Part shown: positions 1-64,000 of the stretch, piece after piece
How positions within the stretch are numbered: position 1 is the first letter of the stretch
Layout of the letters: each line of letters starts with the position of its first letter
Assembly: GCA_963682135.1 (NCBI GenBank)
Contig: OY821645.1
Coordinates: 2,080,001-2,144,000 of the forward strand
Direction of reading: 5' to 3'
Length of the DNA stretch: 64,000 nt
DNA from: Methanothrix sp.
GTDB lineage: Archaea > Halobacteriota > Methanosarcinia > Methanotrichales > Methanotrichaceae
Position numbers and translations under genes: made by a program
The notes under the pieces: generated by a model
The model's input: only the letters and a program-made list of their open reading frames with translations
Told to the model about the DNA's origin: nothing
Databases searched by the model: none

Positions 1-1
1 G

Positions 2-694
2 AAGTCCACCTTCGCGATCCGCTGTCTTTTGCAGGTCTCTAGGGATATCGGACTGATGATCGACCGAGACATGAACGAGGCCAAGTCAATGCTTCCTGCA
101 TTAGTGGGCCGCGATACCGCCCAGCTCAGCAAAAGCCAGGCCAGTTCGGCAGTGATAGAATCGCTCTCCGAGAACTATGTGGACGCAGTCCTATCGCCCA
201 TATTTTACTACCTGCTCTTTGCTCCTTTTGGCCTGGGCCTCGAGGCCGCTCTGGCTTTCAAAGCCATCAGCACCATGGACTCCATGATAGGCTACAAAAC
301 CAAAGGCCTCAAGGAGCTGGGCTTTGCCGGAGCCAAGCTCGACGATCTGGCAAACTATATTCCTGCTCGCTTATCCGTTATTCTCATCGCCCTGGCCAGG
401 CCGGCCGGCGCAAGCGCGGCCCTGCGCGCAGCGCTGCGCGATCATGGCAGAACGCCCAGCCCCAACTCCGGCTGGCCCATGGCAGCCCTGGCCGGCGCTC
501 TGCATATCCGCCTGGAGAAGCCCGGCTACTATGTGCTGGAGGAAGATGGCAACGAGCCGGAGACCTCGGATGTGCCGCGCGCCCTGCATCTTATGCAGAC
601 TGCAATCGCTATCACCCTGGCCGCGGCATTATTGATCCTGTTCTTCCAGCCGATAGAATCATGGACCATCGTCCTATGGCCCACTAAACTGTAA
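2..694 (+). CDS. cbiB: Adenosylcobinamide-phosphate synthase CbiB/CobD (5' partial, runs off window)
   Basis: Motifs LVGRDT, ESLSEN..D, TMDSMIGY, LDDLANYIPARL and PSPNSGWPMAALAGAL. Frame is open to the window edge. Confidence 0.93.
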   Translation, partial: KSTFAIRCLLQVSRDIGLMIDRDMNEAKSMLPALVGRDTAQLSKSQASSAVIESLSENYVDAVLSPIFYYLLFAPFGLGLEAALAFKAISTMDSMIGYKTKGLKELGFAGAKLDDLANYIPARLSVILIALARPAGASAALRAALRDHGRTPSPNSGWPMAALAGALHIRLEKPGYYVLEEDGNEPETSDVPRALHLMQTAIAITLAAALLILFFQPIESWTIVLWPTKL

Positions 695-893
695 TTTCGT
701 AATATGGAATGATATTCTGGTTTCAATTCAGTCAATATCATTCCTGAGAGAAACCGCACTGTATATTGATTGCACAATTCTTGCCATCTGGAAGAAAAGA
801 AGAACCGGCGGAGATAAAAAGAACCATTGAATAAAAAATATAGTAAGATTGACCACAAATCCACACAGGAACCCTTGGCCAATCCCTCGGGGG

Positions 894-1664
894 TTAGCTC
901 GTTGCCAGATAGACTTTTACGTAGCTCGCTTTAAGATCGCCCGCTTTGGCAGGCAGCTCTTCTGCTTTGTTCTCTTTTGCCAGGTCCATTACCTCATCCA
1001 AGCTGGCCCTTATGGATTTGATTCCCGGCTCGGAGCTGATAGCCTCTACGGCTCGCAATTTTTCATCTGCCTTGGGGTAGACCTCCAACACCATAGAAGC
1101 GTCCTTTTTATTGGCGCCGTCCAATACTTGCTCCATGACGTCATGGAAATCAACCAATGCCACGCTCAAAGGCAGTAAACCACTGCGAATGAGGATCTTC
1201 TGGAAGATCGGCCGGACTCCTTCAAGCTTTGTATGAGCTTGTGTCAGGTTTCCGGTGTAGATGTCATCCTTAACATCAGAAATAATGGCAGATGCATTTG
1301 CCATATCTCCAGAAAATTGTTCATCGGAGGCAATCACCGCAGGACGATAGTCCTCATACTTCTTCTGGAAGGCTGTCAAGGCAACCGTGAGATTTTCGTA
1401 TAGATTGATGGATTCGTTACGCTTTCCCTGTCCTGTGGCAAAAAGCGTCTCTTTGTAGGGATTATTGACCGAGTTGAAGTCATCTAAAAAGAGACTGTTA
1501 TTTGCAGTCTGGTTTTGACCAGTTTCCTGTGCGGCCAGCATGATATCAACATTATCCGTCCCATTGACCGGACCCTGCGCACCCTCTGTTTCTGATGCCA
1601 TGGATAGAGATGATATCATCATTAATATCAAAATTATTTTATACATCATGCAATCATTTCCCAA
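894..1664 (-). CDS. Secreted, mostly helical hypothetical protein
   Basis: 256-aa ORF with N-terminal signal-like segment YKIILILMMISSLSMA and several N-x-S/T sequons. The true start may be one of the next Met codons. Confidence 0.75.
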   Translation of the reverse strand: MGNDCMMYKIILILMMISSLSMASETEGAQGPVNGTDNVDIMLAAQETGQNQTANNSLFLDDFNSVNNPYKETLFATGQGKRNESINLYENLTVALTAFQKKYEDYRPAVIASDEQFSGDMANASAIISDVKDDIYTGNLTQAHTKLEGVRPIFQKILIRSGLLPLSVALVDFHDVMEQVLDGANKKDASMVLEVYPKADEKLRAVEAISSEPGIKSIRASLDEVMDLAKENKAEELPAKAGDLKASYVKVYLATS

Positions 1665-1807
1665 AATTTGTTATTAGCTTGTGCACAATATTATTTAACG
1701 ATTTCGAAGAAAATTTCCGGCTCCTGAGATTGAAAGAGGGCAAAGACAAATGCTTCATCCACCAGATCCATTCAGCATAATGTTTATCCGATTCAAGAGA
1801 AGAGTGT

Positions 1808-2464
1808 TTGCAAATGGAAACTATGGGAGATCTCCTGGAGAAGGTTCGCGAGTTTGCGCATCATAGCTTCACCAAAGAAGAGGCCCAAAAGCTCTTTGGA
1901 TGGAACGTGCGCGATATCGCAGTCAAGAGTGCCGAGAGCGACGAGAGCTATATTTACATCACCTTTGAAAACGGCTATACGTTATTCATCAGGTACTTCC
2001 TCAACTTAGATCCAACCGAGACAGAGGACACCTGCGAGTTTACCCTGGGCTTGCAGACCGACCTGCGCTCCCGCATTAAATATGACATTCATTATGCAGG
2101 CTACATACATGGCCAGGGATACATCCGACTACGCATCGCCGAAACCAAAAACCGAATGGCGCAGATAGTGCTGGAAGAATTTTATGTCCCTGCCATAAAG
2201 AATATCTACAAACCTATAATCCTCAAATTTCAGGGCTTTTATGGCCGCGACTTCTTTGGTGTGGAGGCAGAAAAAGCCCGCGGCGAGATCTTTTATGCTC
2301 CGGTTCGCTACCGGAGTGAACATAAGGCTGCTCGCATCGGTGAGGTGATGGGAAGACTGACAGAGCTGGATCTTCTCCTTAGAGAGCCGCAGATCAGACA
2401 TGCCCTGGCGGAAAACGACCTGCAGTTGAGCCTGCTTCCCAACATGGTCTGGTCCGACCTCTAG
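1808..2464 (+). CDS. Hypothetical protein
   Basis: 218-aa ORF with protein-like composition. Its stop overlaps the stop of the convergent TPR gene. Confidence 0.75.
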   Translation: MQMETMGDLLEKVREFAHHSFTKEEAQKLFGWNVRDIAVKSAESDESYIYITFENGYTLFIRYFLNLDPTETEDTCEFTLGLQTDLRSRIKYDIHYAGYIHGQGYIRLRIAETKNRMAQIVLEEFYVPAIKNIYKPIILKFQGFYGRDFFGVEAEKARGEIFYAPVRYRSEHKAARIGEVMGRLTELDLLLREPQIRHALAENDLQLSLLPNMVWSDL

Positions 2465-5400
2465 TAGATCCCGTGCTGCAATGGCAAAGGCGACGGCTCA
2501 GGCAGCTTTTCAGAAGTCTCTCTTTCCTTCTTTGCATGCAGAATTTTGCTGCTGGGACTTTCCTTATGGCAGGATATTTGCGGGCCGCCGGCGCAGTTCT
2601 GTGCACCATCATCCTTGCAGCCTGCATGCTCCATGCATCCAACCCTGCCAGCCTCTCGCCCCCGAAGTGCTGCCATCTCCTCTGCTCGCGCATAATCACC
2701 CTGGGCCAGGAAGAGACGACTAAGATCCTGGTATAGGATCAGTGAATCATGCATTGCTCCCAAGCGGCCCATGGCAGCCAGCGCCTTTTGTAGCTTGACC
2801 AGGGCTTCGGGATAATCTTTGACCTGAAATGCCAGCCGCCCTAGATTGGCCATAGCTTTGGCTTCTTCATAGGGGTTGGACTGCATTCTTGCTTGGGATA
2901 AAGCCCTCTCAAAACGGCTCTTTCCCTCATGATAGCGCCCTTCTTTCTGATGGAGTTCTCCTTGCGTATTGTAAAGCTTGATATTGAGAATGGGATAATC
3001 GGTGCGAGATATGAGCGACTCCGCCCTGCTGAGATAGAATTTAGCCTCAGCCAGCCGCTCCTCCCGGATCAGGAACTGCGCCCTGGCCATATATCCCTCG
3101 CACAGATCCGGCAGAGCTTCCAGCTCCTCCAGGAGATCGATGGCCTGGCGGAAGTGATCTTCGGCCTCTTTTGCCTGGCCCTTCATGCCAAGAATGGTGC
3201 CCAGATTTAGCCTGGCCTGAGCAATGCATGGCGCAGCATCAAGCCTTTGAAAGATCTCCAGGGCCTCACCTAAGAGAGCGAAGGCTCCATCTAAATCACC
3301 TTTATCTTCAAAAACGAGGGCCATATTGAAACGGATCTGAGCCTGGCTGTAAATCTCCCCTACAGCCGAAAAGAGTTGCAGGCTCTCCTGGTAGCAGGAA
3401 AGAGCAGCCTCCCACTGGCAGCGATCTGCCAGAGAGCCAGCCAGTGCACTGAGCACCTCTGCCTGACCGCAGAGGTCTCCTTGTGCTTTCAACTCACCAA
3501 CCTGCTTGTAATAATCATCAAGATCATCGGGAATGTCGCTTCGGCCAGGACGTAGCATGTCGATATTGGACTGCATCTCCAGGGCGCCCTGCCCGTCTCC
3601 CAGGCGCCTAAAAATCTCCAGGCCCCTTAAGAAATGCTCCTTTGCTAAACTGCGCTCGCCTCTGCCATGGTAGAAGTTGCCCAGGTTGCCCAAAACCCGC
3701 GCCGCCCCGGCCATATCATCCAGCCTCTCGAAGAGATCCAGGCTCTCCTGGTAGCACTCTAAAGCCTGGGACCATTCACCTCTCTTGTAGCATAGGCTGG
3801 CCATATTGCTCAAGACGGATGCCTGGCTTTTGTCATCACCCACTCTGGCAAAACCATCGCAACTCTGGCGGTAGCTCTCAATAGCCTTCGTCCAATCGCC
3901 ACGCCGGTAACAGATATTGGCCAGATTGTTCCTGGCCACAGCCATGGAATACTCATCGCCCAGCCGCTCCAAGATTGTCAGGCTCTCCTCATAGTTTTGC
4001 AGAGCATGATCCCACTCACCCAGATCTGCCAGCAGATTTCCCCAAGAGCATAATACTGCAGCCAAAGCATCCGATTCTCCCAGGGAGCGAAGGGCATCCG
4101 ATGCCAGGACGTAGCTGGCCTCTGCCTCTTGCCATAGACCAAGCCGAAGAGATACATTGACAAGGCCATCCAAAGCTGCTGTTATGACCGGGGAGTTCTC
4201 CTGCCTCATTCCCATTTGGAGGCATTCCTGAAAATACTTCATAGCTTCCTTTAGCTCTCCCTTCTTGGCCTTTGCCCCGGCCAGACCAAGGAGCGACTTC
4301 CCCTCACTCCTCAGGTCGCTGACCTCTCGGAAGATAGCCAGGCTCTGCCGGTACATCTCCTCCGCCGTTTCCAGCTCGTCCTCCTGGTAATAGGCAGCTG
4401 CCAGATTGGCCAGAGTTGTGGCCACGCCATGCTGGTCATTTTGAGCGCGCTTGGCATCCAGACTCAAATTATAGCATAAAATAGCCTTACGTGTGTCTCC
4501 TAGATCTGAGTGCAGATTTCCCAGATTGTTTTGCGCCAGAGAAAAACCGTGAAGATCTCCCAGATCTTCATAAGCCGTAGCGGCCTGCTCAAAATATTCC
4601 CGAGCATAATCCCATTCGCCCTTGCACTGAGCTGTCAGACCTAAAGAAAGCTTAATACTCGCTTCGCCGGCCATATCAGTCCCGTCTCTGGCCGCGAGGC
4701 TTTTTTGCAGGTAATCTTCCGCAAGAGAGAACTCTCCTTTGCTCTGGTAGATAAGACCCAAATTAGCCTCTGTCTGGTACTTGCCCTGCTCATTGCCCAG
4801 CTGCGAGAAGATCTCTAAAGCGCGACCGTAGAAGTTTAGAGCATCCTCCTGTTCCCCATTTAAATGACATAAGCTTCCCAGATTGGATAGAGCTTCCGCT
4901 GCGGGAAGCCATTTTTCGTTCTGCATCAGCAGATCTGCGGCCCTCTGAAAACAGTCTTTTCCAGGGCAGTATTCCCGCCGGTCGGCATGAATCAGTCCCA
5001 TGCAGCTATATGCATCGGCAATTGCGCCGGGGTCATTTAACTGCTCTCTGATCTCCAGGCATTGCCGGGAGCATTGCAGAGCTTCATCAAGCCGATTTTG
5101 CATGCGATAATTGCCGGCAAGCAATACGAGCAGATCGGCAACGCTGCCCAGGTCGCCCTGACCATGCATGATCTCTCTGGCCCTCTCTAAATGACCCTCT
5201 GCCAGGACATAATCGCCTAAATCCAGGAAGCATTGCCCTATGCGACCCTGAGCACGAGCTGCCAGGAGACTGTCGCCTTCTTCTAAGGCCGGCAGGCTTT
5301 TTTCATAATGGATAGCAGCCTCATTATACCTGCCTTCCAGGAAAAAGAAATCCGCTAGTTGAAAGCGCATCCTGGCAGCGGACAAAATATCACCAATATC

Positions 5401-6192
5401 TTGCAGATAATGCAGGGCTTTTTCCAGGCAGCTTTCCACTCGATTCGCCGCCCCCGTAAGCTGATAGATAGAGGCAAGCGCTGCGAGCGATGCCGCCATT
5501 TTCCTGCGGTCCTGGACCTTCTCCCTCCCAGAGAGGCTCTTTTGATAGAATTCCTCCGCCTCGCCATAGTTGCCCTTTATCTGGCAGAGCTCTCCCAGGC
5601 AATGAAGCGCATCGGCCCGGCGGGAGTGATCTTCGCCATCGAGCAAGCGAAGCATTTTAGAATAGCACTGCTCCGCTTTTGACATATCCCCTCGCCGACA
5701 ACTGGCCCTGCCTAAATTTGCCAGAACGGTGCACATCAGAGAAGGACTCTTGTTCTCATCAAGGATCAACAAGGCTTTTTCATAGAACCGGCAGGCTCGA
5801 TCCCAGTCCTCATCATCGCTGCAAAGGCGTCCCATGCAATTGCAAACCAACGCCCTTCCCTCATCATCCCCCTGCGCCTGGGCCAGACGGGCACTCTTCT
5901 CAAAGTACTCCTCTGCTGCGTGGCGAAAGAAGAGGCTGGCGGCCAGTCTGCCTAAATTAAACCATGCAGTTGAGCTGCTACTGCCTGAGAGTGAATCAGC
6001 CAAGCCGGCAAGCATCCTTTGCATCTGATCCTCATCGGAGGAGAGTATGGACTCAATTAAGGGTGAAACGAGATCGGACCCCTGGAGTGAGAGCGCACGC
6101 AGTCGTTTTGGCTCGTAGCCTCCTGGCTGGCAAAGGACATCGGCCAGGATTCCTAGAGAGAAGACGCTGCTATCATCAGTCATCATTTCCAC
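2461..6192 (-). CDS. Large tetratricopeptide-repeat protein (about 40-aa TPR_12-like repeats)
   Basis: 1243 aa of repeating A..L.NLG..Y...G...A...Y..SL.I units. Confidence 0.9.
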   Translation of the reverse strand: MEMMTDDSSVFSLGILADVLCQPGGYEPKRLRALSLQGSDLVSPLIESILSSDEDQMQRMLAGLADSLSGSSSSTAWFNLGRLAASLFFRHAAEEYFEKSARLAQAQGDDEGRALVCNCMGRLCSDDEDWDRACRFYEKALLILDENKSPSLMCTVLANLGRASCRRGDMSKAEQCYSKMLRLLDGEDHSRRADALHCLGELCQIKGNYGEAEEFYQKSLSGREKVQDRRKMAASLAALASIYQLTGAANRVESCLEKALHYLQDIGDILSAARMRFQLADFFFLEGRYNEAAIHYEKSLPALEEGDSLLAARAQGRIGQCFLDLGDYVLAEGHLERAREIMHGQGDLGSVADLLVLLAGNYRMQNRLDEALQCSRQCLEIREQLNDPGAIADAYSCMGLIHADRREYCPGKDCFQRAADLLMQNEKWLPAAEALSNLGSLCHLNGEQEDALNFYGRALEIFSQLGNEQGKYQTEANLGLIYQSKGEFSLAEDYLQKSLAARDGTDMAGEASIKLSLGLTAQCKGEWDYAREYFEQAATAYEDLGDLHGFSLAQNNLGNLHSDLGDTRKAILCYNLSLDAKRAQNDQHGVATTLANLAAAYYQEDELETAEEMYRQSLAIFREVSDLRSEGKSLLGLAGAKAKKGELKEAMKYFQECLQMGMRQENSPVITAALDGLVNVSLRLGLWQEAEASYVLASDALRSLGESDALAAVLCSWGNLLADLGEWDHALQNYEESLTILERLGDEYSMAVARNNLANICYRRGDWTKAIESYRQSCDGFARVGDDKSQASVLSNMASLCYKRGEWSQALECYQESLDLFERLDDMAGAARVLGNLGNFYHGRGERSLAKEHFLRGLEIFRRLGDGQGALEMQSNIDMLRPGRSDIPDDLDDYYKQVGELKAQGDLCGQAEVLSALAGSLADRCQWEAALSCYQESLQLFSAVGEIYSQAQIRFNMALVFEDKGDLDGAFALLGEALEIFQRLDAAPCIAQARLNLGTILGMKGQAKEAEDHFRQAIDLLEELEALPDLCEGYMARAQFLIREERLAEAKFYLSRAESLISRTDYPILNIKLYNTQGELHQKEGRYHEGKSRFERALSQARMQSNPYEEAKAMANLGRLAFQVKDYPEALVKLQKALAAMGRLGAMHDSLILYQDLSRLFLAQGDYARAEEMAALRGREAGRVGCMEHAGCKDDGAQNCAGGPQISCHKESPSSKILHAKKERETSEKLPEPSPLPLQHGIY

Positions 6193-6584
6193 CCGCAGTT
6201 AACAGAAGTAATTGATATCATATGTAAAAAGAATTGTATCGACGATCTTGCACATAGATATACAGAAAAATTTGTTATAGTATTAGTCCAAGACATGAAC
6301 CATTGCTTTTCCATATCACATAGCGGATCAGTATCAAGTATCATATCTTCCCCCCTACAACCGCTAAAATATTCACCATTAACCTATTCTTTCCGTATTA
6401 ACTGTCCCGCCATATATAAGTTACTATTTCTTTAGATTGTTATTTTCATAACTAGATTATATTAAAATGTATTTTAATAAATTAACGGCAGATTGGTGAT
6501 CCAATTACAATAAATGAAAATAATTGGTCATTGCAAACAAAAAAATTAAGTAAAAAATATGAACTGGCCCCGTAAAGAAAAGAG

Positions 6585-6971
6585 CTACTTTAAAACCAGC
6601 TTCAAAGCACGCTGAGGGCAGCCCATGATGCAAGCACCACACTGAATGCACTTACCTGAATCGGCCACGACCAGCCAATCCTCGAAACGAAATGCGCCCG
6701 TGGGACAAATGGAAACACATGCCCCACAATGCACGCACTCATTTTCATCTCTGATGACGGGAATCTCCAAGGGCACAACCTTTACCCCGCGCCTCTCAAA
6801 TGCCTCCTTTACCATCAAACACTTGTCTTGGGGCACTTCCAGCACGATCTCACCACTCACTGCATCGATGCTGGCTCTCTCGATGTTCACCAGAGCACCG
6901 GTCTCCAGAATAACTGAAGCAATGAGAGGATAACGCACAATTCCAGGAGCTACATGCAGCATTAATTTCAT
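6585..6971 (-). CDS. NIL-domain 2x[4Fe-4S] ferredoxin, partner of the aspartate-semialdehyde sulfurtransferase
   Basis: N-terminal NIL-like segment (VNIERASI) plus two CxxCxxCxxxCP motifs. Lies directly downstream of the DUF39-CBS gene. Confidence 0.88.
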   Translation of the reverse strand: MKLMLHVAPGIVRYPLIASVILETGALVNIERASIDAVSGEIVLEVPQDKCLMVKEAFERRGVKVVPLEIPVIRDENECVHCGACVSICPTGAFRFEDWLVVADSGKCIQCGACIMGCPQRALKLVLK

Positions 6972-6974
6972 TAA

Positions 6975-8477
6975 TTATCGCCTCCGCGCGAAGAGCCGGG
7001 AAAGGTGGTTGCTGGTGATCATCCCGATTACCTTGTTGTCTCTATCTACCACAGGCATTGCCGAGATGCTGTGCGTGTCAAAGGTGCGAGCCGCAAGCTC
7101 AATGGGCTCATCGGCGTTGACGGAATAAACCCGACGGGTCATGATATCCCCAATGCGAGAGGATTTGCCACCCGCCACTGCCTTGGATATATCCCAGGCG
7201 GTAATTATGCCCATCAGTCGTCCGTCCCGGGAGACCACCGGCAGGTGATCGAAGCTGCCGCTCACAATCAACCGGGCTGCCTCCTCTACCCCGATGTCCT
7301 CATGAGCCGTGACCACGTCGCGACTCATTACATCTCCTACATTTGGAGATTCCTTGGTCTGCTTCATGGGCCGGGAGCTGCCTACACGAGATAAGGGCTC
7401 CACGGCACTGCTTAACAGAAACTCGCCCTTCTCCACCTGCTGCTTTAGAGTGTTGGCCACTTCCCTGGCCACATGGAAACTGGAGAGTGAGGAAGTCGAG
7501 ACCTCTTTTCCATTAATCTCGATCATACCTGACTTCAGATCTTCGTAGCTAACCATTTTCAAAGAGGGCCGATCCCGTCGAGCGATGCCGTAGTCTACTA
7601 CTGGAACCGTGATGTCTCTATCCCGCACGGCAGTACTCTTGGCCAGCTTTTCATTGAGGATTGGTATGGGGATGCCAATCCCCAGGTATAGACTGGGGCC
7701 GTATTTGTGAAACGTCGCCGCCCTTAGAAAACGATTATTCATCTTCTTCAGATCACCCGTGACCATGAGCGTGGAGAAGTTATTCTGAGGATTATGCTGC
7801 GTTCCGGATCCCATGACATACCCTTGGGCACCGGCCAGAAAGATGCGCGTGCCCACTCCAATGTAATCGAAATTCGGATCATTGGATAGCGGAGAGAGTA
7901 CGCCCGATCCGCTGTAGTGAATATTGCCAAAGCGAGGAAGCAGCGTGCCCATGTAGGTATGCATGGTACGATCGGCAGAATTGGTGGCCGCATTATAGCG
8001 CTGGTAAGCATTGCGGGGATTGACCATGATGGCCTGATTAAAATCCTCCAGACGCAGACTGGTCTGCAGGTCCATCTGAGGATAGCAGTCCGTGCCCGCA
8101 CCATATGCGTCTACCTCTATCTGCTTTCCCGAAATGAGATCTTCCATAACATGCGCTCCGCCGTACTCTATTCCCCTATCCTCGGAAGGCTGCGTCGCAC
8201 CTAAGAACAGATCGACTGCAGCAACACCTCCGTAGGCTTCTACCTTATTGAGTAGAGCTTTGGAAATTTTTATGGGCGGGTCGCTATGGCCCAGATTAAG
8301 AAATACTCCCGAGGAGCACATGGCCCCGAAGGTTCCAGTGGTTACTACATCCACCTCGCGCACAGCTCCGGCAAGGCCCAGCTCGTCCACAATGTCAGGC
8401 ATCTCCTCTGCCGTTACGACGCGGGCGCTCCCGTCGCGAATGCGTTCGTTGATATCCGCTAACGACTTCTCTTGCAC
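6975..8477 (-). CDS. Homocysteine biosynthesis protein (L-aspartate semialdehyde sulfurtransferase, DUF39 + CBS pair)
   Basis: Motifs VDVVTTGTFGAMCSSG, GTDCYP and NPRNAYQ, plus C-terminal tandem CBS domains. GTG start at 8477 chosen from an upstream GAGGA; the ORF extends to 8498. Confidence 0.9.
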   Translation of the reverse strand: MQEKSLADINERIRDGSARVVTAEEMPDIVDELGLAGAVREVDVVTTGTFGAMCSSGVFLNLGHSDPPIKISKALLNKVEAYGGVAAVDLFLGATQPSEDRGIEYGGAHVMEDLISGKQIEVDAYGAGTDCYPQMDLQTSLRLEDFNQAIMVNPRNAYQRYNAATNSADRTMHTYMGTLLPRFGNIHYSGSGVLSPLSNDPNFDYIGVGTRIFLAGAQGYVMGSGTQHNPQNNFSTLMVTGDLKKMNNRFLRAATFHKYGPSLYLGIGIPIPILNEKLAKSTAVRDRDITVPVVDYGIARRDRPSLKMVSYEDLKSGMIEINGKEVSTSSLSSFHVAREVANTLKQQVEKGEFLLSSAVEPLSRVGSSRPMKQTKESPNVGDVMSRDVVTAHEDIGVEEAARLIVSGSFDHLPVVSRDGRLMGIITAWDISKAVAGGKSSRIGDIMTRRVYSVNADEPIELAARTFDTHSISAMPVVDRDNKVIGMITSNHLSRLFARRR

Positions 8478-8569
8478 GAATTCCTCAAAAGTCGGCAATC
8501 CGATAAAAACTTGTTGGGCTTTTCCGGTCCAACAACGTTATCTGCCTTAACTGAAATGATTTTAAGCCT

Positions 8570-10072
8570 ATGCCACAGAAGCCTGGCAAGAGAATTGTCC
8601 TCACCAGCGATGCCACCATGATGAGCAGCTATCACGGAGGAGTGATGCTCGGCTTTGCCGCCATAATGCCCAGGAGAGCTCTGCCTGACTGGATTTTTCA
8701 TAATTTATTCTGCCCGCCCGTGCCTGCCGCAAAGGACGGCTCAGCAGAGATCGCGCCTTGCGGCCTGAGAAAGGTAGAGGCGGCATTGCTGGAAGCGGGC
8801 TTTTCCCGAGACGAGGTAATGGTGGCCCATCCCTATCATCTTGACCAGGCCATCGGACCGAACACGAAGATCGTGGGCATAACTCATGACGATCCCATGG
8901 GAAAGATCGCTGTGCGAGAGGTCGAAGATATAATAGGCAGAGGGCCACCCTTCAATCGAAGCGAGTTTCTGCAGCTCGTGCGCCATCCCCTCATTAGAGA
9001 GCATAGACCCAAGGTAGTAGTAGGCGGCAACGGCGCCTGGGAGGTAATGGGCGAAGATGTGGGCGTGGATCACATCTACCTGGGCGAAGGAGAAAGCGAT
9101 TTTCCGGATATTTGCAGAAAGATCATCGGCAATGAGAAGGTATCGCAGGTCATCCGGGGAAAAGCCGTTGCCGGAGAAGCAATTCCCGTCAATCGCAGTG
9201 CTACCATCGGCGGTATTGTAGAGATTGGCAGGGGCTGCTGGCGAGGCTGCGCCTTCTGCTCGCCTGCTATGCGCTCTTTGCGCCACAGGCCTTTGGAAAA
9301 GATATTGGAGGATGTGCAGGTAAACCTGGATAGTGGTCAGAAGGACATTATCCTGCACAGCGAGGATTTCTTCTCCTACGGCTACCACGCCGGCAGGACG
9401 GATGAGGAGAAGATACGCAAACTGGTATCTGCGGTAAAAGGGCTCGGGCCGAAGACCATTGATGTCTCCCACCTCAGCCTGGCCTCAGTTTATCAAAACC
9501 AGGGACTCTTGCGCGCTGTCTCGCAGATCGTTGGCGTGGGCTCGGATCAGAATCACATGTCTGCCTGGATCGGCATAGAGACAGGGAGCTGCCGCATCCT
9601 GAAGATGCATATGCCTAATAAAGCGCGGCCCGCAGAGATCGATAATTGGCCGGAAATTGTGAGGGATTGTTACCGTCTCTTCGCCGAAGAGTCCTGGCTG
9701 CCCGTGGCAAGCCTTGTCCTGGGCCTGCCGGAAGAGACCGTAGAGGATGTCATAGAGACCACGCAGCTGGTGGAGTCGCTTATGGATTATACCGGGCTCA
9801 TGCTGCCCCTCTTTTTCACCACCATTGCGGATACCAAGCTGGGAGGAAGAAGAGGCTTTGCCAGAGAGGATGCCCTGCCCGAGCACTGGCAGCTGGTGGG
9901 ACTGTGCCTGGAGTATAACCTGCGCCACCTCAAGAAACTACACCGCCTCTACCGAGAAAGGATGACCGCAGGACCTGCTGTTCATGCCGCTCTCAGAGGC
10001 ATGAATCTGATGGCAGACCTTGTGCTTGGCAAGTATATGAAAAGAATGAAAAGAGGCGAGCCGCCCAACTGA
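8570..10072 (+). CDS. B12-binding-domain radical SAM protein
   Basis: EIGRGCWRGCAFC (CxxxCxxC), VVVGG.GA, GIETGS and VLGLPEET motifs. Confidence 0.88.
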   Translation: MPQKPGKRIVLTSDATMMSSYHGGVMLGFAAIMPRRALPDWIFHNLFCPPVPAAKDGSAEIAPCGLRKVEAALLEAGFSRDEVMVAHPYHLDQAIGPNTKIVGITHDDPMGKIAVREVEDIIGRGPPFNRSEFLQLVRHPLIREHRPKVVVGGNGAWEVMGEDVGVDHIYLGEGESDFPDICRKIIGNEKVSQVIRGKAVAGEAIPVNRSATIGGIVEIGRGCWRGCAFCSPAMRSLRHRPLEKILEDVQVNLDSGQKDIILHSEDFFSYGYHAGRTDEEKIRKLVSAVKGLGPKTIDVSHLSLASVYQNQGLLRAVSQIVGVGSDQNHMSAWIGIETGSCRILKMHMPNKARPAEIDNWPEIVRDCYRLFAEESWLPVASLVLGLPEETVEDVIETTQLVESLMDYTGLMLPLFFTTIADTKLGGRRGFAREDALPEHWQLVGLCLEYNLRHLKKLHRLYRERMTAGPAVHAALRGMNLMADLVLGKYMKRMKRGEPPN

Positions 10073-10110
10073 TGCTTCGCCTTATCGATATCATGCGATA
10101 TAAGCAGTTT

Positions 10111-10413
10111 TTAGTAATTGTCCAGAACAGACCTCACAACACCTTTGTGATCTCCCTTGAGGGAATAGACGTTATGGTCCCCGGAAACGTCAATGCTCAG
10201 AATGCCCAGGCGAGTATTCATGAGCCCCACCATGGCCGAAACCCCCCGATAGCTGACGTCAAAACCCTCCTTAGCGAGGTAGGTGAAGACGTCCTCAGTG
10301 GTGTAAGCTCCATCGCTCAAAAACAACTTTAAGACAGCCTTCCGAATTCCTATTCCGTCCCTCTTAAGATAATTTCTGAGCCTCTCCTGGATTCGTTCTT
10401 CAGCGCTTTCCAT
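10111..10413 (-). CDS. Small winged-helix protein (DUF2551-like, methanogen)
   Basis: Resembles a methanogen family with RD..GIR..VL..FL and VSAMVG.M.TRLGIL. Confidence 0.75.
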   Translation of the reverse strand: MESAEERIQERLRNYLKRDGIGIRKAVLKLFLSDGAYTTEDVFTYLAKEGFDVSYRGVSAMVGLMNTRLGILSIDVSGDHNVYSLKGDHKGVVRSVLDNY

Positions 10414-10451
10414 CCGGCAAAATCACCGCCCTCAACCAATGAATTTAAGGA

Positions 10452-11507
10452 TTATAAAGGTATTCTATCTACGACCATTCCATCCTCAAAAGGATACTTC
10501 TCAATTATGCTGAGAACACATGAGACGCCTTTCAGTTCGTGGGTTAAGTCCTCCAGGATAGAGGCGGCGATTTCTATCCTTTCGTCCCGGCAAGAGTACA
10601 TATCTTTTGGAACCGCGTTCTCCAGAAGAATCTGCAAAACAGCATGCTGATCGCCCTCAATTATGCCGTGAATTATGGTACCCTCCTCGCTCACATAATC
10701 AAAAGGTCGCGCCGTTTTATTCGCCCTGCGCAAGAGTCGCTCTCGCAGTTGCACCGCATCCTTGAAACGAGAGGGGCAAAAGTGCACTTTTATGTCATCT
10801 TTCAGGAAATGCTCCCTGGCAACCTCTTCGCTTCCTGTTGCAGCGCAGCCCAGATCCTCCGGCAGATAACCGGCTTTGGCCAGGCCGGCATAATTTGTCT
10901 CTGAGAACTCCAGCTCATTTATATTCAAAAAAGCATCAGCTTCCCTTACCGCTTCCATGATCGCGGGCGCAGGCTGAAGGGAGGGTATCTCCACGCCCGC
11001 TATCAGGCCCAGGGCTATAGCCTGCCGCAGAGCATCCTTGAGCCCTACGGGATGCGACCATTGGGCAAGAGGAGGATGAAAGCGAATCTCGTCCAGACCG
11101 GCCTGCGCTAGCCTCTCCAGGACATCGCGACCAGGAAATTGGCCGGTATAAAGGTGAATGTGATGCGACTGCCCCCGCGATTGCTTCAAAGCACGGATGC
11201 ACTCCAGAACATAATCTAATTTCAAAAGCGGCTCGCCACCGGTGATTCCTGTGCCCAGAGCATCGATGGCAGAAGCCTCCTCTAAGATATCAGCTATCTC
11301 CCTCACCGGCATTTCATCGGCAAAGACCTGATCGCGGCCCCTTCGCTCCTCGGATAGCGGACAATAGAAACAGCTGCGCTCGCACTTGCCGGTGACGAAG
11401 AGCACCAGGCCCGCGCCCTGGCGACAGATGCGACAGCCAGGCGAGAGGTAATTGTAAATCGATCCCACAGAATCTTCCTGCCACTTCGTCCTCTGCTCCG
11501 TTCCCAT
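10452..11507 (-). CDS. Radical SAM protein (archaeal family)
   Basis: GCRIC..G..LVLFVTGKCERSCFYCP, GITGGEPL and LDEIRFHP motifs. Start placed at MGTEQ because the longer ORF overlaps iorA. Confidence 0.88.
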   Translation of the reverse strand: MGTEQRTKWQEDSVGSIYNYLSPGCRICRQGAGLVLFVTGKCERSCFYCPLSEERRGRDQVFADEMPVREIADILEEASAIDALGTGITGGEPLLKLDYVLECIRALKQSRGQSHHIHLYTGQFPGRDVLERLAQAGLDEIRFHPPLAQWSHPVGLKDALRQAIALGLIAGVEIPSLQPAPAIMEAVREADAFLNINELEFSETNYAGLAKAGYLPEDLGCAATGSEEVAREHFLKDDIKVHFCPSRFKDAVQLRERLLRRANKTARPFDYVSEEGTIIHGIIEGDQHAVLQILLENAVPKDMYSCRDERIEIAASILEDLTHELKGVSCVLSIIEKYPFEDGMVVDRIPL

Positions 11508-11608
11508 CGCATGAGATACGAGTGGTGTTGGCTTAATTAGATTTGTATCCAAACGGTTATCAGAGTAGAGTGGCCAATAATCCACCCATATTAAAGGGAT
11601 GGTTACTT

Positions 11609-13393
11609 GTGAGAGAATATCTTCTCGGAAACGCAGCAATTGCCAGAGGCCTCCTGGAGGCAGGAGTAGGGCTAGTTGCCGGCTATCCCGGCACGCCCTC
11701 CTCAGAGATTATAGAAACCGTGGCAAGTATCAAGAGTAATAGGCCACCGCATGTGGAATGGTCCGTTAACGAAAAGGTCGCCCTGGAAGTAGCAGCAGGA
11801 GCCTCCTGGACTGGCCGGCGCGCCGTGGCCACCATGAAACACGTGGGATTGAATGTGGCGGCAGATCCATTCATGACGCTTGCCTACCTGGGCGTAGGTG
11901 CAGGACTGGTGGTGATCTGTGCTGATGATCCCTATTGCCATTCCTCGCAGAATGAGCAGGACTCCAGGCGTTATGCCCAGTTTGCCGGCATCCCCTGTCT
12001 TGACCCGAAAGATCCACAGGAAGCAAAGGATATGACCGTTTTTGCTTTTGAGCTCTCCGAGAAATTCAATATCCCGGTCATGCTCAGGCCCACTACGCGC
12101 GTCTCTCACGCCAGACAGGATGTGCAGGTCCTCTTGGCCGCAGCCCCTTGCGGGCAGGGCCGGTTCATCAAGGACCCTGCGCGACGAGTGGCCCTGCCCA
12201 GCCATGCCCGTCCGCTGCATAGCGAGCTTCTGGCCAAACAGGCCGCCATGCAAGAGGCACTGGAAAGCGCGCCCTGGAACAGGCTCGAGCTGCATGGCGA
12301 TGTAGGAATTATCGCTTCAGGTATCGCAGGAATGTACGCGAAGGAAGCAATCTTCGAGCTGAATGAAGACCTCTCATTCCTATGCATTGGAAGCTATCCG
12401 ATTCCCAAGAAATTAATCAGCAGCATGCTTGAGCACGTCTCCAAGGTAATGGTAATAGAAGAGCTGGAGCCGGTGGTGGAAGAGCAGGTGCAGATCTTGG
12501 CCCGAGAGATTAATCCCCATGTGGAGATCCTGGGAAAAGTGCAGTCCATTCCTCGCGAGGGCGAGCTAGACTATTTGCAGGTGAGAAATGCCATAGCCCG
12601 CATGATCGGCAGGCCGCAGCGAGAGGCTTTGCAGAGTCTCGCGATGAGCATTCTGCCGCCCCGTCCTCCCTCGCTATGCGCAGGCTGCAGCCACAGGGCC
12701 ACATATTACGCCATGCGAAAGGTCTTCGGCAAGAAGGCAATCTACCCCAGCGACATCGGCTGCTACACCATGGCGGTCGGCATGGGAACTGTGGACACAT
12801 GTCTGTGCATGGGAGCGAGCATCACTCTGGCCAGCGGCATTCGCTTCGGCGGAGAGGAAGAAGGTATATGTTGCAGTCTGGGCGACTCAACCTTTCTGCA
12901 TGGTGGCATGACCGGCCTTCTCAACGCCGCCTACAACAATGCCAGGATCACCGTGACCATTCTCGATAACTCCACTACGGCCATGACCGGCCATCAGCCC
13001 CATCCGGGAACAGGCATGACGGCTACAGGTGAGAAAACGACCATGGTCTCAATCGAAGCCCTGGCTAAAGCTCTGGGCGCTGGACTGGTGGAGACGGTCG
13101 ATCCCTACCACTTGGATGAGACAATGGAGAGCTTTCAGAGGGCCAAGGATTATCCAGGCCTGTCAGTAATCATCGCCAAGCAGCCCTGTGTAATCAAAGC
13201 TCGCCGTAGCGGCCTGCGGCCCCAATCGTTCCTGGTAGGAGAGGACTGCATTGGCTGCAAGATCTGCCTGGACTATGGCTGCCCGGCCATAGAATTCGAG
13301 AATGAGAAAGCCAGGATAAATGCACTATGCTCTGGCTGCGGAGTATGCGCCGCGATCTGCTCATCCTCCGCCATACGGGAGGTGGCAAAATGA
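11609..13393 (+). CDS. iorA: Indolepyruvate ferredoxin oxidoreductase alpha subunit
   Basis: GYPGTPSSEI, NEKVALE, MKHVGLNVAAD, SSQNEQDSR, LCAGC.HR, GDSTFLHGG and TAMTGHQP motifs, plus C-terminal ferredoxin motifs. GTG start. Confidence 0.95.
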   Translation: MREYLLGNAAIARGLLEAGVGLVAGYPGTPSSEIIETVASIKSNRPPHVEWSVNEKVALEVAAGASWTGRRAVATMKHVGLNVAADPFMTLAYLGVGAGLVVICADDPYCHSSQNEQDSRRYAQFAGIPCLDPKDPQEAKDMTVFAFELSEKFNIPVMLRPTTRVSHARQDVQVLLAAAPCGQGRFIKDPARRVALPSHARPLHSELLAKQAAMQEALESAPWNRLELHGDVGIIASGIAGMYAKEAIFELNEDLSFLCIGSYPIPKKLISSMLEHVSKVMVIEELEPVVEEQVQILAREINPHVEILGKVQSIPREGELDYLQVRNAIARMIGRPQREALQSLAMSILPPRPPSLCAGCSHRATYYAMRKVFGKKAIYPSDIGCYTMAVGMGTVDTCLCMGASITLASGIRFGGEEEGICCSLGDSTFLHGGMTGLLNAAYNNARITVTILDNSTTAMTGHQPHPGTGMTATGEKTTMVSIEALAKALGAGLVETVDPYHLDETMESFQRAKDYPGLSVIIAKQPCVIKARRSGLRPQSFLVGEDCIGCKICLDYGCPAIEFENEKARINALCSGCGVCAAICSSSAIREVAK

Positions 13394-13977
13394 GAACGTC
13401 CGAATGCGATCTGGTGATTGTCGGCGTGGGCGGCCAGGGAGTAATTCTGATCTCGGATGTGATCGGCAGAGCAGCGGTAATGGCAGGAAAGCCGGTATGC
13501 GGAGCCGAGACTCACGGCATGGCCCAGAGGGGCGGCAGCGTGATCAATCACACTCGCATAGGATGCAGTTTCTCTCCCATGGTCGCCTCAGGGGGAGCTG
13601 ATGTACTGGTGGCATTGGAGCCTGCCGAAGCTCTGCGCTTTGCTCAATTCCTCTCGCCAACAGGAGTTGCGCTGGTCAATACCAGGGCCGTCCTGCCCTC
13701 TGCTGTGACCAGTGGCAAGGCCGAGTATCCACCACTGCAAGAGATACTCGCCCCTTTAAAAGCGCACAGCGGCAAGGTTTTCGCCATGGACGCCACGGCT
13801 CTTGCCGAGATGGCGGGCAGCGCTCAGGCTATGAATGTGGTAATGCTAGGTGCCCTTTCCAAGCATATTCCACTCTCTGAGGATCTAATTTTGCAGGCTC
13901 TTTCCCTTGTGGTGCCACCCAAGTTCCTGGAAATCAACAAGAAAGCTTTCGCCTTAGGAAAAGCTGAAGTAGAATAG
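13390..13977 (+). CDS. iorB: Indolepyruvate ferredoxin oxidoreductase beta subunit
   Basis: GVGGQG, ETHGMAQRGGSV and NVVMLGA motifs. ATGA overlap with the iorA stop. Confidence 0.95.
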   Translation: MRTSECDLVIVGVGGQGVILISDVIGRAAVMAGKPVCGAETHGMAQRGGSVINHTRIGCSFSPMVASGGADVLVALEPAEALRFAQFLSPTGVALVNTRAVLPSAVTSGKAEYPPLQEILAPLKAHSGKVFAMDATALAEMAGSAQAMNVVMLGALSKHIPLSEDLILQALSLVVPPKFLEINKKAFALGKAEVE

Positions 13978-13994
13978 AAGCGAAAAGGGGGCTT

Positions 13995-14600
13995 ATGGAA
14001 ATAGAAAAGAAAGAAGAAGAGAATTCGACAGAAGAGAAGAGTACCGCAGGCAAACAAGCTCCCATCGTCACCCGTTCTATGGTTGAGGAAGCCTGTCCCA
14101 CCTGTGGTGCACAGGAGCCATCCATGCCTGCTGTCCTTCCTGACCCTAGCTGGTCCACAGAGAAGCTGATCGCAGCGACCAAAGACAAGCACATGCTGGT
14201 GCGCTCCAACGCCATCATCCTCCTCTCCAAGCGGGAAATCTCCGAGTCCTTGGAAGCTCTCATCGAAGCCCTCAAAGACGAAGAGTATCTCGTAAAGAGC
14301 AATGCCATGGTGGCCATATCCGCCTATGGAAAACAGGCATCTGAGCGCATAATCCAGGCACTATCCGATGCGGACAAAGATGTGCGCGCTGGAGCTGCCT
14401 GGATCGTAGGAGAGCTAAAGGATAACCGTGCTATTCTGGCATTGGAGAAAGTGGCTAAGGATGACTATCCACTGGCCAGAATTCAGGCCAAGGCGTCCCT
14501 GCTAGCTATGGGCAAAGGCTCCAAACAACAGGCAAAAAAGGATGAGCCGGAGGGACCAAAGGAAGAGCCAGTTGAGGCAAAAGAGGAGAAAACTGAATAG
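13995..14600 (+). CDS. HEAT/PBS-lyase repeat protein
   Basis: Repeats LIEALKDE...V..NA, ALSDADKDVRAGAA..VG and KDD....R..A..SL. Confidence 0.85.
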   Translation: MEIEKKEEENSTEEKSTAGKQAPIVTRSMVEEACPTCGAQEPSMPAVLPDPSWSTEKLIAATKDKHMLVRSNAIILLSKREISESLEALIEALKDEEYLVKSNAMVAISAYGKQASERIIQALSDADKDVRAGAAWIVGELKDNRAILALEKVAKDDYPLARIQAKASLLAMGKGSKQQAKKDEPEGPKEEPVEAKEEKTE

Positions 14601-14614
14601 ATTATTTTTTTTTT

Positions 14615-15610
14615 TCAGGCTTTTTCCACCCGGCCTATTCTCGGCCACTTTGAAAAGATGTCTCCTTGATCCAGCCAATCCCGGCTGAAGGTCTGGAGAT
14701 ACATCTGCTCCAACTTAGGCTGCCAGCCGCAACGGCCTTTGCGCGTCAGATCCTGGGCTCGTCTAATGTAGGCCTTCCTGGCGCTAGCAACGAGCCAGAG
14801 GTCGTACTGGTTCAAAGCAACATGCATTTCGCGACAGTAGCTGCATAAGAACCGATCGTAAAAAGAATCTACGTCCCAGCGATTTAGTCCAAAGAACTTG
14901 GCAGGAGGAAACTGCTTGATCAGCTCCAGACCGAATCTGAACCGGGCTAAATCCAGATGGGGAGTGCAAACGTAATCAAGCCTGGGAAAGTCGATGAGAA
15001 AAAGCCTCATTCTTTTCGTTCCAACATTTCGGGGATTGTCATCTTTGATTATAATGTTCCAGGATGTGAAATCTAAGAATGGTGTTACCATGGTCTTGAG
15101 ATTACACTGGTTTATCCGCTCCCGGCTTTCGGCAAGGGACTGGTTGATGTCGTCTTCATGCGCATTGATGTCTATGGTTAGAGGCTCACCCTCTCCCCGA
15201 CAAAAGAGTTCATGATATCTTGCCAAGGCAATTCCAGAAAGATCCGCAGCATAGCTGAGGTATTGGGTACTTGCCGGCCGGATCTCATGCAGCATATAGG
15301 AAAGATTTACACCCTGCACGTGCCTCATGGCCAGGATTCCATTCTCTGCATCTACAAAAAGGGGCTGTGGAGAGGAGACGACCCCATCTTTGCAGCTATT
15401 ATAAAAGCGTGATAAGTTGGCATACTCGAGAGCTACTTCGCGAGGTTGATAGTTGCGAGAGATCTTGACCACAATTTTGTCCCGAATTTGCCCCTTGCAA
15501 AGATCAAGCATAAAGATGCAGGAGTTTCGGCAGAAGATTGTCTTTTTGCCCGATGCCTTGAAACCAGGATACCGCTCTTCTATGTACTTTTGCACTTCGC
15601 CACGGTTCAT
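14615..15610 (-). CDS. Protein-kinase-like / aminoglycoside phosphotransferase-fold protein
   Basis: IVVK, E...L..F, LARYH, DFTSWNII and FLIDF..DLARF resemble APH-family motifs, but HxD is degenerate. Confidence 0.6.
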   Translation of the reverse strand: MNRGEVQKYIEERYPGFKASGKKTIFCRNSCIFMLDLCKGQIRDKIVVKISRNYQPREVALEYANLSRFYNSCKDGVVSSPQPLFVDAENGILAMRHVQGVNLSYMLHEIRPASTQYLSYAADLSGIALARYHELFCRGEGEPLTIDINAHEDDINQSLAESRERINQCNLKTMVTPFLDFTSWNIIIKDDNPRNVGTKRMRLFLIDFPRLDYVCTPHLDLARFRFGLELIKQFPPAKFFGLNRWDVDSFYDRFLCSYCREMHVALNQYDLWLVASARKAYIRRAQDLTRKGRCGWQPKLEQMYLQTFSRDWLDQGDIFSKWPRIGRVEKA

Positions 15611-15712
15611 CAGATGCTACCTCTTTTGCGGTCAGGTCAATGGCTGTATGCCGTTTAAAGCAAATGGTCGATCCTGAAAAATTATATCAAGGAGAAACGA
15701 CAATTATGAAAT

Positions 15713-15949
15713 ATGGACAGCGCAATTGGTAGCAGCGTCTATAATTTCATCGAGCTGGTGGGAACCTCATGCAAAGATTGGGAAGAAGCGGTCAGCAATG
15801 CCATCAACCGCGCTAGCAGTGAGTTAACAAACATGAGGGTGGCCGAGGTGGTTGAGATGGACACAAAGCTTGTTGAGGGCAAGATAGTGGAATTCCGGGC
15901 CAAGGTCAGACTGTCTTTTAAGCACGAGGTCGAACCTGAGACGCTTTGA
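15713..15949 (+). CDS. Dodecin (flavin-binding)
   Basis: VY..IELVGTS...WEEA..NAI.RAS..L...R.AEV...D...EG.I..FR.KV.LSF pattern. Confidence 0.9.
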   Translation: MDSAIGSSVYNFIELVGTSCKDWEEAVSNAINRASSELTNMRVAEVVEMDTKLVEGKIVEFRAKVRLSFKHEVEPETL

Positions 15950-15993
15950 ATTAAAGGAAAGGCTTAACAGATAGAACTACAACCCCATGTGAT

Positions 15994-17112
15994 GTGCCCC
16001 AGGTAAGCCTGATTATCCCCACCAGAAATGAACAAGAGACGATCTGCGAATGCATCCAAAGAGCCCAGCAGGTCTTCAGAGAGATGGGCCTTTCGGGCGA
16101 AATTCTGGTTGCAGACAGCTCGAACGACGAGACGGCAGCAATTGCAGATTCATGCGGGGCAAAGGTTATCAAACCTGCAAAGTTGGGATACGGAAATGCC
16201 TACCTGTCCGGGCTTGCACAGGCGGAAGGGGAATACATTGTCTTCATGGACGGTGATCTGACCTACGATCCCAAAGCCATTGCAGATATGATAGTCATCC
16301 TGCAAAGCGGCAATTATGACCTGGTTATAGGTTCGCGACTCAAGGGAAAGATTCTTCCCGGCGCCATGCCTGCCCTTCATCGTTATATTGGAAATCCAGT
16401 TCTCACCTGTATTTTGAATACCCTCTTTTCCAGCCGCATCTCTGATGCCCACTGCGGCCTTCGTGCCATTAGGCGAGATGCCCTAAAAAAACTGAATCTC
16501 AGATCAGGAGGAATGGAGTTCGCCTCCGAGATGCTCATTGAAGCTGTCTGCCGAGATCTGAGAGTTGCAGAAGTTCCCATTACCTACTCCCCTCGCAAAG
16601 GAGTCTCAAAGCTTCATTCCATCACCGACGGCTGGAGACATTTACGTTTCATGATGCTCTACCGACCGGTTCCATTTCTTCTCGTTCCTGGACTTTTGGT
16701 ACTTATTTTCGGGCTGGCCCTGTTCGTGGGAGTGTATCTGCAAGGTGGATCAAGGATGCATTCTCTGATCCTGGGCGGCCTGCTGGCAATCATAGGTTAC
16801 CAGATGCTATTGGCGGGACTGTATTTTGAAGCATTTGGAGCAGCCTATGGCCTCCCTCGCTCGGGAAGAATTAAAAAGATGATCAGCTACCACTCTCTAG
16901 AGAAAGAGCTTTTCATCGGCACAGTCTTGCTTGCCGCAGGTGGCCTGCTCGGCCTGAGAGTTCTGATGAGCTGGGGAGTTTCCGGCTTTGGTGCGCTGGA
17001 TGCAGCATCCAGCGCCATGATGGCCATGATCTTTTCCATCCTGGGAATCCAGACCATATTTTCCGGAATGTCCATAAGCCTGCTCTTGCTCAATAATGGG
17101 AACCAAGAGTAG
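15994..17112 (+). CDS. Glycosyltransferase family 2 (DPM-synthase-like) with C-terminal transmembrane helices
   Basis: IIPTRNE, GYGNA, MDGDLTYD, DAHCGLRA and MEFASEM motifs, plus a hydrophobic C-terminus. Confidence 0.92.
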   Translation: MPQVSLIIPTRNEQETICECIQRAQQVFREMGLSGEILVADSSNDETAAIADSCGAKVIKPAKLGYGNAYLSGLAQAEGEYIVFMDGDLTYDPKAIADMIVILQSGNYDLVIGSRLKGKILPGAMPALHRYIGNPVLTCILNTLFSSRISDAHCGLRAIRRDALKKLNLRSGGMEFASEMLIEAVCRDLRVAEVPITYSPRKGVSKLHSITDGWRHLRFMMLYRPVPFLLVPGLLVLIFGLALFVGVYLQGGSRMHSLILGGLLAIIGYQMLLAGLYFEAFGAAYGLPRSGRIKKMISYHSLEKELFIGTVLLAAGGLLGLRVLMSWGVSGFGALDAASSAMMAMIFSILGIQTIFSGMSISLLLLNNGNQE

Positions 17113-17153
17113 TGCAAGTGCACTATTCATCGATGGCTATTCGCAGGCTACCC

Positions 17154-17306
17154 TCAGATCCGGGTCTTTCGAGGTCGCTCATTGGTTATTCCGCCCTTAA
17201 TTTTGCTAAATATCGGCGCGTCAGACTTATTCTTCTGCGGTTTGGAGGGATCGTGCTTGCCAGGCCCGTCGTTGGGCATTCCCTTGGCACCTTTTTTCTT
17301 GCTCAT
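17154..17306 (-). CDS. Small basic protein (50 aa), absent from the ORF track
   Basis: Reads MSKKKGAKGMPNDGPGKHDPSKPQKNKSDAPIFSKIKGGITNERPRKTRI*, with an AGGTGA Shine-Dalgarno just upstream of the ATG. Confidence 0.6.
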   Translation of the reverse strand: MSKKKGAKGMPNDGPGKHDPSKPQKNKSDAPIFSKIKGGITNERPRKTRI

Positions 17307-17482
17307 CTAATATTCACCTTCATGACTCGTCTCTGCGTCATATCCACCTCTTCCCTTAAATACTAGTCAGCTTACCGACAGGCTGCCCGACAAGTAAACC
17401 TCTTAGTGACGCAGGGCAAATCTGCAAGAATCGGACAACCTCGCTCAACCGATTTAACTACCACATAAAAAAAAGTGAATTA

Positions 17483-17507
17483 AGCGCTGAAATCATGCCT
17501 CAGCGCT
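17483..17507 (-). terminator. Hairpin downstream of paralog A
   Basis: Inverted repeat AGCGCTGA...TCAGCGCT, followed on the minus strand by a T-run. Confidence 0.6.
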
Positions 17508-17525
17508 ATTTTTTCCCATTGATTC

Positions 17526-18248
17526 TCAGACGCAAGGCAGCCAGTCTACGCTGATGGAACCGCAGGTGGAGTTACCCCAGAGCTGGATGAACTTCTCGAT
17601 GGAGAAGACACCAGTCAGGTCCTCAACAGATCTGCCGTACTCAGCATGGCGGCCCTTGAGCTGTGGATCTGCAGTTGGATCGCGGGAGATCCAGCCGATG
17701 TGAGCGACGCCTATGACGTTGCTGTTCAGGTTAGCTTCGAGAACGCCTGTGCAGCAAGCCGGGACGTTAGTCAGAGTGTTTTTGTTGTATCCCCTGGTCT
17801 TGATCTCGGTGGTCTTTTGCAGGTGCTCAGCATGAGTGTACATCTCAGTAAGCACAGCGCCTATCTTGTAGTTTTGCACGCAGAGCTTATCCACCCATTT
17901 CTGGTCGTAAGTGCCGGTCTGATATGAGACGGGCATGTACTCCAGCTCCTGCTCAGAGGTGAAGTTGATGTAGTCCATGGGATCTGACCCGGTCGGCCAA
18001 ACACAAGTTAAGTCCGCAGGTTGCCTCTCAGCTTCAAGCTCAATTCTAGAAGTGATGACATTCCCTGATCCGGACTGCTTTTCCACCAGCTTTTGCCCAT
18101 TAAAGCCGCTTTGCGTGGAAATGACAATCTCCAGGCTTCTGTACCCCACTCCTTTTACAGACGATTTCTCGTACATGTAATTGGCAGCGCCTGCCATGCC
18201 GACTAGTGCCATGACAATAACCGCTAGAACAATAAATTCTCTTTTCAA
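17526..18248 (-). CDS. Secreted Cys-rich beta-strand protein, paralog A (candidate sheath/envelope protein)
   Basis: Signal peptide KREFIVLAVIVMALVGMAGA. Near-identical framework to paralogs B-D, ending ISVDWLPCV. TTG start preceded by GGAGG. Confidence 0.85.
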   Translation of the reverse strand: MKREFIVLAVIVMALVGMAGAANYMYEKSSVKGVGYRSLEIVISTQSGFNGQKLVEKQSGSGNVITSRIELEAERQPADLTCVWPTGSDPMDYINFTSEQELEYMPVSYQTGTYDQKWVDKLCVQNYKIGAVLTEMYTHAEHLQKTTEIKTRGYNKNTLTNVPACCTGVLEANLNSNVIGVAHIGWISRDPTADPQLKGRHAEYGRSVEDLTGVFSIEKFIQLWGNSTCGSISVDWLPCV

Positions 18249-18419
18249 TCCACAACAACCTCCTCTAGCCCGGGTACCCTTAATCAGGGCATTTTTTAAA
18301 AGTCCAGGCATTTACTCTCCAGATACCCTAGCACCCGAAGACGAATTATCTGGAGGCTATTTCAAGGTTTTGCTGCCATATTCCATAGATTCAATCGCGA
18401 AAAAAAGGAATGCTCATGC

Positions 18420-19598
18420 CTACTTGCCGAATGAATTAAGCCGGTCCACGAAATCGCTACATGAGCTACTTAAGCAGGGGCTGGCAAAGCTAGGACTGAT
18501 TGGCACCGGCACGTTAATGCTCGGTGCTTTCAGACAATCGCCCTCCTGACATGGCGACTTAGATTTTGCGACATCCCGGAAGAGTATTCTCCGATTGATC
18601 TCAAAGGACCCGAAATATTCCTCAAATTCCTTCAGATTTTTTTGTCCAGGGACCACCTGCTTGGCATCTATCAGGTAATATCCCGTAAAGTTATCTGCCG
18701 TCTTAAACTCAGCCGTCTTTTTTAGGGATCCGGTCTGATGCAGTGTAAAATCCTGATCCTTGAACTCCATCTGTGAAACATCATAGCTCTCCCGGACCTT
18801 GGCACCCACTCCACCAAAGACCGCAGAACTCTTGAAGTTCTCAGTTCCTACCAGTGCGTCTCCAAGAGAGACGGCATTATAGTTGTCAACTGCATCCTTT
18901 TCCTGAAAATTGGCATTTTTGCCCAATGCCTTATCCACCAGGTATTCGTTCTTTACCAGGGCATCCACGCTGCCGGAAAACAGCACACTCTTGGTGGACT
19001 TGATGCCGGAGTTCATGGACCGGAGGTCTTTGTCGATCTGAAACTGTCCCGAGCCGCTCACAGAGGTCTCTGAGGCGTAGTCGAATGACTGCACTTTAAA
19101 TTTAGCATCTCTTTGCCCAGAGCTGCGGCATTTGGCAGAGGCCTCCACTGCGAATCTGTACTCACCAGCTACAGCGTTCGTGTCCGGCGAAACTTGCAGG
19201 GACAAAAAACGAGAAACTCCTGCCGGAATGGTCACGGGAGTGCTCGTCCAGCTAAACCATTCAAACGGGCAGACCTTCGGATTGACACTTACTTGTGCCT
19301 CCACTTCAGTCTTGCCGTCGTTACTTATCGTAACCACATAGTCCAGTGGTTTGCCCGGAGTCGTATATGATTTATCAGGCTCCGACTCAGGTCCAGTAAG
19401 GCCGATGCTTACAGTAAGGGCCCCAAAATCGCCCGAACATGGGCTGGGTAGAAATGCAGGCAAAGAGGTGGATGTGAAACTGGTCCCAAGGCCAGTCGAT
19501 GCTTCACCAGGTGCCATGCCTGAATCCTCAACTGTGGCTTGTGCCAGGGCTGCGGTAAGGATGAAAAGAATCATTACCCAAATCATCTGTAGTTTCAT
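18420..19598 (-). CDS. Secreted protein with an Ig-like (NEW3/CARDB-like) N-domain and a beta-strand domain related to paralogs A-D
   Basis: Signal peptide; YVVTISNDG and AGEYRFAVEA; ETSVSGSG and EEYFGSFEINRRILF motifs; Cys-rich tail. Confidence 0.8.
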   Translation of the reverse strand: MKLQMIWVMILFILTAALAQATVEDSGMAPGEASTGLGTSFTSTSLPAFLPSPCSGDFGALTVSIGLTGPESEPDKSYTTPGKPLDYVVTISNDGKTEVEAQVSVNPKVCPFEWFSWTSTPVTIPAGVSRFLSLQVSPDTNAVAGEYRFAVEASAKCRSSGQRDAKFKVQSFDYASETSVSGSGQFQIDKDLRSMNSGIKSTKSVLFSGSVDALVKNEYLVDKALGKNANFQEKDAVDNYNAVSLGDALVGTENFKSSAVFGGVGAKVRESYDVSQMEFKDQDFTLHQTGSLKKTAEFKTADNFTGYYLIDAKQVVPGQKNLKEFEEYFGSFEINRRILFRDVAKSKSPCQEGDCLKAPSINVPVPISPSFASPCLSSSCSDFVDRLNSFGK

Positions 19599-19652
19599 GC
19601 GAACCCCCCGAAATATTACTGAAAAAAAAGAAGAACTGTAGGCTATTTCAGC

Positions 19653-20447
19653 CTAGCAGTCGATGCCTTCGCACGGTGCGCGAATTCTATCCGGCACCGG
19701 GTTCTCATGGAACTTAATGGTCTTCTCGGCTTCGAACACACCCGTGAACATCTCGTGAGCCTTTATGTCCTTGTAGAATATCTTGTGCCAGGTTGCGTCG
19801 GTGCCCCAGGTACCATTGAAGGAGTTCTTGGTCTCGAGACCAATCAGATGGGACGGAACATATACCCCATTGCTGGCAGTCATGAGATCCTGGACTGCAG
19901 CTGTGTCTCGGCCTGCACTCTTGAGCAAGCCCGGCAGATCCTCAGGTTTGCCGTAGGGTGTCTCATAAGGCGTGGTTGAGGCAAAGAACGCAGTCTGATC
20001 CTGTTCCATCTCATTTACAGAGAAGAGTTCCTGCACATTGGCGCCAATGCCTCCGTAGAAGGCCTTGGAGTTGAGGAGCTTTCCACCGGTCAAGGGGGTC
20101 TCGCCCGCATAGGTCAACTTCGTCTGCTGGATGAGATTAAGTGCGGATTCATTTCCACCATTTACAGAGGACACATTCCTCTTCAGCTTATCGGCATTCT
20201 GAGAATATGCGGTCTCCTGGTCCAGCTCGAGATCTCCGTCACCATTCATGGTGTTGAAATACTCAAGGGCGATTTTTTTGTCGATTACCGATGTGCTGAC
20301 ATCGATAATTCCCGTTCCGGATACCTTATGTGATTCACAAAACTGTTCATACTGTACAGGTGGAACTATGGGCGGATTGGCCATCACAGTACCACTTAGC
20401 CCCAAAAGGGCAATTGCGAGTACTACTACTCCTACTACTCCCTTCAT
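19653..20447 (-). CDS. Secreted beta-strand protein distantly related to paralogs A-D
   Basis: Signal peptide; ESHKVSGTG and HEMFTGVFEAEKTIKF motifs; C-terminal PCEGIDC. Confidence 0.82.
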   Translation of the reverse strand: MKGVVGVVVLAIALLGLSGTVMANPPIVPPVQYEQFCESHKVSGTGIIDVSTSVIDKKIALEYFNTMNGDGDLELDQETAYSQNADKLKRNVSSVNGGNESALNLIQQTKLTYAGETPLTGGKLLNSKAFYGGIGANVQELFSVNEMEQDQTAFFASTTPYETPYGKPEDLPGLLKSAGRDTAAVQDLMTASNGVYVPSHLIGLETKNSFNGTWGTDATWHKIFYKDIKAHEMFTGVFEAEKTIKFHENPVPDRIRAPCEGIDC

Positions 20448-20707
20448 GCTACATTCACCCCCGATGTTAATGCAACAAATTGTTATCCCTTTTATATTAG
20501 ATTGCGTTATCGTTTTTGTTGTACGATTATCTAACTACAGAAATACTCTGACGTTTTTATTTGATATAAATCTATCTGTTATTTGCACCAGAAAAAGCAG
20601 ATCCGCACTCAAGGTGGCACAGAGGTATCTTACCTGAAGCCGGATTTTGCATCCTGGGAGGAAAATCCTGCGCAGCATATCTAAAAAAAGTATAATTGAT
20701 CAATACA

Positions 20708-20825
20708 CACGCAGGGCAGCTAGTCAACACCAATTGAGCAGCTTGTAGAGTTGGCTGAGGGCAGTATGGACTTATCGAGAACACCGGTGCAGCAGGCAGA
20801 ACGGCTTTGCGTCTCAGCTTCAAGC
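20708..20825 (-). pseudogene. Collapsed remnant of a fifth paralog
   Basis: One minus frame reads LEAETQSRSACCTGVLDKSILPSANSTSCSIGVD*LPCV. This joins three non-adjacent pieces of the paralog (LEAE / ACCTGVL / NST..I.VDWLPCV), with TGG changed to TAG and no start codon. Confidence 0.7.
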
Positions 20826-20950
20826 GGTCAAAATTCGGCCTGAGTGAAAATGATCCGCGCGACAGGAACAATTCAAAAATAGAAATTTGTGCTCCTGGCC
20901 TTTCGAGCCCGAAGCCCAAATATCAAATGAGTTACAGTTTCTGGATCTAT

Positions 20951-21727
20951 CTACACGCAGGGCAGCCAGTCAACGCTGATTGCGCCGCATGTGGAGTTGC
21001 CCCAGAGCTGGATGAACTTCTCGATGGAGAAGACGCCAGTCAGGTCCTCGACAGATCTGCCGTACTCAGCATGGCGGCCCTTGAGCTGGTCATCAGCCTT
21101 GGGATCGCGGGAGATCCAGCCGATGTGGGCAACGCCGATGACGTTGCTGTTCAGGTTAGCCTCGAGAACACCGGTGCAGCAAGCCGGGCAGCTTCCGTCG
21201 ACGCTATTTGCGGACATGTTGCCGTAGCCTCTGGTCTTGACCTCGGTGGTCTTCTGCAGGTGCTCTGCATGGGTGTACATCTCAGTGAGTACAGCGCCGA
21301 TTCTGTAGTTCTGTACGCACAGCTTCTCTACCCACTTCTGGTCGTAGGTGCCGGTCTGGTAAGATACGGGCATGTACTCGAACTCAGCTTCCTTGGTGAA
21401 GTTGATGTAGTCCATGGGGCATGCGGTGCCGGTTGGCCAGGCACAGTTAATAACCCACTTTCCGTTAACCCAGCCGATTGGGGTGTAGTCCCTGTTGAGC
21501 TGCCTCTCGGCTTCCAGCTCAGTCCTCTCGGTGATGACGTTACCGGATCCGGACTCCTTCTCTACCAGCTTCTGGCCGTTAAAGCCAGTCTGGGTGGAAA
21601 TGATCATCTCTACGTTCTTGTATCCTACGCCCTTGACCGATGCCTTTTCGTACATGTAGTTGGCTGCACCGGCAGTGGCTACTACGGCCATGGCGATAAT
21701 AACCAAAACTGCTATTAGTTTTCTCAT
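20951..21727 (-). CDS. Secreted Cys-rich beta-strand protein, paralog B
   Basis: 258 aa from MRKLIAVL, with a GGAGGTGG SD. Nearly identical to paralog C. The upstream ORF extension to 21952 is probably leader RNA. Confidence 0.9.
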   Translation of the reverse strand: MRKLIAVLVIIAMAVVATAGAANYMYEKASVKGVGYKNVEMIISTQTGFNGQKLVEKESGSGNVITERTELEAERQLNRDYTPIGWVNGKWVINCAWPTGTACPMDYINFTKEAEFEYMPVSYQTGTYDQKWVEKLCVQNYRIGAVLTEMYTHAEHLQKTTEVKTRGYGNMSANSVDGSCPACCTGVLEANLNSNVIGVAHIGWISRDPKADDQLKGRHAEYGRSVEDLTGVFSIEKFIQLWGNSTCGAISVDWLPCV

Positions 21728-21966
21728 TTCTTTCCCACCTCCACTATATGAGGATCCAAGGCTGCTATTCAACAGCAACAAATGATCCATTAGTACATCA
21801 CTCTGATCGGATCGCAAAGTCCCTCCTCGATTACACGGGATCGTTTCATCAGAAGGATGAAACCGCTCGATTTCAGCCTTGCATTTAGCATAGGCGGAAA
21901 GTGCGTCAAATGCCACCCTATCCAGCGTGAGGCGCCCCATCCAATGATTCAATTAGATTGTATTTC

Positions 21967-22012
21967 TAAGGCACAATCCTTTTGGTTGGGTTAATAGGAT
22001 ATAAACTTATCG
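21967..22012 (-). promoter_or_regulatory. BRE/TATA and initiator region for paralog B
   Basis: Minus strand CGATAAGTTTATAT, followed about 23 nt later by TTGTGCCTTAG. The same layout occurs upstream of C and D. Confidence 0.65.
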
Positions 22013-22207
22013 AGCATGAAAAAGGCAACTTTTTTTAGAATATATGTGCACCCATTGCTTGTTTTCAACAATTGCAGGACAAGACTTCCCTTGATCCGAA
22101 AATCTCGGCCTTTAATAGTATCTATTAAATGTGATCGCATTTGAGGCAATAGCACCCAAACATCCAATATTTTAAAATCTCAAAAAGATAAATAAATACA
22201 AACTAAA

Positions 22208-22230
22208 CTCCGGGTTTTGTGAGCCCGGAG
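22208..22230 (-). terminator. Hairpin downstream of paralog C
   Basis: CTCCGGG...CCCGGAG inverted repeat followed by T-rich sequence on the minus strand. Confidence 0.65.
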
Positions 22231-22268
22231 CTTAGGCTTTTGTAGTGTTGTACTGAATTTTGGCCTAT

Positions 22269-23045
22269 CTACACGCAGGGCAGCCAGTCAACGCTGATTG
22301 CGCCGCATGTGGAGTTGCCCCAGAGCTGGATGAACTTCTCGATGGAGAAGACGCCAGTCAGGTCCTCGACAGATCTGCCGTACTCAGCATGGCGGCCCTT
22401 GAGCTGGTCATCAGCCTTGGGATCGCGGGAGATCCAGCCGATGTGGGCAACGCCGATGACGTTGCTGTTCAGGTTAGCCTCGAGAACACCGGTGCAGCAA
22501 GCCGGGCAGCTTCCGTCGACGCTATTTGTGGACATGTTGCCGTAGCCTCTGGTCTTGACCTCGGTGGTCTTCTGCAGGTGCTCTGCATGGGTGTACATCT
22601 CAGTGAGTACAGCGCCGATTCTGTAGTTCTGTACGCACAGCTTCTCTACCCACTTCTGGTCGTAGGTGCCGGTCTGGTAAGATACGGGCATGTACTCGAA
22701 CTCAGCTTCCTTGGTGAAGTTGATGTAGTCCATGGGGCATGCTCTGCCGGTTGGCCAGGCACAGTTAATAACCCACTTTCCGTTAACCCAGCCGATTGGG
22801 GTGTAGTCCCTGTTGAGCTGCCTCTCGGCTTCCAGCTCAGTCCTCTCGGTGATGACGTTACCGGATCCGGACTCCTTCTCTACCAGCTTCTGGCCGTTAA
22901 AGCCAGTCTGGGTGGAAATAATCATCTCTACGTTCTTGTATCCTACGCCCTTGACCGATGCCTTTTCGTACATGTAGTTGGCTGCACCGGCAGTGGCTAC
23001 TACGGCCATGGCGATAATAACCAAAACTGCTATTAGTTTTCTCAT
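22269..23045 (-). CDS. Secreted Cys-rich beta-strand protein, paralog C
   Basis: 258 aa with an AGGAGGG SD. Differs from B by only two residues. Confidence 0.9.
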   Translation of the reverse strand: MRKLIAVLVIIAMAVVATAGAANYMYEKASVKGVGYKNVEMIISTQTGFNGQKLVEKESGSGNVITERTELEAERQLNRDYTPIGWVNGKWVINCAWPTGRACPMDYINFTKEAEFEYMPVSYQTGTYDQKWVEKLCVQNYRIGAVLTEMYTHAEHLQKTTEVKTRGYGNMSTNSVDGSCPACCTGVLEANLNSNVIGVAHIGWISRDPKADDQLKGRHAEYGRSVEDLTGVFSIEKFIQLWGNSTCGAISVDWLPCV

Positions 23046-23221
23046 TTCGTTCCCTCCTTATTCATTAGGATCGAGAGCTGATAAAAAGCAATGATCCCTA
23101 ATGCATCACCTCGATAGGACAGCAGAGTTCATTATAGCACCTGAAAGATAATTTGTATGCTATCCAATCCAACGTGAGATGCCTGAACCCATGTATCTGA
23201 TCGGGCAATTTATAACATTTC

Positions 23222-23268
23222 TCAGGCACAAACTCTAGCAATTAGGCTAATGACATATAAATTTATCG
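23222..23268 (-). promoter_or_regulatory. BRE/TATA and initiator region for paralog C
   Basis: Minus strand CGATAAATTTATAT, followed about 24 nt later by TTGTGCCTGAG. Confidence 0.65.
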
Positions 23269-23360
23269 AGCGAGAACTGGTTTTCGACAATGCGGATAAG
23301 CCAAAAAGGCACACCGCTATTTGAATAGTATTTGACGAAAAACAGCCAAAAATATAATTT

Positions 23361-23388
23361 GGACTCCGGGCCTTTGGAGCCCGAATCC
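23361..23388 (-). terminator. Hairpin downstream of paralog D
   Basis: Imperfect inverted repeat GGACTCCGGGC...GCCCGAATCC, homologous to the hairpins after B and C. Confidence 0.55.
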
Positions 23389-23419
23389 AAGATCAATTAT
23401 GTTACAGTTCTTGATCTAT

Positions 23420-24211
23420 CTACACGCAGGGCAGCCAGTCAACGCTGATTGCGCCGCATGTGGAGTTGCCCCAGAGCTGGATGAACTTCTCGATGGAGAA
23501 GACGCCAGTCAGGTCCTCGACAGATCTGCCGTACTCAGCATGGCGGCCCTTGAGCTGGTCATCAGCGTTTGGATCGCGGGAGATCCAGCCGATGTGGGCA
23601 ACGCCGATAACGTTGCTGTTCAGGTTAGCCTCGAGAACACCGGTGCAGCAGGCTGGGCAGCTTCCATCAATAGCATCTGTGGAGCTGGTATCAAACTTGC
23701 CGTAGCCTCTGGTCTTGACCTCGGTGGTCTTCTGCAGGTGCTCAGCGTGGGTGTACATCTCAGTGAGTACAGCGCCGATTCTGTAGTTCTGTACGCACAG
23801 CTTCTCTACCCACTTCTGGTCGTAGGTGCCGGTCTGGTAAGATACGGGCATGTACTCGAACTCAGCTTCCTTGGTGAAGTTGATGTAGTCCATGGGGCAT
23901 GCTCTGCCAGTTGGCCAGGCGCAGCTGATATCGTACGTTTTAGTCTTAGCATTCCAGCCAATCGGGGTGTAGTCCCTGTTGAGCTGCCTCTCGGCTTCCA
24001 GCTCAGTCCTCTCGGTGATGACGTTGCCGGATCCGGACTCCTTCTCTACCAGCTTCTGGCCGTTAAAGCCAGTCTGGGTGGAAATGATCATCTCTACATT
24101 CTTGTATCCTACGCCCTTGACCGATGCCTTTTCGTACATATAGTTGGCTGCACCGGCCATGCCTACTACGGCCATGGCGATAATAACCAAAACAGCTATT
24201 AGTTTTCTCAT
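23420..24211 (-). CDS. Secreted Cys-rich beta-strand protein, paralog D
   Basis: 263 aa with the same framework as B/C but different loop 1 and loop 2 sequences. GGAGGTGG SD. Confidence 0.9.
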   Translation of the reverse strand: MRKLIAVLVIIAMAVVGMAGAANYMYEKASVKGVGYKNVEMIISTQTGFNGQKLVEKESGSGNVITERTELEAERQLNRDYTPIGWNAKTKTYDISCAWPTGRACPMDYINFTKEAEFEYMPVSYQTGTYDQKWVEKLCVQNYRIGAVLTEMYTHAEHLQKTTEVKTRGYGKFDTSSTDAIDGSCPACCTGVLEANLNSNVIGVAHIGWISRDPNADDQLKGRHAEYGRSVEDLTGVFSIEKFIQLWGNSTCGAISVDWLPCV

Positions 24212-24410
24212 TTCTTTCCCACCTCCTTAGATTACCATAAACGCTTCAGGATCTCAGCCATCAGTTGTGGCCCAAATCCCTGGCACCACGTTGACAAAGA
24301 TTTCCTGGCCCTTGCCCAGGGCATTGACCCGGCAAGAACCAACGTATTGGAACTCTGTCACGAGGAGTACCTGACTCACATGCTTCTCCGCTCATATTTG
24401 AGTATTTTGC

Positions 24411-24457
24411 TCAGGCACAACCCCAATCAACCAGCTTATGGAGTATAAATATTTCCG
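24411..24457 (-). promoter_or_regulatory. BRE/TATA and initiator region for paralog D
   Basis: Minus strand CGGAAATATTTATA, followed about 23 nt later by TTGTGCCTGAG. Confidence 0.6.
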
Positions 24458-24767
24458 GATTTTTGGAGAAAATCGAGATCAATCGATCCACCCAATGTGA
24501 GTTCGGAAACCATGCGCCAACTAGCATGTCCTTTTAGGCTGGCAATTGCGACCCTACAAGAAGTCGCGCCGCATTCGACCGGTTGACTTCAGACGGAAGA
24601 TGCCGCAAGTTCACAATCAGATGCTAATGCCCCAAAACCTAGGTATCCGACAAAGATCAATGCTTTGGGCCAGTTTTTTTGGCTTGGTCGGCGAGGCTTG
24701 CGATAACAAGAACACGAACCTAAGAGAAATCAAGTAGGCATCCGGAGAAAAATCGTTGACAATAGAA

Positions 24768-24842
24768 TGCTCCGGCCGGGATTTGAACCCGAGTCTTCGG
24801 CTTGAAAGGCCGAAATGATTGGCCGGGCTACACTACCGGAGC
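24768..24842 (-). tRNA. tRNA-Glu (TTC)
   Basis: Reverse complement GCTCCGG...TTCGGC-CTTTCAA-GCCGAA...GGTTCAAATCC...CCGGAGCA forms a cloverleaf. No encoded CCA. Confidence 0.95.
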
Positions 24843-24940
24843 AATTTTGCCGTCTTAAAGCCAGGCAAGCCATGCACTGGCCTTCACCTCATAGATATGA
24901 ACGAATATATCTACGTTTCCAATGGATTATAAGTTGGAAG

Positions 24941-25013
24941 TAGTCCCGGGCGGATTCGAACCGCCGTCGCGGGCTCCAAAGGCCCTCAGGATTGACCGCT
25001 ACCCCACGGGACT
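24941..25013 (-). tRNA. tRNA-Gln (TTG)
   Basis: Reverse complement AGTCCCG...GGGC-CTTTGGA-GCCC...GGTTCGAATCC...CGGGACTA forms a cloverleaf. Confidence 0.93.
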
Positions 25014-25125
25014 ATGATTTTTGTGCCATTTCTTTGTTTCTTCTTAACTGGCATCAACTGATTTTATGCCGGGCGAGTGTTATCCGCATAAGATATATAT
25101 GGCCTTTCCCGGAGGAGCAAAGAAG

Positions 25126-26118
25126 ATGAAACTTCTCACCAAGGCGCATATGAGCCAGAGAAGGCTAATTGAGATCCTGCGCGTTATCGAAAATACCAGC
25201 ATCCCGATTGGAGCCAGAGCGATCTCAGATTGCCTGAGCAGTCGTGGATATGACTTGGGAGAGAGGGCTGTGCGCTACAACCTCAAGATCCTGGACGAGC
25301 TGGGTTTCACCAAAAAGAAAGGTTACAGCGGCAGGGTGCTCACCCCTCTGGGGTCAAGGGAGCTGAACGACGCACTGGTCGACGATCGGATCGGTTTTGT
25401 TAATACCAGGATTGAAGAGTACATGTTCAAGACCAGCTTCGATCCGAAAACCAGTCAAGGTGATGTAATCGCTAATACCAGCATCATAGATAAATCAAAT
25501 GCGGAAGAGGTCTTCGAGATACTGGGGAACGCTTTTGAAGCTGGCTATTCAATAAGCCGTCGCGTGCTCATCCTGGATGAGGAAGAAAGCATCTCCAATC
25601 TTGAGATTCCAAAAGGAGCTTTGGGAATAGCAACCCTGTGCAGCATCACTCTGGACGGCATGCTCATGAAAAGGGGGATTCCAGTCCTCACCAGCTTCGC
25701 GGGGCTGGCAGAAGTCACCGAAAGACGAACCGTTGATTTCACAGACCTCATTGCCTATGCCGGATCGTCCCTTGATCCCATTAAGGTTTTTATGGGGCGC
25801 AGGGTGACGAGAGTTGCTGATGCCATCTTCAAGGGTAACGGAACCGTACTGGCCAACGTGAGAGAGGTGCCCGTCGCGGCGGCAACGCTTGTACGCGCGC
25901 TTTTGGATGATGCTCGAAACGCGGGCCTGTGTGGGCTCATAAGAATTGGTGAGCCGTCCGAGCCCGTGCTGGGCTGCCCTGTGGGCTCAGGTAAGATCGG
26001 CATAGCATTTTATGCGGGAGTCAATGGGGTGGTGGCGGCAGAGGAGACGGGAATAAAGATTAAGACGGCGCCCATATCCATTCTGATCGATTACGCCAAG
26101 ACCCATGAGCTGAAATGA
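25126..26118 (+). CDS. nrpR: NrpR-family regulator (wHTH + one NRD/DUF128 domain)
   Basis: IEILR.I, IGARAIS, GERAVRY.LK.LDE.G.T.K.GY.GR.LT, IATLCSITLDG and I.Y.GSSLDP motifs. Start is approximate. Confidence 0.8.
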   Translation: MKLLTKAHMSQRRLIEILRVIENTSIPIGARAISDCLSSRGYDLGERAVRYNLKILDELGFTKKKGYSGRVLTPLGSRELNDALVDDRIGFVNTRIEEYMFKTSFDPKTSQGDVIANTSIIDKSNAEEVFEILGNAFEAGYSISRRVLILDEEESISNLEIPKGALGIATLCSITLDGMLMKRGIPVLTSFAGLAEVTERRTVDFTDLIAYAGSSLDPIKVFMGRRVTRVADAIFKGNGTVLANVREVPVAAATLVRALLDDARNAGLCGLIRIGEPSEPVLGCPVGSGKIGIAFYAGVNGVVAAEETGIKIKTAPISILIDYAKTHELK

Positions 26119-26201
26119 TTGAGTGCGCCGGTCAAGATAAGGTTTTATAGAGCATCAATCTGTAGAGACACAGTTACGTTTGCATTTGATGAGGAAGAAA
26201 G

Positions 26202-26600
26202 ATGGATTTTAGAGTAGTAGTCTCAGATCCGAAGAGCGGTAAAGCCTATCAGGTAGAGCTTAAGGATCCAGGAGCAGGCAAGCTTCTGGGAAAACATATC
26301 GGCGACAAGGTTGAAGGTGATGTTCTCGGCATGCCCGGTTACTCAGTACAGGTTACGGGCGGCAGCGATCGCGAGGGATTTCCCATGCGCGCAGATCTGC
26401 CCGGCACAAAGCGCAGAAAGATCCTGCTCTCCAAGGGAACCGGATATCATCCCGCAGCCGATGGAAAGAAGAAGAGAATGAGCATTCATGGAAGAGATAT
26501 TTCTCCAGATGTCGGCCAGATAAATGTCAAGGTTGTTGAGGCCGGCGCCAAGTCTATAGAAGAGTTGCTGGGCAAGGCACCCAAAGAAGAAAAAGCATAA
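26202..26600 (+). CDS. rps6e: 30S ribosomal protein S6e
   Basis: VVVSDPK.GKAYQ, GY...VTGGSDREGFPMR.D and QINVKV motifs. Confidence 0.97.
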   Translation: MDFRVVVSDPKSGKAYQVELKDPGAGKLLGKHIGDKVEGDVLGMPGYSVQVTGGSDREGFPMRADLPGTKRRKILLSKGTGYHPAADGKKKRMSIHGRDISPDVGQINVKVVEAGAKSIEELLGKAPKEEKA

Positions 26601-26683
26601 TTTAGAGAATTCGGCGGGATGGCTGGTCCATCCTTCCGCGATTATTCATTTTATTGTATGAATTGTTTTTATTATAGTCGCTA

Positions 26684-27853
26684 TTAATCCTTAGAGTCCG
26701 ATCCGCCCAAAACCCAGGCGCTTGACGCGAGCGGCACGGGGATCTGAGCGCGCATTACCGATTTCATCTGCGCGGGACTGAGGGCGGCAAAGAGAGCATT
26801 CATGAGCCGGTCGCTCTTCATGGCCAGATCCACCATTTTCCTTATCTTAACCGATCGCGAAAGCTGTATTCCGAACTCTTCGCGAATGCGCGACGCATAG
26901 TTGGTGAGAGCCATTTCGCCCCGCAACTGACCTATTGCCACTTCTCCTGCGACTCTTCCCGCCACCACGGCCAATGGTATGCCTCCCCCGCTGGTAGCCA
27001 TGACGTGTCCGGCGGCGTCTCCTGCCAAGAGCATATTGCCTTTTTGGATAACACCAGAGGTCCCGCCCGAGGGAACCAAACCTCTCATGACGGCCAGAAC
27101 CTCGCCGCCTGCCAGTTTTTCTGCCGCGATAGGGTGCTCGCGAATGAACCGGCCCAGTATGATGGAAAGCTTTTGGCCGGCCATGTAAGACGCTCGCACC
27201 CCCACGCCCACATTGGCCCTGTCCTGACCGAGGGGAATTATCCAGGCATATCCTCCCGGAGCATAGTGAGCTGAGAAGTACATCTCCGCCGCATTTGCAT
27301 CGATATTCACATCAATCATCTCATATTCCAGGCAGATGCCAGTCTCTTGTATCGGATTTCCCATGGCCCGGGAGACGATCGAGTGCGGGCCGTCTGCGCC
27401 TATTATTATCTGTGGCCTGATCTTCCCGTTGAAGTGGCCGGAAAGCAGCACCATGCCTTCCTCAAGGCGGGCCCGGGTCGCGGGCAATACGCTTGCTCCG
27501 GCGCTCGCAGCACGGGCTGCAAGGTAGCGATCGTATGCCCGCCGGTCCAAGACCCGACCGGCCACAGCAAACTGCTTGCAGTCACATGATGGTGAATAGA
27601 TGCGCTGCAATTGGGTGCGATGCAAAATGTAACGCTCTGGAATCTCCCTTAGCGCCTCAGGCAGATGGGCGCGGGGCATTAGCTTCTCCAGCTCGAATGC
27701 TTCCGGGAGAAAACCGCCGCATTGCACGGGGCTGCCAATCTCGCTCTTCTTATCAACCAGCAAGACTTCCATGCCCGAAGCTGCGATCGCCTGCGCGGCT
27801 GTGCTGCCCGCCGGCCCTGCCCCTACCACTGCCACCATAATATCTTCATTCAT
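26684..27853 (-). CDS. Geranylgeranyl reductase family FAD oxidoreductase
   Basis: VVGAGPAGS, PVQCGG, IIGADG, GYAWIIP and LAGDAAG...GGGI motifs. Confidence 0.92.
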   Translation of the reverse strand: MNEDIMVAVVGAGPAGSTAAQAIAASGMEVLLVDKKSEIGSPVQCGGFLPEAFELEKLMPRAHLPEALREIPERYILHRTQLQRIYSPSCDCKQFAVAGRVLDRRAYDRYLAARAASAGASVLPATRARLEEGMVLLSGHFNGKIRPQIIIGADGPHSIVSRAMGNPIQETGICLEYEMIDVNIDANAAEMYFSAHYAPGGYAWIIPLGQDRANVGVGVRASYMAGQKLSIILGRFIREHPIAAEKLAGGEVLAVMRGLVPSGGTSGVIQKGNMLLAGDAAGHVMATSGGGIPLAVVAGRVAGEVAIGQLRGEMALTNYASRIREEFGIQLSRSVKIRKMVDLAMKSDRLMNALFAALSPAQMKSVMRAQIPVPLASSAWVLGGSDSKD

Positions 27854-29733
27854 CTTGCCTTCATGCCCAAATCTGCCAGCGTTTCTTCTATCTCTTCATA
27901 AGCCAGGAAGAGTTCGTCCTTCAGCCTCTCTGTCTGCTCGCGCCTCGGCTCTGCGGACAGCCAGATATGGCTCTTATCACCGCGCACCATCTTGACGCAA
28001 GCCAGCATATCCGCCTGGGTGAGACGGTAGACTATGTGGCTTCCCGTAGGCGTAAACCAGACAGGATACTTCTGCATGATCTTGACCACAAAGCGCTCCC
28101 ACGGTAGCTCCCCCTCTCCCACATCTTTGGCGGCAGCATGGCTGACGGCCAAGTTGAGGTGAGATCGTTCTCCGGCGATCTTCTCATCTACGAGTGAGAT
28201 GACATCCAGGTAGCGCCTGCTCTTTCTGTCGGCTCGGGGTAGATCGCGACTGAAGACCTTCTCTGCAATCTCAGGAAAGAAGGCTGCTAAATGAATGTCA
28301 GGTTCCGGCTTTGTGGCCAATGAGACGCCGACAAAGAATAGAGCGCTCAAGGTCAGGCCTACCAGAACACCATGCTCGGTCAGATAAGGTGAGATGCTGT
28401 CCAGCGGCTGTTTCAGCCAGAATTGCTCATAGGTGATGAGAAGAATCTGTGTTCCGCCACCTGCTATGAGCGCTGCCATGGCCCCCCACCGGTTGGCGCG
28501 CTTCCAATACAGTCCACCGATGATGGGAAAGAAGTAGGACGTTGTGCCGATCACCGTGGCTATGATCACTGCATCGACAATGCTGTTAGCATTCAATGCA
28601 ATGGCCGCCGAGATGGAAATCATGACGATAACCAGAATTCGGTTGATGACCAGCATCTCCTTCATAGTGGCAGCAGGCCGCAAGTGCCTCTGGACCAGGT
28701 CGCGAGAGATACAGGAAGCTGCCGATGTGGCAAAGGTGTCGGTGCAGGACATTGATGCGGCAGCAAAGCCAATGGTAAGAAGGGCCAGAAGCCATCCAGG
28801 AACGTTATCGCTGATGAGCTTGAGATAGAGCATCTCCGCCTCAACCTCTCCCGTCGGCGGTGGATAAAGCACGGAAAGGCCGATGGCTGTAAGAAAGCAG
28901 CAGAGGTAGACCAGGGCCAGCAAAACGCTGCCCAGCATCAAGCCGCGCCGCGCGGAAGCGGCATCGCGCGCCGCCCAGATCTTCTGCCATGGGTCCTGTT
29001 CTGCCACCCAACCGGGCAAGAGGGCCACCAAAAAGACCAGGGCCCCCATCAGACCCCCCAGAAGGAGCGGATCCCACCATTCTGCGCCCAGAGCGGACGC
29101 CGCGACCTGCAAGCTCACGCCTTTGATAGCGGTTAGATCCAGAGCCAATGCGGCCACGTAAACTGCCAGGCCTGCCAGAAGAAGATACTGAACCACATCT
29201 GTCCAGACCACGGCACGAAAGCCGCCCACGCTGACATAAAGAGCAACGGAAACGGCCATGATGGCAACGGCATAGAAAGGATCGATGCCGAAAAATGTGC
29301 CCAGCACCAGCTTGAATCCAATGAAATCCGTCACTGAAAAGAGTATCATCATGATAGTGACCGCCAGGGCCACCGGGGCTCTGATCATGGGATCATATCT
29401 AATCTCCATAAGCTCGGGCTGGGTTAAGGCAGGAATGTTCTTGATCCTCCCCGAGATAGCGGCAATTATTATCAGTCCGGCGATATTGGGGAAGACCCAG
29501 ATCCAAATCGAACCTACGCCTATGAGCAGAAATAGTCCTGTGGCCAAGAGCAGTGCACTCGCCGTGATCCACGCGGATGCTGCGGAAAATCCGATGGTAA
29601 TAGGCCCCAGCTCCCTTCCCGCCAGCCAGAAGTCGGTTACAGACTTTTGTCGCCGGGAAAAATATAGACCGATGCCCAGTAAGACCGCAACGTAGATGAC
29701 GAGAAATATCAGGAATAACGAATAAGCATCCAA
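27850..29733 (-). CDS. Sodium:solute symporter family protein with a C-terminal soluble domain
   Basis: DFWLAGR.LG, GGFRAVVWTD.VQ, QD.WQKIWAA and AASMS..D motifs; about 13 TM segments. TTG start after a GAGGTGG SD. Confidence 0.9.
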   Translation of the reverse strand: MDAYSLFLIFLVIYVAVLLGIGLYFSRRQKSVTDFWLAGRELGPITIGFSAASAWITASALLLATGLFLLIGVGSIWIWVFPNIAGLIIIAAISGRIKNIPALTQPELMEIRYDPMIRAPVALAVTIMMILFSVTDFIGFKLVLGTFFGIDPFYAVAIMAVSVALYVSVGGFRAVVWTDVVQYLLLAGLAVYVAALALDLTAIKGVSLQVAASALGAEWWDPLLLGGLMGALVFLVALLPGWVAEQDPWQKIWAARDAASARRGLMLGSVLLALVYLCCFLTAIGLSVLYPPPTGEVEAEMLYLKLISDNVPGWLLALLTIGFAAASMSCTDTFATSAASCISRDLVQRHLRPAATMKEMLVINRILVIVMISISAAIALNANSIVDAVIIATVIGTTSYFFPIIGGLYWKRANRWGAMAALIAGGGTQILLITYEQFWLKQPLDSISPYLTEHGVLVGLTLSALFFVGVSLATKPEPDIHLAAFFPEIAEKVFSRDLPRADRKSRRYLDVISLVDEKIAGERSHLNLAVSHAAAKDVGEGELPWERFVVKIMQKYPVWFTPTGSHIVYRLTQADMLACVKMVRGDKSHIWLSAEPRREQTERLKDELFLAYEEIEETLADLGMKAR

Positions 29734-29856
29734 GGTTTGTCCACCTCTGGCGGCTAGTATTTTGTGGTATTTAACATGTATGACGGGATGGTTTTTTGAC
29801 TGTAAGCAACTACTTAAACGGAGGAGTGGCAAGAGCCCTGAAAATGAGGTTTTTAA

Positions 29857-31503
29857 ATGAGGAGCGATGTCACTAAAGTAGGCAGAGAAAGAGCGCCTCA
29901 TAGGGCTCTCCTAAAGGCCACAGGCCTATGCGATGAAGAGATTCGTCGTCCCTTCATTGGAGTTGTCAACTCGTTTAATGATTTTATCCCGGGGCATATC
30001 CATCTCGACAAACTGGGTGCGGCAGTAAAAGCGGGCATACTCTCCGCCGGAGGCGTTCCCTTCGAATTCCAGACCATCGGCGTGTGCGACGGCATAGCCA
30101 TGGGCCATAAAGGCATGAGATACAGTCTGCCCAGTCGCGAGTTGATCGAAGACTCCATCGAGATCATGGCACAGGCCCATCAGCTAGATGGATTGGTAAT
30201 GATTCCCTCCTGCGACAAGATCGTTCCCGGTCATATCATGGCAGCAGGAAGACTGAACCTGCCCACCATCGTGGTCACGGGCGGGCCCATGATGCCCGGC
30301 TTTGCCTGCGACAAAGAGCTGGATCTGATCAACGTCTTTGAGGGCTGGCAGGCGGGAGGCGATACGCTTGATGCCCTGGAGGAGATGGCCTGTCCCGGTG
30401 CGGGATCGTGCGCCGGTCTATTTACCGCCAATACCATGGCCTGCCTAACCGAAGCTATGGGCCTATCCCTGCCCGGCTGCGCCACCACTCATGCCGTGGA
30501 CGCGCTAAAGATGCGCCAGGCGAAACTTTCGGGCATGAAGATCATGGAATTGGTGAAGCGAGGAATTACCGCCCGGCAGATAGTAACAAGCGAATCACTG
30601 GACAATGCCATTCGCGTGGACATGGCCATCGGCGGATCTACAAATACCGTTTTGCACGTAATGGCCATAGCTGCGGAGTTTGGCCTGGATCTGAATTTGG
30701 ACCGCTTCGACCAATTGAGTCGCGAGACACCCCATCTAGTCAACCTGCGACCAGGCGGTCCTCACCATATTCTCGACCTGGACCGGGCCGGCGGAATTCC
30801 CGCGGTCATGAACCGGCTTGGCTCGCTGCTTCATTTGGACACTCTTACCGTCACTGGCAAAAAACTGGGCGAGAACCTGGATGCCTTTAGGCCAGTCAAT
30901 CCAAAGACCAATAAGGCAGTTATAGCCACACTCGATGCCCCCGTGCATGTTCAAGGCGGCATAGCCATAATGTTTGGCAACCTGGCGCCCGAAGGGGCCG
31001 TGGTCAAGCAGACGGCGGTATCCCCACCCATGCTCAAGCATACCGGCCCGGCCAAAGTATACGACTCTGAGGAGGAATCCATGACAGGCATCGTAAACGG
31101 TGGCGTTGTGGCCGGCGATGTGGTGATAATAAGATACGAAGGGCCCAGAGGCGGACCGGGCATGAGAGAGACGCTCGCACCTACATCCGCCATTGCAGGC
31201 GCCGGCCTATCCGAATCAGTGGCTCTTATCACTGACGGACGCTTTAGCGGTGGAACCCGAGGCCCATGCATCGGCCATGTCTCTCCCGAAGCCGCGGTAG
31301 GAGGTCCCATCGCCCTTGTAGAGAACGGAGACATGATCTCAATAGATATCCCTGCCAGAAAAATCGATTTGCTTGTCGATCCCAAGGTAATGGAAATAAG
31401 AAAGAAGGCATGGGTTCCCCCCGAGCCCAAGATAAAGAGCGGCATTCTGGCCCGCTACAGAAACTCGGTCACCTCCGCCAGCAGAGGCAGTGTACTTCGA
31501 TGA
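29857..31503 (+). CDS. ilvD: Dihydroxy-acid dehydratase
   Basis: [49 protein letters not shown] and TDGRFSGGT motifs. Confidence 0.98.
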
Positions 31504-32045
31504 CCGGAATAAGGTGCTTTGTGGCCGTAGAGCTTCCAAGCCTCATGCGCGAGGAGATTGGAAGCCTGCAAGGCCGCATCGCGACGAAAGGCCTGCGGCT
31601 CGTGAGGCCGGAATTGGTGCATGTCACCATAAAATTCCTGGGTGACGTGCCGCAAGAAAATGTGAAGCTCGTGACCGAGGCACTGGGAAGAGTTAAGGCT
31701 GCACCCTTCCCGGCACGGGTTTCGGGTATGGGCGCTTTTCCTGGGAAGGCGGTACGTGTGGTGTGGCTTGGGCTCACAGGAAATTTCCAGGAGCTTTACA
31801 GGAATGTGGAGCTGGCCTTGGAGCCGCTGGGCTTTGCGCCCGAGGCTCGGGGCTTCTCTGCTCATGTAACCCTGGGCCGGGTGGCCCGCCCCAACCCAGA
31901 TATGAGCAGCCATCTGGGCGAAAGAATCGCAGAATTCTCTTCCTTGGACTTGGGCGGCTTCAATGTAGACCGATTCTATCTTAAGAAGAGCACACTCACC
32001 GCGGGAGGGCCGATCTACGAAGACCTGGCAGTATTCCCTCTCTGA
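31500..32045 (+). CDS. thpR: RNA 2',3'-cyclic phosphodiesterase (2H family)
   Basis: RCFVAV and two HxT motifs ([14 protein letters not shown]), ending in GPIYE. ATGA overlap with ilvD. Confidence 0.93.
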
Positions 32046-33372
32046 AATACAAGAAGCGGTACTTGGCAAGGTCAGGCCCGGATTATCCGACAAGAAACGA
32101 ATTGCGGAAACCTCGACCGCCATTATCGCCCGCGTAGAGAATCTGGCAAGGGAGCATGGCCTCTCTCTCCAGGCCATGCTGGTAGGCTCTGCAGCCAGAG
32201 GCACGTGGCTTTCCGGTGATCATGATCTGGACATATTCTTAGGGGTGCCTCCAGAGGACGACCTAGGAGCTGCCCTGAATATTGCCAGGCTTGTCGCTGC
32301 GGATCATGAGGAAAAATATGCTGAGCACGCCTACGTCCACGCTCGAATGGATGGCTTTGACGTCGACCTGGTTCCCTGCTATCTGGTGAATGATGCCTCT
32401 CACCTGAAGTCGGCAGTGGATCGGACCCCCTTTCACACAAAATACGTGAGTACCAGAATCACGGGCAAAGAGGACGATGTACTTCTCCTAAAGCAGTTCA
32501 TGAAGGGCGTAAATGTCTATGGATCGGAGCTGAAGACGGGCGGCTTTTCCGGCTATCTGACTGAGCTTCTCGTGCTCTGCTACGGTTCCTTTGTTGCCGT
32601 GCTCCGGGCAGCATCCACCTGGCGCCCCGGTCAGAGCTTGGACCTGGAAGGGCACGCCGCCGTGAGGCACGACGAGCCCCTGATCGTGGTCGATCCGGTC
32701 GATCCGAGAAGAAATGTGGCTGCTGCGCTGACTTTAGACAAGATGCTCCAGTTCGCCGGGGCGGCGCGCTCTTTTCTGGCTGAGCCGAAGCTTGATTTCT
32801 TCTTTCCCACACCCCTGCCGTCACTATCCGATGAGGAGCTGATTGCTGAGGTAAATGCACGGGGAACAATGCCCATCCTCCTTGAGTTTGCCGCGCCCGA
32901 TGTGGTGGAAGATGTACTCTATCCTCAGCTTCGCAAAGCAGAAGGCTCCATTAAAGCGCTTCTTGAGCGAAACGGCTTTTTGCTGCTGCGTAGCGACGTT
33001 TCGACCTATCGCGACAGAGCCGTGATGCTCTTTGAGATGCAGGTCTGGCAGCTCTCCAAAGCCTGCCGGCGCATCGGTCCGCCTGCCTGGGAAACTGAGC
33101 ACGCCGCTCGCTTCCTGGCAGCCCATCCCCGCCCCCTTTCCGGCCCCTACATCTCGAACGGCAAAGTCGTGGTGGAAGAAGCACGCCAATACACCTCTGC
33201 TCGTGATCTTCTAGCTTCAAATATCGCAAACCTCTCCCTCGGAAAGCATCTTTGCGCGTCCATTCGCGAGGGGCACAATATATATGTGGGCCTGGAACTG
33301 CTGGGCATAAAGGATGAAGGCTTTCGTATCTTCCTGGCTCATTATTTCAGGACCGAATTTCGTATCGGTTAA
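32017..33372 (+). CDS. cca: CCA-adding enzyme (archaeal class I)
   Basis: [42 protein letters not shown] and DPVDP.RNVAAA motifs. The first ATG is at 32176, but homology extends upstream, so the start is uncertain (see findings). Confidence 0.92.
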
Positions 33373-34385
33373 GAGAAGCAGTTCCAGTAGCGGCTCTGTA
33401 TTTTTTTGATCTCCTCGATTCTCCCAGCAACGCTACCGTCCGTGCCTCTTATTTGCGCCGCTTCTCCGCCAAAAGCTCTGATCTCGGCTACAACCGCTTC
33501 TGCCTGCGCCTGTAAGTTGTATCCGCCTTCCAGGGTGGCAGCCAGTCTTCCCCGGCAGCAATCATTGGCTATTTCCTTAACCAGGAAAGCGATTGCTCCA
33601 AAGCCTTCTGAGGTAAGACGCATGCCGCCCAGAGGATCGTCCTTGTGAGGGTCCTGACCAGCCGAAACGAGAACTATGTCTGGCTTAAATTCCATAGCTA
33701 TGGGCTTTAAGATCTCCCTGTAAGCCATAAGATAACCAGCGTCTCCAGTGGCTGAGGGAAGAGGCACATTTACCGTGAAACCTTCGCCGCCGTCCTCTCC
33801 AACCTCATCTGCTCTTCCAGTTCCCGGATAGTGGGGATACTGGTGGGTGGAGAAATATAGTACGCTGGAATCCGAATAGAACACGTCGTTAGTGCCGTTG
33901 CCGTGATGCACATCCCAGTCTACTATGAGCACTTTCTTCGCGCCCTGTGACTGGGCATGCTTCGCGGCGATGGCAACGTTATTGAAGATACAAAATCCCA
34001 TGCCGCGATTGGGCATAGCATGATGACCGGGGGGCCGGACCAGGGCAAAGGCGCTATCGTAACTCCCTAGAACGGCATCAACCGCAGCTATTGCACCGCC
34101 GGCGGCCATCAGGGCGGCATCGTAGGAATTCGGGGAAAGGACAGTATCGACATCCAGGTAACCGCCACCGTGCTCGCAGACAGCCTTTACCTGATCGATA
34201 TACCTCCGTCCGTGTATGGTTGCAACCTGGGTTTTGGTCGCGAGCTTCGGTGTTATGAAGTCGACATCGAGCTTTTCCGATCGAATTTTATCCAGGATTG
34301 CAGTGAGGCGCTCCTTTTTCTCCGGATGTCCGTCAGTCTCGTGTTGCAGATAGATGGGATGATAAACCAGGCCAGTTCGAGTCAT
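33369..34385 (-). CDS. Histone deacetylase family protein
   Basis: HPE...[37 protein letters not shown] and LEGGY motifs. Start at MTRTG. Confidence 0.95.
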
Positions 34386-35149
34386 GCTTGATGAATTGCG
34401 ACGCCATTCGCAAAAACTGTTTTCCCCGGATATTTTGTGCATAACTTGGGGGAAATAACTTGCAAAAGAATCCTGGTTGCCGGTAATATCATTATGCTGC
34501 AACACTCATGCCCCATGGCCACTGCAAGCGCAACTTTGCCGTTTGAGTAATTGTAAAAACGCTTTAATCAAAAAAAATTATTCATGATAATCTGAATTTG
34601 CACATCAGGAACACTGTTGAAAAGTATTTATAGAATGATATTTAATCAATGAGTTCTAAATGGAGAACAGTTAAATGAACAAATATTATAATAGATTGTT
34701 ATAAAACACTTCTTTGTGTCATGTAACGGTCCGTCGCCAAATGGGATTAAACTGATTCGATTGCCTATGTCACATCCGGCATCTAATTGTCCCGCAGGAG
34801 AATAGTCTTTAAATAGGTAGTGACAAATGCAACTTTGAGCCTTGTAAAGCTCTTTGGTAGATTGCTTGGCTAGACAGAGGAAGAACAGCACCAAGCTGCT
34901 AGCAGAGGACCAAAAAAGATATAATAGGGAAATAGTCTATCACTACCTTATATCCCTTATGGGATCTTGTGGAGGGTGACGTAGCTATATACATGTCTGA
35001 GAGACGCCAGGCGGCAGTGGCATCGTAGGAAATCTCGATCCACAATATGTAGCTGGGCGATCGAAGACTTTATTCAGGCAATAGTTTTAAGAATAATCAG
35101 ACTGTATGCTGCTGAAAGTGATCGTAAAGGGAAATTAGGAGGTTAAAAG

Positions 35150-37282
35150 ATGAAGAAATTGGCTGCAATTACGCTTACATCGATGATGCTGTTATTAGCA
35201 ACAGCGATGGTAGTTGGGGCTGTGGATTCTGCAGAGATCCGCGGACAAGTTGCCACCGGCAACTTCGAGTGGACTGCCCAGAATTTCGCCGGCTTCTACT
35301 ATGATATCGATGATGACCTGGGAACTGAGAAGCTCACCACCTCAATTACTGAGGGTAACAAGCTCCAGGAGCCCAGCGGTGTATCCTACACCACAACTGT
35401 CCAGAAGAATGACTTTGACTTCGCTGACTGGGGATTCTACAACGTCATCGGATTCCAGGCTAACAAGTACTTCGCAGGATATGTCAACGACGAGAACGTC
35501 GATGATGCCAACGAGATCCTGTTCAAGGAATCCACCGACGAGAACTCTCTCTCCGACGAGCAGCTCGAAGCCATCCTGAAGGATGACGACACTGAGATGA
35601 CCGTCACATCCGGCACACCCCTCAAGATGGAAGAGGGCTATGAGCTGGCTATCAAGTCCATTGATATCGACGGCAACAAGGTTTACCTCGAGCTCTCCAA
35701 GGATGGATCCGTAGTAGACAGCAAGGTCATTTCCCCGTCCAAGGATAACCCAACCATGGCCGACAAGACCTACTACTACAAGAAGACCGTAGGAGACTCC
35801 AAGGATCTGGTAACCATCGCTGCTCACTTCAAGAACGCCTTCCGTGGCTCCGATTCAAACCTCGCTACCATTGACGGCATCTGGCAGATTTCCGATGTTC
35901 CAACCGAGGTCAAGGTCGACACAGAGTACGACAAGATGAGAATCGCAAGCGTCTCTGCCGACACCATCACCATGGATAACAAGGACAACACAGTAACTCT
36001 GAGCAAGAACAAGGATATCACCCTCATGGGCAACGTCAAGATCGTAACCTCCGATCAGGATGTAATCGACGACGCTAACCCACAAAGGTACTACGTAGCA
36101 AAGGTAGAAACTGCACCCGGCACATATGAGATCCGCGGACAGGTTGCCACCGGCAACTTCGAGTGGACCGCCAAGAATTTCGCCGGCTTCTACTACGATA
36201 TTGATGATGACCTGGGAACTGAGAAGCTCACCACCACAATCACTGAGGGCAACAAGCTCCAGGAGCCCAGCGGTGTAACCTACACCACATCCGTCCAGAA
36301 GAATGACTTCGACTTTGGAGACTGGGGATTCTACAACGTCATCGGATTCCAGGCCAACAAGTACTTCGCTGGCTATGTCAACGACGAGACCGTCGATGAT
36401 GCTAACGAGATCCTGTTCAAGGAATCCACCGACGAGAACTCTCTCTCCGACGAGCAACTCGAAGCTATCCTGAAGGATGACGACACTGAGATGACCGTCA
36501 CATCCGGCACACCCCTCAAGCTGGAAGAGGGATATGAGCTGGCTATCAAGTCCATTGATATCGACGGCAACAAGGTTTACCTCGAGCTCTCCAAGGATGG
36601 ATCCGTAGTAGACAGCAAGGTCATTTCCCCGTCCAAGGATAACCCAACCATGGCCGACAAGACCTACTACTACAAGAAGACCGTAGGAGACTCCAAGGAC
36701 CTGGTAACCATCGCTGCTCACTTCAAGAATGCCTTCCGTGGCTCCGACTCAAACCTGGCCACAATTGACGGCATCTGGCAGATTTCCGATGTTCCAACCG
36801 AGGTCAAGGTCGACACAGAGTACAACAAGATGAGAATCGCAAGCGTCTCTGCTGACACCATCACCATGGACAACAAGGACAACACAGTAACTCTGAGCAA
36901 GAACAAGGACATCGAACTGATGGGCGACGTCAGCATTAAGACATCCGACCAGGATGTAATCGATGATGCCAACCCACAGAGATACTACATCTACAAGGAT
37001 GTCACCATAGAGGGCGCTGCACCTGCCGCTGAGGCTGCACCCGCTGTCGAAGCCGCACCTGCCGCTGAGGCTGCACCTGCCGCTGAGGCCGCACCTGCCG
37101 CTGAGGCCGCACCTGTAGTCGAAGAGAACAAGACTGCTGAGGCCGCACCTGCCGCTGAAGCCGCACCTGTCGCTGAGAACAAGACTGCTGAACCCGCCAA
37201 GACACAGCCCGGATTCGAGAGCATCTTCGCTATCGCCGGACTCCTGGCAGTTGCATTCTTGGTACTTGGCCGCAGAGAGTAA
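35150..37282 (+). CDS. S-layer protein (two DUF1608-type repeats, Ala/Pro/Glu linker, PGF-CTERM anchor)
   Basis: Signal peptide; duplicated EIRGQVA..NF.W...NFAGFYYDIDD domain; C-terminal QPGFE + TM + RRE; strong codon bias. Confidence 0.93.
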   Translation: MKKLAAITLTSMMLLLATAMVVGAVDSAEIRGQVATGNFEWTAQNFAGFYYDIDDDLGTEKLTTSITEGNKLQEPSGVSYTTTVQKNDFDFADWGFYNVIGFQANKYFAGYVNDENVDDANEILFKESTDENSLSDEQLEAILKDDDTEMTVTSGTPLKMEEGYELAIKSIDIDGNKVYLELSKDGSVVDSKVISPSKDNPTMADKTYYYKKTVGDSKDLVTIAAHFKNAFRGSDSNLATIDGIWQISDVPTEVKVDTEYDKMRIASVSADTITMDNKDNTVTLSKNKDITLMGNVKIVTSDQDVIDDANPQRYYVAKVETAPGTYEIRGQVATGNFEWTAKNFAGFYYDIDDDLGTEKLTTTITEGNKLQEPSGVTYTTSVQKNDFDFGDWGFYNVIGFQANKYFAGYVNDETVDDANEILFKESTDENSLSDEQLEAILKDDDTEMTVTSGTPLKLEEGYELAIKSIDIDGNKVYLELSKDGSVVDSKVISPSKDNPTMADKTYYYKKTVGDSKDLVTIAAHFKNAFRGSDSNLATIDGIWQISDVPTEVKVDTEYNKMRIASVSADTITMDNKDNTVTLSKNKDIELMGDVSIKTSDQDVIDDANPQRYYIYKDVTIEGAAPAAEAAPAVEAAPAAEAAPAAEAAPAAEAAPVVEENKTAEAAPAAEAAPVAENKTAEPAKTQPGFESIFAIAGLLAVAFLVLGRRE
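35234..36989 (+). repeat. Internal tandem duplication of the S-layer domain (period 894 bp)
   Basis: GAGATCCGCGGACA starts at 35234 and 36128, with long near-identical DNA stretches. Confidence 0.9.
37019..37170 (+). repeat. 18-bp tandem repeats encoding AEAAPA
   Basis: Repeated GCACCTGCCGCTGAGGCY units. Confidence 0.9.
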
Positions 37283-37292
37283 GATCTAATAG

Positions 37293-37330
37293 CTGGAGTG
37301 CCCTCGGGCTCTCCAGAACTATCTCTTTTT
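37293..37330 (+). terminator. Hairpin + T-run after the S-layer gene
   Basis: CTGGAGTGCCC-TC-GGGCTCTCCAG followed by CTCTTTTTT. Confidence 0.7.
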
Positions 37331-37564
37331 TAGTCAGTCTCGTTGTTATTTTCTGCTCAAAATTATCTATTGACGCAATAGGTTCAACTCTCACCAAAAA
37401 AGATATATAGGATATTCTGCGATTCGAGCTTACCCGGTAATCCTTAATGAAATAGAGGGCTTTGAGGCCGCACTAAGATTGCATTGCCAAGTCTAAAATT
37501 GCTGCTTTCAAAGATATATTCATGGATGACCAGCAAGGGTAAAGTAAAAGGAGGACTAAAAATA

Positions 37565-37876
37565 ATGAAACTCGGATCAATAATCCTTGTAGCGCTGATG
37601 ATGCTGTTCACAGCGGCTATAGCCGTAAATGCCGAAGATACTGCTGCCAAAGAGACAATCGAGAAGGATATCAATACCACTGAGCACGCTGCCGAAGAAA
37701 TAAAGGAAACCGTAGCTGCAGTCTCTGAGAATGCAACTGTAGAGGCAAAGGAAGCAAAAGAGAACGTAACCGAAGCCGTCAAGACCGAAGAGAAAGCTGC
37801 GCCGGGATTTGAGGGCATCTTTGCCATAGCCGGCCTGCTGGCAATCGCTGGCCTTGTGCTGAGCAGAAGAGAGTAA
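37565..37876 (+). CDS. Small PGF-CTERM surface protein
   Basis: AGGAGG SD; signal peptide; acidic low-complexity body; APGFEGIFAIAGLLAIAGLVLSRRE tail. Confidence 0.88.
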   Translation: MKLGSIILVALMMLFTAAIAVNAEDTAAKETIEKDINTTEHAAEEIKETVAAVSENATVEAKEAKENVTEAVKTEEKAAPGFEGIFAIAGLLAIAGLVLSRRE

Positions 37877-37947
37877 AGGGCTTTTCTTGCCCTATAAAAC
37901 CCTTTTTACATTTGCTATACATATTATGAGCACCATTAATTACTCCG

Positions 37948-38972
37948 GTGAATTTCATGGCACCAGAGACGATTAAAGTGGCACAGTTCTGGAAAAAGCT
38001 GAATGGAGACGCCGAGTGCAGTCTCTGCCACCAGCAATGCCGCATCCGGCCTGGAAAGAGGGGATTATGCGGGGTACGGGAAAACCAGAATGAGAAGCTC
38101 ATGACCCTGGTATACGGAAGCCTGGTAGCGGCTAATGCCGATCCCATTGAGAAGAAGCCCTTCTATCATTTTCTGCCCGCAGCCTCGCCTATTCCATAGC
38201 TACCGTAGGCTGCAACTTCCGCTGTCTGCATTGTCAGAATGCAGACATATCTCAACTTCCTCGAGAAACCGGCCTGATTCCAGGAGATTTTGTTAGCCCA
38301 GAGGATGTGGTTGCTCGGGCTTGTGCTCTTGGTTGCCAGTCCATCGCCTACACTTATTCCGAACCCACCATCTTCTTCGAGTATGCCTTTGATGTAGCTA
38401 CTTTGGCCCATCAAGCAGGACTCAAGAATGTCTTTGTCAGCAACGGTTACATGGGTGAGGAGGCAGCACAAAAAATTATTCCCCTATTGGACGGTATTAA
38501 CATTGATCTGAAGGGTGACGATCAATTCTACCGAAAAGTCTGTGGAGCGAAACTGGAGCCTGTAGAGCACAACATCGAGCTGTTCTGGAAGAGTGGTGTC
38601 TTCGTGGAGGTTACAACCCTCCTCATTCCCGGTTACAACGACTCGGAGGAAATTCTAACCAATCTAGCTTCCTTTTTGGCAGGCGTAAGTCCGAATATGC
38701 CCTGGCATATCTCCGCCTTCTATCCCATGTATAAGATGAAAGAGGTCCCCCGGACTGGGGTAGATTCACTTCACAGGGGCCTATCTGCAGGCAGCGAAGC
38801 TGGCTTGAAGTACGTCTATGCAGGCAACCTCCCTGGCGAGATCGAGGATACCTTCTGCCCGGTCTGCAAAGAGGTCCTCATTGAGCGGCAGGGATATCAG
38901 ATTCGGAGAAATTCCGTAATCGATGGGCATTGTAGCAAATGCAGCACAAATCTTTCCGGGGTATGGAACTGA
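37948..38972 (+). pseudogene. amrS: AmmeMemoRadiSam radical SAM enzyme, frameshifted near 38179
   Basis: CSLC...C......G.CGVR.N and DPIEKKPFYHFLP lie in one frame. SIATVGCNFRCLHCQN..IS, YSEPT and YVYAGN lie in another. Adding one G (CCC GGC AGC) rejoins them. Confidence 0.85.
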
Positions 38973-39068
38973 TTAGATATGATATAAAGAATAATACTGC
39001 ATGAACCCATTTTTTTTGCAGGCCTTACAAAACTCTTAAGTATCGGTCGGTACTGACTGTCATCTTAT

Positions 39069-40277
39069 ATGCCATTTTGCTCTGTAGAAGATGCGATTTT
39101 AGACCTCCAATCAGGCCGCTTCATCATAGTGTTGGATGATGAGAACCGAGAGAACGAGGGTGACCTGATGATGGCCGCGGAAAAGGTGACACCTGATGCC
39201 ATAAATTTCATGGCTCGCTATGCTCGCGGACTGATTTGCATGCCCATGACTGCGGAAAGGCTGAGGGAGCTGAGCTTACAGCTCATGACCGTCCAGAATA
39301 CGGAGTCGATGGGCACGGCATTTACGATATCTGTTGATGCCAAAGCCAACACCACCACCGGCATTTCCGCTTTTGATCGAGCGACAACTGTTCAGACCCT
39401 TATAGACCCTAAAACAAGGCGAAGCGATATTGTCACTCCCGGCCATCTATTTCCCCTGCAAGCCAAAGAGGGAGGCGTCTTGCGGCGTACCGGCCATACC
39501 GAAGCATGCGTGGACCTGGCACGACTGGCAGGCCTCTATCCTGCGGGCGTCATTTGTGAGATCATGAATGATGACGGCAGCATGGCGAGGCTGCCCGAGC
39601 TGGAGATATTTGCCGAGCAACACGGCATTAGAATGATGACCATAGAGAGCCTCATCAGCTATCGCATGCAGCGCGAGAAGCTCGTGTGCATGGTATCAGA
39701 TGTGAGCATGCCCACAGATTACGGATACTTCAGGGCTATAGGTTATGAGTCCGTTTTAGACGGCCAGTGTCATGTAGCCTTCGTGGCGGGGGACCCGCAG
39801 GCCCCCGACGCCCTGGTCAGGGTGCACTCGGAGTGCCTCACCGGTGACGTCTTCTCCTCCAAACGCTGCGATTGCGGCGAGCAACTTCGCAGAGCTCTGC
39901 ACCTCATCAGCGATAACGGAAATGGTGTACTGCTTTACATGCGCCAGGAAGGCAGAGGCATTGGCCTTGCCAACAAGCTGCGCGCTTATGCACTACAGGA
40001 CGCGGGATCAGATACGGTCGAAGCCAACAACGAACTGGGCTACCCGGCAGACCTCAGGGATTACGGTATTGGCGCCCAGATCCTGGTCGACCTGGGCATA
40101 AAGGAGATTCGTCTCCTGACCAACAACCCCCGCAAAGTGGTCGGCCTGGAAGGATATGGCCTGAAGATAGTTGAGCGCATTCCTCTGGAAATCGAGCCCA
40201 ATAATATTAACAGGAGATATCTGGAGACAAAAAGGGATAAAATGCACCATCTGCTTCTCCAAAACAGTGCACTGTGA
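39069..40277 (+). CDS. ribBA: Bifunctional 3,4-dihydroxy-2-butanone-4-phosphate synthase / GTP cyclohydrolase II
   Basis: [43 protein letters not shown] and LLTNNPRK motifs. Confidence 0.96.
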
Positions 40278-40282
40278 TAAAT

Positions 40283-40768
40283 CTAAAGATATGCCTCCTG
40301 AATTCTCACCACCTCTGCCGAATCCCTGGCGGCGGCATACTCCTGCAAAGGCTCCTGGTTAAGTTTTAAAAATACGTGACCCCAGTTGAATTTAGAGAGT
40401 ATCAATTCCGCCTGCTCTCTCTCTCCTAATATTATCAGCCCTGCGGCCAGTGCCTCCACTGTGGAGAGCTTGAAGGGCTTTCCATAATTCACAGGATTAG
40501 CGGCCACCAGGAACGGCAGAGCTCTCTCCACTAGCTTAAAGCGCATGAAGACCGCCTCGGCGTGAGCCCAGCTGCAGTCCAGGGCAGCCAGCCCCCTTGC
40601 CCCTTTGTCCTCAGGGGAGAGCGCCTTTTGTGAAAACGGACTGAGGACCAGGTACGTCCTCAGCTGGTCAATATGATGGGTTAGACGAACCAGATCGAAG
40701 CGGGCCAGCCTTTTTCCTGAGCATTTCTTGGGGTTGCACTGATCTGCATGATAGATGAGAAGCTCCAT
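40283..40768 (-). CDS. tsr3: 16S rRNA aminocarboxypropyltransferase Tsr3 (DUF367)
   Basis: QCNPKKCSG, LDCSW, RALPFLVAANPVNYGKP.KLSTVEA and FNWG..F motifs. Confidence 0.93.
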   Translation of the reverse strand: MELLIYHADQCNPKKCSGKRLARFDLVRLTHHIDQLRTYLVLSPFSQKALSPEDKGARGLAALDCSWAHAEAVFMRFKLVERALPFLVAANPVNYGKPFKLSTVEALAAGLIILGEREQAELILSKFNWGHVFLKLNQEPLQEYAAARDSAEVVRIQEAYL

Positions 40769-40844
40769 ATTGCTAATGGTCTACCGATAATCCTATTAAC
40801 ATTGTGTTCAACAGCTCAAGCAGCCAAAGAGCGGGAGCATTCTG

Positions 40845-43421
40845 ATGAGCGAGGTCTCCAAGGAGTACAACTTTAGTGAAGTGGAAAAAAAATGGGTGCA
40901 GAGTTGGGACAGTTCTATTTATCACTTCGATTGGGAATCGAAAAAACCGCAATATATCATTGACACCCCGCCACCCTATCCTACGGGAGACTTCCATATC
41001 GGAAACGCTCTTAACTGGTGTTACATCGACTACGTGGCACGCTACAAGCGCATGCGGGGCTATAATGTCATGTTCCCGCAAGGCTGGGACTGCCACGGTC
41101 TTCCCACGGAAGTAAAGGTAGAGCAGTTAAATCATATCACCAAGAACCAGGTACCCAGAGAAGAGTTTCGGCGTCTGTGCGAGAAGCTGACTTTTGAGGC
41201 CATCGAGAGGTTTCATCTCTCCATGGGACGGCTGGGCCTGTCCATAGACTGGTCCAACGAATACGTAACCATGAAGCCGGAGTACTACGTCAAGACGCAA
41301 ACCTCTTTTGTGCGCATGTACCAAAGCGGCCAGATATACCGGGCCAACCATCCTGTCAACTGGTGTCCCCGCTGCGGAACAGCCATTGCCTTTGCTGAAG
41401 TGGAATACGATTCCCGAACTACAACTTTAAACTACATGCGCTTTTCTGCACAGGAGGGCGAGATGCAGATCGCCACCTCTCGGCCCGAGCTGCTGCCCGC
41501 TTGCGTCGCCGTAGCTGTGAATCCTGATGATGAGCGCTACCGCAAATATATCGGCAAGAATGTCTCGGTTCCCATATTCAATTACGAGGTTCCCGTGATA
41601 GCTGATCCTGTGGTGGACACGAGCTTCGGCACGGGAATTGTCATGATCTGCACCTTCGGCGATAGGCAGGATGTGAGATGGTGGATGGAGCATCATCTCC
41701 CTCTACGCCAGGCCATAGATCGCGAGGGAATGCTCACGGACATCGCCGGGCCCTACGCCGGCCTCAGCATTACTGAGGCCAAGAAGAAGATCACCCAGGA
41801 TATGGTAAATGAGGGGATTGTCTTCAAACAGGAGCCCCTGGAGCAGAATGTGGGACTATGCTGGCGGTGCAAAACCCCCATTGAGATTCTTTCCGAGCAG
41901 CAGTGGTTTGTCAAGATCAACCGGGAGGAGATCAAGAAGACGGCAGAAGAGATCGAGTGGGTACCTCCTCACATGCAGGTCCGGCTCAGAAATTGGGCCG
42001 ATTCTATGGAATGGGACTGGTGCATCTCCCGGCAGAGGATCTTCGCTACGCCCATACCCGTCTGGTACTGCCGCCATTGTCAGGAGCCGAAGATTGCCAG
42101 GGAAGAGTGGCTTCCTCTCGATCCCAATCAGACTTATCCGCCCGAAAAATGCAAGTGCGGAAGCACTGATTTCATTGCAGAACAGGATGTTCTCGACACC
42201 TGGATGGACAGCTCCATCTCCGCCCTCGCCGTGGCCGGCTGGCCGGATAGAAAAGATCTGCGCATGCCTACGCAACTAAGGCCGCAGGGACATGACATCA
42301 TCCGCACCTGGGCATTTTACACAATCTTGCGCACGAAATCCCTGGAGGGAGTCAAGCCCTGGGATACCATTCTCATCAACGGCATGGCCTTGGGCGAGGA
42401 CGGGCATAAGATGTCCAAGTCCCTGAACAATTTCATACGCCCCGAAGAGGTCTTCCTGACCAATGGAGCCGATGCGCTTCGCCAGTGGGGAGCTATGGGC
42501 GGATCCCCGGGAAACGACATCATGTTCCAGTGGAAGGAGATCACAGCAGCCAGCCGCTTCCAACAAAAGCTCTGGTCGATCTATCGCTTCTCTCTGCCCT
42601 TAATCGCCAAAGTGGATGCCCATCCCGGTCAAGTGGATCGATGGCTCTTGGGAGAGCTGGATTCTCTCATCATGAAGGCGACCACTGCTATGGATGCCTA
42701 TCAGTTTGATGAGACCATGAAGGCGATTCGCGGCTTTGCCTGGGAGGTCTTGGCTGACAACTACATCGAGCTGGTCAAGGCCCGTCTCTACGGCCCGGAT
42801 GGGCCTGAGAAGAGAGCCGCCCAAAATACTCTTTACACGGCTCTGGTGACCATCTCTCAACTCATGGCCCCCTTTACTCCCTTTATCTCTGAGGAGATTC
42901 ATCATACCCTCACGGGGGAGAGCGTTCATTTGCAGAGCTGGCCGGAGCCGTCCGGCACAAATCTCGATTCGGCTGGACTTGCCATTAAAGAGATTGCTGC
43001 AGCTCTGCGACGTTATAAATCTGAAAAGGGGATGGCCCTCAATTCACCTCTGCAGGGAATAGTAGTATATTCAGATCTGGCTCTGGAGACCATTGATCTC
43101 GTAGGCGTTGCTAATTCCCAGGTAGAAAGCCGTACGGGAAGCCCCCAGATAGAGATGAGGCCCATAGCCATCAGGCCGCAGATGAAGGTAATTGGCCCCA
43201 GGTTCAAGGACAAGAGCGGCAAAATTATAAAAGCCCTGAGCGGCATGGACCCGGCACTGGTTGCCGATCAAAAAGCAGGGGGAACAATTGCGGTCCAGGC
43301 AGACCATGAGATCATAGAGGTTCCAGCAGAGGCAGCAGAGATCGTCGTGGAGAGTCTTTCCGCAGGTGAGGCTGTAGATATTCTGCACCTGGAAAAAGCT
43401 ACTGTGCTGGTCCGAAGATGA
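40845..43421 (+). CDS. valS: Valine--tRNA ligase
   Basis: [15 protein letters not shown] (HIGH), [16 protein letters not shown] and KMSKS motifs. Confidence 0.97.
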
Positions 43422-43969
43422 TCGAGGTAGAGGTCAAGGCCCGCGCCCCAGATGACATCGAAAAGAGGATTGCAGCTCTTGGGGCCACTCTCTTGGTGGT
43501 GGAAAATCACCACGACCTCTATTTCAATTCCCCCCAGCGCGACTTTAGATGCAGCGATGAGGCCCTGCGCATTCGCATCAAGGAGGAAGGAGCGCGTCTG
43601 ACCTACAAGGGGCCCAAGCTTGATCAGACCACCAAGTCGCGCCTGGAAAGGACAGTGAAAATAGACGATCCTCAGCAGATGGAGCTGATCCTCTCTGCCC
43701 TGGGATTTGTGCTGTCTGCTCAGGTGAGAAAAAAAAGAGCCAAGTATTCCTATGAAGGCGTGATTGTGGCCTTGGACGAGGTAGATGGGCTGGGCAGCTT
43801 TGTAGAGGTGGAGGCCGAGGTAGAGGACGGTTATGAGGGACAGAAGCGCAAGGTATTATCGGCGATGAGCAAGCTCGGTCTGCAAGAGTCGATTAGAAGC
43901 TCCTATCTCGAGCTTCTGGATGAAAAAAGAAAGAATATCGAGAACGAAGCAAGCAGGCAGAGCCTTTGA
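43418..43969 (+). CDS. cyaB: CYTH-domain protein (class IV adenylate cyclase-like)
   Basis: [32 protein letters not shown] and SYLELL motifs. Confidence 0.9.
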
Positions 43970-43983
43970 GCGGCGGGAGAAAT

Positions 43984-44919
43984 ATGTCTGTCAGTTCAAG
44001 GATTCCGGTATTGGTGATGCTGCTCTTCATAGTAGCCGTTCAGCTTCTGGCTTTGGCGATTACCCCGGCCATCTCTGCCAGCGACAACAGGGTCTTTGCC
44101 GATCCCTCATCAACCACTAATCCCTTTGTCTATATGCTTCTCATCCTGGCATTCACTGCCCTTCTTCTCCTGGCCATCAAGAAGAAGAAGAACTGGATCG
44201 TCAATGGATTCATACAACTATCTATCGCCACAAGCATCTATTATCTAATGGTGGCCTTTGTTCCGCCTCTGCTGGCACTACTGCCCACAGTTGCCGGGAT
44301 TCTCCTGCTTCGCTACTATCCGGAGTGGTATGTCATAGACCTCTTCGGCATTGCTGTCTGCGCCGGCATCAGCTCGCTATTCGGAGTGAGCATGACCATC
44401 CTTCCCACGCTGCTGCTATTGATCATCCTGGCAGTCTACGATGCCCTCTCCGTCTACAAGACCCGCCATATGGTCTCCCTGGCCGAGGGCGTGATAAAGA
44501 TCAAAGCACCTCTGCTATTCGTTGTTCCGAGGAGCCGAAGCTACAGCTTCCGAAAAGATACTGCGCCAGTATCAACTTCCGAGATAAGAGATCAGCCGAA
44601 CGGCAATCCGGACGGCGGCACAGATAGCAGCAACAGCAGCAACCAGACAGGCCGCAAAAGGGGGGCATTCTTCCTGGGACTGGGAGATGCCATCATTCCC
44701 ACCATTCTGGTCATATCGGCCTTTACATCGCTTCCTGCGGGAGGCTTTTTGGGAATAAATCTCCCGACGATTGGAGCCATGCTGGGGACCTATCTTGGTT
44801 TCCTGGCTTTAATGACCACCTCGCGAGATAAGCCTCAGGCAGGACTGCCCTTCCTAAATTTTGGTGTGATTTTAGGATTTCTAGCAGGCTGCGCCGTCGC
44901 TGGTATCGCCCCGTTTTGA
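43984..44919 (+). CDS. Presenilin-family intramembrane aspartyl protease (PSH)
   Basis: VYDALSVYKT.HM, FLGLGD and PQAGLP motifs; multi-TM. Confidence 0.92.
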   Translation: MSVSSRIPVLVMLLFIVAVQLLALAITPAISASDNRVFADPSSTTNPFVYMLLILAFTALLLLAIKKKKNWIVNGFIQLSIATSIYYLMVAFVPPLLALLPTVAGILLLRYYPEWYVIDLFGIAVCAGISSLFGVSMTILPTLLLLIILAVYDALSVYKTRHMVSLAEGVIKIKAPLLFVVPRSRSYSFRKDTAPVSTSEIRDQPNGNPDGGTDSSNSSNQTGRKRGAFFLGLGDAIIPTILVISAFTSLPAGGFLGINLPTIGAMLGTYLGFLALMTTSRDKPQAGLPFLNFGVILGFLAGCAVAGIAPF

Positions 44920-44940
44920 AAATTGCAGAAGAGGTCTCGG

Positions 44941-45981
44941 ATGAAGCTATTCAATCGTCACATGATGCGAAACCAGGAAGCTGCCAGCCTGCTTGAGCTT
45001 TTTATCGTTATATCCGTCCTTTCTGTTTTGGGCATCCGCTTTTTCTTAGCTTTGACCGGTTATCCCAGCTTTCACCCGGGCAATCTGCATATCGCTCACG
45101 TCCTCTTAGGCGGTGTGCTCATGATGATCGCCCTGGTCATTGCACTCGCCTACATCAATAAGTCTTCTTATTATCTGGTGGCCGTCCTGGGGGGCCTGGG
45201 ATTTGGGGCTTTCATAGACGAGCTGGGCAAGTTCATCACCGGCGACAACGACTACTTCTATCAGCCCACCGTGGCCCTAATTTACATAGTATTCGTCCTG
45301 ATCTATCTGCTCATAGAGAACTTTGTCAAGAAGCCAGTGCTCAGCGAGCAGGAGAAGCTGATCAATGCTCTGGAGATTGCCAAAGAGGTAGTCCTGGAAG
45401 ACCTCGATCACCGGGAGAGAAGAAGGGCGCTGGATCTTCTCAAGGAATGCTCTCCTTCCGATCCGGTGACAAAGGCCCTGCGAGCGCTTCTTTACGCCAC
45501 GCAGTCTGTGCCTATCCCCAAGCCCGATATCTACACTGCTGCCAAGTATCGCGGCAGAAGGATTTACCGCAAGCTGGTGCAAAAATCGTGGTTTGTAAAT
45601 GCGGTGATTGCGTTCTTCATACTGCAATCGCTCTTTGCACTGGGTCTGGACTTCTTTTTGCTCTATGTTAAGCTGGAGATGATGGTGGATCTGCATACCA
45701 TCTTTCCCACTCTCACTCTCTACGATCTGGCCGGGCTTCTTTCCGCTACACTGGCAGCAGCCCTGGTTTTTGTCGCCGTCATAAAGATAAAGAGCAGCAG
45801 ACTCCAGTCCTACCTGATATTCAAGAACGCCGTCCTGGTGCAGATCTTCCTGGTGCAGGTATTCCTCTTTTACAGGACTCAGTTTCTCGCACTTCTCGGA
45901 TTGGCGGGCAACATCTGCGTTCTCTTCGTGCTCTATTATATGATCCGGCAGGAGAAGGCAGCCAACGGCATCTGCATGTAG
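44941..45981 (+). CDS. Conserved membrane protein
   Basis: LHIAHVLLGG and GFGAFIDELGKFIT.DNDYFYQP motifs; multiple TM segments. Confidence 0.8.
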   Translation: MKLFNRHMMRNQEAASLLELFIVISVLSVLGIRFFLALTGYPSFHPGNLHIAHVLLGGVLMMIALVIALAYINKSSYYLVAVLGGLGFGAFIDELGKFITGDNDYFYQPTVALIYIVFVLIYLLIENFVKKPVLSEQEKLINALEIAKEVVLEDLDHRERRRALDLLKECSPSDPVTKALRALLYATQSVPIPKPDIYTAAKYRGRRIYRKLVQKSWFVNAVIAFFILQSLFALGLDFFLLYVKLEMMVDLHTIFPTLTLYDLAGLLSATLAAALVFVAVIKIKSSRLQSYLIFKNAVLVQIFLVQVFLFYRTQFLALLGLAGNICVLFVLYYMIRQEKAANGICM

Positions 45982-46057
45982 TGATGCATAAGAAGGAGGG
46001 AGGCAAAAGTCAATTGGATGTAGGAGGGAGAAAAATTGGCCATCGACTTTCGCCAAT
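45970..46057 (-). ncRNA. Candidate small RNA with two CUCCCUCCU motifs
   Basis: Minus-strand BRE/TATA (CGAAAGCCTTTTATAT, 46093-46078), 5' hairpin ATTGGC...GCCAAT, two CTCCCTCCT motifs and a 3' TGCAT...ATGCA hairpin. Confidence 0.45.
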
Positions 46058-46354
46058 ATACTATACGTCAATTGCCGATATAAAAGGCTTTCGCTTCCGG
46101 AGAGAAATGATCACCTCTCACCGCAAAGAAATCACCAGAAAACAGCATAATCGAAGTCTCGGGCAGGGGCAGCGCCGAAATCCACAGCGCCCTTTCAGGA
46201 TGAGCCAAAAACCTTCGTATGGCCTGACCCTGCCCAAAGCTTGAATTTAAAGGAACACAACCCGAAAACTAAGCAGTGCGGGATACTCTCGGGACTACAC
46301 ATCTGCTCTTTGCAGGGAAAAAGATTATAATCAGCGCACGTCGTTTGCATCCAA

Positions 46355-47410
46355 ATGAATCTCATAACAGAGGGCGCCATCACCTTCGAGACCGAGGGCG
46401 CTTTCTACAATCCCAAGATGCTTCTCAACCGGGATATCGGTGTCGCTATGGCCCGCACCCTGGGCCTCTGTGAATATCTTGATGCCCTATCTGCCAGCGG
46501 CATTCGCGGGCTAAGGGTAGCAAAGGAAGCAGGCGTAGAGAAAGTGACTTTAAATGATATCAGTCCCCAGGCTTGCCGGCTCATAGAAAAAAACTTGAGC
46601 GGAAATGATCTGGCCGGCACAGTAACCTGCTGCGATGCCAACGTACTGCTGCACGAGCAGCGCTTCCAGGCAGTGGACCTGGACCCTTTCGGCTCACCTT
46701 CGTCCTATCTTTGCGCAGCCAGCAGGTCAGCACTCTCTTATCTATTCATCACCGCCACAGACACGGCGCCCCTTTGCGGCGCTCATCTCAATAGCGGTAT
46801 CCGCAAGTACATGGCACGGCCACTGCGCACCGATTATCACCGGGAGATGGGGGCTCGAATTCTGCTCGGCCTGGCGGCACGCGAACTGGCACGCCTCGAT
46901 AAAGCCATGCAGCCCATGCTCACCCACGTTACCGATCATTATGTGAGAACTTACCTGCGTGTCGTCAAGGGAGCAAAAGCGGCCGATAGATGCCTGGAAA
47001 AGCTGGGCTATGTGGAGCACTGCCCCAGCTGCGGCAGCTTTGTCATACTGGAAAAGCCCCAGCCTGGTGGAGAGTGCCGCCACTGCTCTGCCAGGACAAC
47101 TCTGGCCGGCCCGCTGTGGTTGGGCGAGATACAGGAGGCGCAGGTAATCGAGAACGCCCTGAACTGGGAGGGGCTCAGCCGACGGGCAACAAAAATTCTT
47201 AGCACATGTGCCAGAGAAATAGGGGTGCCCATGTATTATGATCATCATAGCATCTGCGAGAGACTGCACATCACACCCGGCAAGATAGATGATGCAATAG
47301 AGCGACTGCAAGCCAGGGGGTACAGGGCTTCACGCACTCATTTTTCAGGCCTCGGCATCAAGACCGATGCCGGCTTGCCGCAGGTCGAGGCAGCCATAAG
47401 ACCTGCTTGA
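46355..47410 (+). CDS. trm1: tRNA (guanine-26-N2)-dimethyltransferase
   Basis: FYNPKM.LNRD, DALSASGIRGLR, DLDPFGSP, TATDTAPLCG, zinc knuckle, GPLWLG and RTHF...GIKTDA motifs. Confidence 0.95.
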   Translation: MNLITEGAITFETEGAFYNPKMLLNRDIGVAMARTLGLCEYLDALSASGIRGLRVAKEAGVEKVTLNDISPQACRLIEKNLSGNDLAGTVTCCDANVLLHEQRFQAVDLDPFGSPSSYLCAASRSALSYLFITATDTAPLCGAHLNSGIRKYMARPLRTDYHREMGARILLGLAARELARLDKAMQPMLTHVTDHYVRTYLRVVKGAKAADRCLEKLGYVEHCPSCGSFVILEKPQPGGECRHCSARTTLAGPLWLGEIQEAQVIENALNWEGLSRRATKILSTCAREIGVPMYYDHHSICERLHITPGKIDDAIERLQARGYRASRTHFSGLGIKTDAGLPQVEAAIRPA

Positions 47411-47598
47411 TTTCATAATAATGTATCTTTGTTTTTCAACCTAAAACTTAATAAAGGAGAAGAGACCTAATAGTGATAGCTGCATTATGAAAGGATAATG
47501 CAGGAATTCGCGGCACGAGGTGACGTTTATTACCCCCTTCATTGCTACTCCCTTTCGCATCTCGTGCCATCCCTTGTTATATTTTAGCAGGTTATAAG

Positions 47599-47979
47599 AT
47601 GCAATTGACACCCGTCTTGACTTATTTAGCCGGCTCCGACCTGCGGCTTGTGATATACTTCCTGCTGGGCGGGACGGTAACGGCACTCACGGCCTACTTC
47701 GCCAGCCAGGGCAGAGGCATGCTCTCTGCATTTGTAACTACCCTGCCCTTACTCACGATCGTCAGCTTCCTGCTAATATATGCCGAGGGGGGCAGCAAAA
47801 CCGTGGAAGATTATGCCAAGAGCCTTTTTATCTTCACACCACCCTGGCTGTGTTATGTGGCAATCGTTCTCCTGGGAGTCAATCGAATAGGAATTGTGAG
47901 GAGCCTGATCCTGGGAGTTGTTTTCTTTGTGATCCTATCAATCATGATGCAAAAAATACTTCCCGGCACAAAACTGTAA
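47599..47979 (+). CDS. Small membrane protein (DUF3147-like)
   Basis: Four hydrophobic segments; YFLLGGTV...AF...LP pattern. Confidence 0.7.
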   Translation: MQLTPVLTYLAGSDLRLVIYFLLGGTVTALTAYFASQGRGMLSAFVTTLPLLTIVSFLLIYAEGGSKTVEDYAKSLFIFTPPWLCYVAIVLLGVNRIGIVRSLILGVVFFVILSIMMQKILPGTKL

Positions 47980-48005
47980 AATAATAGTTTGCTTAAGGCA
48001 AAGCC

Positions 48006-48680
48006 ATGAAGATTGCTCTTGTAGGCGGAACCGGCGATATAGGCATGGGATTTGCCATGCGCTGGGGGCAGAAGCATGAGATCATCATAGGCTCTCGTAG
48101 TGCGGATAAGGCTAAGGAAAGCGCGACCGCGATGATGCAGCTCTTTGGAGCAGTTGGTAATGTACAGGGCAGCGACAACGCCAGTGCCATTTGCTCGGCT
48201 GATGTGGTCGTGCTATGCGTGCCCTATGAGCATCTGGCTTATGTTACTTCGGGTCTTTCAGACTCCTACAATAGCCAGCTCGTCATCTCGCCCGTGGTGC
48301 CCATGACCTACAACGGCAAATTTTTCCAGTACCAACCCCCCTCAGAGGGAAGCGCCGCTCTGCAAGCAAGGTCGCTTCTCCCTCAAAGCGTTAAAGTGGT
48401 CTCTGCCTTTCATACCATCTGTGCCGCAGCCTTGCAGGATATTGATAGGGTAATGAAGGCAGACGTCTTTATCTGCGGCGATGATGCCCAGGCGATAGAT
48501 CTCACAGCGCAATTGGCCGGCGAGATAAAGAGCCTGCGACCACTGATAGCAGGTCCTCTGGCCGTCTCCTCCATGGTAGAAAGCCTGACGCCTTTTCTGC
48601 TTAATGTCGCGCGCAAAAACAAGATAAAGGATGCGGGGATAGCCATCGTTTCTGAACGAGAAATCCTGCAAAATACCTAA
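48006..48680 (+). CDS. npdG: NADPH-dependent F420 reductase
   Basis: MKIALVGGTG.IG, IIGSRS..KA, EGSAA, VVSAFH and VESLTP.L motifs. Confidence 0.93.
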   Translation: MKIALVGGTGDIGMGFAMRWGQKHEIIIGSRSADKAKESATAMMQLFGAVGNVQGSDNASAICSADVVVLCVPYEHLAYVTSGLSDSYNSQLVISPVVPMTYNGKFFQYQPPSEGSAALQARSLLPQSVKVVSAFHTICAAALQDIDRVMKADVFICGDDAQAIDLTAQLAGEIKSLRPLIAGPLAVSSMVESLTPFLLNVARKNKIKDAGIAIVSEREILQNT

Positions 48681-48933
48681 TCCCAAAATATATCTTAATA
48701 TATTATTATATTTTTCATAGATAAGCTCTGGCTGAAACGTCGTTAGTTGTTGGCTATAACCAATGTTTACGAACGACTGCAAGAGGCACAGAATGCATGA
48801 ATGCCTCAGAGTGGGCTTGATCATTCTTTTGCCCACCAGACATAGACGGACCATCTTGATTAAATTAGAGAAAGATTTTTCTATAGCTTATTAGAATGAA
48901 TGAATCGTGAGAATTTTGGGACGAGGATATAAA

Positions 48934-50145
48934 ATGATCAGGATATATCTCGGGATATTAATGGGCCTTGTTTTAATTCAAGGAACTTTAGCTCAACCCC
49001 CTTCATTAGTGGTTGACAAATCAGTAACACCTAGTCTAATCTCGATAGACGAAATAGGTATTTCCTCAGAAGATATTCAAGTAAAGCTTGCTTTAAATCC
49101 GCCTTCAGTTAATCGCGTTGACGCAGATGTGGTTCTAGCTCTGGATTGTTCTGCGAGCATGTTTCACTCTGATAGAGATGTACTTAGAAGAGCCGCCTCC
49201 AAAGTATTTCTGAGCAAGCTTGATCCGGCAAAAGATCGAGCAAGCGTGATTCTATGGAACGATCAACCCTTTGATAATTGTCTCCTGGTCAATAATTTCA
49301 ACACATGTAATGAGACCCTTGACAGAATACCCGACCCTGATAAAGGTGGGACAAATGCAAATGAAGCTCTTCGATCTTCTATAAAAATGCTTGAGAGCAG
49401 CTCGCGAGCCAATAATAGCCGAGTATCTCATTCAATAATATTCCTTACTGATGGTGACCCAGAGGGTTCCATGAATAATTCATATTTTGATGAGGATTTG
49501 ATGGAATATGCAAAAGATAAGAAATATAGGGTCTATACAGTTGGACTTGATCCTTATATTCTATCAATACCATTTCTCAAAGAGTTGGCTACAAGGACAG
49601 GGGGCATATATGTTCAGGCGAAGAATAATCGTGGCCTGATACCTATTTATGAAAATTTATCAGAAATTATACCATATGACGTATTGGCCACAGAAGTCGA
49701 GCTAATTGACATACTTCCGCCCTATTTAGCAGAACCAAGAAATTTCGAGATAAGTCCAAAATATTATTGGTACACGCAAGATGAAAGTCCCGACATAGAC
49801 GTTAAGTCAAATGATCTAGATTTAACGAAGACGATTAGATGGAAATGGGGCACGGTTTATGCAAATAGCGAGCCACTGATATTGACATTCACTACAAGAT
49901 TTGAACGGCCTTTACCAGCTGATGTAGTAACTTATGAGAATAAAGAATTTATCAACTCTAAATTGGTGTATATAGATGCAGAAGGGTCTCCTAAAGCATC
50001 TCAGATTGAAGCGAAAGCAATTGATATTAAGGCAAAAGAACCCTTCATGGAACCAAAAGTGATTGGGGTATCCATAGGATTACCGCTAATAGCATTCAGT
50101 ATACCGTTCTTTAAATGGCGCAAAGAAAAAGAGAAAAATAAATAG
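48934..50145 (+). CDS. Secreted, membrane-anchored von Willebrand factor A domain protein
   Basis: Signal peptide; MIDAS motifs DCSASM, GGT and FLTDG; C-terminal TM and basic tail; visibly AT-richer DNA. Confidence 0.88.
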   Translation: MIRIYLGILMGLVLIQGTLAQPPSLVVDKSVTPSLISIDEIGISSEDIQVKLALNPPSVNRVDADVVLALDCSASMFHSDRDVLRRAASKVFLSKLDPAKDRASVILWNDQPFDNCLLVNNFNTCNETLDRIPDPDKGGTNANEALRSSIKMLESSSRANNSRVSHSIIFLTDGDPEGSMNNSYFDEDLMEYAKDKKYRVYTVGLDPYILSIPFLKELATRTGGIYVQAKNNRGLIPIYENLSEIIPYDVLATEVELIDILPPYLAEPRNFEISPKYYWYTQDESPDIDVKSNDLDLTKTIRWKWGTVYANSEPLILTFTTRFERPLPADVVTYENKEFINSKLVYIDAEGSPKASQIEAKAIDIKAKEPFMEPKVIGVSIGLPLIAFSIPFFKWRKEKEKNK

Positions 50146-50315
50146 ACTCATTTAGGTTAAAAAGCTCACCCCCTACAATATTTTTTTAAATTTTTCGAAA
50201 ACATTAGCATAGAATTCTGCAAAATTGGAGAACATCCTTGCCGCAAGAATAGCGTTTTTTTAAATTAAAATGAAATTGCTGCGGCGCACCCGCGCAGCAA
50301 GCTACAGGGTATTCA

Positions 50316-51611
50316 TCAAAAATAATTGGTAATCAAAGAGTAGCCATCCTTTATCATCACCCAGATCATATCTGCCGAAAGGTTCAGTCCCAGCCAATGC
50401 CAGATGAGATAGACGCCTATGAACATCCCCAGCATAGCACCCACATTGGATAGTGCAGCTACTAAGATGACCTTGAAGAGGCGGTTTTGCATCATCTGCT
50501 GAAAGTTGTCTGCAGCAGCCAGCGTTTTCAGGTCGGATACGGTCGGCTTGAGCTTCCAGGCCTCCACCATTCCGGCAAACCAGCCCGCCGCTACAAAGGG
50601 ATTGAGGGTTGTCATCCAGGCCACCATCAGTGCCGTCAGAGCAGATAACGGATGGCCTCTGGCCAGGATCACGCCAAGAGCCGACAGTCCTCCAGTTACG
50701 ACAAACCAGATGACACAGGCCTGGAAGATGATCTCGCTTGACTTGGCCGTGATCAGCACCAGACCAATGGTGACCAGGATGAGCAGGCTCACTACGACCC
50801 CGAATATCTTGACAAAGGTGATCTTCTTGCCGGGCTTCTCATTCAAGTCATCCAGGGCAGGAATATTCTCGGGATGCTCCAGATGCTTGAGAATTCCTTC
50901 TCTGTGGCCTGCCCCTACCACGGCCAGCACCCGGCCCTGTTTAGAGAGCAAATGCAAATTGCGAGCCAGGAAGGCGTCGCGCTCATCCACCAGCACACTC
51001 GCCGCCCCGGGAGAGATCTTGCGAAACTCTGAGATCATCTGGGCGACGATATCATCCTGGGTGATGCTGTCTATGTCAATTTCTTCTTCATCACCCCAAC
51101 CAAGAGCCGCGGGGATCAAAGATCCGATCAACCTGACCTTATCAAAAAATCCCATCGCCGACCAGAAACGCTGAATGGTAATGCCTATGTCCCTATCGAC
51201 CAATGCCACCCGCGCGCCTGCCTTCTTGGCGGCCTGTATGGCTGCCAGCATCTCCGAGCCGGGTTTAACCCCCATCTCCTCACCGATCTTTCTCTGGATA
51301 TAGGCCAAGAACAACTGAACCAGGAAGAAAAAGAGTTTCCCGCCACTGAGTAGCTCACTGATCTTGATCTCTTTCTCAACCTCCTGGCCGATAAGAGCTC
51401 GATAACGAGCTGGACACAGCTCCACAGCAACTATATCGGGGCGCGTCTCATCGATCTTGCTGATTACTTCCTGGACGCTTTTTTCTGATACATGGGCAGT
51501 TCCTACTATTATGATTTCATGGGATTCGCTACCAGCAGCCAATTCTCCCGGCTCCACCAGTCGGCAAGAAGAAGCGTCGGCTTCTTTAGTATTTTCCGTC
51601 GTATTCTCCAA
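50316..51611 (-). CDS. TraB/PrgY/GumN family protein
   Basis: VGTAHVS..S, VAVELC..R, PGSEM..A, LVDERD and VVGAGH motifs; C-terminal TMs. Confidence 0.92.
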   Translation of the reverse strand: MENTTENTKEADASSCRLVEPGELAAGSESHEIIIVGTAHVSEKSVQEVISKIDETRPDIVAVELCPARYRALIGQEVEKEIKISELLSGGKLFFFLVQLFLAYIQRKIGEEMGVKPGSEMLAAIQAAKKAGARVALVDRDIGITIQRFWSAMGFFDKVRLIGSLIPAALGWGDEEEIDIDSITQDDIVAQMISEFRKISPGAASVLVDERDAFLARNLHLLSKQGRVLAVVGAGHREGILKHLEHPENIPALDDLNEKPGKKITFVKIFGVVVSLLILVTIGLVLITAKSSEIIFQACVIWFVVTGGLSALGVILARGHPLSALTALMVAWMTTLNPFVAAGWFAGMVEAWKLKPTVSDLKTLAAADNFQQMMQNRLFKVILVAALSNVGAMLGMFIGVYLIWHWLGLNLSADMIWVMIKDGYSLITNYF

Positions 51612-51623
51612 ATTGATTACCTC

Positions 51624-52736
51624 TTAATGTTCCCGCTCTCTGCAAAGCTCAATGGCCCTGACCAGGTCCTCCCTGGAGACTATGCCCACCAATCGACCCT
51701 CAGCGATCACAGGCAGTCGACGAATTTGCATATCATTCATCATCTTCATGGCAGTCGATGCCTCTTCCTCAGGGCCGATCAAATATAACTTTCTTGTCAT
51801 CACCTGATCGACTCGCGTTACTGCCCTCTGTGCTTCGGCAACCTTCTGCAGATCTGTTAAAGTGATAATTCCCGTCAAGGTATCGCCATCCATCACCGGA
51901 TAGCCTCTATGTTTTTCCCGGAACATCAATTCTTTCAGTTCATCAAGCGTCATATCCAGAGAGATGCTGCGTACCGGGGCGGACATTATATTTCGTACGG
52001 ATATTCCCTCCAGGCTGACGCTTATTTCGGTAGCCTTCTCCTCTTCAGATGCACCCACATAAACGAAGAATGCCACAAAAAGGAGCATGAAATTTAAAGA
52101 GGACAGGCCCAGCAGAAACATGAGTGTCGCGAAGATCTTTCCGATATCCGCAGCACGTCGGGTAGCCTTTATATAAGGCATCTGGGTAGCAAACCAGGCC
52201 CGTAAGAGCCGCCCTCCATCCATAGGAAAGGCAGGGAGGAGATTGAAGGCCATGAGGATGATATTCATGATACCCAAAGTCCAGAGCATGATGGCCAGAG
52301 CATTGCCTGCACCACCTAAAGCCGCCGCCGGTCCGGCCAGGTAAACCGAGATTAATCCCAGCACTCCGCTTACAGCCGGCCCGGCGAAGGCCATCTGCAG
52401 TTCCATACGGGGATTTCTGGGGATCTCCTCCATGGAAGCCACCCCGCCAAAGAAGTAGAGAGTTATGCTCTTTATGCCGATGCCGTTCTTGTGGGCGACA
52501 TAGGAATGGCCCAGCTCATGCAGGGCCACGCAGGCGAAGAGCACTACGGCAAAAAGCAGAGAATAGAGCCATCGCATCTGCGCCGGCTCAATGTCACCGA
52601 AACCATAGGTCTTTCCGTAGACGGTCTGGCTGAAAGAAGCAAAAGCCCAGGCAACATATAAGATGACCAATAGAAATGTCCAGTGGAGGCGCACTGGTAT
52701 GCCCATGATCTTTCCCAGCTCCAGAGAAGAATTCAT
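51624..52736 (-). CDS. M50 site-2 metalloprotease with a CBS pair
   Basis: HELGH, AGPAVS and FNLLPAFPMDGGR motifs; C-terminal CBS domains. Confidence 0.94.
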   Translation of the reverse strand: MNSSLELGKIMGIPVRLHWTFLLVILYVAWAFASFSQTVYGKTYGFGDIEPAQMRWLYSLLFAVVLFACVALHELGHSYVAHKNGIGIKSITLYFFGGVASMEEIPRNPRMELQMAFAGPAVSGVLGLISVYLAGPAAALGGAGNALAIMLWTLGIMNIILMAFNLLPAFPMDGGRLLRAWFATQMPYIKATRRAADIGKIFATLMFLLGLSSLNFMLLFVAFFVYVGASEEEKATEISVSLEGISVRNIMSAPVRSISLDMTLDELKELMFREKHRGYPVMDGDTLTGIITLTDLQKVAEAQRAVTRVDQVMTRKLYLIGPEEEASTAMKMMNDMQIRRLPVIAEGRLVGIVSREDLVRAIELCREREH

Positions 52737-52893
52737 AGGATACCTTTTGCATGCGGCATTAATAGATCTTTTGACAACTGGATAGAGAAAAGACTATTCT
52801 TACGCCAAGTACAGCCTATTTAAATTTAAAGAGAGCGGGTAGGAGAGTGGGGGGTTCAGTGTGGATTTCAAAAACTAGGATTACCCGCTCGAA

Positions 52894-53481
52894 TTATTGA
52901 AGTGAGGGGGAAGATATAAATTTTTCCCCCGGATAGGTTTTTACAAGGTATCTCACTTGAGAACTATGTTCTGCCATACAAGCTGCTGTATAAGCATCTG
53001 GGAGACTACAGCCGGCGGCAAATACGCCGTGGCCGCGAGCAATACATGCCTTATGGTTTTGCAGGGCAATAGATGCAGCCATGGCCAGATCATTTGTGCC
53101 GATTCGGCCCTCAACAATTGGCATTGTTCCCAAAAATAGCAGACCTTCGCTATCCATCGGCTCTACAGCCTTCTGCTCCAATAGAGATAGTGCTACAGCG
53201 TAAGGAGAGTGAGTGTGAATTATGGCCATATTTGCGGTTCTCTGGTAGATGGCCCGGTGAACACAGGTCTCGCTGCTGGCAATCCGATCCAGGTTGCAGG
53301 GACGGCTCAAATCAACCTCCACAACCGTTTTCTCATCCAGCTCGTCGAGCATGCTGCCTGTGCAGGTTATTAAAATCCGATCCTCCAGAAGCCGGCTGAT
53401 ATTTCCAAATCGTGAGCTTGTAAGGCCGGAGAGGACCAATTTCTTGCCGAACCGGGCGATCTCCAGCCAGGCTAAAGACAT
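52894..53481 (-). CDS. Class II aldolase/adducin family (fuculose-phosphate aldolase-like)
   Basis: GNIS, ASSE..VH..IY, IHTHSPY and RGHGVF motifs. Start at MSLAW. Confidence 0.9.
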   Translation of the reverse strand: MSLAWLEIARFGKKLVLSGLTSSRFGNISRLLEDRILITCTGSMLDELDEKTVVEVDLSRPCNLDRIASSETCVHRAIYQRTANMAIIHTHSPYAVALSLLEQKAVEPMDSEGLLFLGTMPIVEGRIGTNDLAMAASIALQNHKACIARGHGVFAAGCSLPDAYTAACMAEHSSQVRYLVKTYPGEKFISSPSLQ

Positions 53482-53488
53482 ACCAGTT

Positions 53489-55390
53489 TCACTCCTTCTC
53501 CAATAGACGGAAAGGGACTGCCTTATCGTCCACCTCCCCGAATTTTCCCAGCAAATCAACCTTTACCTGGTAGTCACCCGGTGTCCAAAAACTCGTCTCC
53601 CAGCGGGCAGAGAAGATGCCATTGCCATCGAAGTCATCCATGGGTATCTCCATATTTCTGTCCGGTCCGACGATGTTGGCATTAATAGTCTTGATATCGC
53701 CCAGAGCCTGGGCCTCAATCATTACCGGCTCGCCTACCCAGGCATCCTTCCGGTTGAGCTTAACTTCCTCCAGAACGGGAGGCGACAGCCCCGATCGAGT
53801 CGCATTAATGCTCTGCAGGGCACCAGTCAGATCAAGTGCCCCGAAGCCATAGGCATTATCCACCCCAGATGGCCCCAGATCGTCAGCCGTCTTGAGCAGC
53901 ACCCTTTTCACATCAGCCGGGGCAAGATCGGACTTTGCTTGCAGCAAGAGCGCCACAGCGCCTGAGACTTGAGGGACGGCCATGGATGTGCCGCTTAATG
54001 AGCTCTTGCCGTTCTTCGATCCGGCCAAGGCGGAGACCACATCAACACCCAACGTTACCAGATCTGGCTTGGTATCGCCGTCGGCCGTCGGTCCGCGCGA
54101 GGATAGATCGAAGATGGTGCCGGAAGTGTCCACAGCGCCCACAGTTATGACATTATCGGCATCTCCGGGAATAACGATCGATGAGGCAGCAGGACCGGAA
54201 TTTCCTGCCGCCACACACATAACCAGCCCATTTTCCACCATTTTGTTGCAGGCTTCATCCAAAAGAGACGAATCGTCCGAAGGGCTTTCGCCACCTACTG
54301 AAAAGGAAACCACCCTAATTCCGTAACGCTCTTTGTTCTTCAAACACCAGTCCAATGCTTTGAGGGCATCAGATAGATAGCATGCTCCTTGCTTGTCCAT
54401 GACCTTGATTACTACCAGCTTTGCTCCCGGTGCCACGCCCGTACCCTTATCTCCGGCGATTAGGCTGGCACAATGGGTACCATGTCCGTTGTCATCATAA
54501 GATTCGGTTTGATTGTTCACGAAATCCTTGAATGCCACAATTTTGCCGGCCAGGGCCTTGTGCTCACCATCAGCGCCGGTATCAATCAGAGCCACAGTCA
54601 CGCCCTCTCCCGTGTATCCCTTATCCATCCTGGGATCATCGATATTCCAGGATCCTTCGCGAGAAGGGGTGGGAGTTGACGGGCTGGCAGACGGACTATC
54701 TATCTGACCGGGCAACACCATAACCTTGAGCTTTTGATCTTTGTAGATGCCTTTGACGCCGTTGGTCCTGGCAATCTTCTCCAGCTTGTCGCCGGATATC
54801 GTCAAGGCGCTCCCTGGCAGGATATTAAAACGATCCTCGGTAGGAGCAACATTGCTCAGATTGCCGTCATGAAGCACTATCACCTTCAGATCCTTCCCGC
54901 CTTGCTTTTCCAGGCTATCCTCGATTCCATTGCCATTGAGGTCATTGGGGTCGCGAATGGTAAGGGTTGCGGATTCGTCCTTTGCCGCATTGCCCGCCTT
55001 GTCGATGGCCACAATTGTAACCTTGTAGGCTCCGGGCGGCAGGTTGGAGCCGCAGTACCCTGTATATCGGCGGTCTTGATTCAGATCCAGCATGAGGTTC
55101 ATGCGATTGCCGATATCGGCGTAGACCATATCTATGCTGCCGGCGTCATGGACAAATGCATTGATTTCGCTTCGCGGAGCGCCCACCTTCAAAGCCGATG
55201 GGCTTACGCTAACCCCATAAATAACCGGAGGAAGACCATCGTCCGCATTTGGCTTGAAGTAGCTCTCATATTCCTTTTCAAACCAGATGCTGGCCTTGTT
55301 GTTATCAAGCGCATTTTGCATGGGGAAAGCGGCCGCACAGCTAAGCAGACCGGCCAATAAAATAAAATAAACAATTGAGCTGGAGTTCAC
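53489..55390 (-). CDS. Secreted S8 subtilisin-like serine protease with Ig-like flanking modules
   Basis: Signal peptide; catalytic triad LIDTG, HGTHCA and GTSMA; AAGNSG. Confidence 0.93.
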   Translation of the reverse strand: MNSSSIVYFILLAGLLSCAAAFPMQNALDNNKASIWFEKEYESYFKPNADDGLPPVIYGVSVSPSALKVGAPRSEINAFVHDAGSIDMVYADIGNRMNLMLDLNQDRRYTGYCGSNLPPGAYKVTIVAIDKAGNAAKDESATLTIRDPNDLNGNGIEDSLEKQGGKDLKVIVLHDGNLSNVAPTEDRFNILPGSALTISGDKLEKIARTNGVKGIYKDQKLKVMVLPGQIDSPSASPSTPTPSREGSWNIDDPRMDKGYTGEGVTVALIDTGADGEHKALAGKIVAFKDFVNNQTESYDDNGHGTHCASLIAGDKGTGVAPGAKLVVIKVMDKQGACYLSDALKALDWCLKNKERYGIRVVSFSVGGESPSDDSSLLDEACNKMVENGLVMCVAAGNSGPAASSIVIPGDADNVITVGAVDTSGTIFDLSSRGPTADGDTKPDLVTLGVDVVSALAGSKNGKSSLSGTSMAVPQVSGAVALLLQAKSDLAPADVKRVLLKTADDLGPSGVDNAYGFGALDLTGALQSINATRSGLSPPVLEEVKLNRKDAWVGEPVMIEAQALGDIKTINANIVGPDRNMEIPMDDFDGNGIFSARWETSFWTPGDYQVKVDLLGKFGEVDDKAVPFRLLEKE

Positions 55391-55402
55391 ACTTAGCTCC
55401 AG

Positions 55403-56998
55403 TTATTCATTCTCAAGATTCTTATATTTACTGGTGCTGACGACCTTAATTTTCAGGGCATCCGGGAAGGTCTTTGTGATCTCTCCTAATGTGGCTACAA
55501 CATCGACCCAGTAAGTGCCGGCAGCCACATTGGCATTCCAGATGCCGACAAACTCGTCTCCATCAGATTTGATGCGTTTCATTACTACCCGCGAGACGGT
55601 GTCACCAGAAGGACTCAATAGTTGAGCCGATACCGTGAAGACTTTTTCTGCTGCAGTTCTCTGGGCCTGGGATGTGGAGCCAATCTTGACAGTCCCATCG
55701 GTGCTGCTCAGGTCGGCATATCCCTGCGGCGACCCGAATCCACAGGTAGCACAACCTTTAATGGTCAAAACTGTCTCGCTTGCGTTCTGGTTAGCCGATG
55801 AGCTGTTGTTCATCTCTTCGAAGAGTGCGGTTATCTGGACTACATCACCTATCTTGGCAGGATTGGGCTTGGCATAAGCCTCCTGCAAGGCGATATCTAA
55901 TCGAGGAGAATTGGCCGTCCAATCCAGCCAGGTGTAAATCCTGGCATCATAGCCGAGAAGGCCAAGGGCAAACCAGACCATCGAGGCCTTGACGCCGGTA
56001 TTGGTGTATACCACAACGGGCCGATCCTTTTTAATGGAGGAGAACAGCTCTTTCAAGTCGGCCTCATCTTTTATCCTCTTTCCATCAAGCACTCTGTTGT
56101 AGGGTATATTGATGGCGCCCGGTATCGCTCCAGCATCGAATTCCAGCGAAGTTCTTGCATCAATTATCTGGGGCGTGCCGCTATTCACGAATTCGTAAGT
56201 AGCCATCAGGTCGGCATTTATGGTGGCAATATAGTCTTTAGGAGGCAGCATGACAGCTTTTGTCACCGTGGGTCTGCCTTCCGCTACCCAGTCATCGATA
56301 CCACCATCAAGCATCTTAACATCCTTTTGACCCAGATACTTCAGGACTGCGTATCCAAATCCTGCCGCGGATGGCCCTCCGCCGCACGGCTGGCATTCGC
56401 CGGCAATCTTCACGGCATCGCTTTGGGAAATTCCTGCTTCTCCTAGGATGCGAGCCAGCTTGGATACCGACTTAAGAATGCCTCCCTTTTCCACGAATTG
56501 CGTGTAGGGAATATTGATTGCGCCAGGGATGTACTCTGTGGCATTGGGACTGATATCCAGGATAATGTCTGAATCGTTGATGCTATCAAACGACGCCAGC
56601 ATGCGGGCAAAGCCTGAGCTTCTCTGGGCAATGGCATCGCTGCCCGTTTTACTCGGCAAGGCCAGGCGGGCTGATGAGCGGTTTTGATCTGTCCCTTGCT
56701 TTGCTGTCGCATCATCGGCTTTTTTCGCCTGAAAGCTGGGGTTATTCTCTCGATTATACCGGGGATTAACCAGGCCGCCTGTACTGACCATCACCTCTGT
56801 GGTGGCATTCTCCTTGCCCATGAACACTGCCCACTCGTTATTCAGCACGTCCTGTTGAGTGGTAGGAGATCCGCCTTTACATAGAGAGCATTCTCCACGG
56901 ACACCAGTAACTGCCCCTCCTGCAAATATCGCCACCAAGAGGAGGAGGCTTATGATAATTCTGGAGATATTCATAGCCTTTGCCCCAATATTATTCAA
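55403..56998 (-). CDS. Secreted tandem rhodanese-domain protein with a C-terminal Ig-like module
   Basis: Signal peptide; IPGAINIPY twice, LDGG..W, IIDAR and VVVYTNTGVKAS motifs. Confidence 0.85.
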   Translation of the reverse strand: MNNIGAKAMNISRIIISLLLLVAIFAGGAVTGVRGECSLCKGGSPTTQQDVLNNEWAVFMGKENATTEVMVSTGGLVNPRYNRENNPSFQAKKADDATAKQGTDQNRSSARLALPSKTGSDAIAQRSSGFARMLASFDSINDSDIILDISPNATEYIPGAINIPYTQFVEKGGILKSVSKLARILGEAGISQSDAVKIAGECQPCGGGPSAAGFGYAVLKYLGQKDVKMLDGGIDDWVAEGRPTVTKAVMLPPKDYIATINADLMATYEFVNSGTPQIIDARTSLEFDAGAIPGAINIPYNRVLDGKRIKDEADLKELFSSIKKDRPVVVYTNTGVKASMVWFALGLLGYDARIYTWLDWTANSPRLDIALQEAYAKPNPAKIGDVVQITALFEEMNNSSSANQNASETVLTIKGCATCGFGSPQGYADLSSTDGTVKIGSTSQAQRTAAEKVFTVSAQLLSPSGDTVSRVVMKRIKSDGDEFVGIWNANVAAGTYWVDVVATLGEITKTFPDALKIKVVSTSKYKNLENE

Positions 56999-58149
56999 GA
57001 TGTTGAGTTGATCGCTTCCATCTTGCCTGATTCCACCTGATTTTCCCAGTAATTCACATAGGAGTACAGCTTAGCGTCATAGCCCTGGAGAATCAATGCA
57101 AACCAGACCGCGGAAGCCTTCACGCCCGTATTGGTGTAGACCACTACCGGCTGATTCTTGTCGAGGATAGCGAAGACCCGGTCAAGCTTGCTTTCATCCC
57201 TTATTCTGTTATTGATGACCACATTCTCATTGGGAATGGGGATTGCTCCTGGAATGGATCCCGCACCGAAATCCTCCATGCTTCTTGCATCCACAATTTG
57301 GACGGTGCCGCTCTTTACTAAACTGTAATCGGCTGAAAAATCCGGATTGACCTTCGGAGTGTATACCTTAGCAGGCAAGATCGTAGTCTCTGCGGCCGTA
57401 GACTTTCCGGCTGCTGCCCAATCCTTTACCGTTCCATCCAGAACCCTGACATTCTCCTGGCCCAGAGATCTCATAATCCAGTAGACGAAGGTCGCAGGCG
57501 AGGGGCCTCCACCACAAGGCATGCATTCGCCGTAGATGATCACTGGGTCTTCCCGGGAAATTCCCACGTCACCCAGCAGCTTTGTCATCTCCTCTTCCGA
57601 TCGCAGATATGTTCCATTGATAAGGAAGTTGGTGTAAGGAATGGCAACCGATCCCGCGATGTGCTCTGTGGCTTCCTCGCTAATATCCAGCAAGATCGCA
57701 GATCCGGTTGATTCATTAATGGGAGCAAACATGTTCAATGCCTTGGCACTGCGCACAATGGGAATGTTCTCTTCTGCGACTTTGCGCGTCTCAGTCTTCT
57801 TTGCCACGCTTTCGGTCGTGTTATTCACCGGCGCAACTTCCTGTGCGGTGCTGCTCTTATTTGCGTCATCAGCTTTGCTGAAACCGGCGAGGGGCTGTTT
57901 CCAGATTCCCACCCGGTTCTTCTGAGCCGTGCTCAGGCCAGGCATGACTTCTTCCTTTCCCGCGTTGGGATTGCCTATATTGTCAAGCTTGCTTAATTGA
58001 TAATCTGCACTCGATGCGGAGTCGCCCTTGCAAGCATCGCAATAAGCTTCGCCGGCATTAGCTGCATTTACCAGCATCAATAACGCTAATAACGCTATGA
58101 TGCCCACACCCACCAAACAGGATCCCAAACATGATCTGAATGTTGTCAT
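56995..58149 (-). CDS. Secreted tandem rhodanese-domain protein
   Basis: Signal peptide; HIAGSVAIPY, VLDG..W, IVDAR, IPGAI and VVVYTNTGVKAS motifs. Confidence 0.85.
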   Translation of the reverse strand: MTTFRSCLGSCLVGVGIIALLALLMLVNAANAGEAYCDACKGDSASSADYQLSKLDNIGNPNAGKEEVMPGLSTAQKNRVGIWKQPLAGFSKADDANKSSTAQEVAPVNNTTESVAKKTETRKVAEENIPIVRSAKALNMFAPINESTGSAILLDISEEATEHIAGSVAIPYTNFLINGTYLRSEEEMTKLLGDVGISREDPVIIYGECMPCGGGPSPATFVYWIMRSLGQENVRVLDGTVKDWAAAGKSTAAETTILPAKVYTPKVNPDFSADYSLVKSGTVQIVDARSMEDFGAGSIPGAIPIPNENVVINNRIRDESKLDRVFAILDKNQPVVVYTNTGVKASAVWFALILQGYDAKLYSYVNYWENQVESGKMEAINSTS

Positions 58150-58207
58150 CTGTCTCCCCTTTTTAACACAATAATAACTTATGAAATATAAACCTTTTAG
58201 AGGTAAA

Positions 58208-59644
58208 TCAGTGCCTAGAGGTTACCTCTACTTCACCCAGTGTCTCTTGCAGCTCGTATCCTCGCGCGTCTTTTGCGCTCAGAACAATATCATATCTTCC
58301 CGGATCCAGCAAGGCCGTAGAGAAATCTCCCCGATAGATATCTCCTGACAAGACCAGCCGGCTGTAGCCTTGCGCCTCGAATCCATCTTGATATGCTCGA
58401 GCGGTTACCTGCAAGAGATCATAACGGGAATTCAGCTCGACCTTAATGGCCACGGCGTCACCTAATCTTGCTTTCGTAGGATTTATCTCTTTAGAGAGGA
58501 TGGCAATCTGCTTGACCTGCGCGCCCATAATGGGATACTGGTCTTTTCCGCTCTCGCCTATCCTGTAAGGCGCATCCCCGAAACCATCGCTACCTGGGGC
58601 ATCTTGATTTGGTCCTTGCATCTCATCCCGGCCACTGTAGTCGCTCCAGAGGTTTCCGCCCGGAGGATATTTGGCATTCCAGCTGTTTATTCCTCGATCG
58701 TCGGCTTGAATGACATTGTCCATTATGCGATTGCCATAGATTCTATTCTGGCTTGAATCCAGGAATATTCCCGTCTGGCTCTCGGAGATGTTGTTATAAA
58801 TGACGCTATTGCCATCCGAGCGGCTCTGTATCTGCAGTCCATAGCGTCCGTTGTCCCTGATCTCATTTCCGCTAATGGTATTTTGGCCCGAGTCTTCCAT
58901 AAGGGTCAGTCCGGCTACCACGTTATTCTCCATGGTATTGTTGATGATGAGATTCTTCGTGCAATTGAAACGCAGATCCAGGCCGGAGTTGGTATTTCTG
59001 GACAGGTCATTCTTTTCGATCAGGTTTTCAGAGCAATCGGTGAACATGTAAAGGCCGTACATATTTCCATGCAGCAAATTTGCGCGTATGGTATTATTGC
59101 AGCAGGAAGGAAAGAGATTGATGCCGTAAGCGCCGTTGCCGTAGGCCACATTGTTCGTGATGAGGTTGTCGTTGGAGTTGGAGAGGTATATTCCATACCA
59201 GCCTTCTCCCACTATGCCATTAAAGCTGGCATTGTTCCTGGTGATGGTATTCCCGTCGGAAAAGATAAGAGCAATGCCGGGCTGAGCGCAGTAGATTACG
59301 GTGTTGTTGGAGATATTGCAGCCCGAGACGCTGTTGAGCTTAATTCCGTAAAAACCGTCCCGGACGGTAAAGCCGCTTATGGAAACGCCGTTCGCATCTA
59401 TGTTTACGCAGGCGTCTCTATTTCCGGCCCGGATTACCGCACCATTGCCCACCAGATTCAGGCTCTTTTGGATGGTTATTTTGTCGTAGACTCCCCCGGC
59501 TACCTGCAGGGTATCTCCGGGAGAAGCAGCATCAATCGCAGCCTGCAAATCCGAGCTTACAGGTATGGTAGCACCGTTCGCGAAGGAAGAAACCAGTAAA
59601 GCTACAGACAAGATGCAAAAGGCTATAATTCTCAAGCAACCCAC
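58208..59644 (-). CDS. Secreted right-handed beta-helix (NosD/CASH-like) protein with a C-terminal Ig-like module
   Basis: LQAAIDAASPGD; repeated GI.L..S..N.I..N; GGNLWSDY.G.D...DGFGD.PY. Confidence 0.9.
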   Translation of the reverse strand: MGCLRIIAFCILSVALLVSSFANGATIPVSSDLQAAIDAASPGDTLQVAGGVYDKITIQKSLNLVGNGAVIRAGNRDACVNIDANGVSISGFTVRDGFYGIKLNSVSGCNISNNTVIYCAQPGIALIFSDGNTITRNNASFNGIVGEGWYGIYLSNSNDNLITNNVAYGNGAYGINLFPSCCNNTIRANLLHGNMYGLYMFTDCSENLIEKNDLSRNTNSGLDLRFNCTKNLIINNTMENNVVAGLTLMEDSGQNTISGNEIRDNGRYGLQIQSRSDGNSVIYNNISESQTGIFLDSSQNRIYGNRIMDNVIQADDRGINSWNAKYPPGGNLWSDYSGRDEMQGPNQDAPGSDGFGDAPYRIGESGKDQYPIMGAQVKQIAILSKEINPTKARLGDAVAIKVELNSRYDLLQVTARAYQDGFEAQGYSRLVLSGDIYRGDFSTALLDPGRYDIVLSAKDARGYELQETLGEVEVTSRH

Positions 59645-59890
59645 CGACGTGAGAATGGTCGAGAGGTTAATAAAGCTTGCGTATATTGAACGGAATGTGC
59701 AACTTCCTTAAGAAAAGTAGCTTTGTTGAGGCAGCCGTAATTGGGGCAAAGAGATTTTCCGCCATTTCTAGAGTGTGTCCCTTATGCCCCTTCTGATCGT
59801 CTACATGTTTACTTATGCTAACACGTACCATGTCAATCGATGGAATTATAAGGCCGCAATCGAATCAATACCAATATTCCGTGAGCGGAT

Positions 59891-60199
59891 GTGATAGAGA
59901 TTCTGACCGAGAAGGTGAGCGGTGAGCTTGAGATGCTACAACGGCACCTGGTCATCCTCAAGCAAGTGGTAGAGAATGAGCCCATAGGCATCCTCAAGCT
60001 GGCAGAGGAGACAAAGATTCCCAGCCATAAGGTACGTTATTCCCTGAGAGTTTTGGAGCAGGAAGGATTGATCAAGGCTTCCGCCCCAGGAGCGGTGACC
60101 ACGGAGGAAACCCAATTTTTTCTAAAAGAGCTGGACGGCATGATTGAGAATCTTGCCAAGCGGACCGAGGATTTGTTGAAGATCAAGATAGCGAGGTAA
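59891..60199 (+). CDS. Small winged-helix protein
   Basis: L..V.E.EPIGI.KL..E...P.HKVRYSLRVLEQEGLI pattern. Confidence 0.8.
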   Translation: MIEILTEKVSGELEMLQRHLVILKQVVENEPIGILKLAEETKIPSHKVRYSLRVLEQEGLIKASAPGAVTTEETQFFLKELDGMIENLAKRTEDLLKIKIAR

Positions 60200-61501
60200 A
60201 TGCACTATTCTCGAATTGCCAGGGCCCTGCAAGAGATCTCCCATGCCCCACGCAGCGCCAAGGCCGATCTGGCAGCGGGCCTTCTCTCTGAAATTGAGCC
60301 TGACATCGAGATGCTTTGTCCAGCTGTGCGGCTGCTGTTGGGAGAGCTTTGGCCACCCTGGGAAAAAAGGGAGATGGGCATCGGCCCAGAGGCCCTCATG
60401 ACGGCATTGGCGGAGGTATCCGATCAAGATATACCGTCACTGCGGGAGAGATTCCATGATATGGGAAAGGTGGCCGAAGATGCTCTGGGGCAGAAAGGGC
60501 AGCATTCCCTTTTTCACGAGCCTCTAGAAGCCATATCGGTATATGAAAGGCTTCGGCGCATCTCCGAGATGAGCGGCAAAGAATCAGAGCAACGTAAGAA
60601 TGCTCTGCTAAGGGGCCTATTTTTAGAATCAACACCACTGGAAGGAAAGTATATCGCACGCACTGCTCTACGAAACATGCAGGCAGGTATCGGGCATAAG
60701 ACCATGATTGCCGCGCTCTGTTTGGCATTTCACTGCGAGCCGGAAAAAATGTTAAGGGCTTATCGCGTCTTGCCGGATCTCGGCAAAATCGCATTTTTGG
60801 CCCAAAAAGGGCAGCTAGAAGGAGTAGCCATGCGGCCCAAGACACCAATTCGATTCATGATCATTCGCTCCGGCGAGCCTGTAATTCCAGGAGCCTTTCT
60901 TCCCAAGTATCCAGGCCTAAGGGTGCAGGTTCATAAAACCGATAAAGAGACGCTCATCTTTACCTCAAGTCTACGGAACATTACATCAACCCTGGAGAGC
61001 CTGTCTCAGTGTGTTGGGAATATCGATGCGGATTTCATCATGGATGCCGATCTCATCGGTTTTCGGGAGGGGATTATTTGCAGTCGGGCGGAGATGTTGA
61101 AGTACATCAATCGCCGTCGCCTATCCCGCAAGAGCAGAATCTCGCCGGCATTGATGGCCTATGATTTGATTTTTCTGGACGGAGAAGCCCTGATATCTTT
61201 AGATTACCGAGAGAGACGAATGAAGTTGTTATCGGTTGTAGGAGGGCCGAAAGATCTACCCTATGAGGCATTTTCCTCTGCTAAGGAGGAATTGATTGAG
61301 GGCCGCCAAGATGCCGATCGCTGTTTGGAGCAAGGACTCCGAAAGGGCATTAGAAGATGGATGACGCGAGAGCTGAAAGCGCCATACCATCCCGGTGAAA
61401 GAAGCTATCTGGATTTTTTCGTCACGAGTAAGGATTTTATTAATCAAGGTTCGTCCGGAAAAAATTCTGCGGTGGAAAGAAGCAGACCCTCTGACGAATG
61501 A
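60200..61501 (+). CDS. ATP-dependent DNA ligase-like protein (N-terminal DNA-binding and degenerate adenylation domains, no OB fold)
   Basis: LLLGELWP.W..REMGIG, DMG.VAE and PLEGKYIAR motifs. Motif I reads KYPGLRVQVH instead of KYDG.R.Q.H. AYDLIFLDG is present. Confidence 0.75.
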   Translation: MHYSRIARALQEISHAPRSAKADLAAGLLSEIEPDIEMLCPAVRLLLGELWPPWEKREMGIGPEALMTALAEVSDQDIPSLRERFHDMGKVAEDALGQKGQHSLFHEPLEAISVYERLRRISEMSGKESEQRKNALLRGLFLESTPLEGKYIARTALRNMQAGIGHKTMIAALCLAFHCEPEKMLRAYRVLPDLGKIAFLAQKGQLEGVAMRPKTPIRFMIIRSGEPVIPGAFLPKYPGLRVQVHKTDKETLIFTSSLRNITSTLESLSQCVGNIDADFIMDADLIGFREGIICSRAEMLKYINRRRLSRKSRISPALMAYDLIFLDGEALISLDYRERRMKLLSVVGGPKDLPYEAFSSAKEELIEGRQDADRCLEQGLRKGIRRWMTRELKAPYHPGERSYLDFFVTSKDFINQGSSGKNSAVERSRPSDE

Positions 61502-61750
61502 TTGATACGATCTACCCAGATAGAGATCATGGCGGTGGTCTACTATATATACAAAGAATTCGAAAGTGTATGGTGTCAATCTCCAAAAAAAGAATGGATA
61601 ATCTGTGGAAATATATGAGGTGCTTTGGAAGAAGCAGTAACTATGAAATTGCATATCAGACCCATGCCGGGAGCAGCTTTCAGCCGGTTGATGACTCAGG
61701 GCTCTTTCAGGAAGCCAAAGGCGACATAAAATAACAATTGGAGTTGAATT

Positions 61751-62968
61751 ATGAGAATCTGGAGTGTATTTGGATTATTGTTTATGCTTTTTCTTCCCTT
61801 GGCAATAGAGAACTCAATGGCTAATGATGTCATAACTGAAAGCGTATCGATTCAAAACAAATCAGATCCGGTATCATGGAATAAGGAAGGCTTTGATCTA
61901 TATAACCAGGGAAAATATAATGAATCGATCCAGACCTTTGATGTGGCACTGAATATAAGTCCAAATTATGAAAATGCTTGGTATAATAAAGGCCTTGCTT
62001 TCGAGATGCTTGGTAGATATAATGATTCTATCCAGGCATATAATAGGGCCATCGAAATCAATCCCAAATTTGCAGAAGCTTGGAACGAGAGGGGCATTGT
62101 CTTCTATAACCTAGGAAAATATAATGAGTCAATCAAAGCCTATAACGAGGCCCTCAATACCAGTCCCGAATATGCAGTTGCTTGGTACAATAAGGGCCTT
62201 GCCCTCGAGAGTCTGATGAGATACAATGATTCTATCCAGGCATATGATAGGGCCATTGAAATCAATCCCAAATTTGCGGAAGCTTGGAACGAGAGAGGCA
62301 TTGTCTTCTATAACCTAGGAAAATATAATGAGTCAATCAAAGCCTATAACGAGGCCCTCAATACCAGTCCCGAATATGCAGTTGCTTGGTACAATAAGGG
62401 CCTTGCCCTCGAGAGTCTGATGAGATACAATGATTCCATCCAGGCATATAATGGGGCCATCAGAATCAATCCAAATTTCACAGAAGCTTGGGATAGTAAA
62501 AAGCGCGCATTTTATTATATGAATAACATGTATGATAGTGAGATTATAGCTCGTGCCGCTTACATTGAGGCTCTTAGAGCCAATCTAAAATCTTCGGAGA
62601 TTAGGCACTATATGGGAATTGGCAATGATGAGGAATATATAGATCAGAGGATTGATCTTAGATCAGGTGATGAAGGCGAACCTGGAGCTTTTAGTTATTC
62701 CGGAAAATCTGATTCAATTCCTACAAAATCTAATTTAGATCCTGCAATTTCAGAACCGATAAGTCATGGTATCTACAGTGAACAACCTCAATCCGATCCA
62801 CCAAAAGGAAATTCAGGAAGTACCACTTCGACGGGGAGTGGAGGAAAATCACAAGGTTCTGGGAGTACCACTTCGTCAGGTAGTGGAGGAAAATCACAAG
62901 GTTCTGGGAGTACCACTTCGACGGGGAGTGGAGGAAAATCGCAGAGCACTACCGGTAATCCTCAATAG
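61751..62968 (+). CDS. Secreted TPR protein with a Ser/Gly/Thr tail
   Basis: Signal-like N-terminus; 34-aa repeats AW.NKG.....G.YN.SI.AY..A....P. Confidence 0.9.
   Translation: MRIWSVFGLLFMLFLPLAIENSMANDVITESVSIQNKSDPVSWNKEGFDLYNQGKYNESIQTFDVALNISPNYENAWYNKGLAFEMLGRYNDSIQAYNRAIEINPKFAEAWNERGIVFYNLGKYNESIKAYNEALNTSPEYAVAWYNKGLALESLMRYNDSIQAYDRAIEINPKFAEAWNERGIVFYNLGKYNESIKAYNEALNTSPEYAVAWYNKGLALESLMRYNDSIQAYNGAIRINPNFTEAWDSKKRAFYYMNNMYDSEIIARAAYIEALRANLKSSEIRHYMGIGNDEEYIDQRIDLRSGDEGEPGAFSYSGKSDSIPTKSNLDPAISEPISHGIYSEQPQSDPPKGNSGSTTSTGSGGKSQGSGSTTSSGSGGKSQGSGSTTSTGSGGKSQSTTGNPQ
62018..62460 (+). repeat. 204-bp near-exact tandem duplication (two TPR units)
   Basis: TAYAATGATTCYATCCAGGCA recurs at about 62018, 62222 and 62426, with near-identical sequence between. 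Confidence 0.85.
62816..62944 (+). repeat. 45-bp tandem repeat (about 3 copies) encoding GSTTSTGSGGKSQGS
   Basis: Repeated AGTACCACTTCG...AGTGGAGGAAAATC. Confidence 0.9.
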
Positions 62969-63044
62969 TGCCTTGCTCAGTTCCTCTAAATGAGAGAATT
63001 CAGTTAAGCAAGCAACATCCTCTAACCAATCAGTTGTAGGGATC

Positions 63045-64000
63045 ATGGCAGAGATACGACAAGAACCAAATATCAGTAATCACTCGATAATTTGGCGGAC
63101 TTATAGATTATTGATTATACTATTGCTATTATTGGAAATAGAGAACTCAATGGCTAGTGAGATCCTGATTGAAGACATCTCGATTCAAAATGAGTCCGAT
63201 CCAGTATCATTGAATGAGGCAGGTGTTGATCTATATAACCTAGGAAAATATAATGAATCAATTGAAGCCTATGATGAGGCCCTCCTGATTGATTCAAGTT
63301 ATAAGGTGGCGTGGTGCAATAAAGGCCTTGCTCTCAACGTGCTTGGCAGATATAATGATTCTCTTCTGGCATATAATGAGGCCATCGAAATCGACTCCAA
63401 ATACGCAGCGGCTTGGAACGGGAAAGGCCGTGTCTTCTCTAACCTCGACAGATATAATGAATCAATTGAAGCCTATGATGAGGCCCTCAATACCAGTCCC
63501 GAATATGCAGTGGCTTGGTACAATAAAGGCGTTTCTCTCGAGAAGCTTGGCAGATATAATGATTCCATCCAGGCATATGATAAGGCCATAAAAATCAACC
63601 AAAATTTTGCGGATGCTTGGTTTAACAAAGGCAATATTTTATATAAACAAAAAAAATATAATGAATCAATTAATGCTTATGACGAAACCCTGCATATCGA
63701 CTCAAAATATGCTGATGCCTGGGATGGCAAAGGTCTTGCCTACTACAAGAGTCACAAATACAATGAATCCATTAATGCCTACAATGAAGCCATAAAAATC
63801 AATCCAGATTATATAAAAGCTTTGAATAATAAAGGCGTTACCTTATATGTCATTGGCAACTATAGCGACTCAATTGATGCCTATGACGAAGCAATTAATA
63901 TCGATCCTAAATATGAAAATGCTTGGTACAACAAGGGTCTAGCCTTCTATGAACTTGCCAAGTATAATGAATCCAAATGGGCCTTTGATAATGCAATCAG
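63045..64000 (+). CDS. Second TPR protein, paralog of 61751-62968 (3' partial)
   Basis: Frame is open from ATG 63045 to the window end. It shares IENSMA..I..E..SIQN.SDPVS and the same TPR repeats. It is missing from the ORF track because no stop lies in the window. Confidence 0.88.
   Translation, partial: MAEIRQEPNISNHSIIWRTYRLLIILLLLLEIENSMASEILIEDISIQNESDPVSLNEAGVDLYNLGKYNESIEAYDEALLIDSSYKVAWCNKGLALNVLGRYNDSLLAYNEAIEIDSKYAAAWNGKGRVFSNLDRYNESIEAYDEALNTSPEYAVAWYNKGVSLEKLGRYNDSIQAYDKAIKINQNFADAWFNKGNILYKQKKYNESINAYDETLHIDSKYADAWDGKGLAYYKSHKYNESINAYNEAIKINPDYIKALNNKGVTLYVIGNYSDSIDAYDEAINIDPKYENAWYNKGLAFYELAKYNESKWAFDNAI

Follow-up and report, generated by a model that had tools for sequence, protein, structure and literature searches.

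Genes A to D, four minus-strand genes in the 64,000-nucleotide stretch of Methanothrix sp. DNA analysed here (the window), probably belong to the main chromosomal locus for SH sheath proteins, a reading to which we give a probability of about 0.7 and in which the encoded subunits have a polymerising framework and variable loops, and the C-type copies (B, C and D) are homogenised by gene conversion. All four encode secreted Cys-containing paralogs. Alignment confirmed a constant framework with two variable sites in four signal-peptide genes, as claimed by an earlier reading of the DNA letters (the sequence-only reading), and the loop 1 and loop 2 sequences quoted there match the alignment letter for letter. 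Its description of the genes as an array stands for the four paralogs but not for a strict tandem arrangement, as two other genes (X392 and Y264) and a decayed remnant lie between A and B (Table 1).

Table 1. Features of the SH-family locus (window positions).
Feature	Position	Strand	Description
A	17526-18248	-	A-type SH-family gene, 240 aa from likely start TTG 18248; distal locus end
A loops	L1 17976-18020, L2 17748-17792	-	short loops
X392	18420-19598	-	conserved secreted 392-aa protein
Y264	19653-20447	-	conserved secreted 264-aa protein, C-terminus PCEGIDC
Remnant	20707-20797 (about)	-	decayed further C-type copy, contains stop codon
Hairpin after B	about 20885-20911	-	terminator-like, equivalent of D hairpin
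B	20951-21727	-	C-type SH-family gene, 258 aa; L1 21413-21499, L2 21173-21229
Upstream block of B	21969-22005	-	TTTATAT (TATA-like), then TTGTGCCTTAG ~25 nt downstream; ~270 nt before ATG
Hairpin after C	about 22200-22227	-	terminator-like, equivalent of D hairpin
C	22269-23045	-	C-type SH-family gene, 258 aa; L1 22731-22817, L2 22491-22547
Upstream block of C	23224-23261	-	equivalent of B block
Hairpin after D	23361-23383	-	terminator-like, CGGGCTC..GGCCCGGAG, then T-run
D	23420-24211	-	C-type SH-family gene, 263 aa; L1 23891-23983, L2 23642-23707
Upstream block of D	24413-24449	-	equivalent of B block

The longest open reading frame (ORF) of gene A is 17526-18311, and its likely true start is the TTG given in Table 1, which is preceded by GGAGGT; in 5 of the 8 A-type orthologs listed, the ORF opens at most 2-5 codons away. 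Gene A is a conserved single-copy ortholog, found at the same position in other genomes, and A-type genes (n = 15) have an L1 of 14-16 aa and an L2 of 11-17 aa. The ORF of gene B extends to 21952, and the homologous ATG, with its ribosome-binding site (RBS), is at 21727. Each C-type gene has its own TATA-like box, RBS-like motif and terminator-like hairpin, and the position of the TATA-like blocks far upstream of the three ATGs implies long 5' leaders. In two studies, RNA libraries yielded contigs that match the ORFs of B, C and D as well as two unique leaders, with 0 differences over 23004-23131 and 24207-24302. The remnant joins a 3' end that is 78% identical to B nt 704-775 to an ACCTGVL segment (B nt 544-566). 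X392, found at the equivalent position in 24 of the 27 listed loci from other genomes, has a weak NPCBM_assoc (Ig-like) match at residues 80-154 and a C-terminal part homologous to Y264, which is itself a member of a second multi-copy family in the same genome and weakly resembles the C-terminal half of SH-family proteins. Attempts to assign Y264 and X392 gave hhalign probabilities of 6% and 2% and an AF2 model with a pLDDT of 33.7; the two are conserved companions in the SH locus. Outside the window, the same genome holds five more full or half-size family members and one fragment, the half-size paralogs being devoid of the N-terminal edge strand.

Across 123 genes from 42 assemblies, the lengths of the framework segments are fixed (F1 56, F2 61 and F3 73 aa, the last being 75 aa in 3 genes) and all length variation falls at two sites, L1 (14-87 aa) and L2 (11-119 aa). 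The median amino-acid identity is 0.947 in the framework, at a dN/dS of ~0.055, versus 0.35 in L1 and 0.41 in L2, such that across Methanothrix genomes the loops are indeed more variable than the framework. The Cys content of the two loops covaries: an L1 with 1 Cys is paired with an L2 with 2 Cys (35/35) and an L1 with 2 Cys with an L2 with 3 Cys (78/78), a pattern with little phylogenetic support, as the supported branches provide 3 independent pairs (p = 0.25), and the best tree, itself affected by conversion, has 9 changes. Total Cys is 6 or 8 in 116 of the 123 proteins. The loops were also considered as targets of a diversity-generating retroelement, a candidate that we rejected: the 99.87%-complete genome gave no RVT_1 match (control genomes responded), the repeats within 17000-25000 are the gene copies themselves and nothing else, and the loops differ by indels, with B/C changes (C>G, C>A and G>A) that are not of the adenine-specific retroelement pattern.

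Sequence comparison and modelling together support the assignment of A-D to the SH sheath-protein family of Medvedeva, Borrel & Gribaldo (ISME J 2024, PMC11576556). The family is described there as forming multi-copy clusters in all Methanotrichales, with neighbours up to 100% identical, without conserved gene context across orders, with variable "cap" domains and with a core of two beta-sheets of six antiparallel strands like that of Methanospirillum hungatei SH. In the window there are four copies, B and C being 99% identical. The N-terminus, MRKLIAVLVIIAMAVVATAGA followed by ANY, has a charged start and then a hydrophobic stretch, by inspection a signal peptide, and the AF2 model has a helix spanning residues 2-18 before the first strand. 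A signal peptide, a modelled all-beta core, multi-copy near-identical neighbours, variable caps, Ig-like extended relatives, virus copies and predicted cross-beta oligomers are common to A-D and the Methanotrichales SH proteins, and nothing sets A-D outside the family. Relatives of large size contain Big_9 and Cadherin domains, in the manner of the "sheath adhesins" of that paper. Four Methanothrix virus SH-like proteins in its Supplementary Data 1 contain DWLPC and NSNVIG (4 occurrences each) and, in a comparison made by eye rather than by an alignment tool, share the framework start AANYMYEK; the IMG/VR viral loci retrieved show 59-84% identity to C, and 13 of the 14 viral copies with anchor motifs (missing in the other 12 listed) have an F1 of 56, an F2 of 61 and an F3 of 73 or 71 aa. 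While the SH family and its clustering were already known, with the gene-conversion pattern a modest addition, the strictly fixed framework lengths, the two insertion sites, the mosaic signatures, the locus order conserved within Methanothrix and the inter-loop covariation in Cys count go beyond that description.

The divergence between copies supports the view that gene conversion or recombination among neighbours maintains the uniformity of their frameworks, as the sequence-only reading had proposed. Exactly 4 of 777 nt distinguish B from C, namely one synonymous change plus ACC>AGA (T101R, loop 1) and GCA>ACA (A173T, loop 2), and their flanks are unalignable; the earlier claim of about four differences, with both amino-acid changes in the loops and diverged flanks, is thereby upheld. 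Similarity among B, C and D begins ~17 nt upstream of the ATG and ends just past the stop, the terminator hairpin excepted. Between B and D, the two loop regions hold 31 of the 42 differences, dS is 0.057 in the framework versus 0.79 in the loop regions, and the longest identical run is 155 nt (Sawyer-type permutation P = 0.0025, indicating clustered differences). Similar trends were observed across Methanothrix genomes: neighbouring copies have a framework dS of 0.01-0.07 and synonymously deeper loops, same-locus C-type pairs (n = 59) have a median framework dS of 0.158 versus 0.808 in 5648 between-genome pairs, and the nearest relative is the neighbour for 44 of 60 genes. In seven mosaic neighbour pairs, chosen for alike frameworks and differing loops, synonymous differences at conserved-residue codons were higher in the differing loops than in the framework in 7/7 cases (pooled, 35/185 versus 47/1320; P = 8e-13), although alignment within such loops may match up residues that are not homologous and thereby overstate the synonymous counts.

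Could these patterns have arisen by recent tandem duplication and fast, selection-driven loop change, with no gene conversion? Medvedeva et al. interpret near-identical SH neighbours as recent duplications (PMC11576556), the location of both B/C amino-acid changes in the loops agrees with this account, and the variation in copy number between genomes (1-5), along with the decayed copy in the window, indicates that copies are both gained and lost. However, duplication would have carried the flanks along, and the confinement of B/C similarity to the ORF therefore counts against it, as does the synonymous excess in the loops, both between B and D and in the mosaic pairs, which would not be expected from point selection at the amino-acid level. 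We therefore consider duplication followed by selection unlikely, and note that alike frameworks combined with older loops are better explained by gene conversion or mosaic recombination than by simple recent duplication.

Structure prediction provided additional support for a polymerising framework. AF2 modelled C with moderate confidence (pLDDT 72.4, pTM 0.69) as seven long strands, with low confidence in both variable sites and in the C-terminal tail. The multimer modelling suggested by the sequence-only reading, conducted with three copies of mature C, yielded antiparallel edge-strand pairing, in which residues 220-244 at the C-terminal end of one subunit line up with residues 22-45 at the N-terminal end of the next (contacts 229:36, 233:33, 237:28 and 223:43). 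The trimer scored 0.73 (runs 0.73, 0.78 and 0.73; best of 3 controls 0.00), a measure of model confidence rather than of binding, and one for which the 0.73 mark was reached by 20/30 one-chain solved pairs and 1/23 solved single chains in a calibration whose set-up differs from that of the trimer run, made with our own alignment and three copies. At least 90% of contacts were reproduced across runs, and the partner had a pLDDT of at least 75. The models thus support a predicted self-association of mature C as a continuous cross-beta array, and since the last strand of one subunit pairs with the first of the next, an open-ended polymer is possible.

The proposal that these proteins are sheath subunits is supported indirectly, in that they are of the same family as the SH and SH-like proteins and give a head-to-tail trimer model; a proteomic or imaging placement of the SH family in Methanothrix sheaths was not found in the literature consulted. 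The suggested link to MspA (Mthe_1069 of Methanothrix thermoacetophila PT), a 60.9-kDa, highly expressed protein proposed as a sheath component, is not supported: compared by size only, MspA is about twice as large as A-D (240-263 residues), and PMC11576556 considers that it was probably misidentified as the main sheath subunit, reporting it from only a few Methanotrichales strains, with no predicted dimerisation and no likeness to Methanospirillum SH. Nevertheless, MspA is the protein named by the only published Methanothrix sheath MS/MS, on M. thermophila (Dueholm et al. 2015), a result that, like the missing placement, leaves room for the SH family being a secreted, self-polymerising protein outside the sheath wall, such as a plug or spacer, a hoop connector, an adhesive fibre of the surface or a minor sheath constituent. 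In keeping with such roles, SH proteins with small caps have been proposed as hoop connectors or plug supports (PMC11576556), and a match of the locus genes to the highly transcribed Mthe_0667/0668/0625 is not established. Several observations speak against it: (i) the virus proteins listed as SH-like belong to the A-D family, some being 75-94% identical to host SH proteins (PMC11576556); (ii) all sampled Methanothrix assemblies contain the family, with 472 confirmed stretches in species-representative genomes; (iii) RNA-library contigs match the locus as described above; and (iv) the edge-strand pairing in the trimer model is continuous, as expected for rings. A role outside the wall thus seems improbable to us, and a wall subunit remains the preferred reading.

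The setting of the genes argues that the copies are real and chromosomal. The genome is a single 3.04-Mb contig, and unique spacers at 21727-22294, 23019-23442 and 19764-20973 were recovered with 0 differences in contigs from two runs of two studies, contigs that stop at the repeated ORFs, with none spanning a whole copy. The locus follows a conserved order (nrpR / C-type x1-5 / Y264 / X392 / A-type / GT2), found in whole or in part in 27 loci of other genomes, with one remnant here in addition to the C-type copies adjoining nrpR, and its neighbours are housekeeping genes (NrpR, S6e, GGR and GT2). While Methanothrix viruses carry SH-family members (32 IMG/VR loci; according to PMC11576556, 75% of Methanothrix viruses have SH-like genes) and short-read contigs end at the repeated ORFs, the conserved order from nrpR to the GT2 gene, the absence of viral genes from the 13 ORFs of the window that were scanned near the locus, the single-contig assembly and the exact spacers make it very improbable that the copies are prophage-derived egress factors or an assembly artefact.

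Taken together, our results suggest that A-D would each encode a secreted all-beta protein of ~25 kDa whose framework segments form long antiparallel strands and whose subunits, as modelled, may join last strand to first into an open-ended cross-beta polymer, the sheath ring or hoop. Two fixed insertion points, placed by strand order at one end of the sheet, would carry the loops, with covarying Cys at their bases, and together the loops may form an outward "cap", for which the sequence-only reading had suggested putative roles in virus evasion or partner attachment. The C-type frameworks are, on this reading, homogenised by conversion or recombination between neighbours, probably because all copies must fit one polymer, while the loop segments, as the synonymous sites show, keep older, independently assorting sequences; A is an old single-copy, short-loop member. 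More speculatively, and with odds that we put well below even, the C-type array might be a combinatorial surface-variation system of the outermost layer of a methanogen. Conversion would then preserve one polymerisation core, allowing the copies to co-assemble in the same hoops, while the two cap loops, possibly disulfide-joined at their bases, would be kept diverse and independently reshuffled from copy to copy, with sheath-binding viruses or attached episymbionts as the selective pressure; the half-size paralogs could serve to cap the ends of the polymer.

Flagellins and type IV pilins are filament subunits that likewise combine a conserved polymerising core with a hypervariable exposed part. 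A comparable protein is M. hungatei SH (WP_011449234.1), a secreted amyloid-like beta protein that a cryo-ET model shows in rings stacked into hoops, with its cap facing outward and cysteines linking the rings (PMC10593813). The edge-to-edge strand continuation predicted for C by the trimer model is analogous, whereas the M. hungatei cap, with six helices and one sheet, folds as a domain of its own rather than being made of two loops (PMC10593813), and that protein has two Cys versus 8 in mature C. Gene conversion also generates surface variation in TprK; such systems differ in having silent cassettes and a single expression site, none of which is evident at the SH locus, and in facing a host immune system, which is not involved for Methanothrix. 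By analogy, what the SH locus would have in common with flagellins, pilins and TprK-like systems is a strongly constrained core, variation restricted to defined exposed segments and non-reciprocal recombination between paralogs.

Between 17.5 and 24.2 kb the minus strand carries six secreted-protein genes head to tail, four of which, A (A-type) and B, C and D (C-type), are clear paralogs. Their alignment confirmed what a sequence-only reading had described, namely a near-invariant framework (segments F1, F2 and F3) interrupted by two places at which sequence and length vary (loops L1 and L2), and the loop sequences quoted in that reading match the alignment exactly. The paralogs also stand as an array of four, though not as a pure tandem, as A is separated from B by two other secreted genes, X392 and Y264, and by what is left of a decayed fifth C-type copy. 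Gene A itself holds, but its start is most likely TTG 18248, behind GGAGGT, instead of that of the longest ORF, because the ORFs of five of the eight A-type orthologs (those printed) open only 2–5 codons upstream. The remnant matches B nt 704–775 at 78% identity over its 3' end, which is fused directly to an ACCTGVL segment; it contains an internal deletion and a stop codon and is a sign of copies being lost from the array.

Features of the locus and its surroundings, in window coordinates
Feature	Position	Strand	Description
1243-aa protein	2461-6192	minus	almost all TPR repeats
331-aa protein	14615-15610	minus	without Pfam match; adjoins the A-type gene
GT2 glycosyltransferase	15994-17112	plus	adjoins the A-type gene
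A	17526-18311 (longest ORF)	minus	A-type SH-family gene
X392	18420-19598	minus	between A and B
Y264	19653-20447	minus	between A and B
Remnant of fifth C-type copy	about 20707-20797	minus	just 3' of B, between A and B
B	20951-21727	minus	C-type SH-family gene
C	22269-23045	minus	C-type SH-family gene
D	23420-24211	minus	C-type SH-family gene
tRNA gene	24768-24842	minus	between D and nrpR
tRNA gene	24941-25013	minus	between D and nrpR
nrpR	25066-26118		divergent

The near-identity reported for B and C was reproduced: they differ at 4 of 777 nt, one change being synonymous, both amino-acid changes fall in the loops (ACC>AGA, T101R, in loop 1; GCA>ACA, A173T, in loop 2), and the flanks have diverged. 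B, C and D become similar at the ribosome-binding site GGAGGTGGGAAAGAAATG, some 17 nt ahead of the ATG, and cease to be so a few bases past the stop codon, the terminator hairpin excepted. The genome is a single contig (3,043,341 bp, 99.87% complete), and the unique spacers at 21727–22294, 23019–23442, 19764–20973 and 24197–24400 recur with 0 differences in contigs of two public runs from two studies; these short-read contigs end at the repeated ORFs, none spanning a whole copy, and they are support for real copies, not proof. The same layout with 1–5 copies was found again in other genomes. The runs are available as assembled contigs only, the depth of which gives neither gene ranking nor copy number, and the higher depth of the shared framework piece (404 versus about 140 in run X1) hints at three copies at best.

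For a comparison across genomes, 131 distinct full-length family genes were drawn from 75 loci of species-representative genomes and our own genome, and the 123 (from 42 assemblies) with all four anchor motifs were kept, the 8 without them being excluded. F1 measured 56 aa and F2 61 aa in all 123 genes, and F3 73 aa (75 aa in three), with L1 ranging from 14 to 87 aa and L2 from 11 to 119 aa. The loops, of which 109 distinct L1 and 103 distinct L2 sequences were counted, are far more variable than the framework, as had been proposed: median pairwise identity was 0.35 for L1 and 0.41 for L2 versus 0.947 for the framework, in which 81 of 188 columns are invariant and dN/dS averages 0.055. Two framework N-glycosylation sequons (NFT and NST) occur in 121 of the 123 members. 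Our own genome encodes three more full-length members (L007, L006 and L004, at G000:C1:2022095-2023000, 2941076-2941924 and 242552-243367) with much longer loops (L1 up to 66 aa, L2 up to 41 aa), that of L007 being rich in W, P and D.

The cysteine count is 6 or 8 in 116 of the 123 proteins: the framework holds three, and the loop bases hold the others. An L1 with one cysteine was always accompanied by an L2 with two (35/35) and an L1 with two by an L2 with three (78/78), with no mixed state among these cases. This covariation suggests that the extra pair links the loop bases to each other by a disulfide. Along the framework tree the state switches 9 times, both loops changing together each time; as supported branches hold just 3 independent pairs (p = 0.25), we regard the covariation as a lead, not a result.

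Synonymous divergence differs sharply between framework and loops for B–D and C–D.

Synonymous divergence (dS) between the four paralogs
Pair	Framework dS	Loop-region dS
B-C	0.008	0.019
B-D	0.057	0.79
C-D	0.066	0.74
A vs B, C or D	about 0.9 (dN 0.058)	at least 1.05 (saturated for A-D)

The two loop regions hold 31 of the 42 differences between B and D, the longest identical run being 155 nt (permutation P = 0.0025). Beyond the window, median framework dS was 0.158 for same-locus C-type pairs (n = 59) versus 0.808 for 5648 between-genome pairs, and the nearest framework relative was a neighbour for 44 of the 60 genes of multi-copy loci. Seven neighbour pairs from seven genomes, chosen for like frameworks and unlike loops, have almost identical frameworks (0–10 differences per segment) and differ in one loop only or in both, and the loops therefore assort independently. 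At codons for conserved residues, synonymous differences were more frequent in the differing loops than in the framework in 7/7 pairs (pooled, 35/185 versus 47/1320, P = 8e-13; for B–D in the window, 9/36 versus 7/189, P = 1.3e-4), with the proviso that alignment within loops may pair non-homologous residues. Because of this synonymous excess, and because the B/C identity is limited to the ORF, the pattern fits a framework homogenised by gene conversion, as the sequence-only reading had supposed, or recombination that brought in diverged loop segments; a recent duplication with later point changes fits less well. A DGR mechanism is ruled out, as the genome contains no reverse transcriptase.

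The layout of the locus is itself conserved. Gene order is repeated, wholly or in part, in 27 loci of other Methanothrix genomes: a divergent nrpR, 1–5 C-type genes, Y264, X392, one A-type gene and, on the other strand, a GT2 glycosyltransferase. The A-type genes (15 found) have an L1 of 14–16 aa and an L2 of 11–17 aa, with loop identities between genomes of 0.67 and 0.59. Beside the A-type gene, the GT2 is kept in 6 and the 331-aa protein in 3 of the 27 loci listed. Y264 and X392, 69–97% and 59–85% identical to their orthologs and free of hypervariable sites, are homologous to each other (hhalign 96%, E = 1.7e-9) and represent a second secreted family kept in the locus across species, with paralogs in our own genome at 1022527–1023375, 2743878–2744744 and 1382338–1383048. 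Its proteins end in C..(G)(I)DC and have the TGxFExEK motif in common with the SH (sheath-forming) family, to the C-terminal half of which Y264 and X392 bear a weak likeness (hhalign probability 6% and 2%); X392 gave only a sub-threshold NPCBM_assoc/DUF11 match in Pfam and NCBIfam, and an AlphaFold2 model of Y264 reached a pLDDT of only 33.7. The pair may form a further SH clade or be partners in assembly. A scan of 13 window ORFs around the locus turned up housekeeping genes (dodecin, NrpR, ribosomal protein S6e, geranylgeranyl reductase) and no viral gene.

B, C and D are each preceded, 210–272 nt before the ATG, by a TATA-like TTTATA(T/C) and then TTGTGCCT(G/T)AG, and a sigma-70 and terminator scan, which does not model archaeal promoters, returned no more sites than shuffled sequences. 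The ORFs and the unique leaders 23004–23131 and 24207–24302 are matched with 0 differences by contigs from the RNA libraries of two studies, in which DNA carry-over is possible; such contigs are nearly absent over X392, which is not evidence of its silence.

AlphaFold2, run with a 42-sequence alignment, gave an all-beta model of a family protein with moderate confidence (pLDDT 72.4, pTM 0.69), in which the signal-peptide helix is followed by long strands (24–44, 52–74, 105–117, 132–140, 145–168, 187–207 and 221–242) and confidence is low at 94–100 (within L1), 170–184 (within L2) and in the C-terminal tail. From the strand order, both loops and both termini would lie at the same end of the sheet. 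Multimer modelling, recommended at the outset, paired edge strands in a three-copy prediction of mature C with a score of 0.73 (runs 0.73, 0.78, 0.73) versus 0.00 for the best of three controls; 20 of 30 proteins solved as one-chain pairs and 1 of 23 solved as single chains attained this score, a calibration unlike our prediction, which used its own alignment and three copies. Contact agreement between runs was at least 90% and partner pLDDT at least 75. The confident contacts (229:36, 233:33, 237:28, 223:43, 240:27) place the last strand of one subunit antiparallel to the first strand of the next, and all listed interface residues are in the framework, unlisted ones being uncertain, not excluded. 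Such pairing would continue the sheet open-endedly, as in published ring models, and the prediction supports self-association of C as model confidence, not measurement. Two half-size members of our own genome (L009 and L010, 166 and 157 aa, at G000:C1:655217-655657 and 612168-612584) each have their own signal peptide and only the C-terminal half of the framework; because the N-terminal edge strand, through which the chain grows in the trimer model, is missing from them, they could be polymer end-caps. Similar short forms occur among representative clusters, e.g. P0157 and P0174.

The SH class was defined to comprise proteins homologous in structure to the sheath protein of Methanospirillum hungatei (Medvedeva, Borrel and Gribaldo, ISME J 2024; PMC11576556), and by sequence A–D are members of this family, because the published viral SH-like proteins and the viral members from our own searches share their framework. 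By eye, Methanothrix virus SH-like proteins printed in Supplementary Data 1 (PMC11576556) have the A–D framework from AANYMYEK to DWLPC. IMG/VR holds 32 viral loci encoding members 59–84% identical to C; 14 of the 26 listed copies have the anchor motifs, 13 of these with an F1 of 56, an F2 of 61 and an F3 of 73 or 71 aa, and their loops are mostly short. Relatives in a large protein database numbered 2321 at E <= 0.001, the best 120 being 79–99% identical and, where named, Methanothrix proteins; they form only 208 clusters at the 50% level, and the family is therefore narrow. No family was returned for A, C or D by Pfam or NCBIfam, the PDB sequence search gave nothing meaningful, Foldseek against PDB and BFVD found no match at E <= 0.001 (the top rows being long-hairpin pore proteins with TM below 0.2), and the ESM Atlas no usable match. 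The MspA link drawn earlier was not supported: MspA (Mthe_1069) has a mass of 60.9 kDa, and the 2024 paper (PMC11576556) considers that taking it for the main sheath subunit was probably a misidentification. The M. thermoacetophila PT locus, sought for mapping to Mthe_0667/0668/0625, was not among the best 80 loci in two genome scans. Giant relatives of the SH family also exist: in P0184 (1224 aa) Big_9 and Cadherin-like domains separate the framework pieces, and a subtilase is fused to them, whilst in P0131 (1442 aa) and P0179 (724 aa) framework motifs recur as several permuted repeats.

Methanothrix ranks among the major acetoclastic producers of methane, and its sheath is the surface met by viruses, syntrophic partners and episymbionts. 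Taken together, the pattern first seen in the window is real and its reading was largely correct, and a testable evolutionary picture emerges, of a polymerising core uniform between copies, two defined sites to which all length variation is confined and whose history is separate and older, and a locus layout kept across the genus. The loops may face outward and may have a role in virus or partner interaction. The framework/loop map guides the choice of residues for labelling, mutation and antibodies in studies of sheath assembly, virus adsorption and partner attachment, and Y264 and X392 are conserved companions that merit inclusion in sheath proteomics.

The gene family and its clustering have been published since 2024, and the locus itself is not a discovery. 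As far as the available part of that paper goes, all Methanotrichales have SH proteins, a genome having as many as 40 copies; the genes form one main cluster with neighbour identity up to 100%; the proteins have diverse outward "cap" domains, to which Ig-like domains are added in some; SH-like copies are found in most Methanothrix viruses; and the term "gene conversion" is not used (PMC11576556). A literature search returned no paper joining "sheath protein", Methanothrix and "gene conversion". To this published system the present analysis adds a quantitative account of the two-site architecture, evidence of conversion and mosaicism, a locus order that is conserved, and the cysteine covariation.
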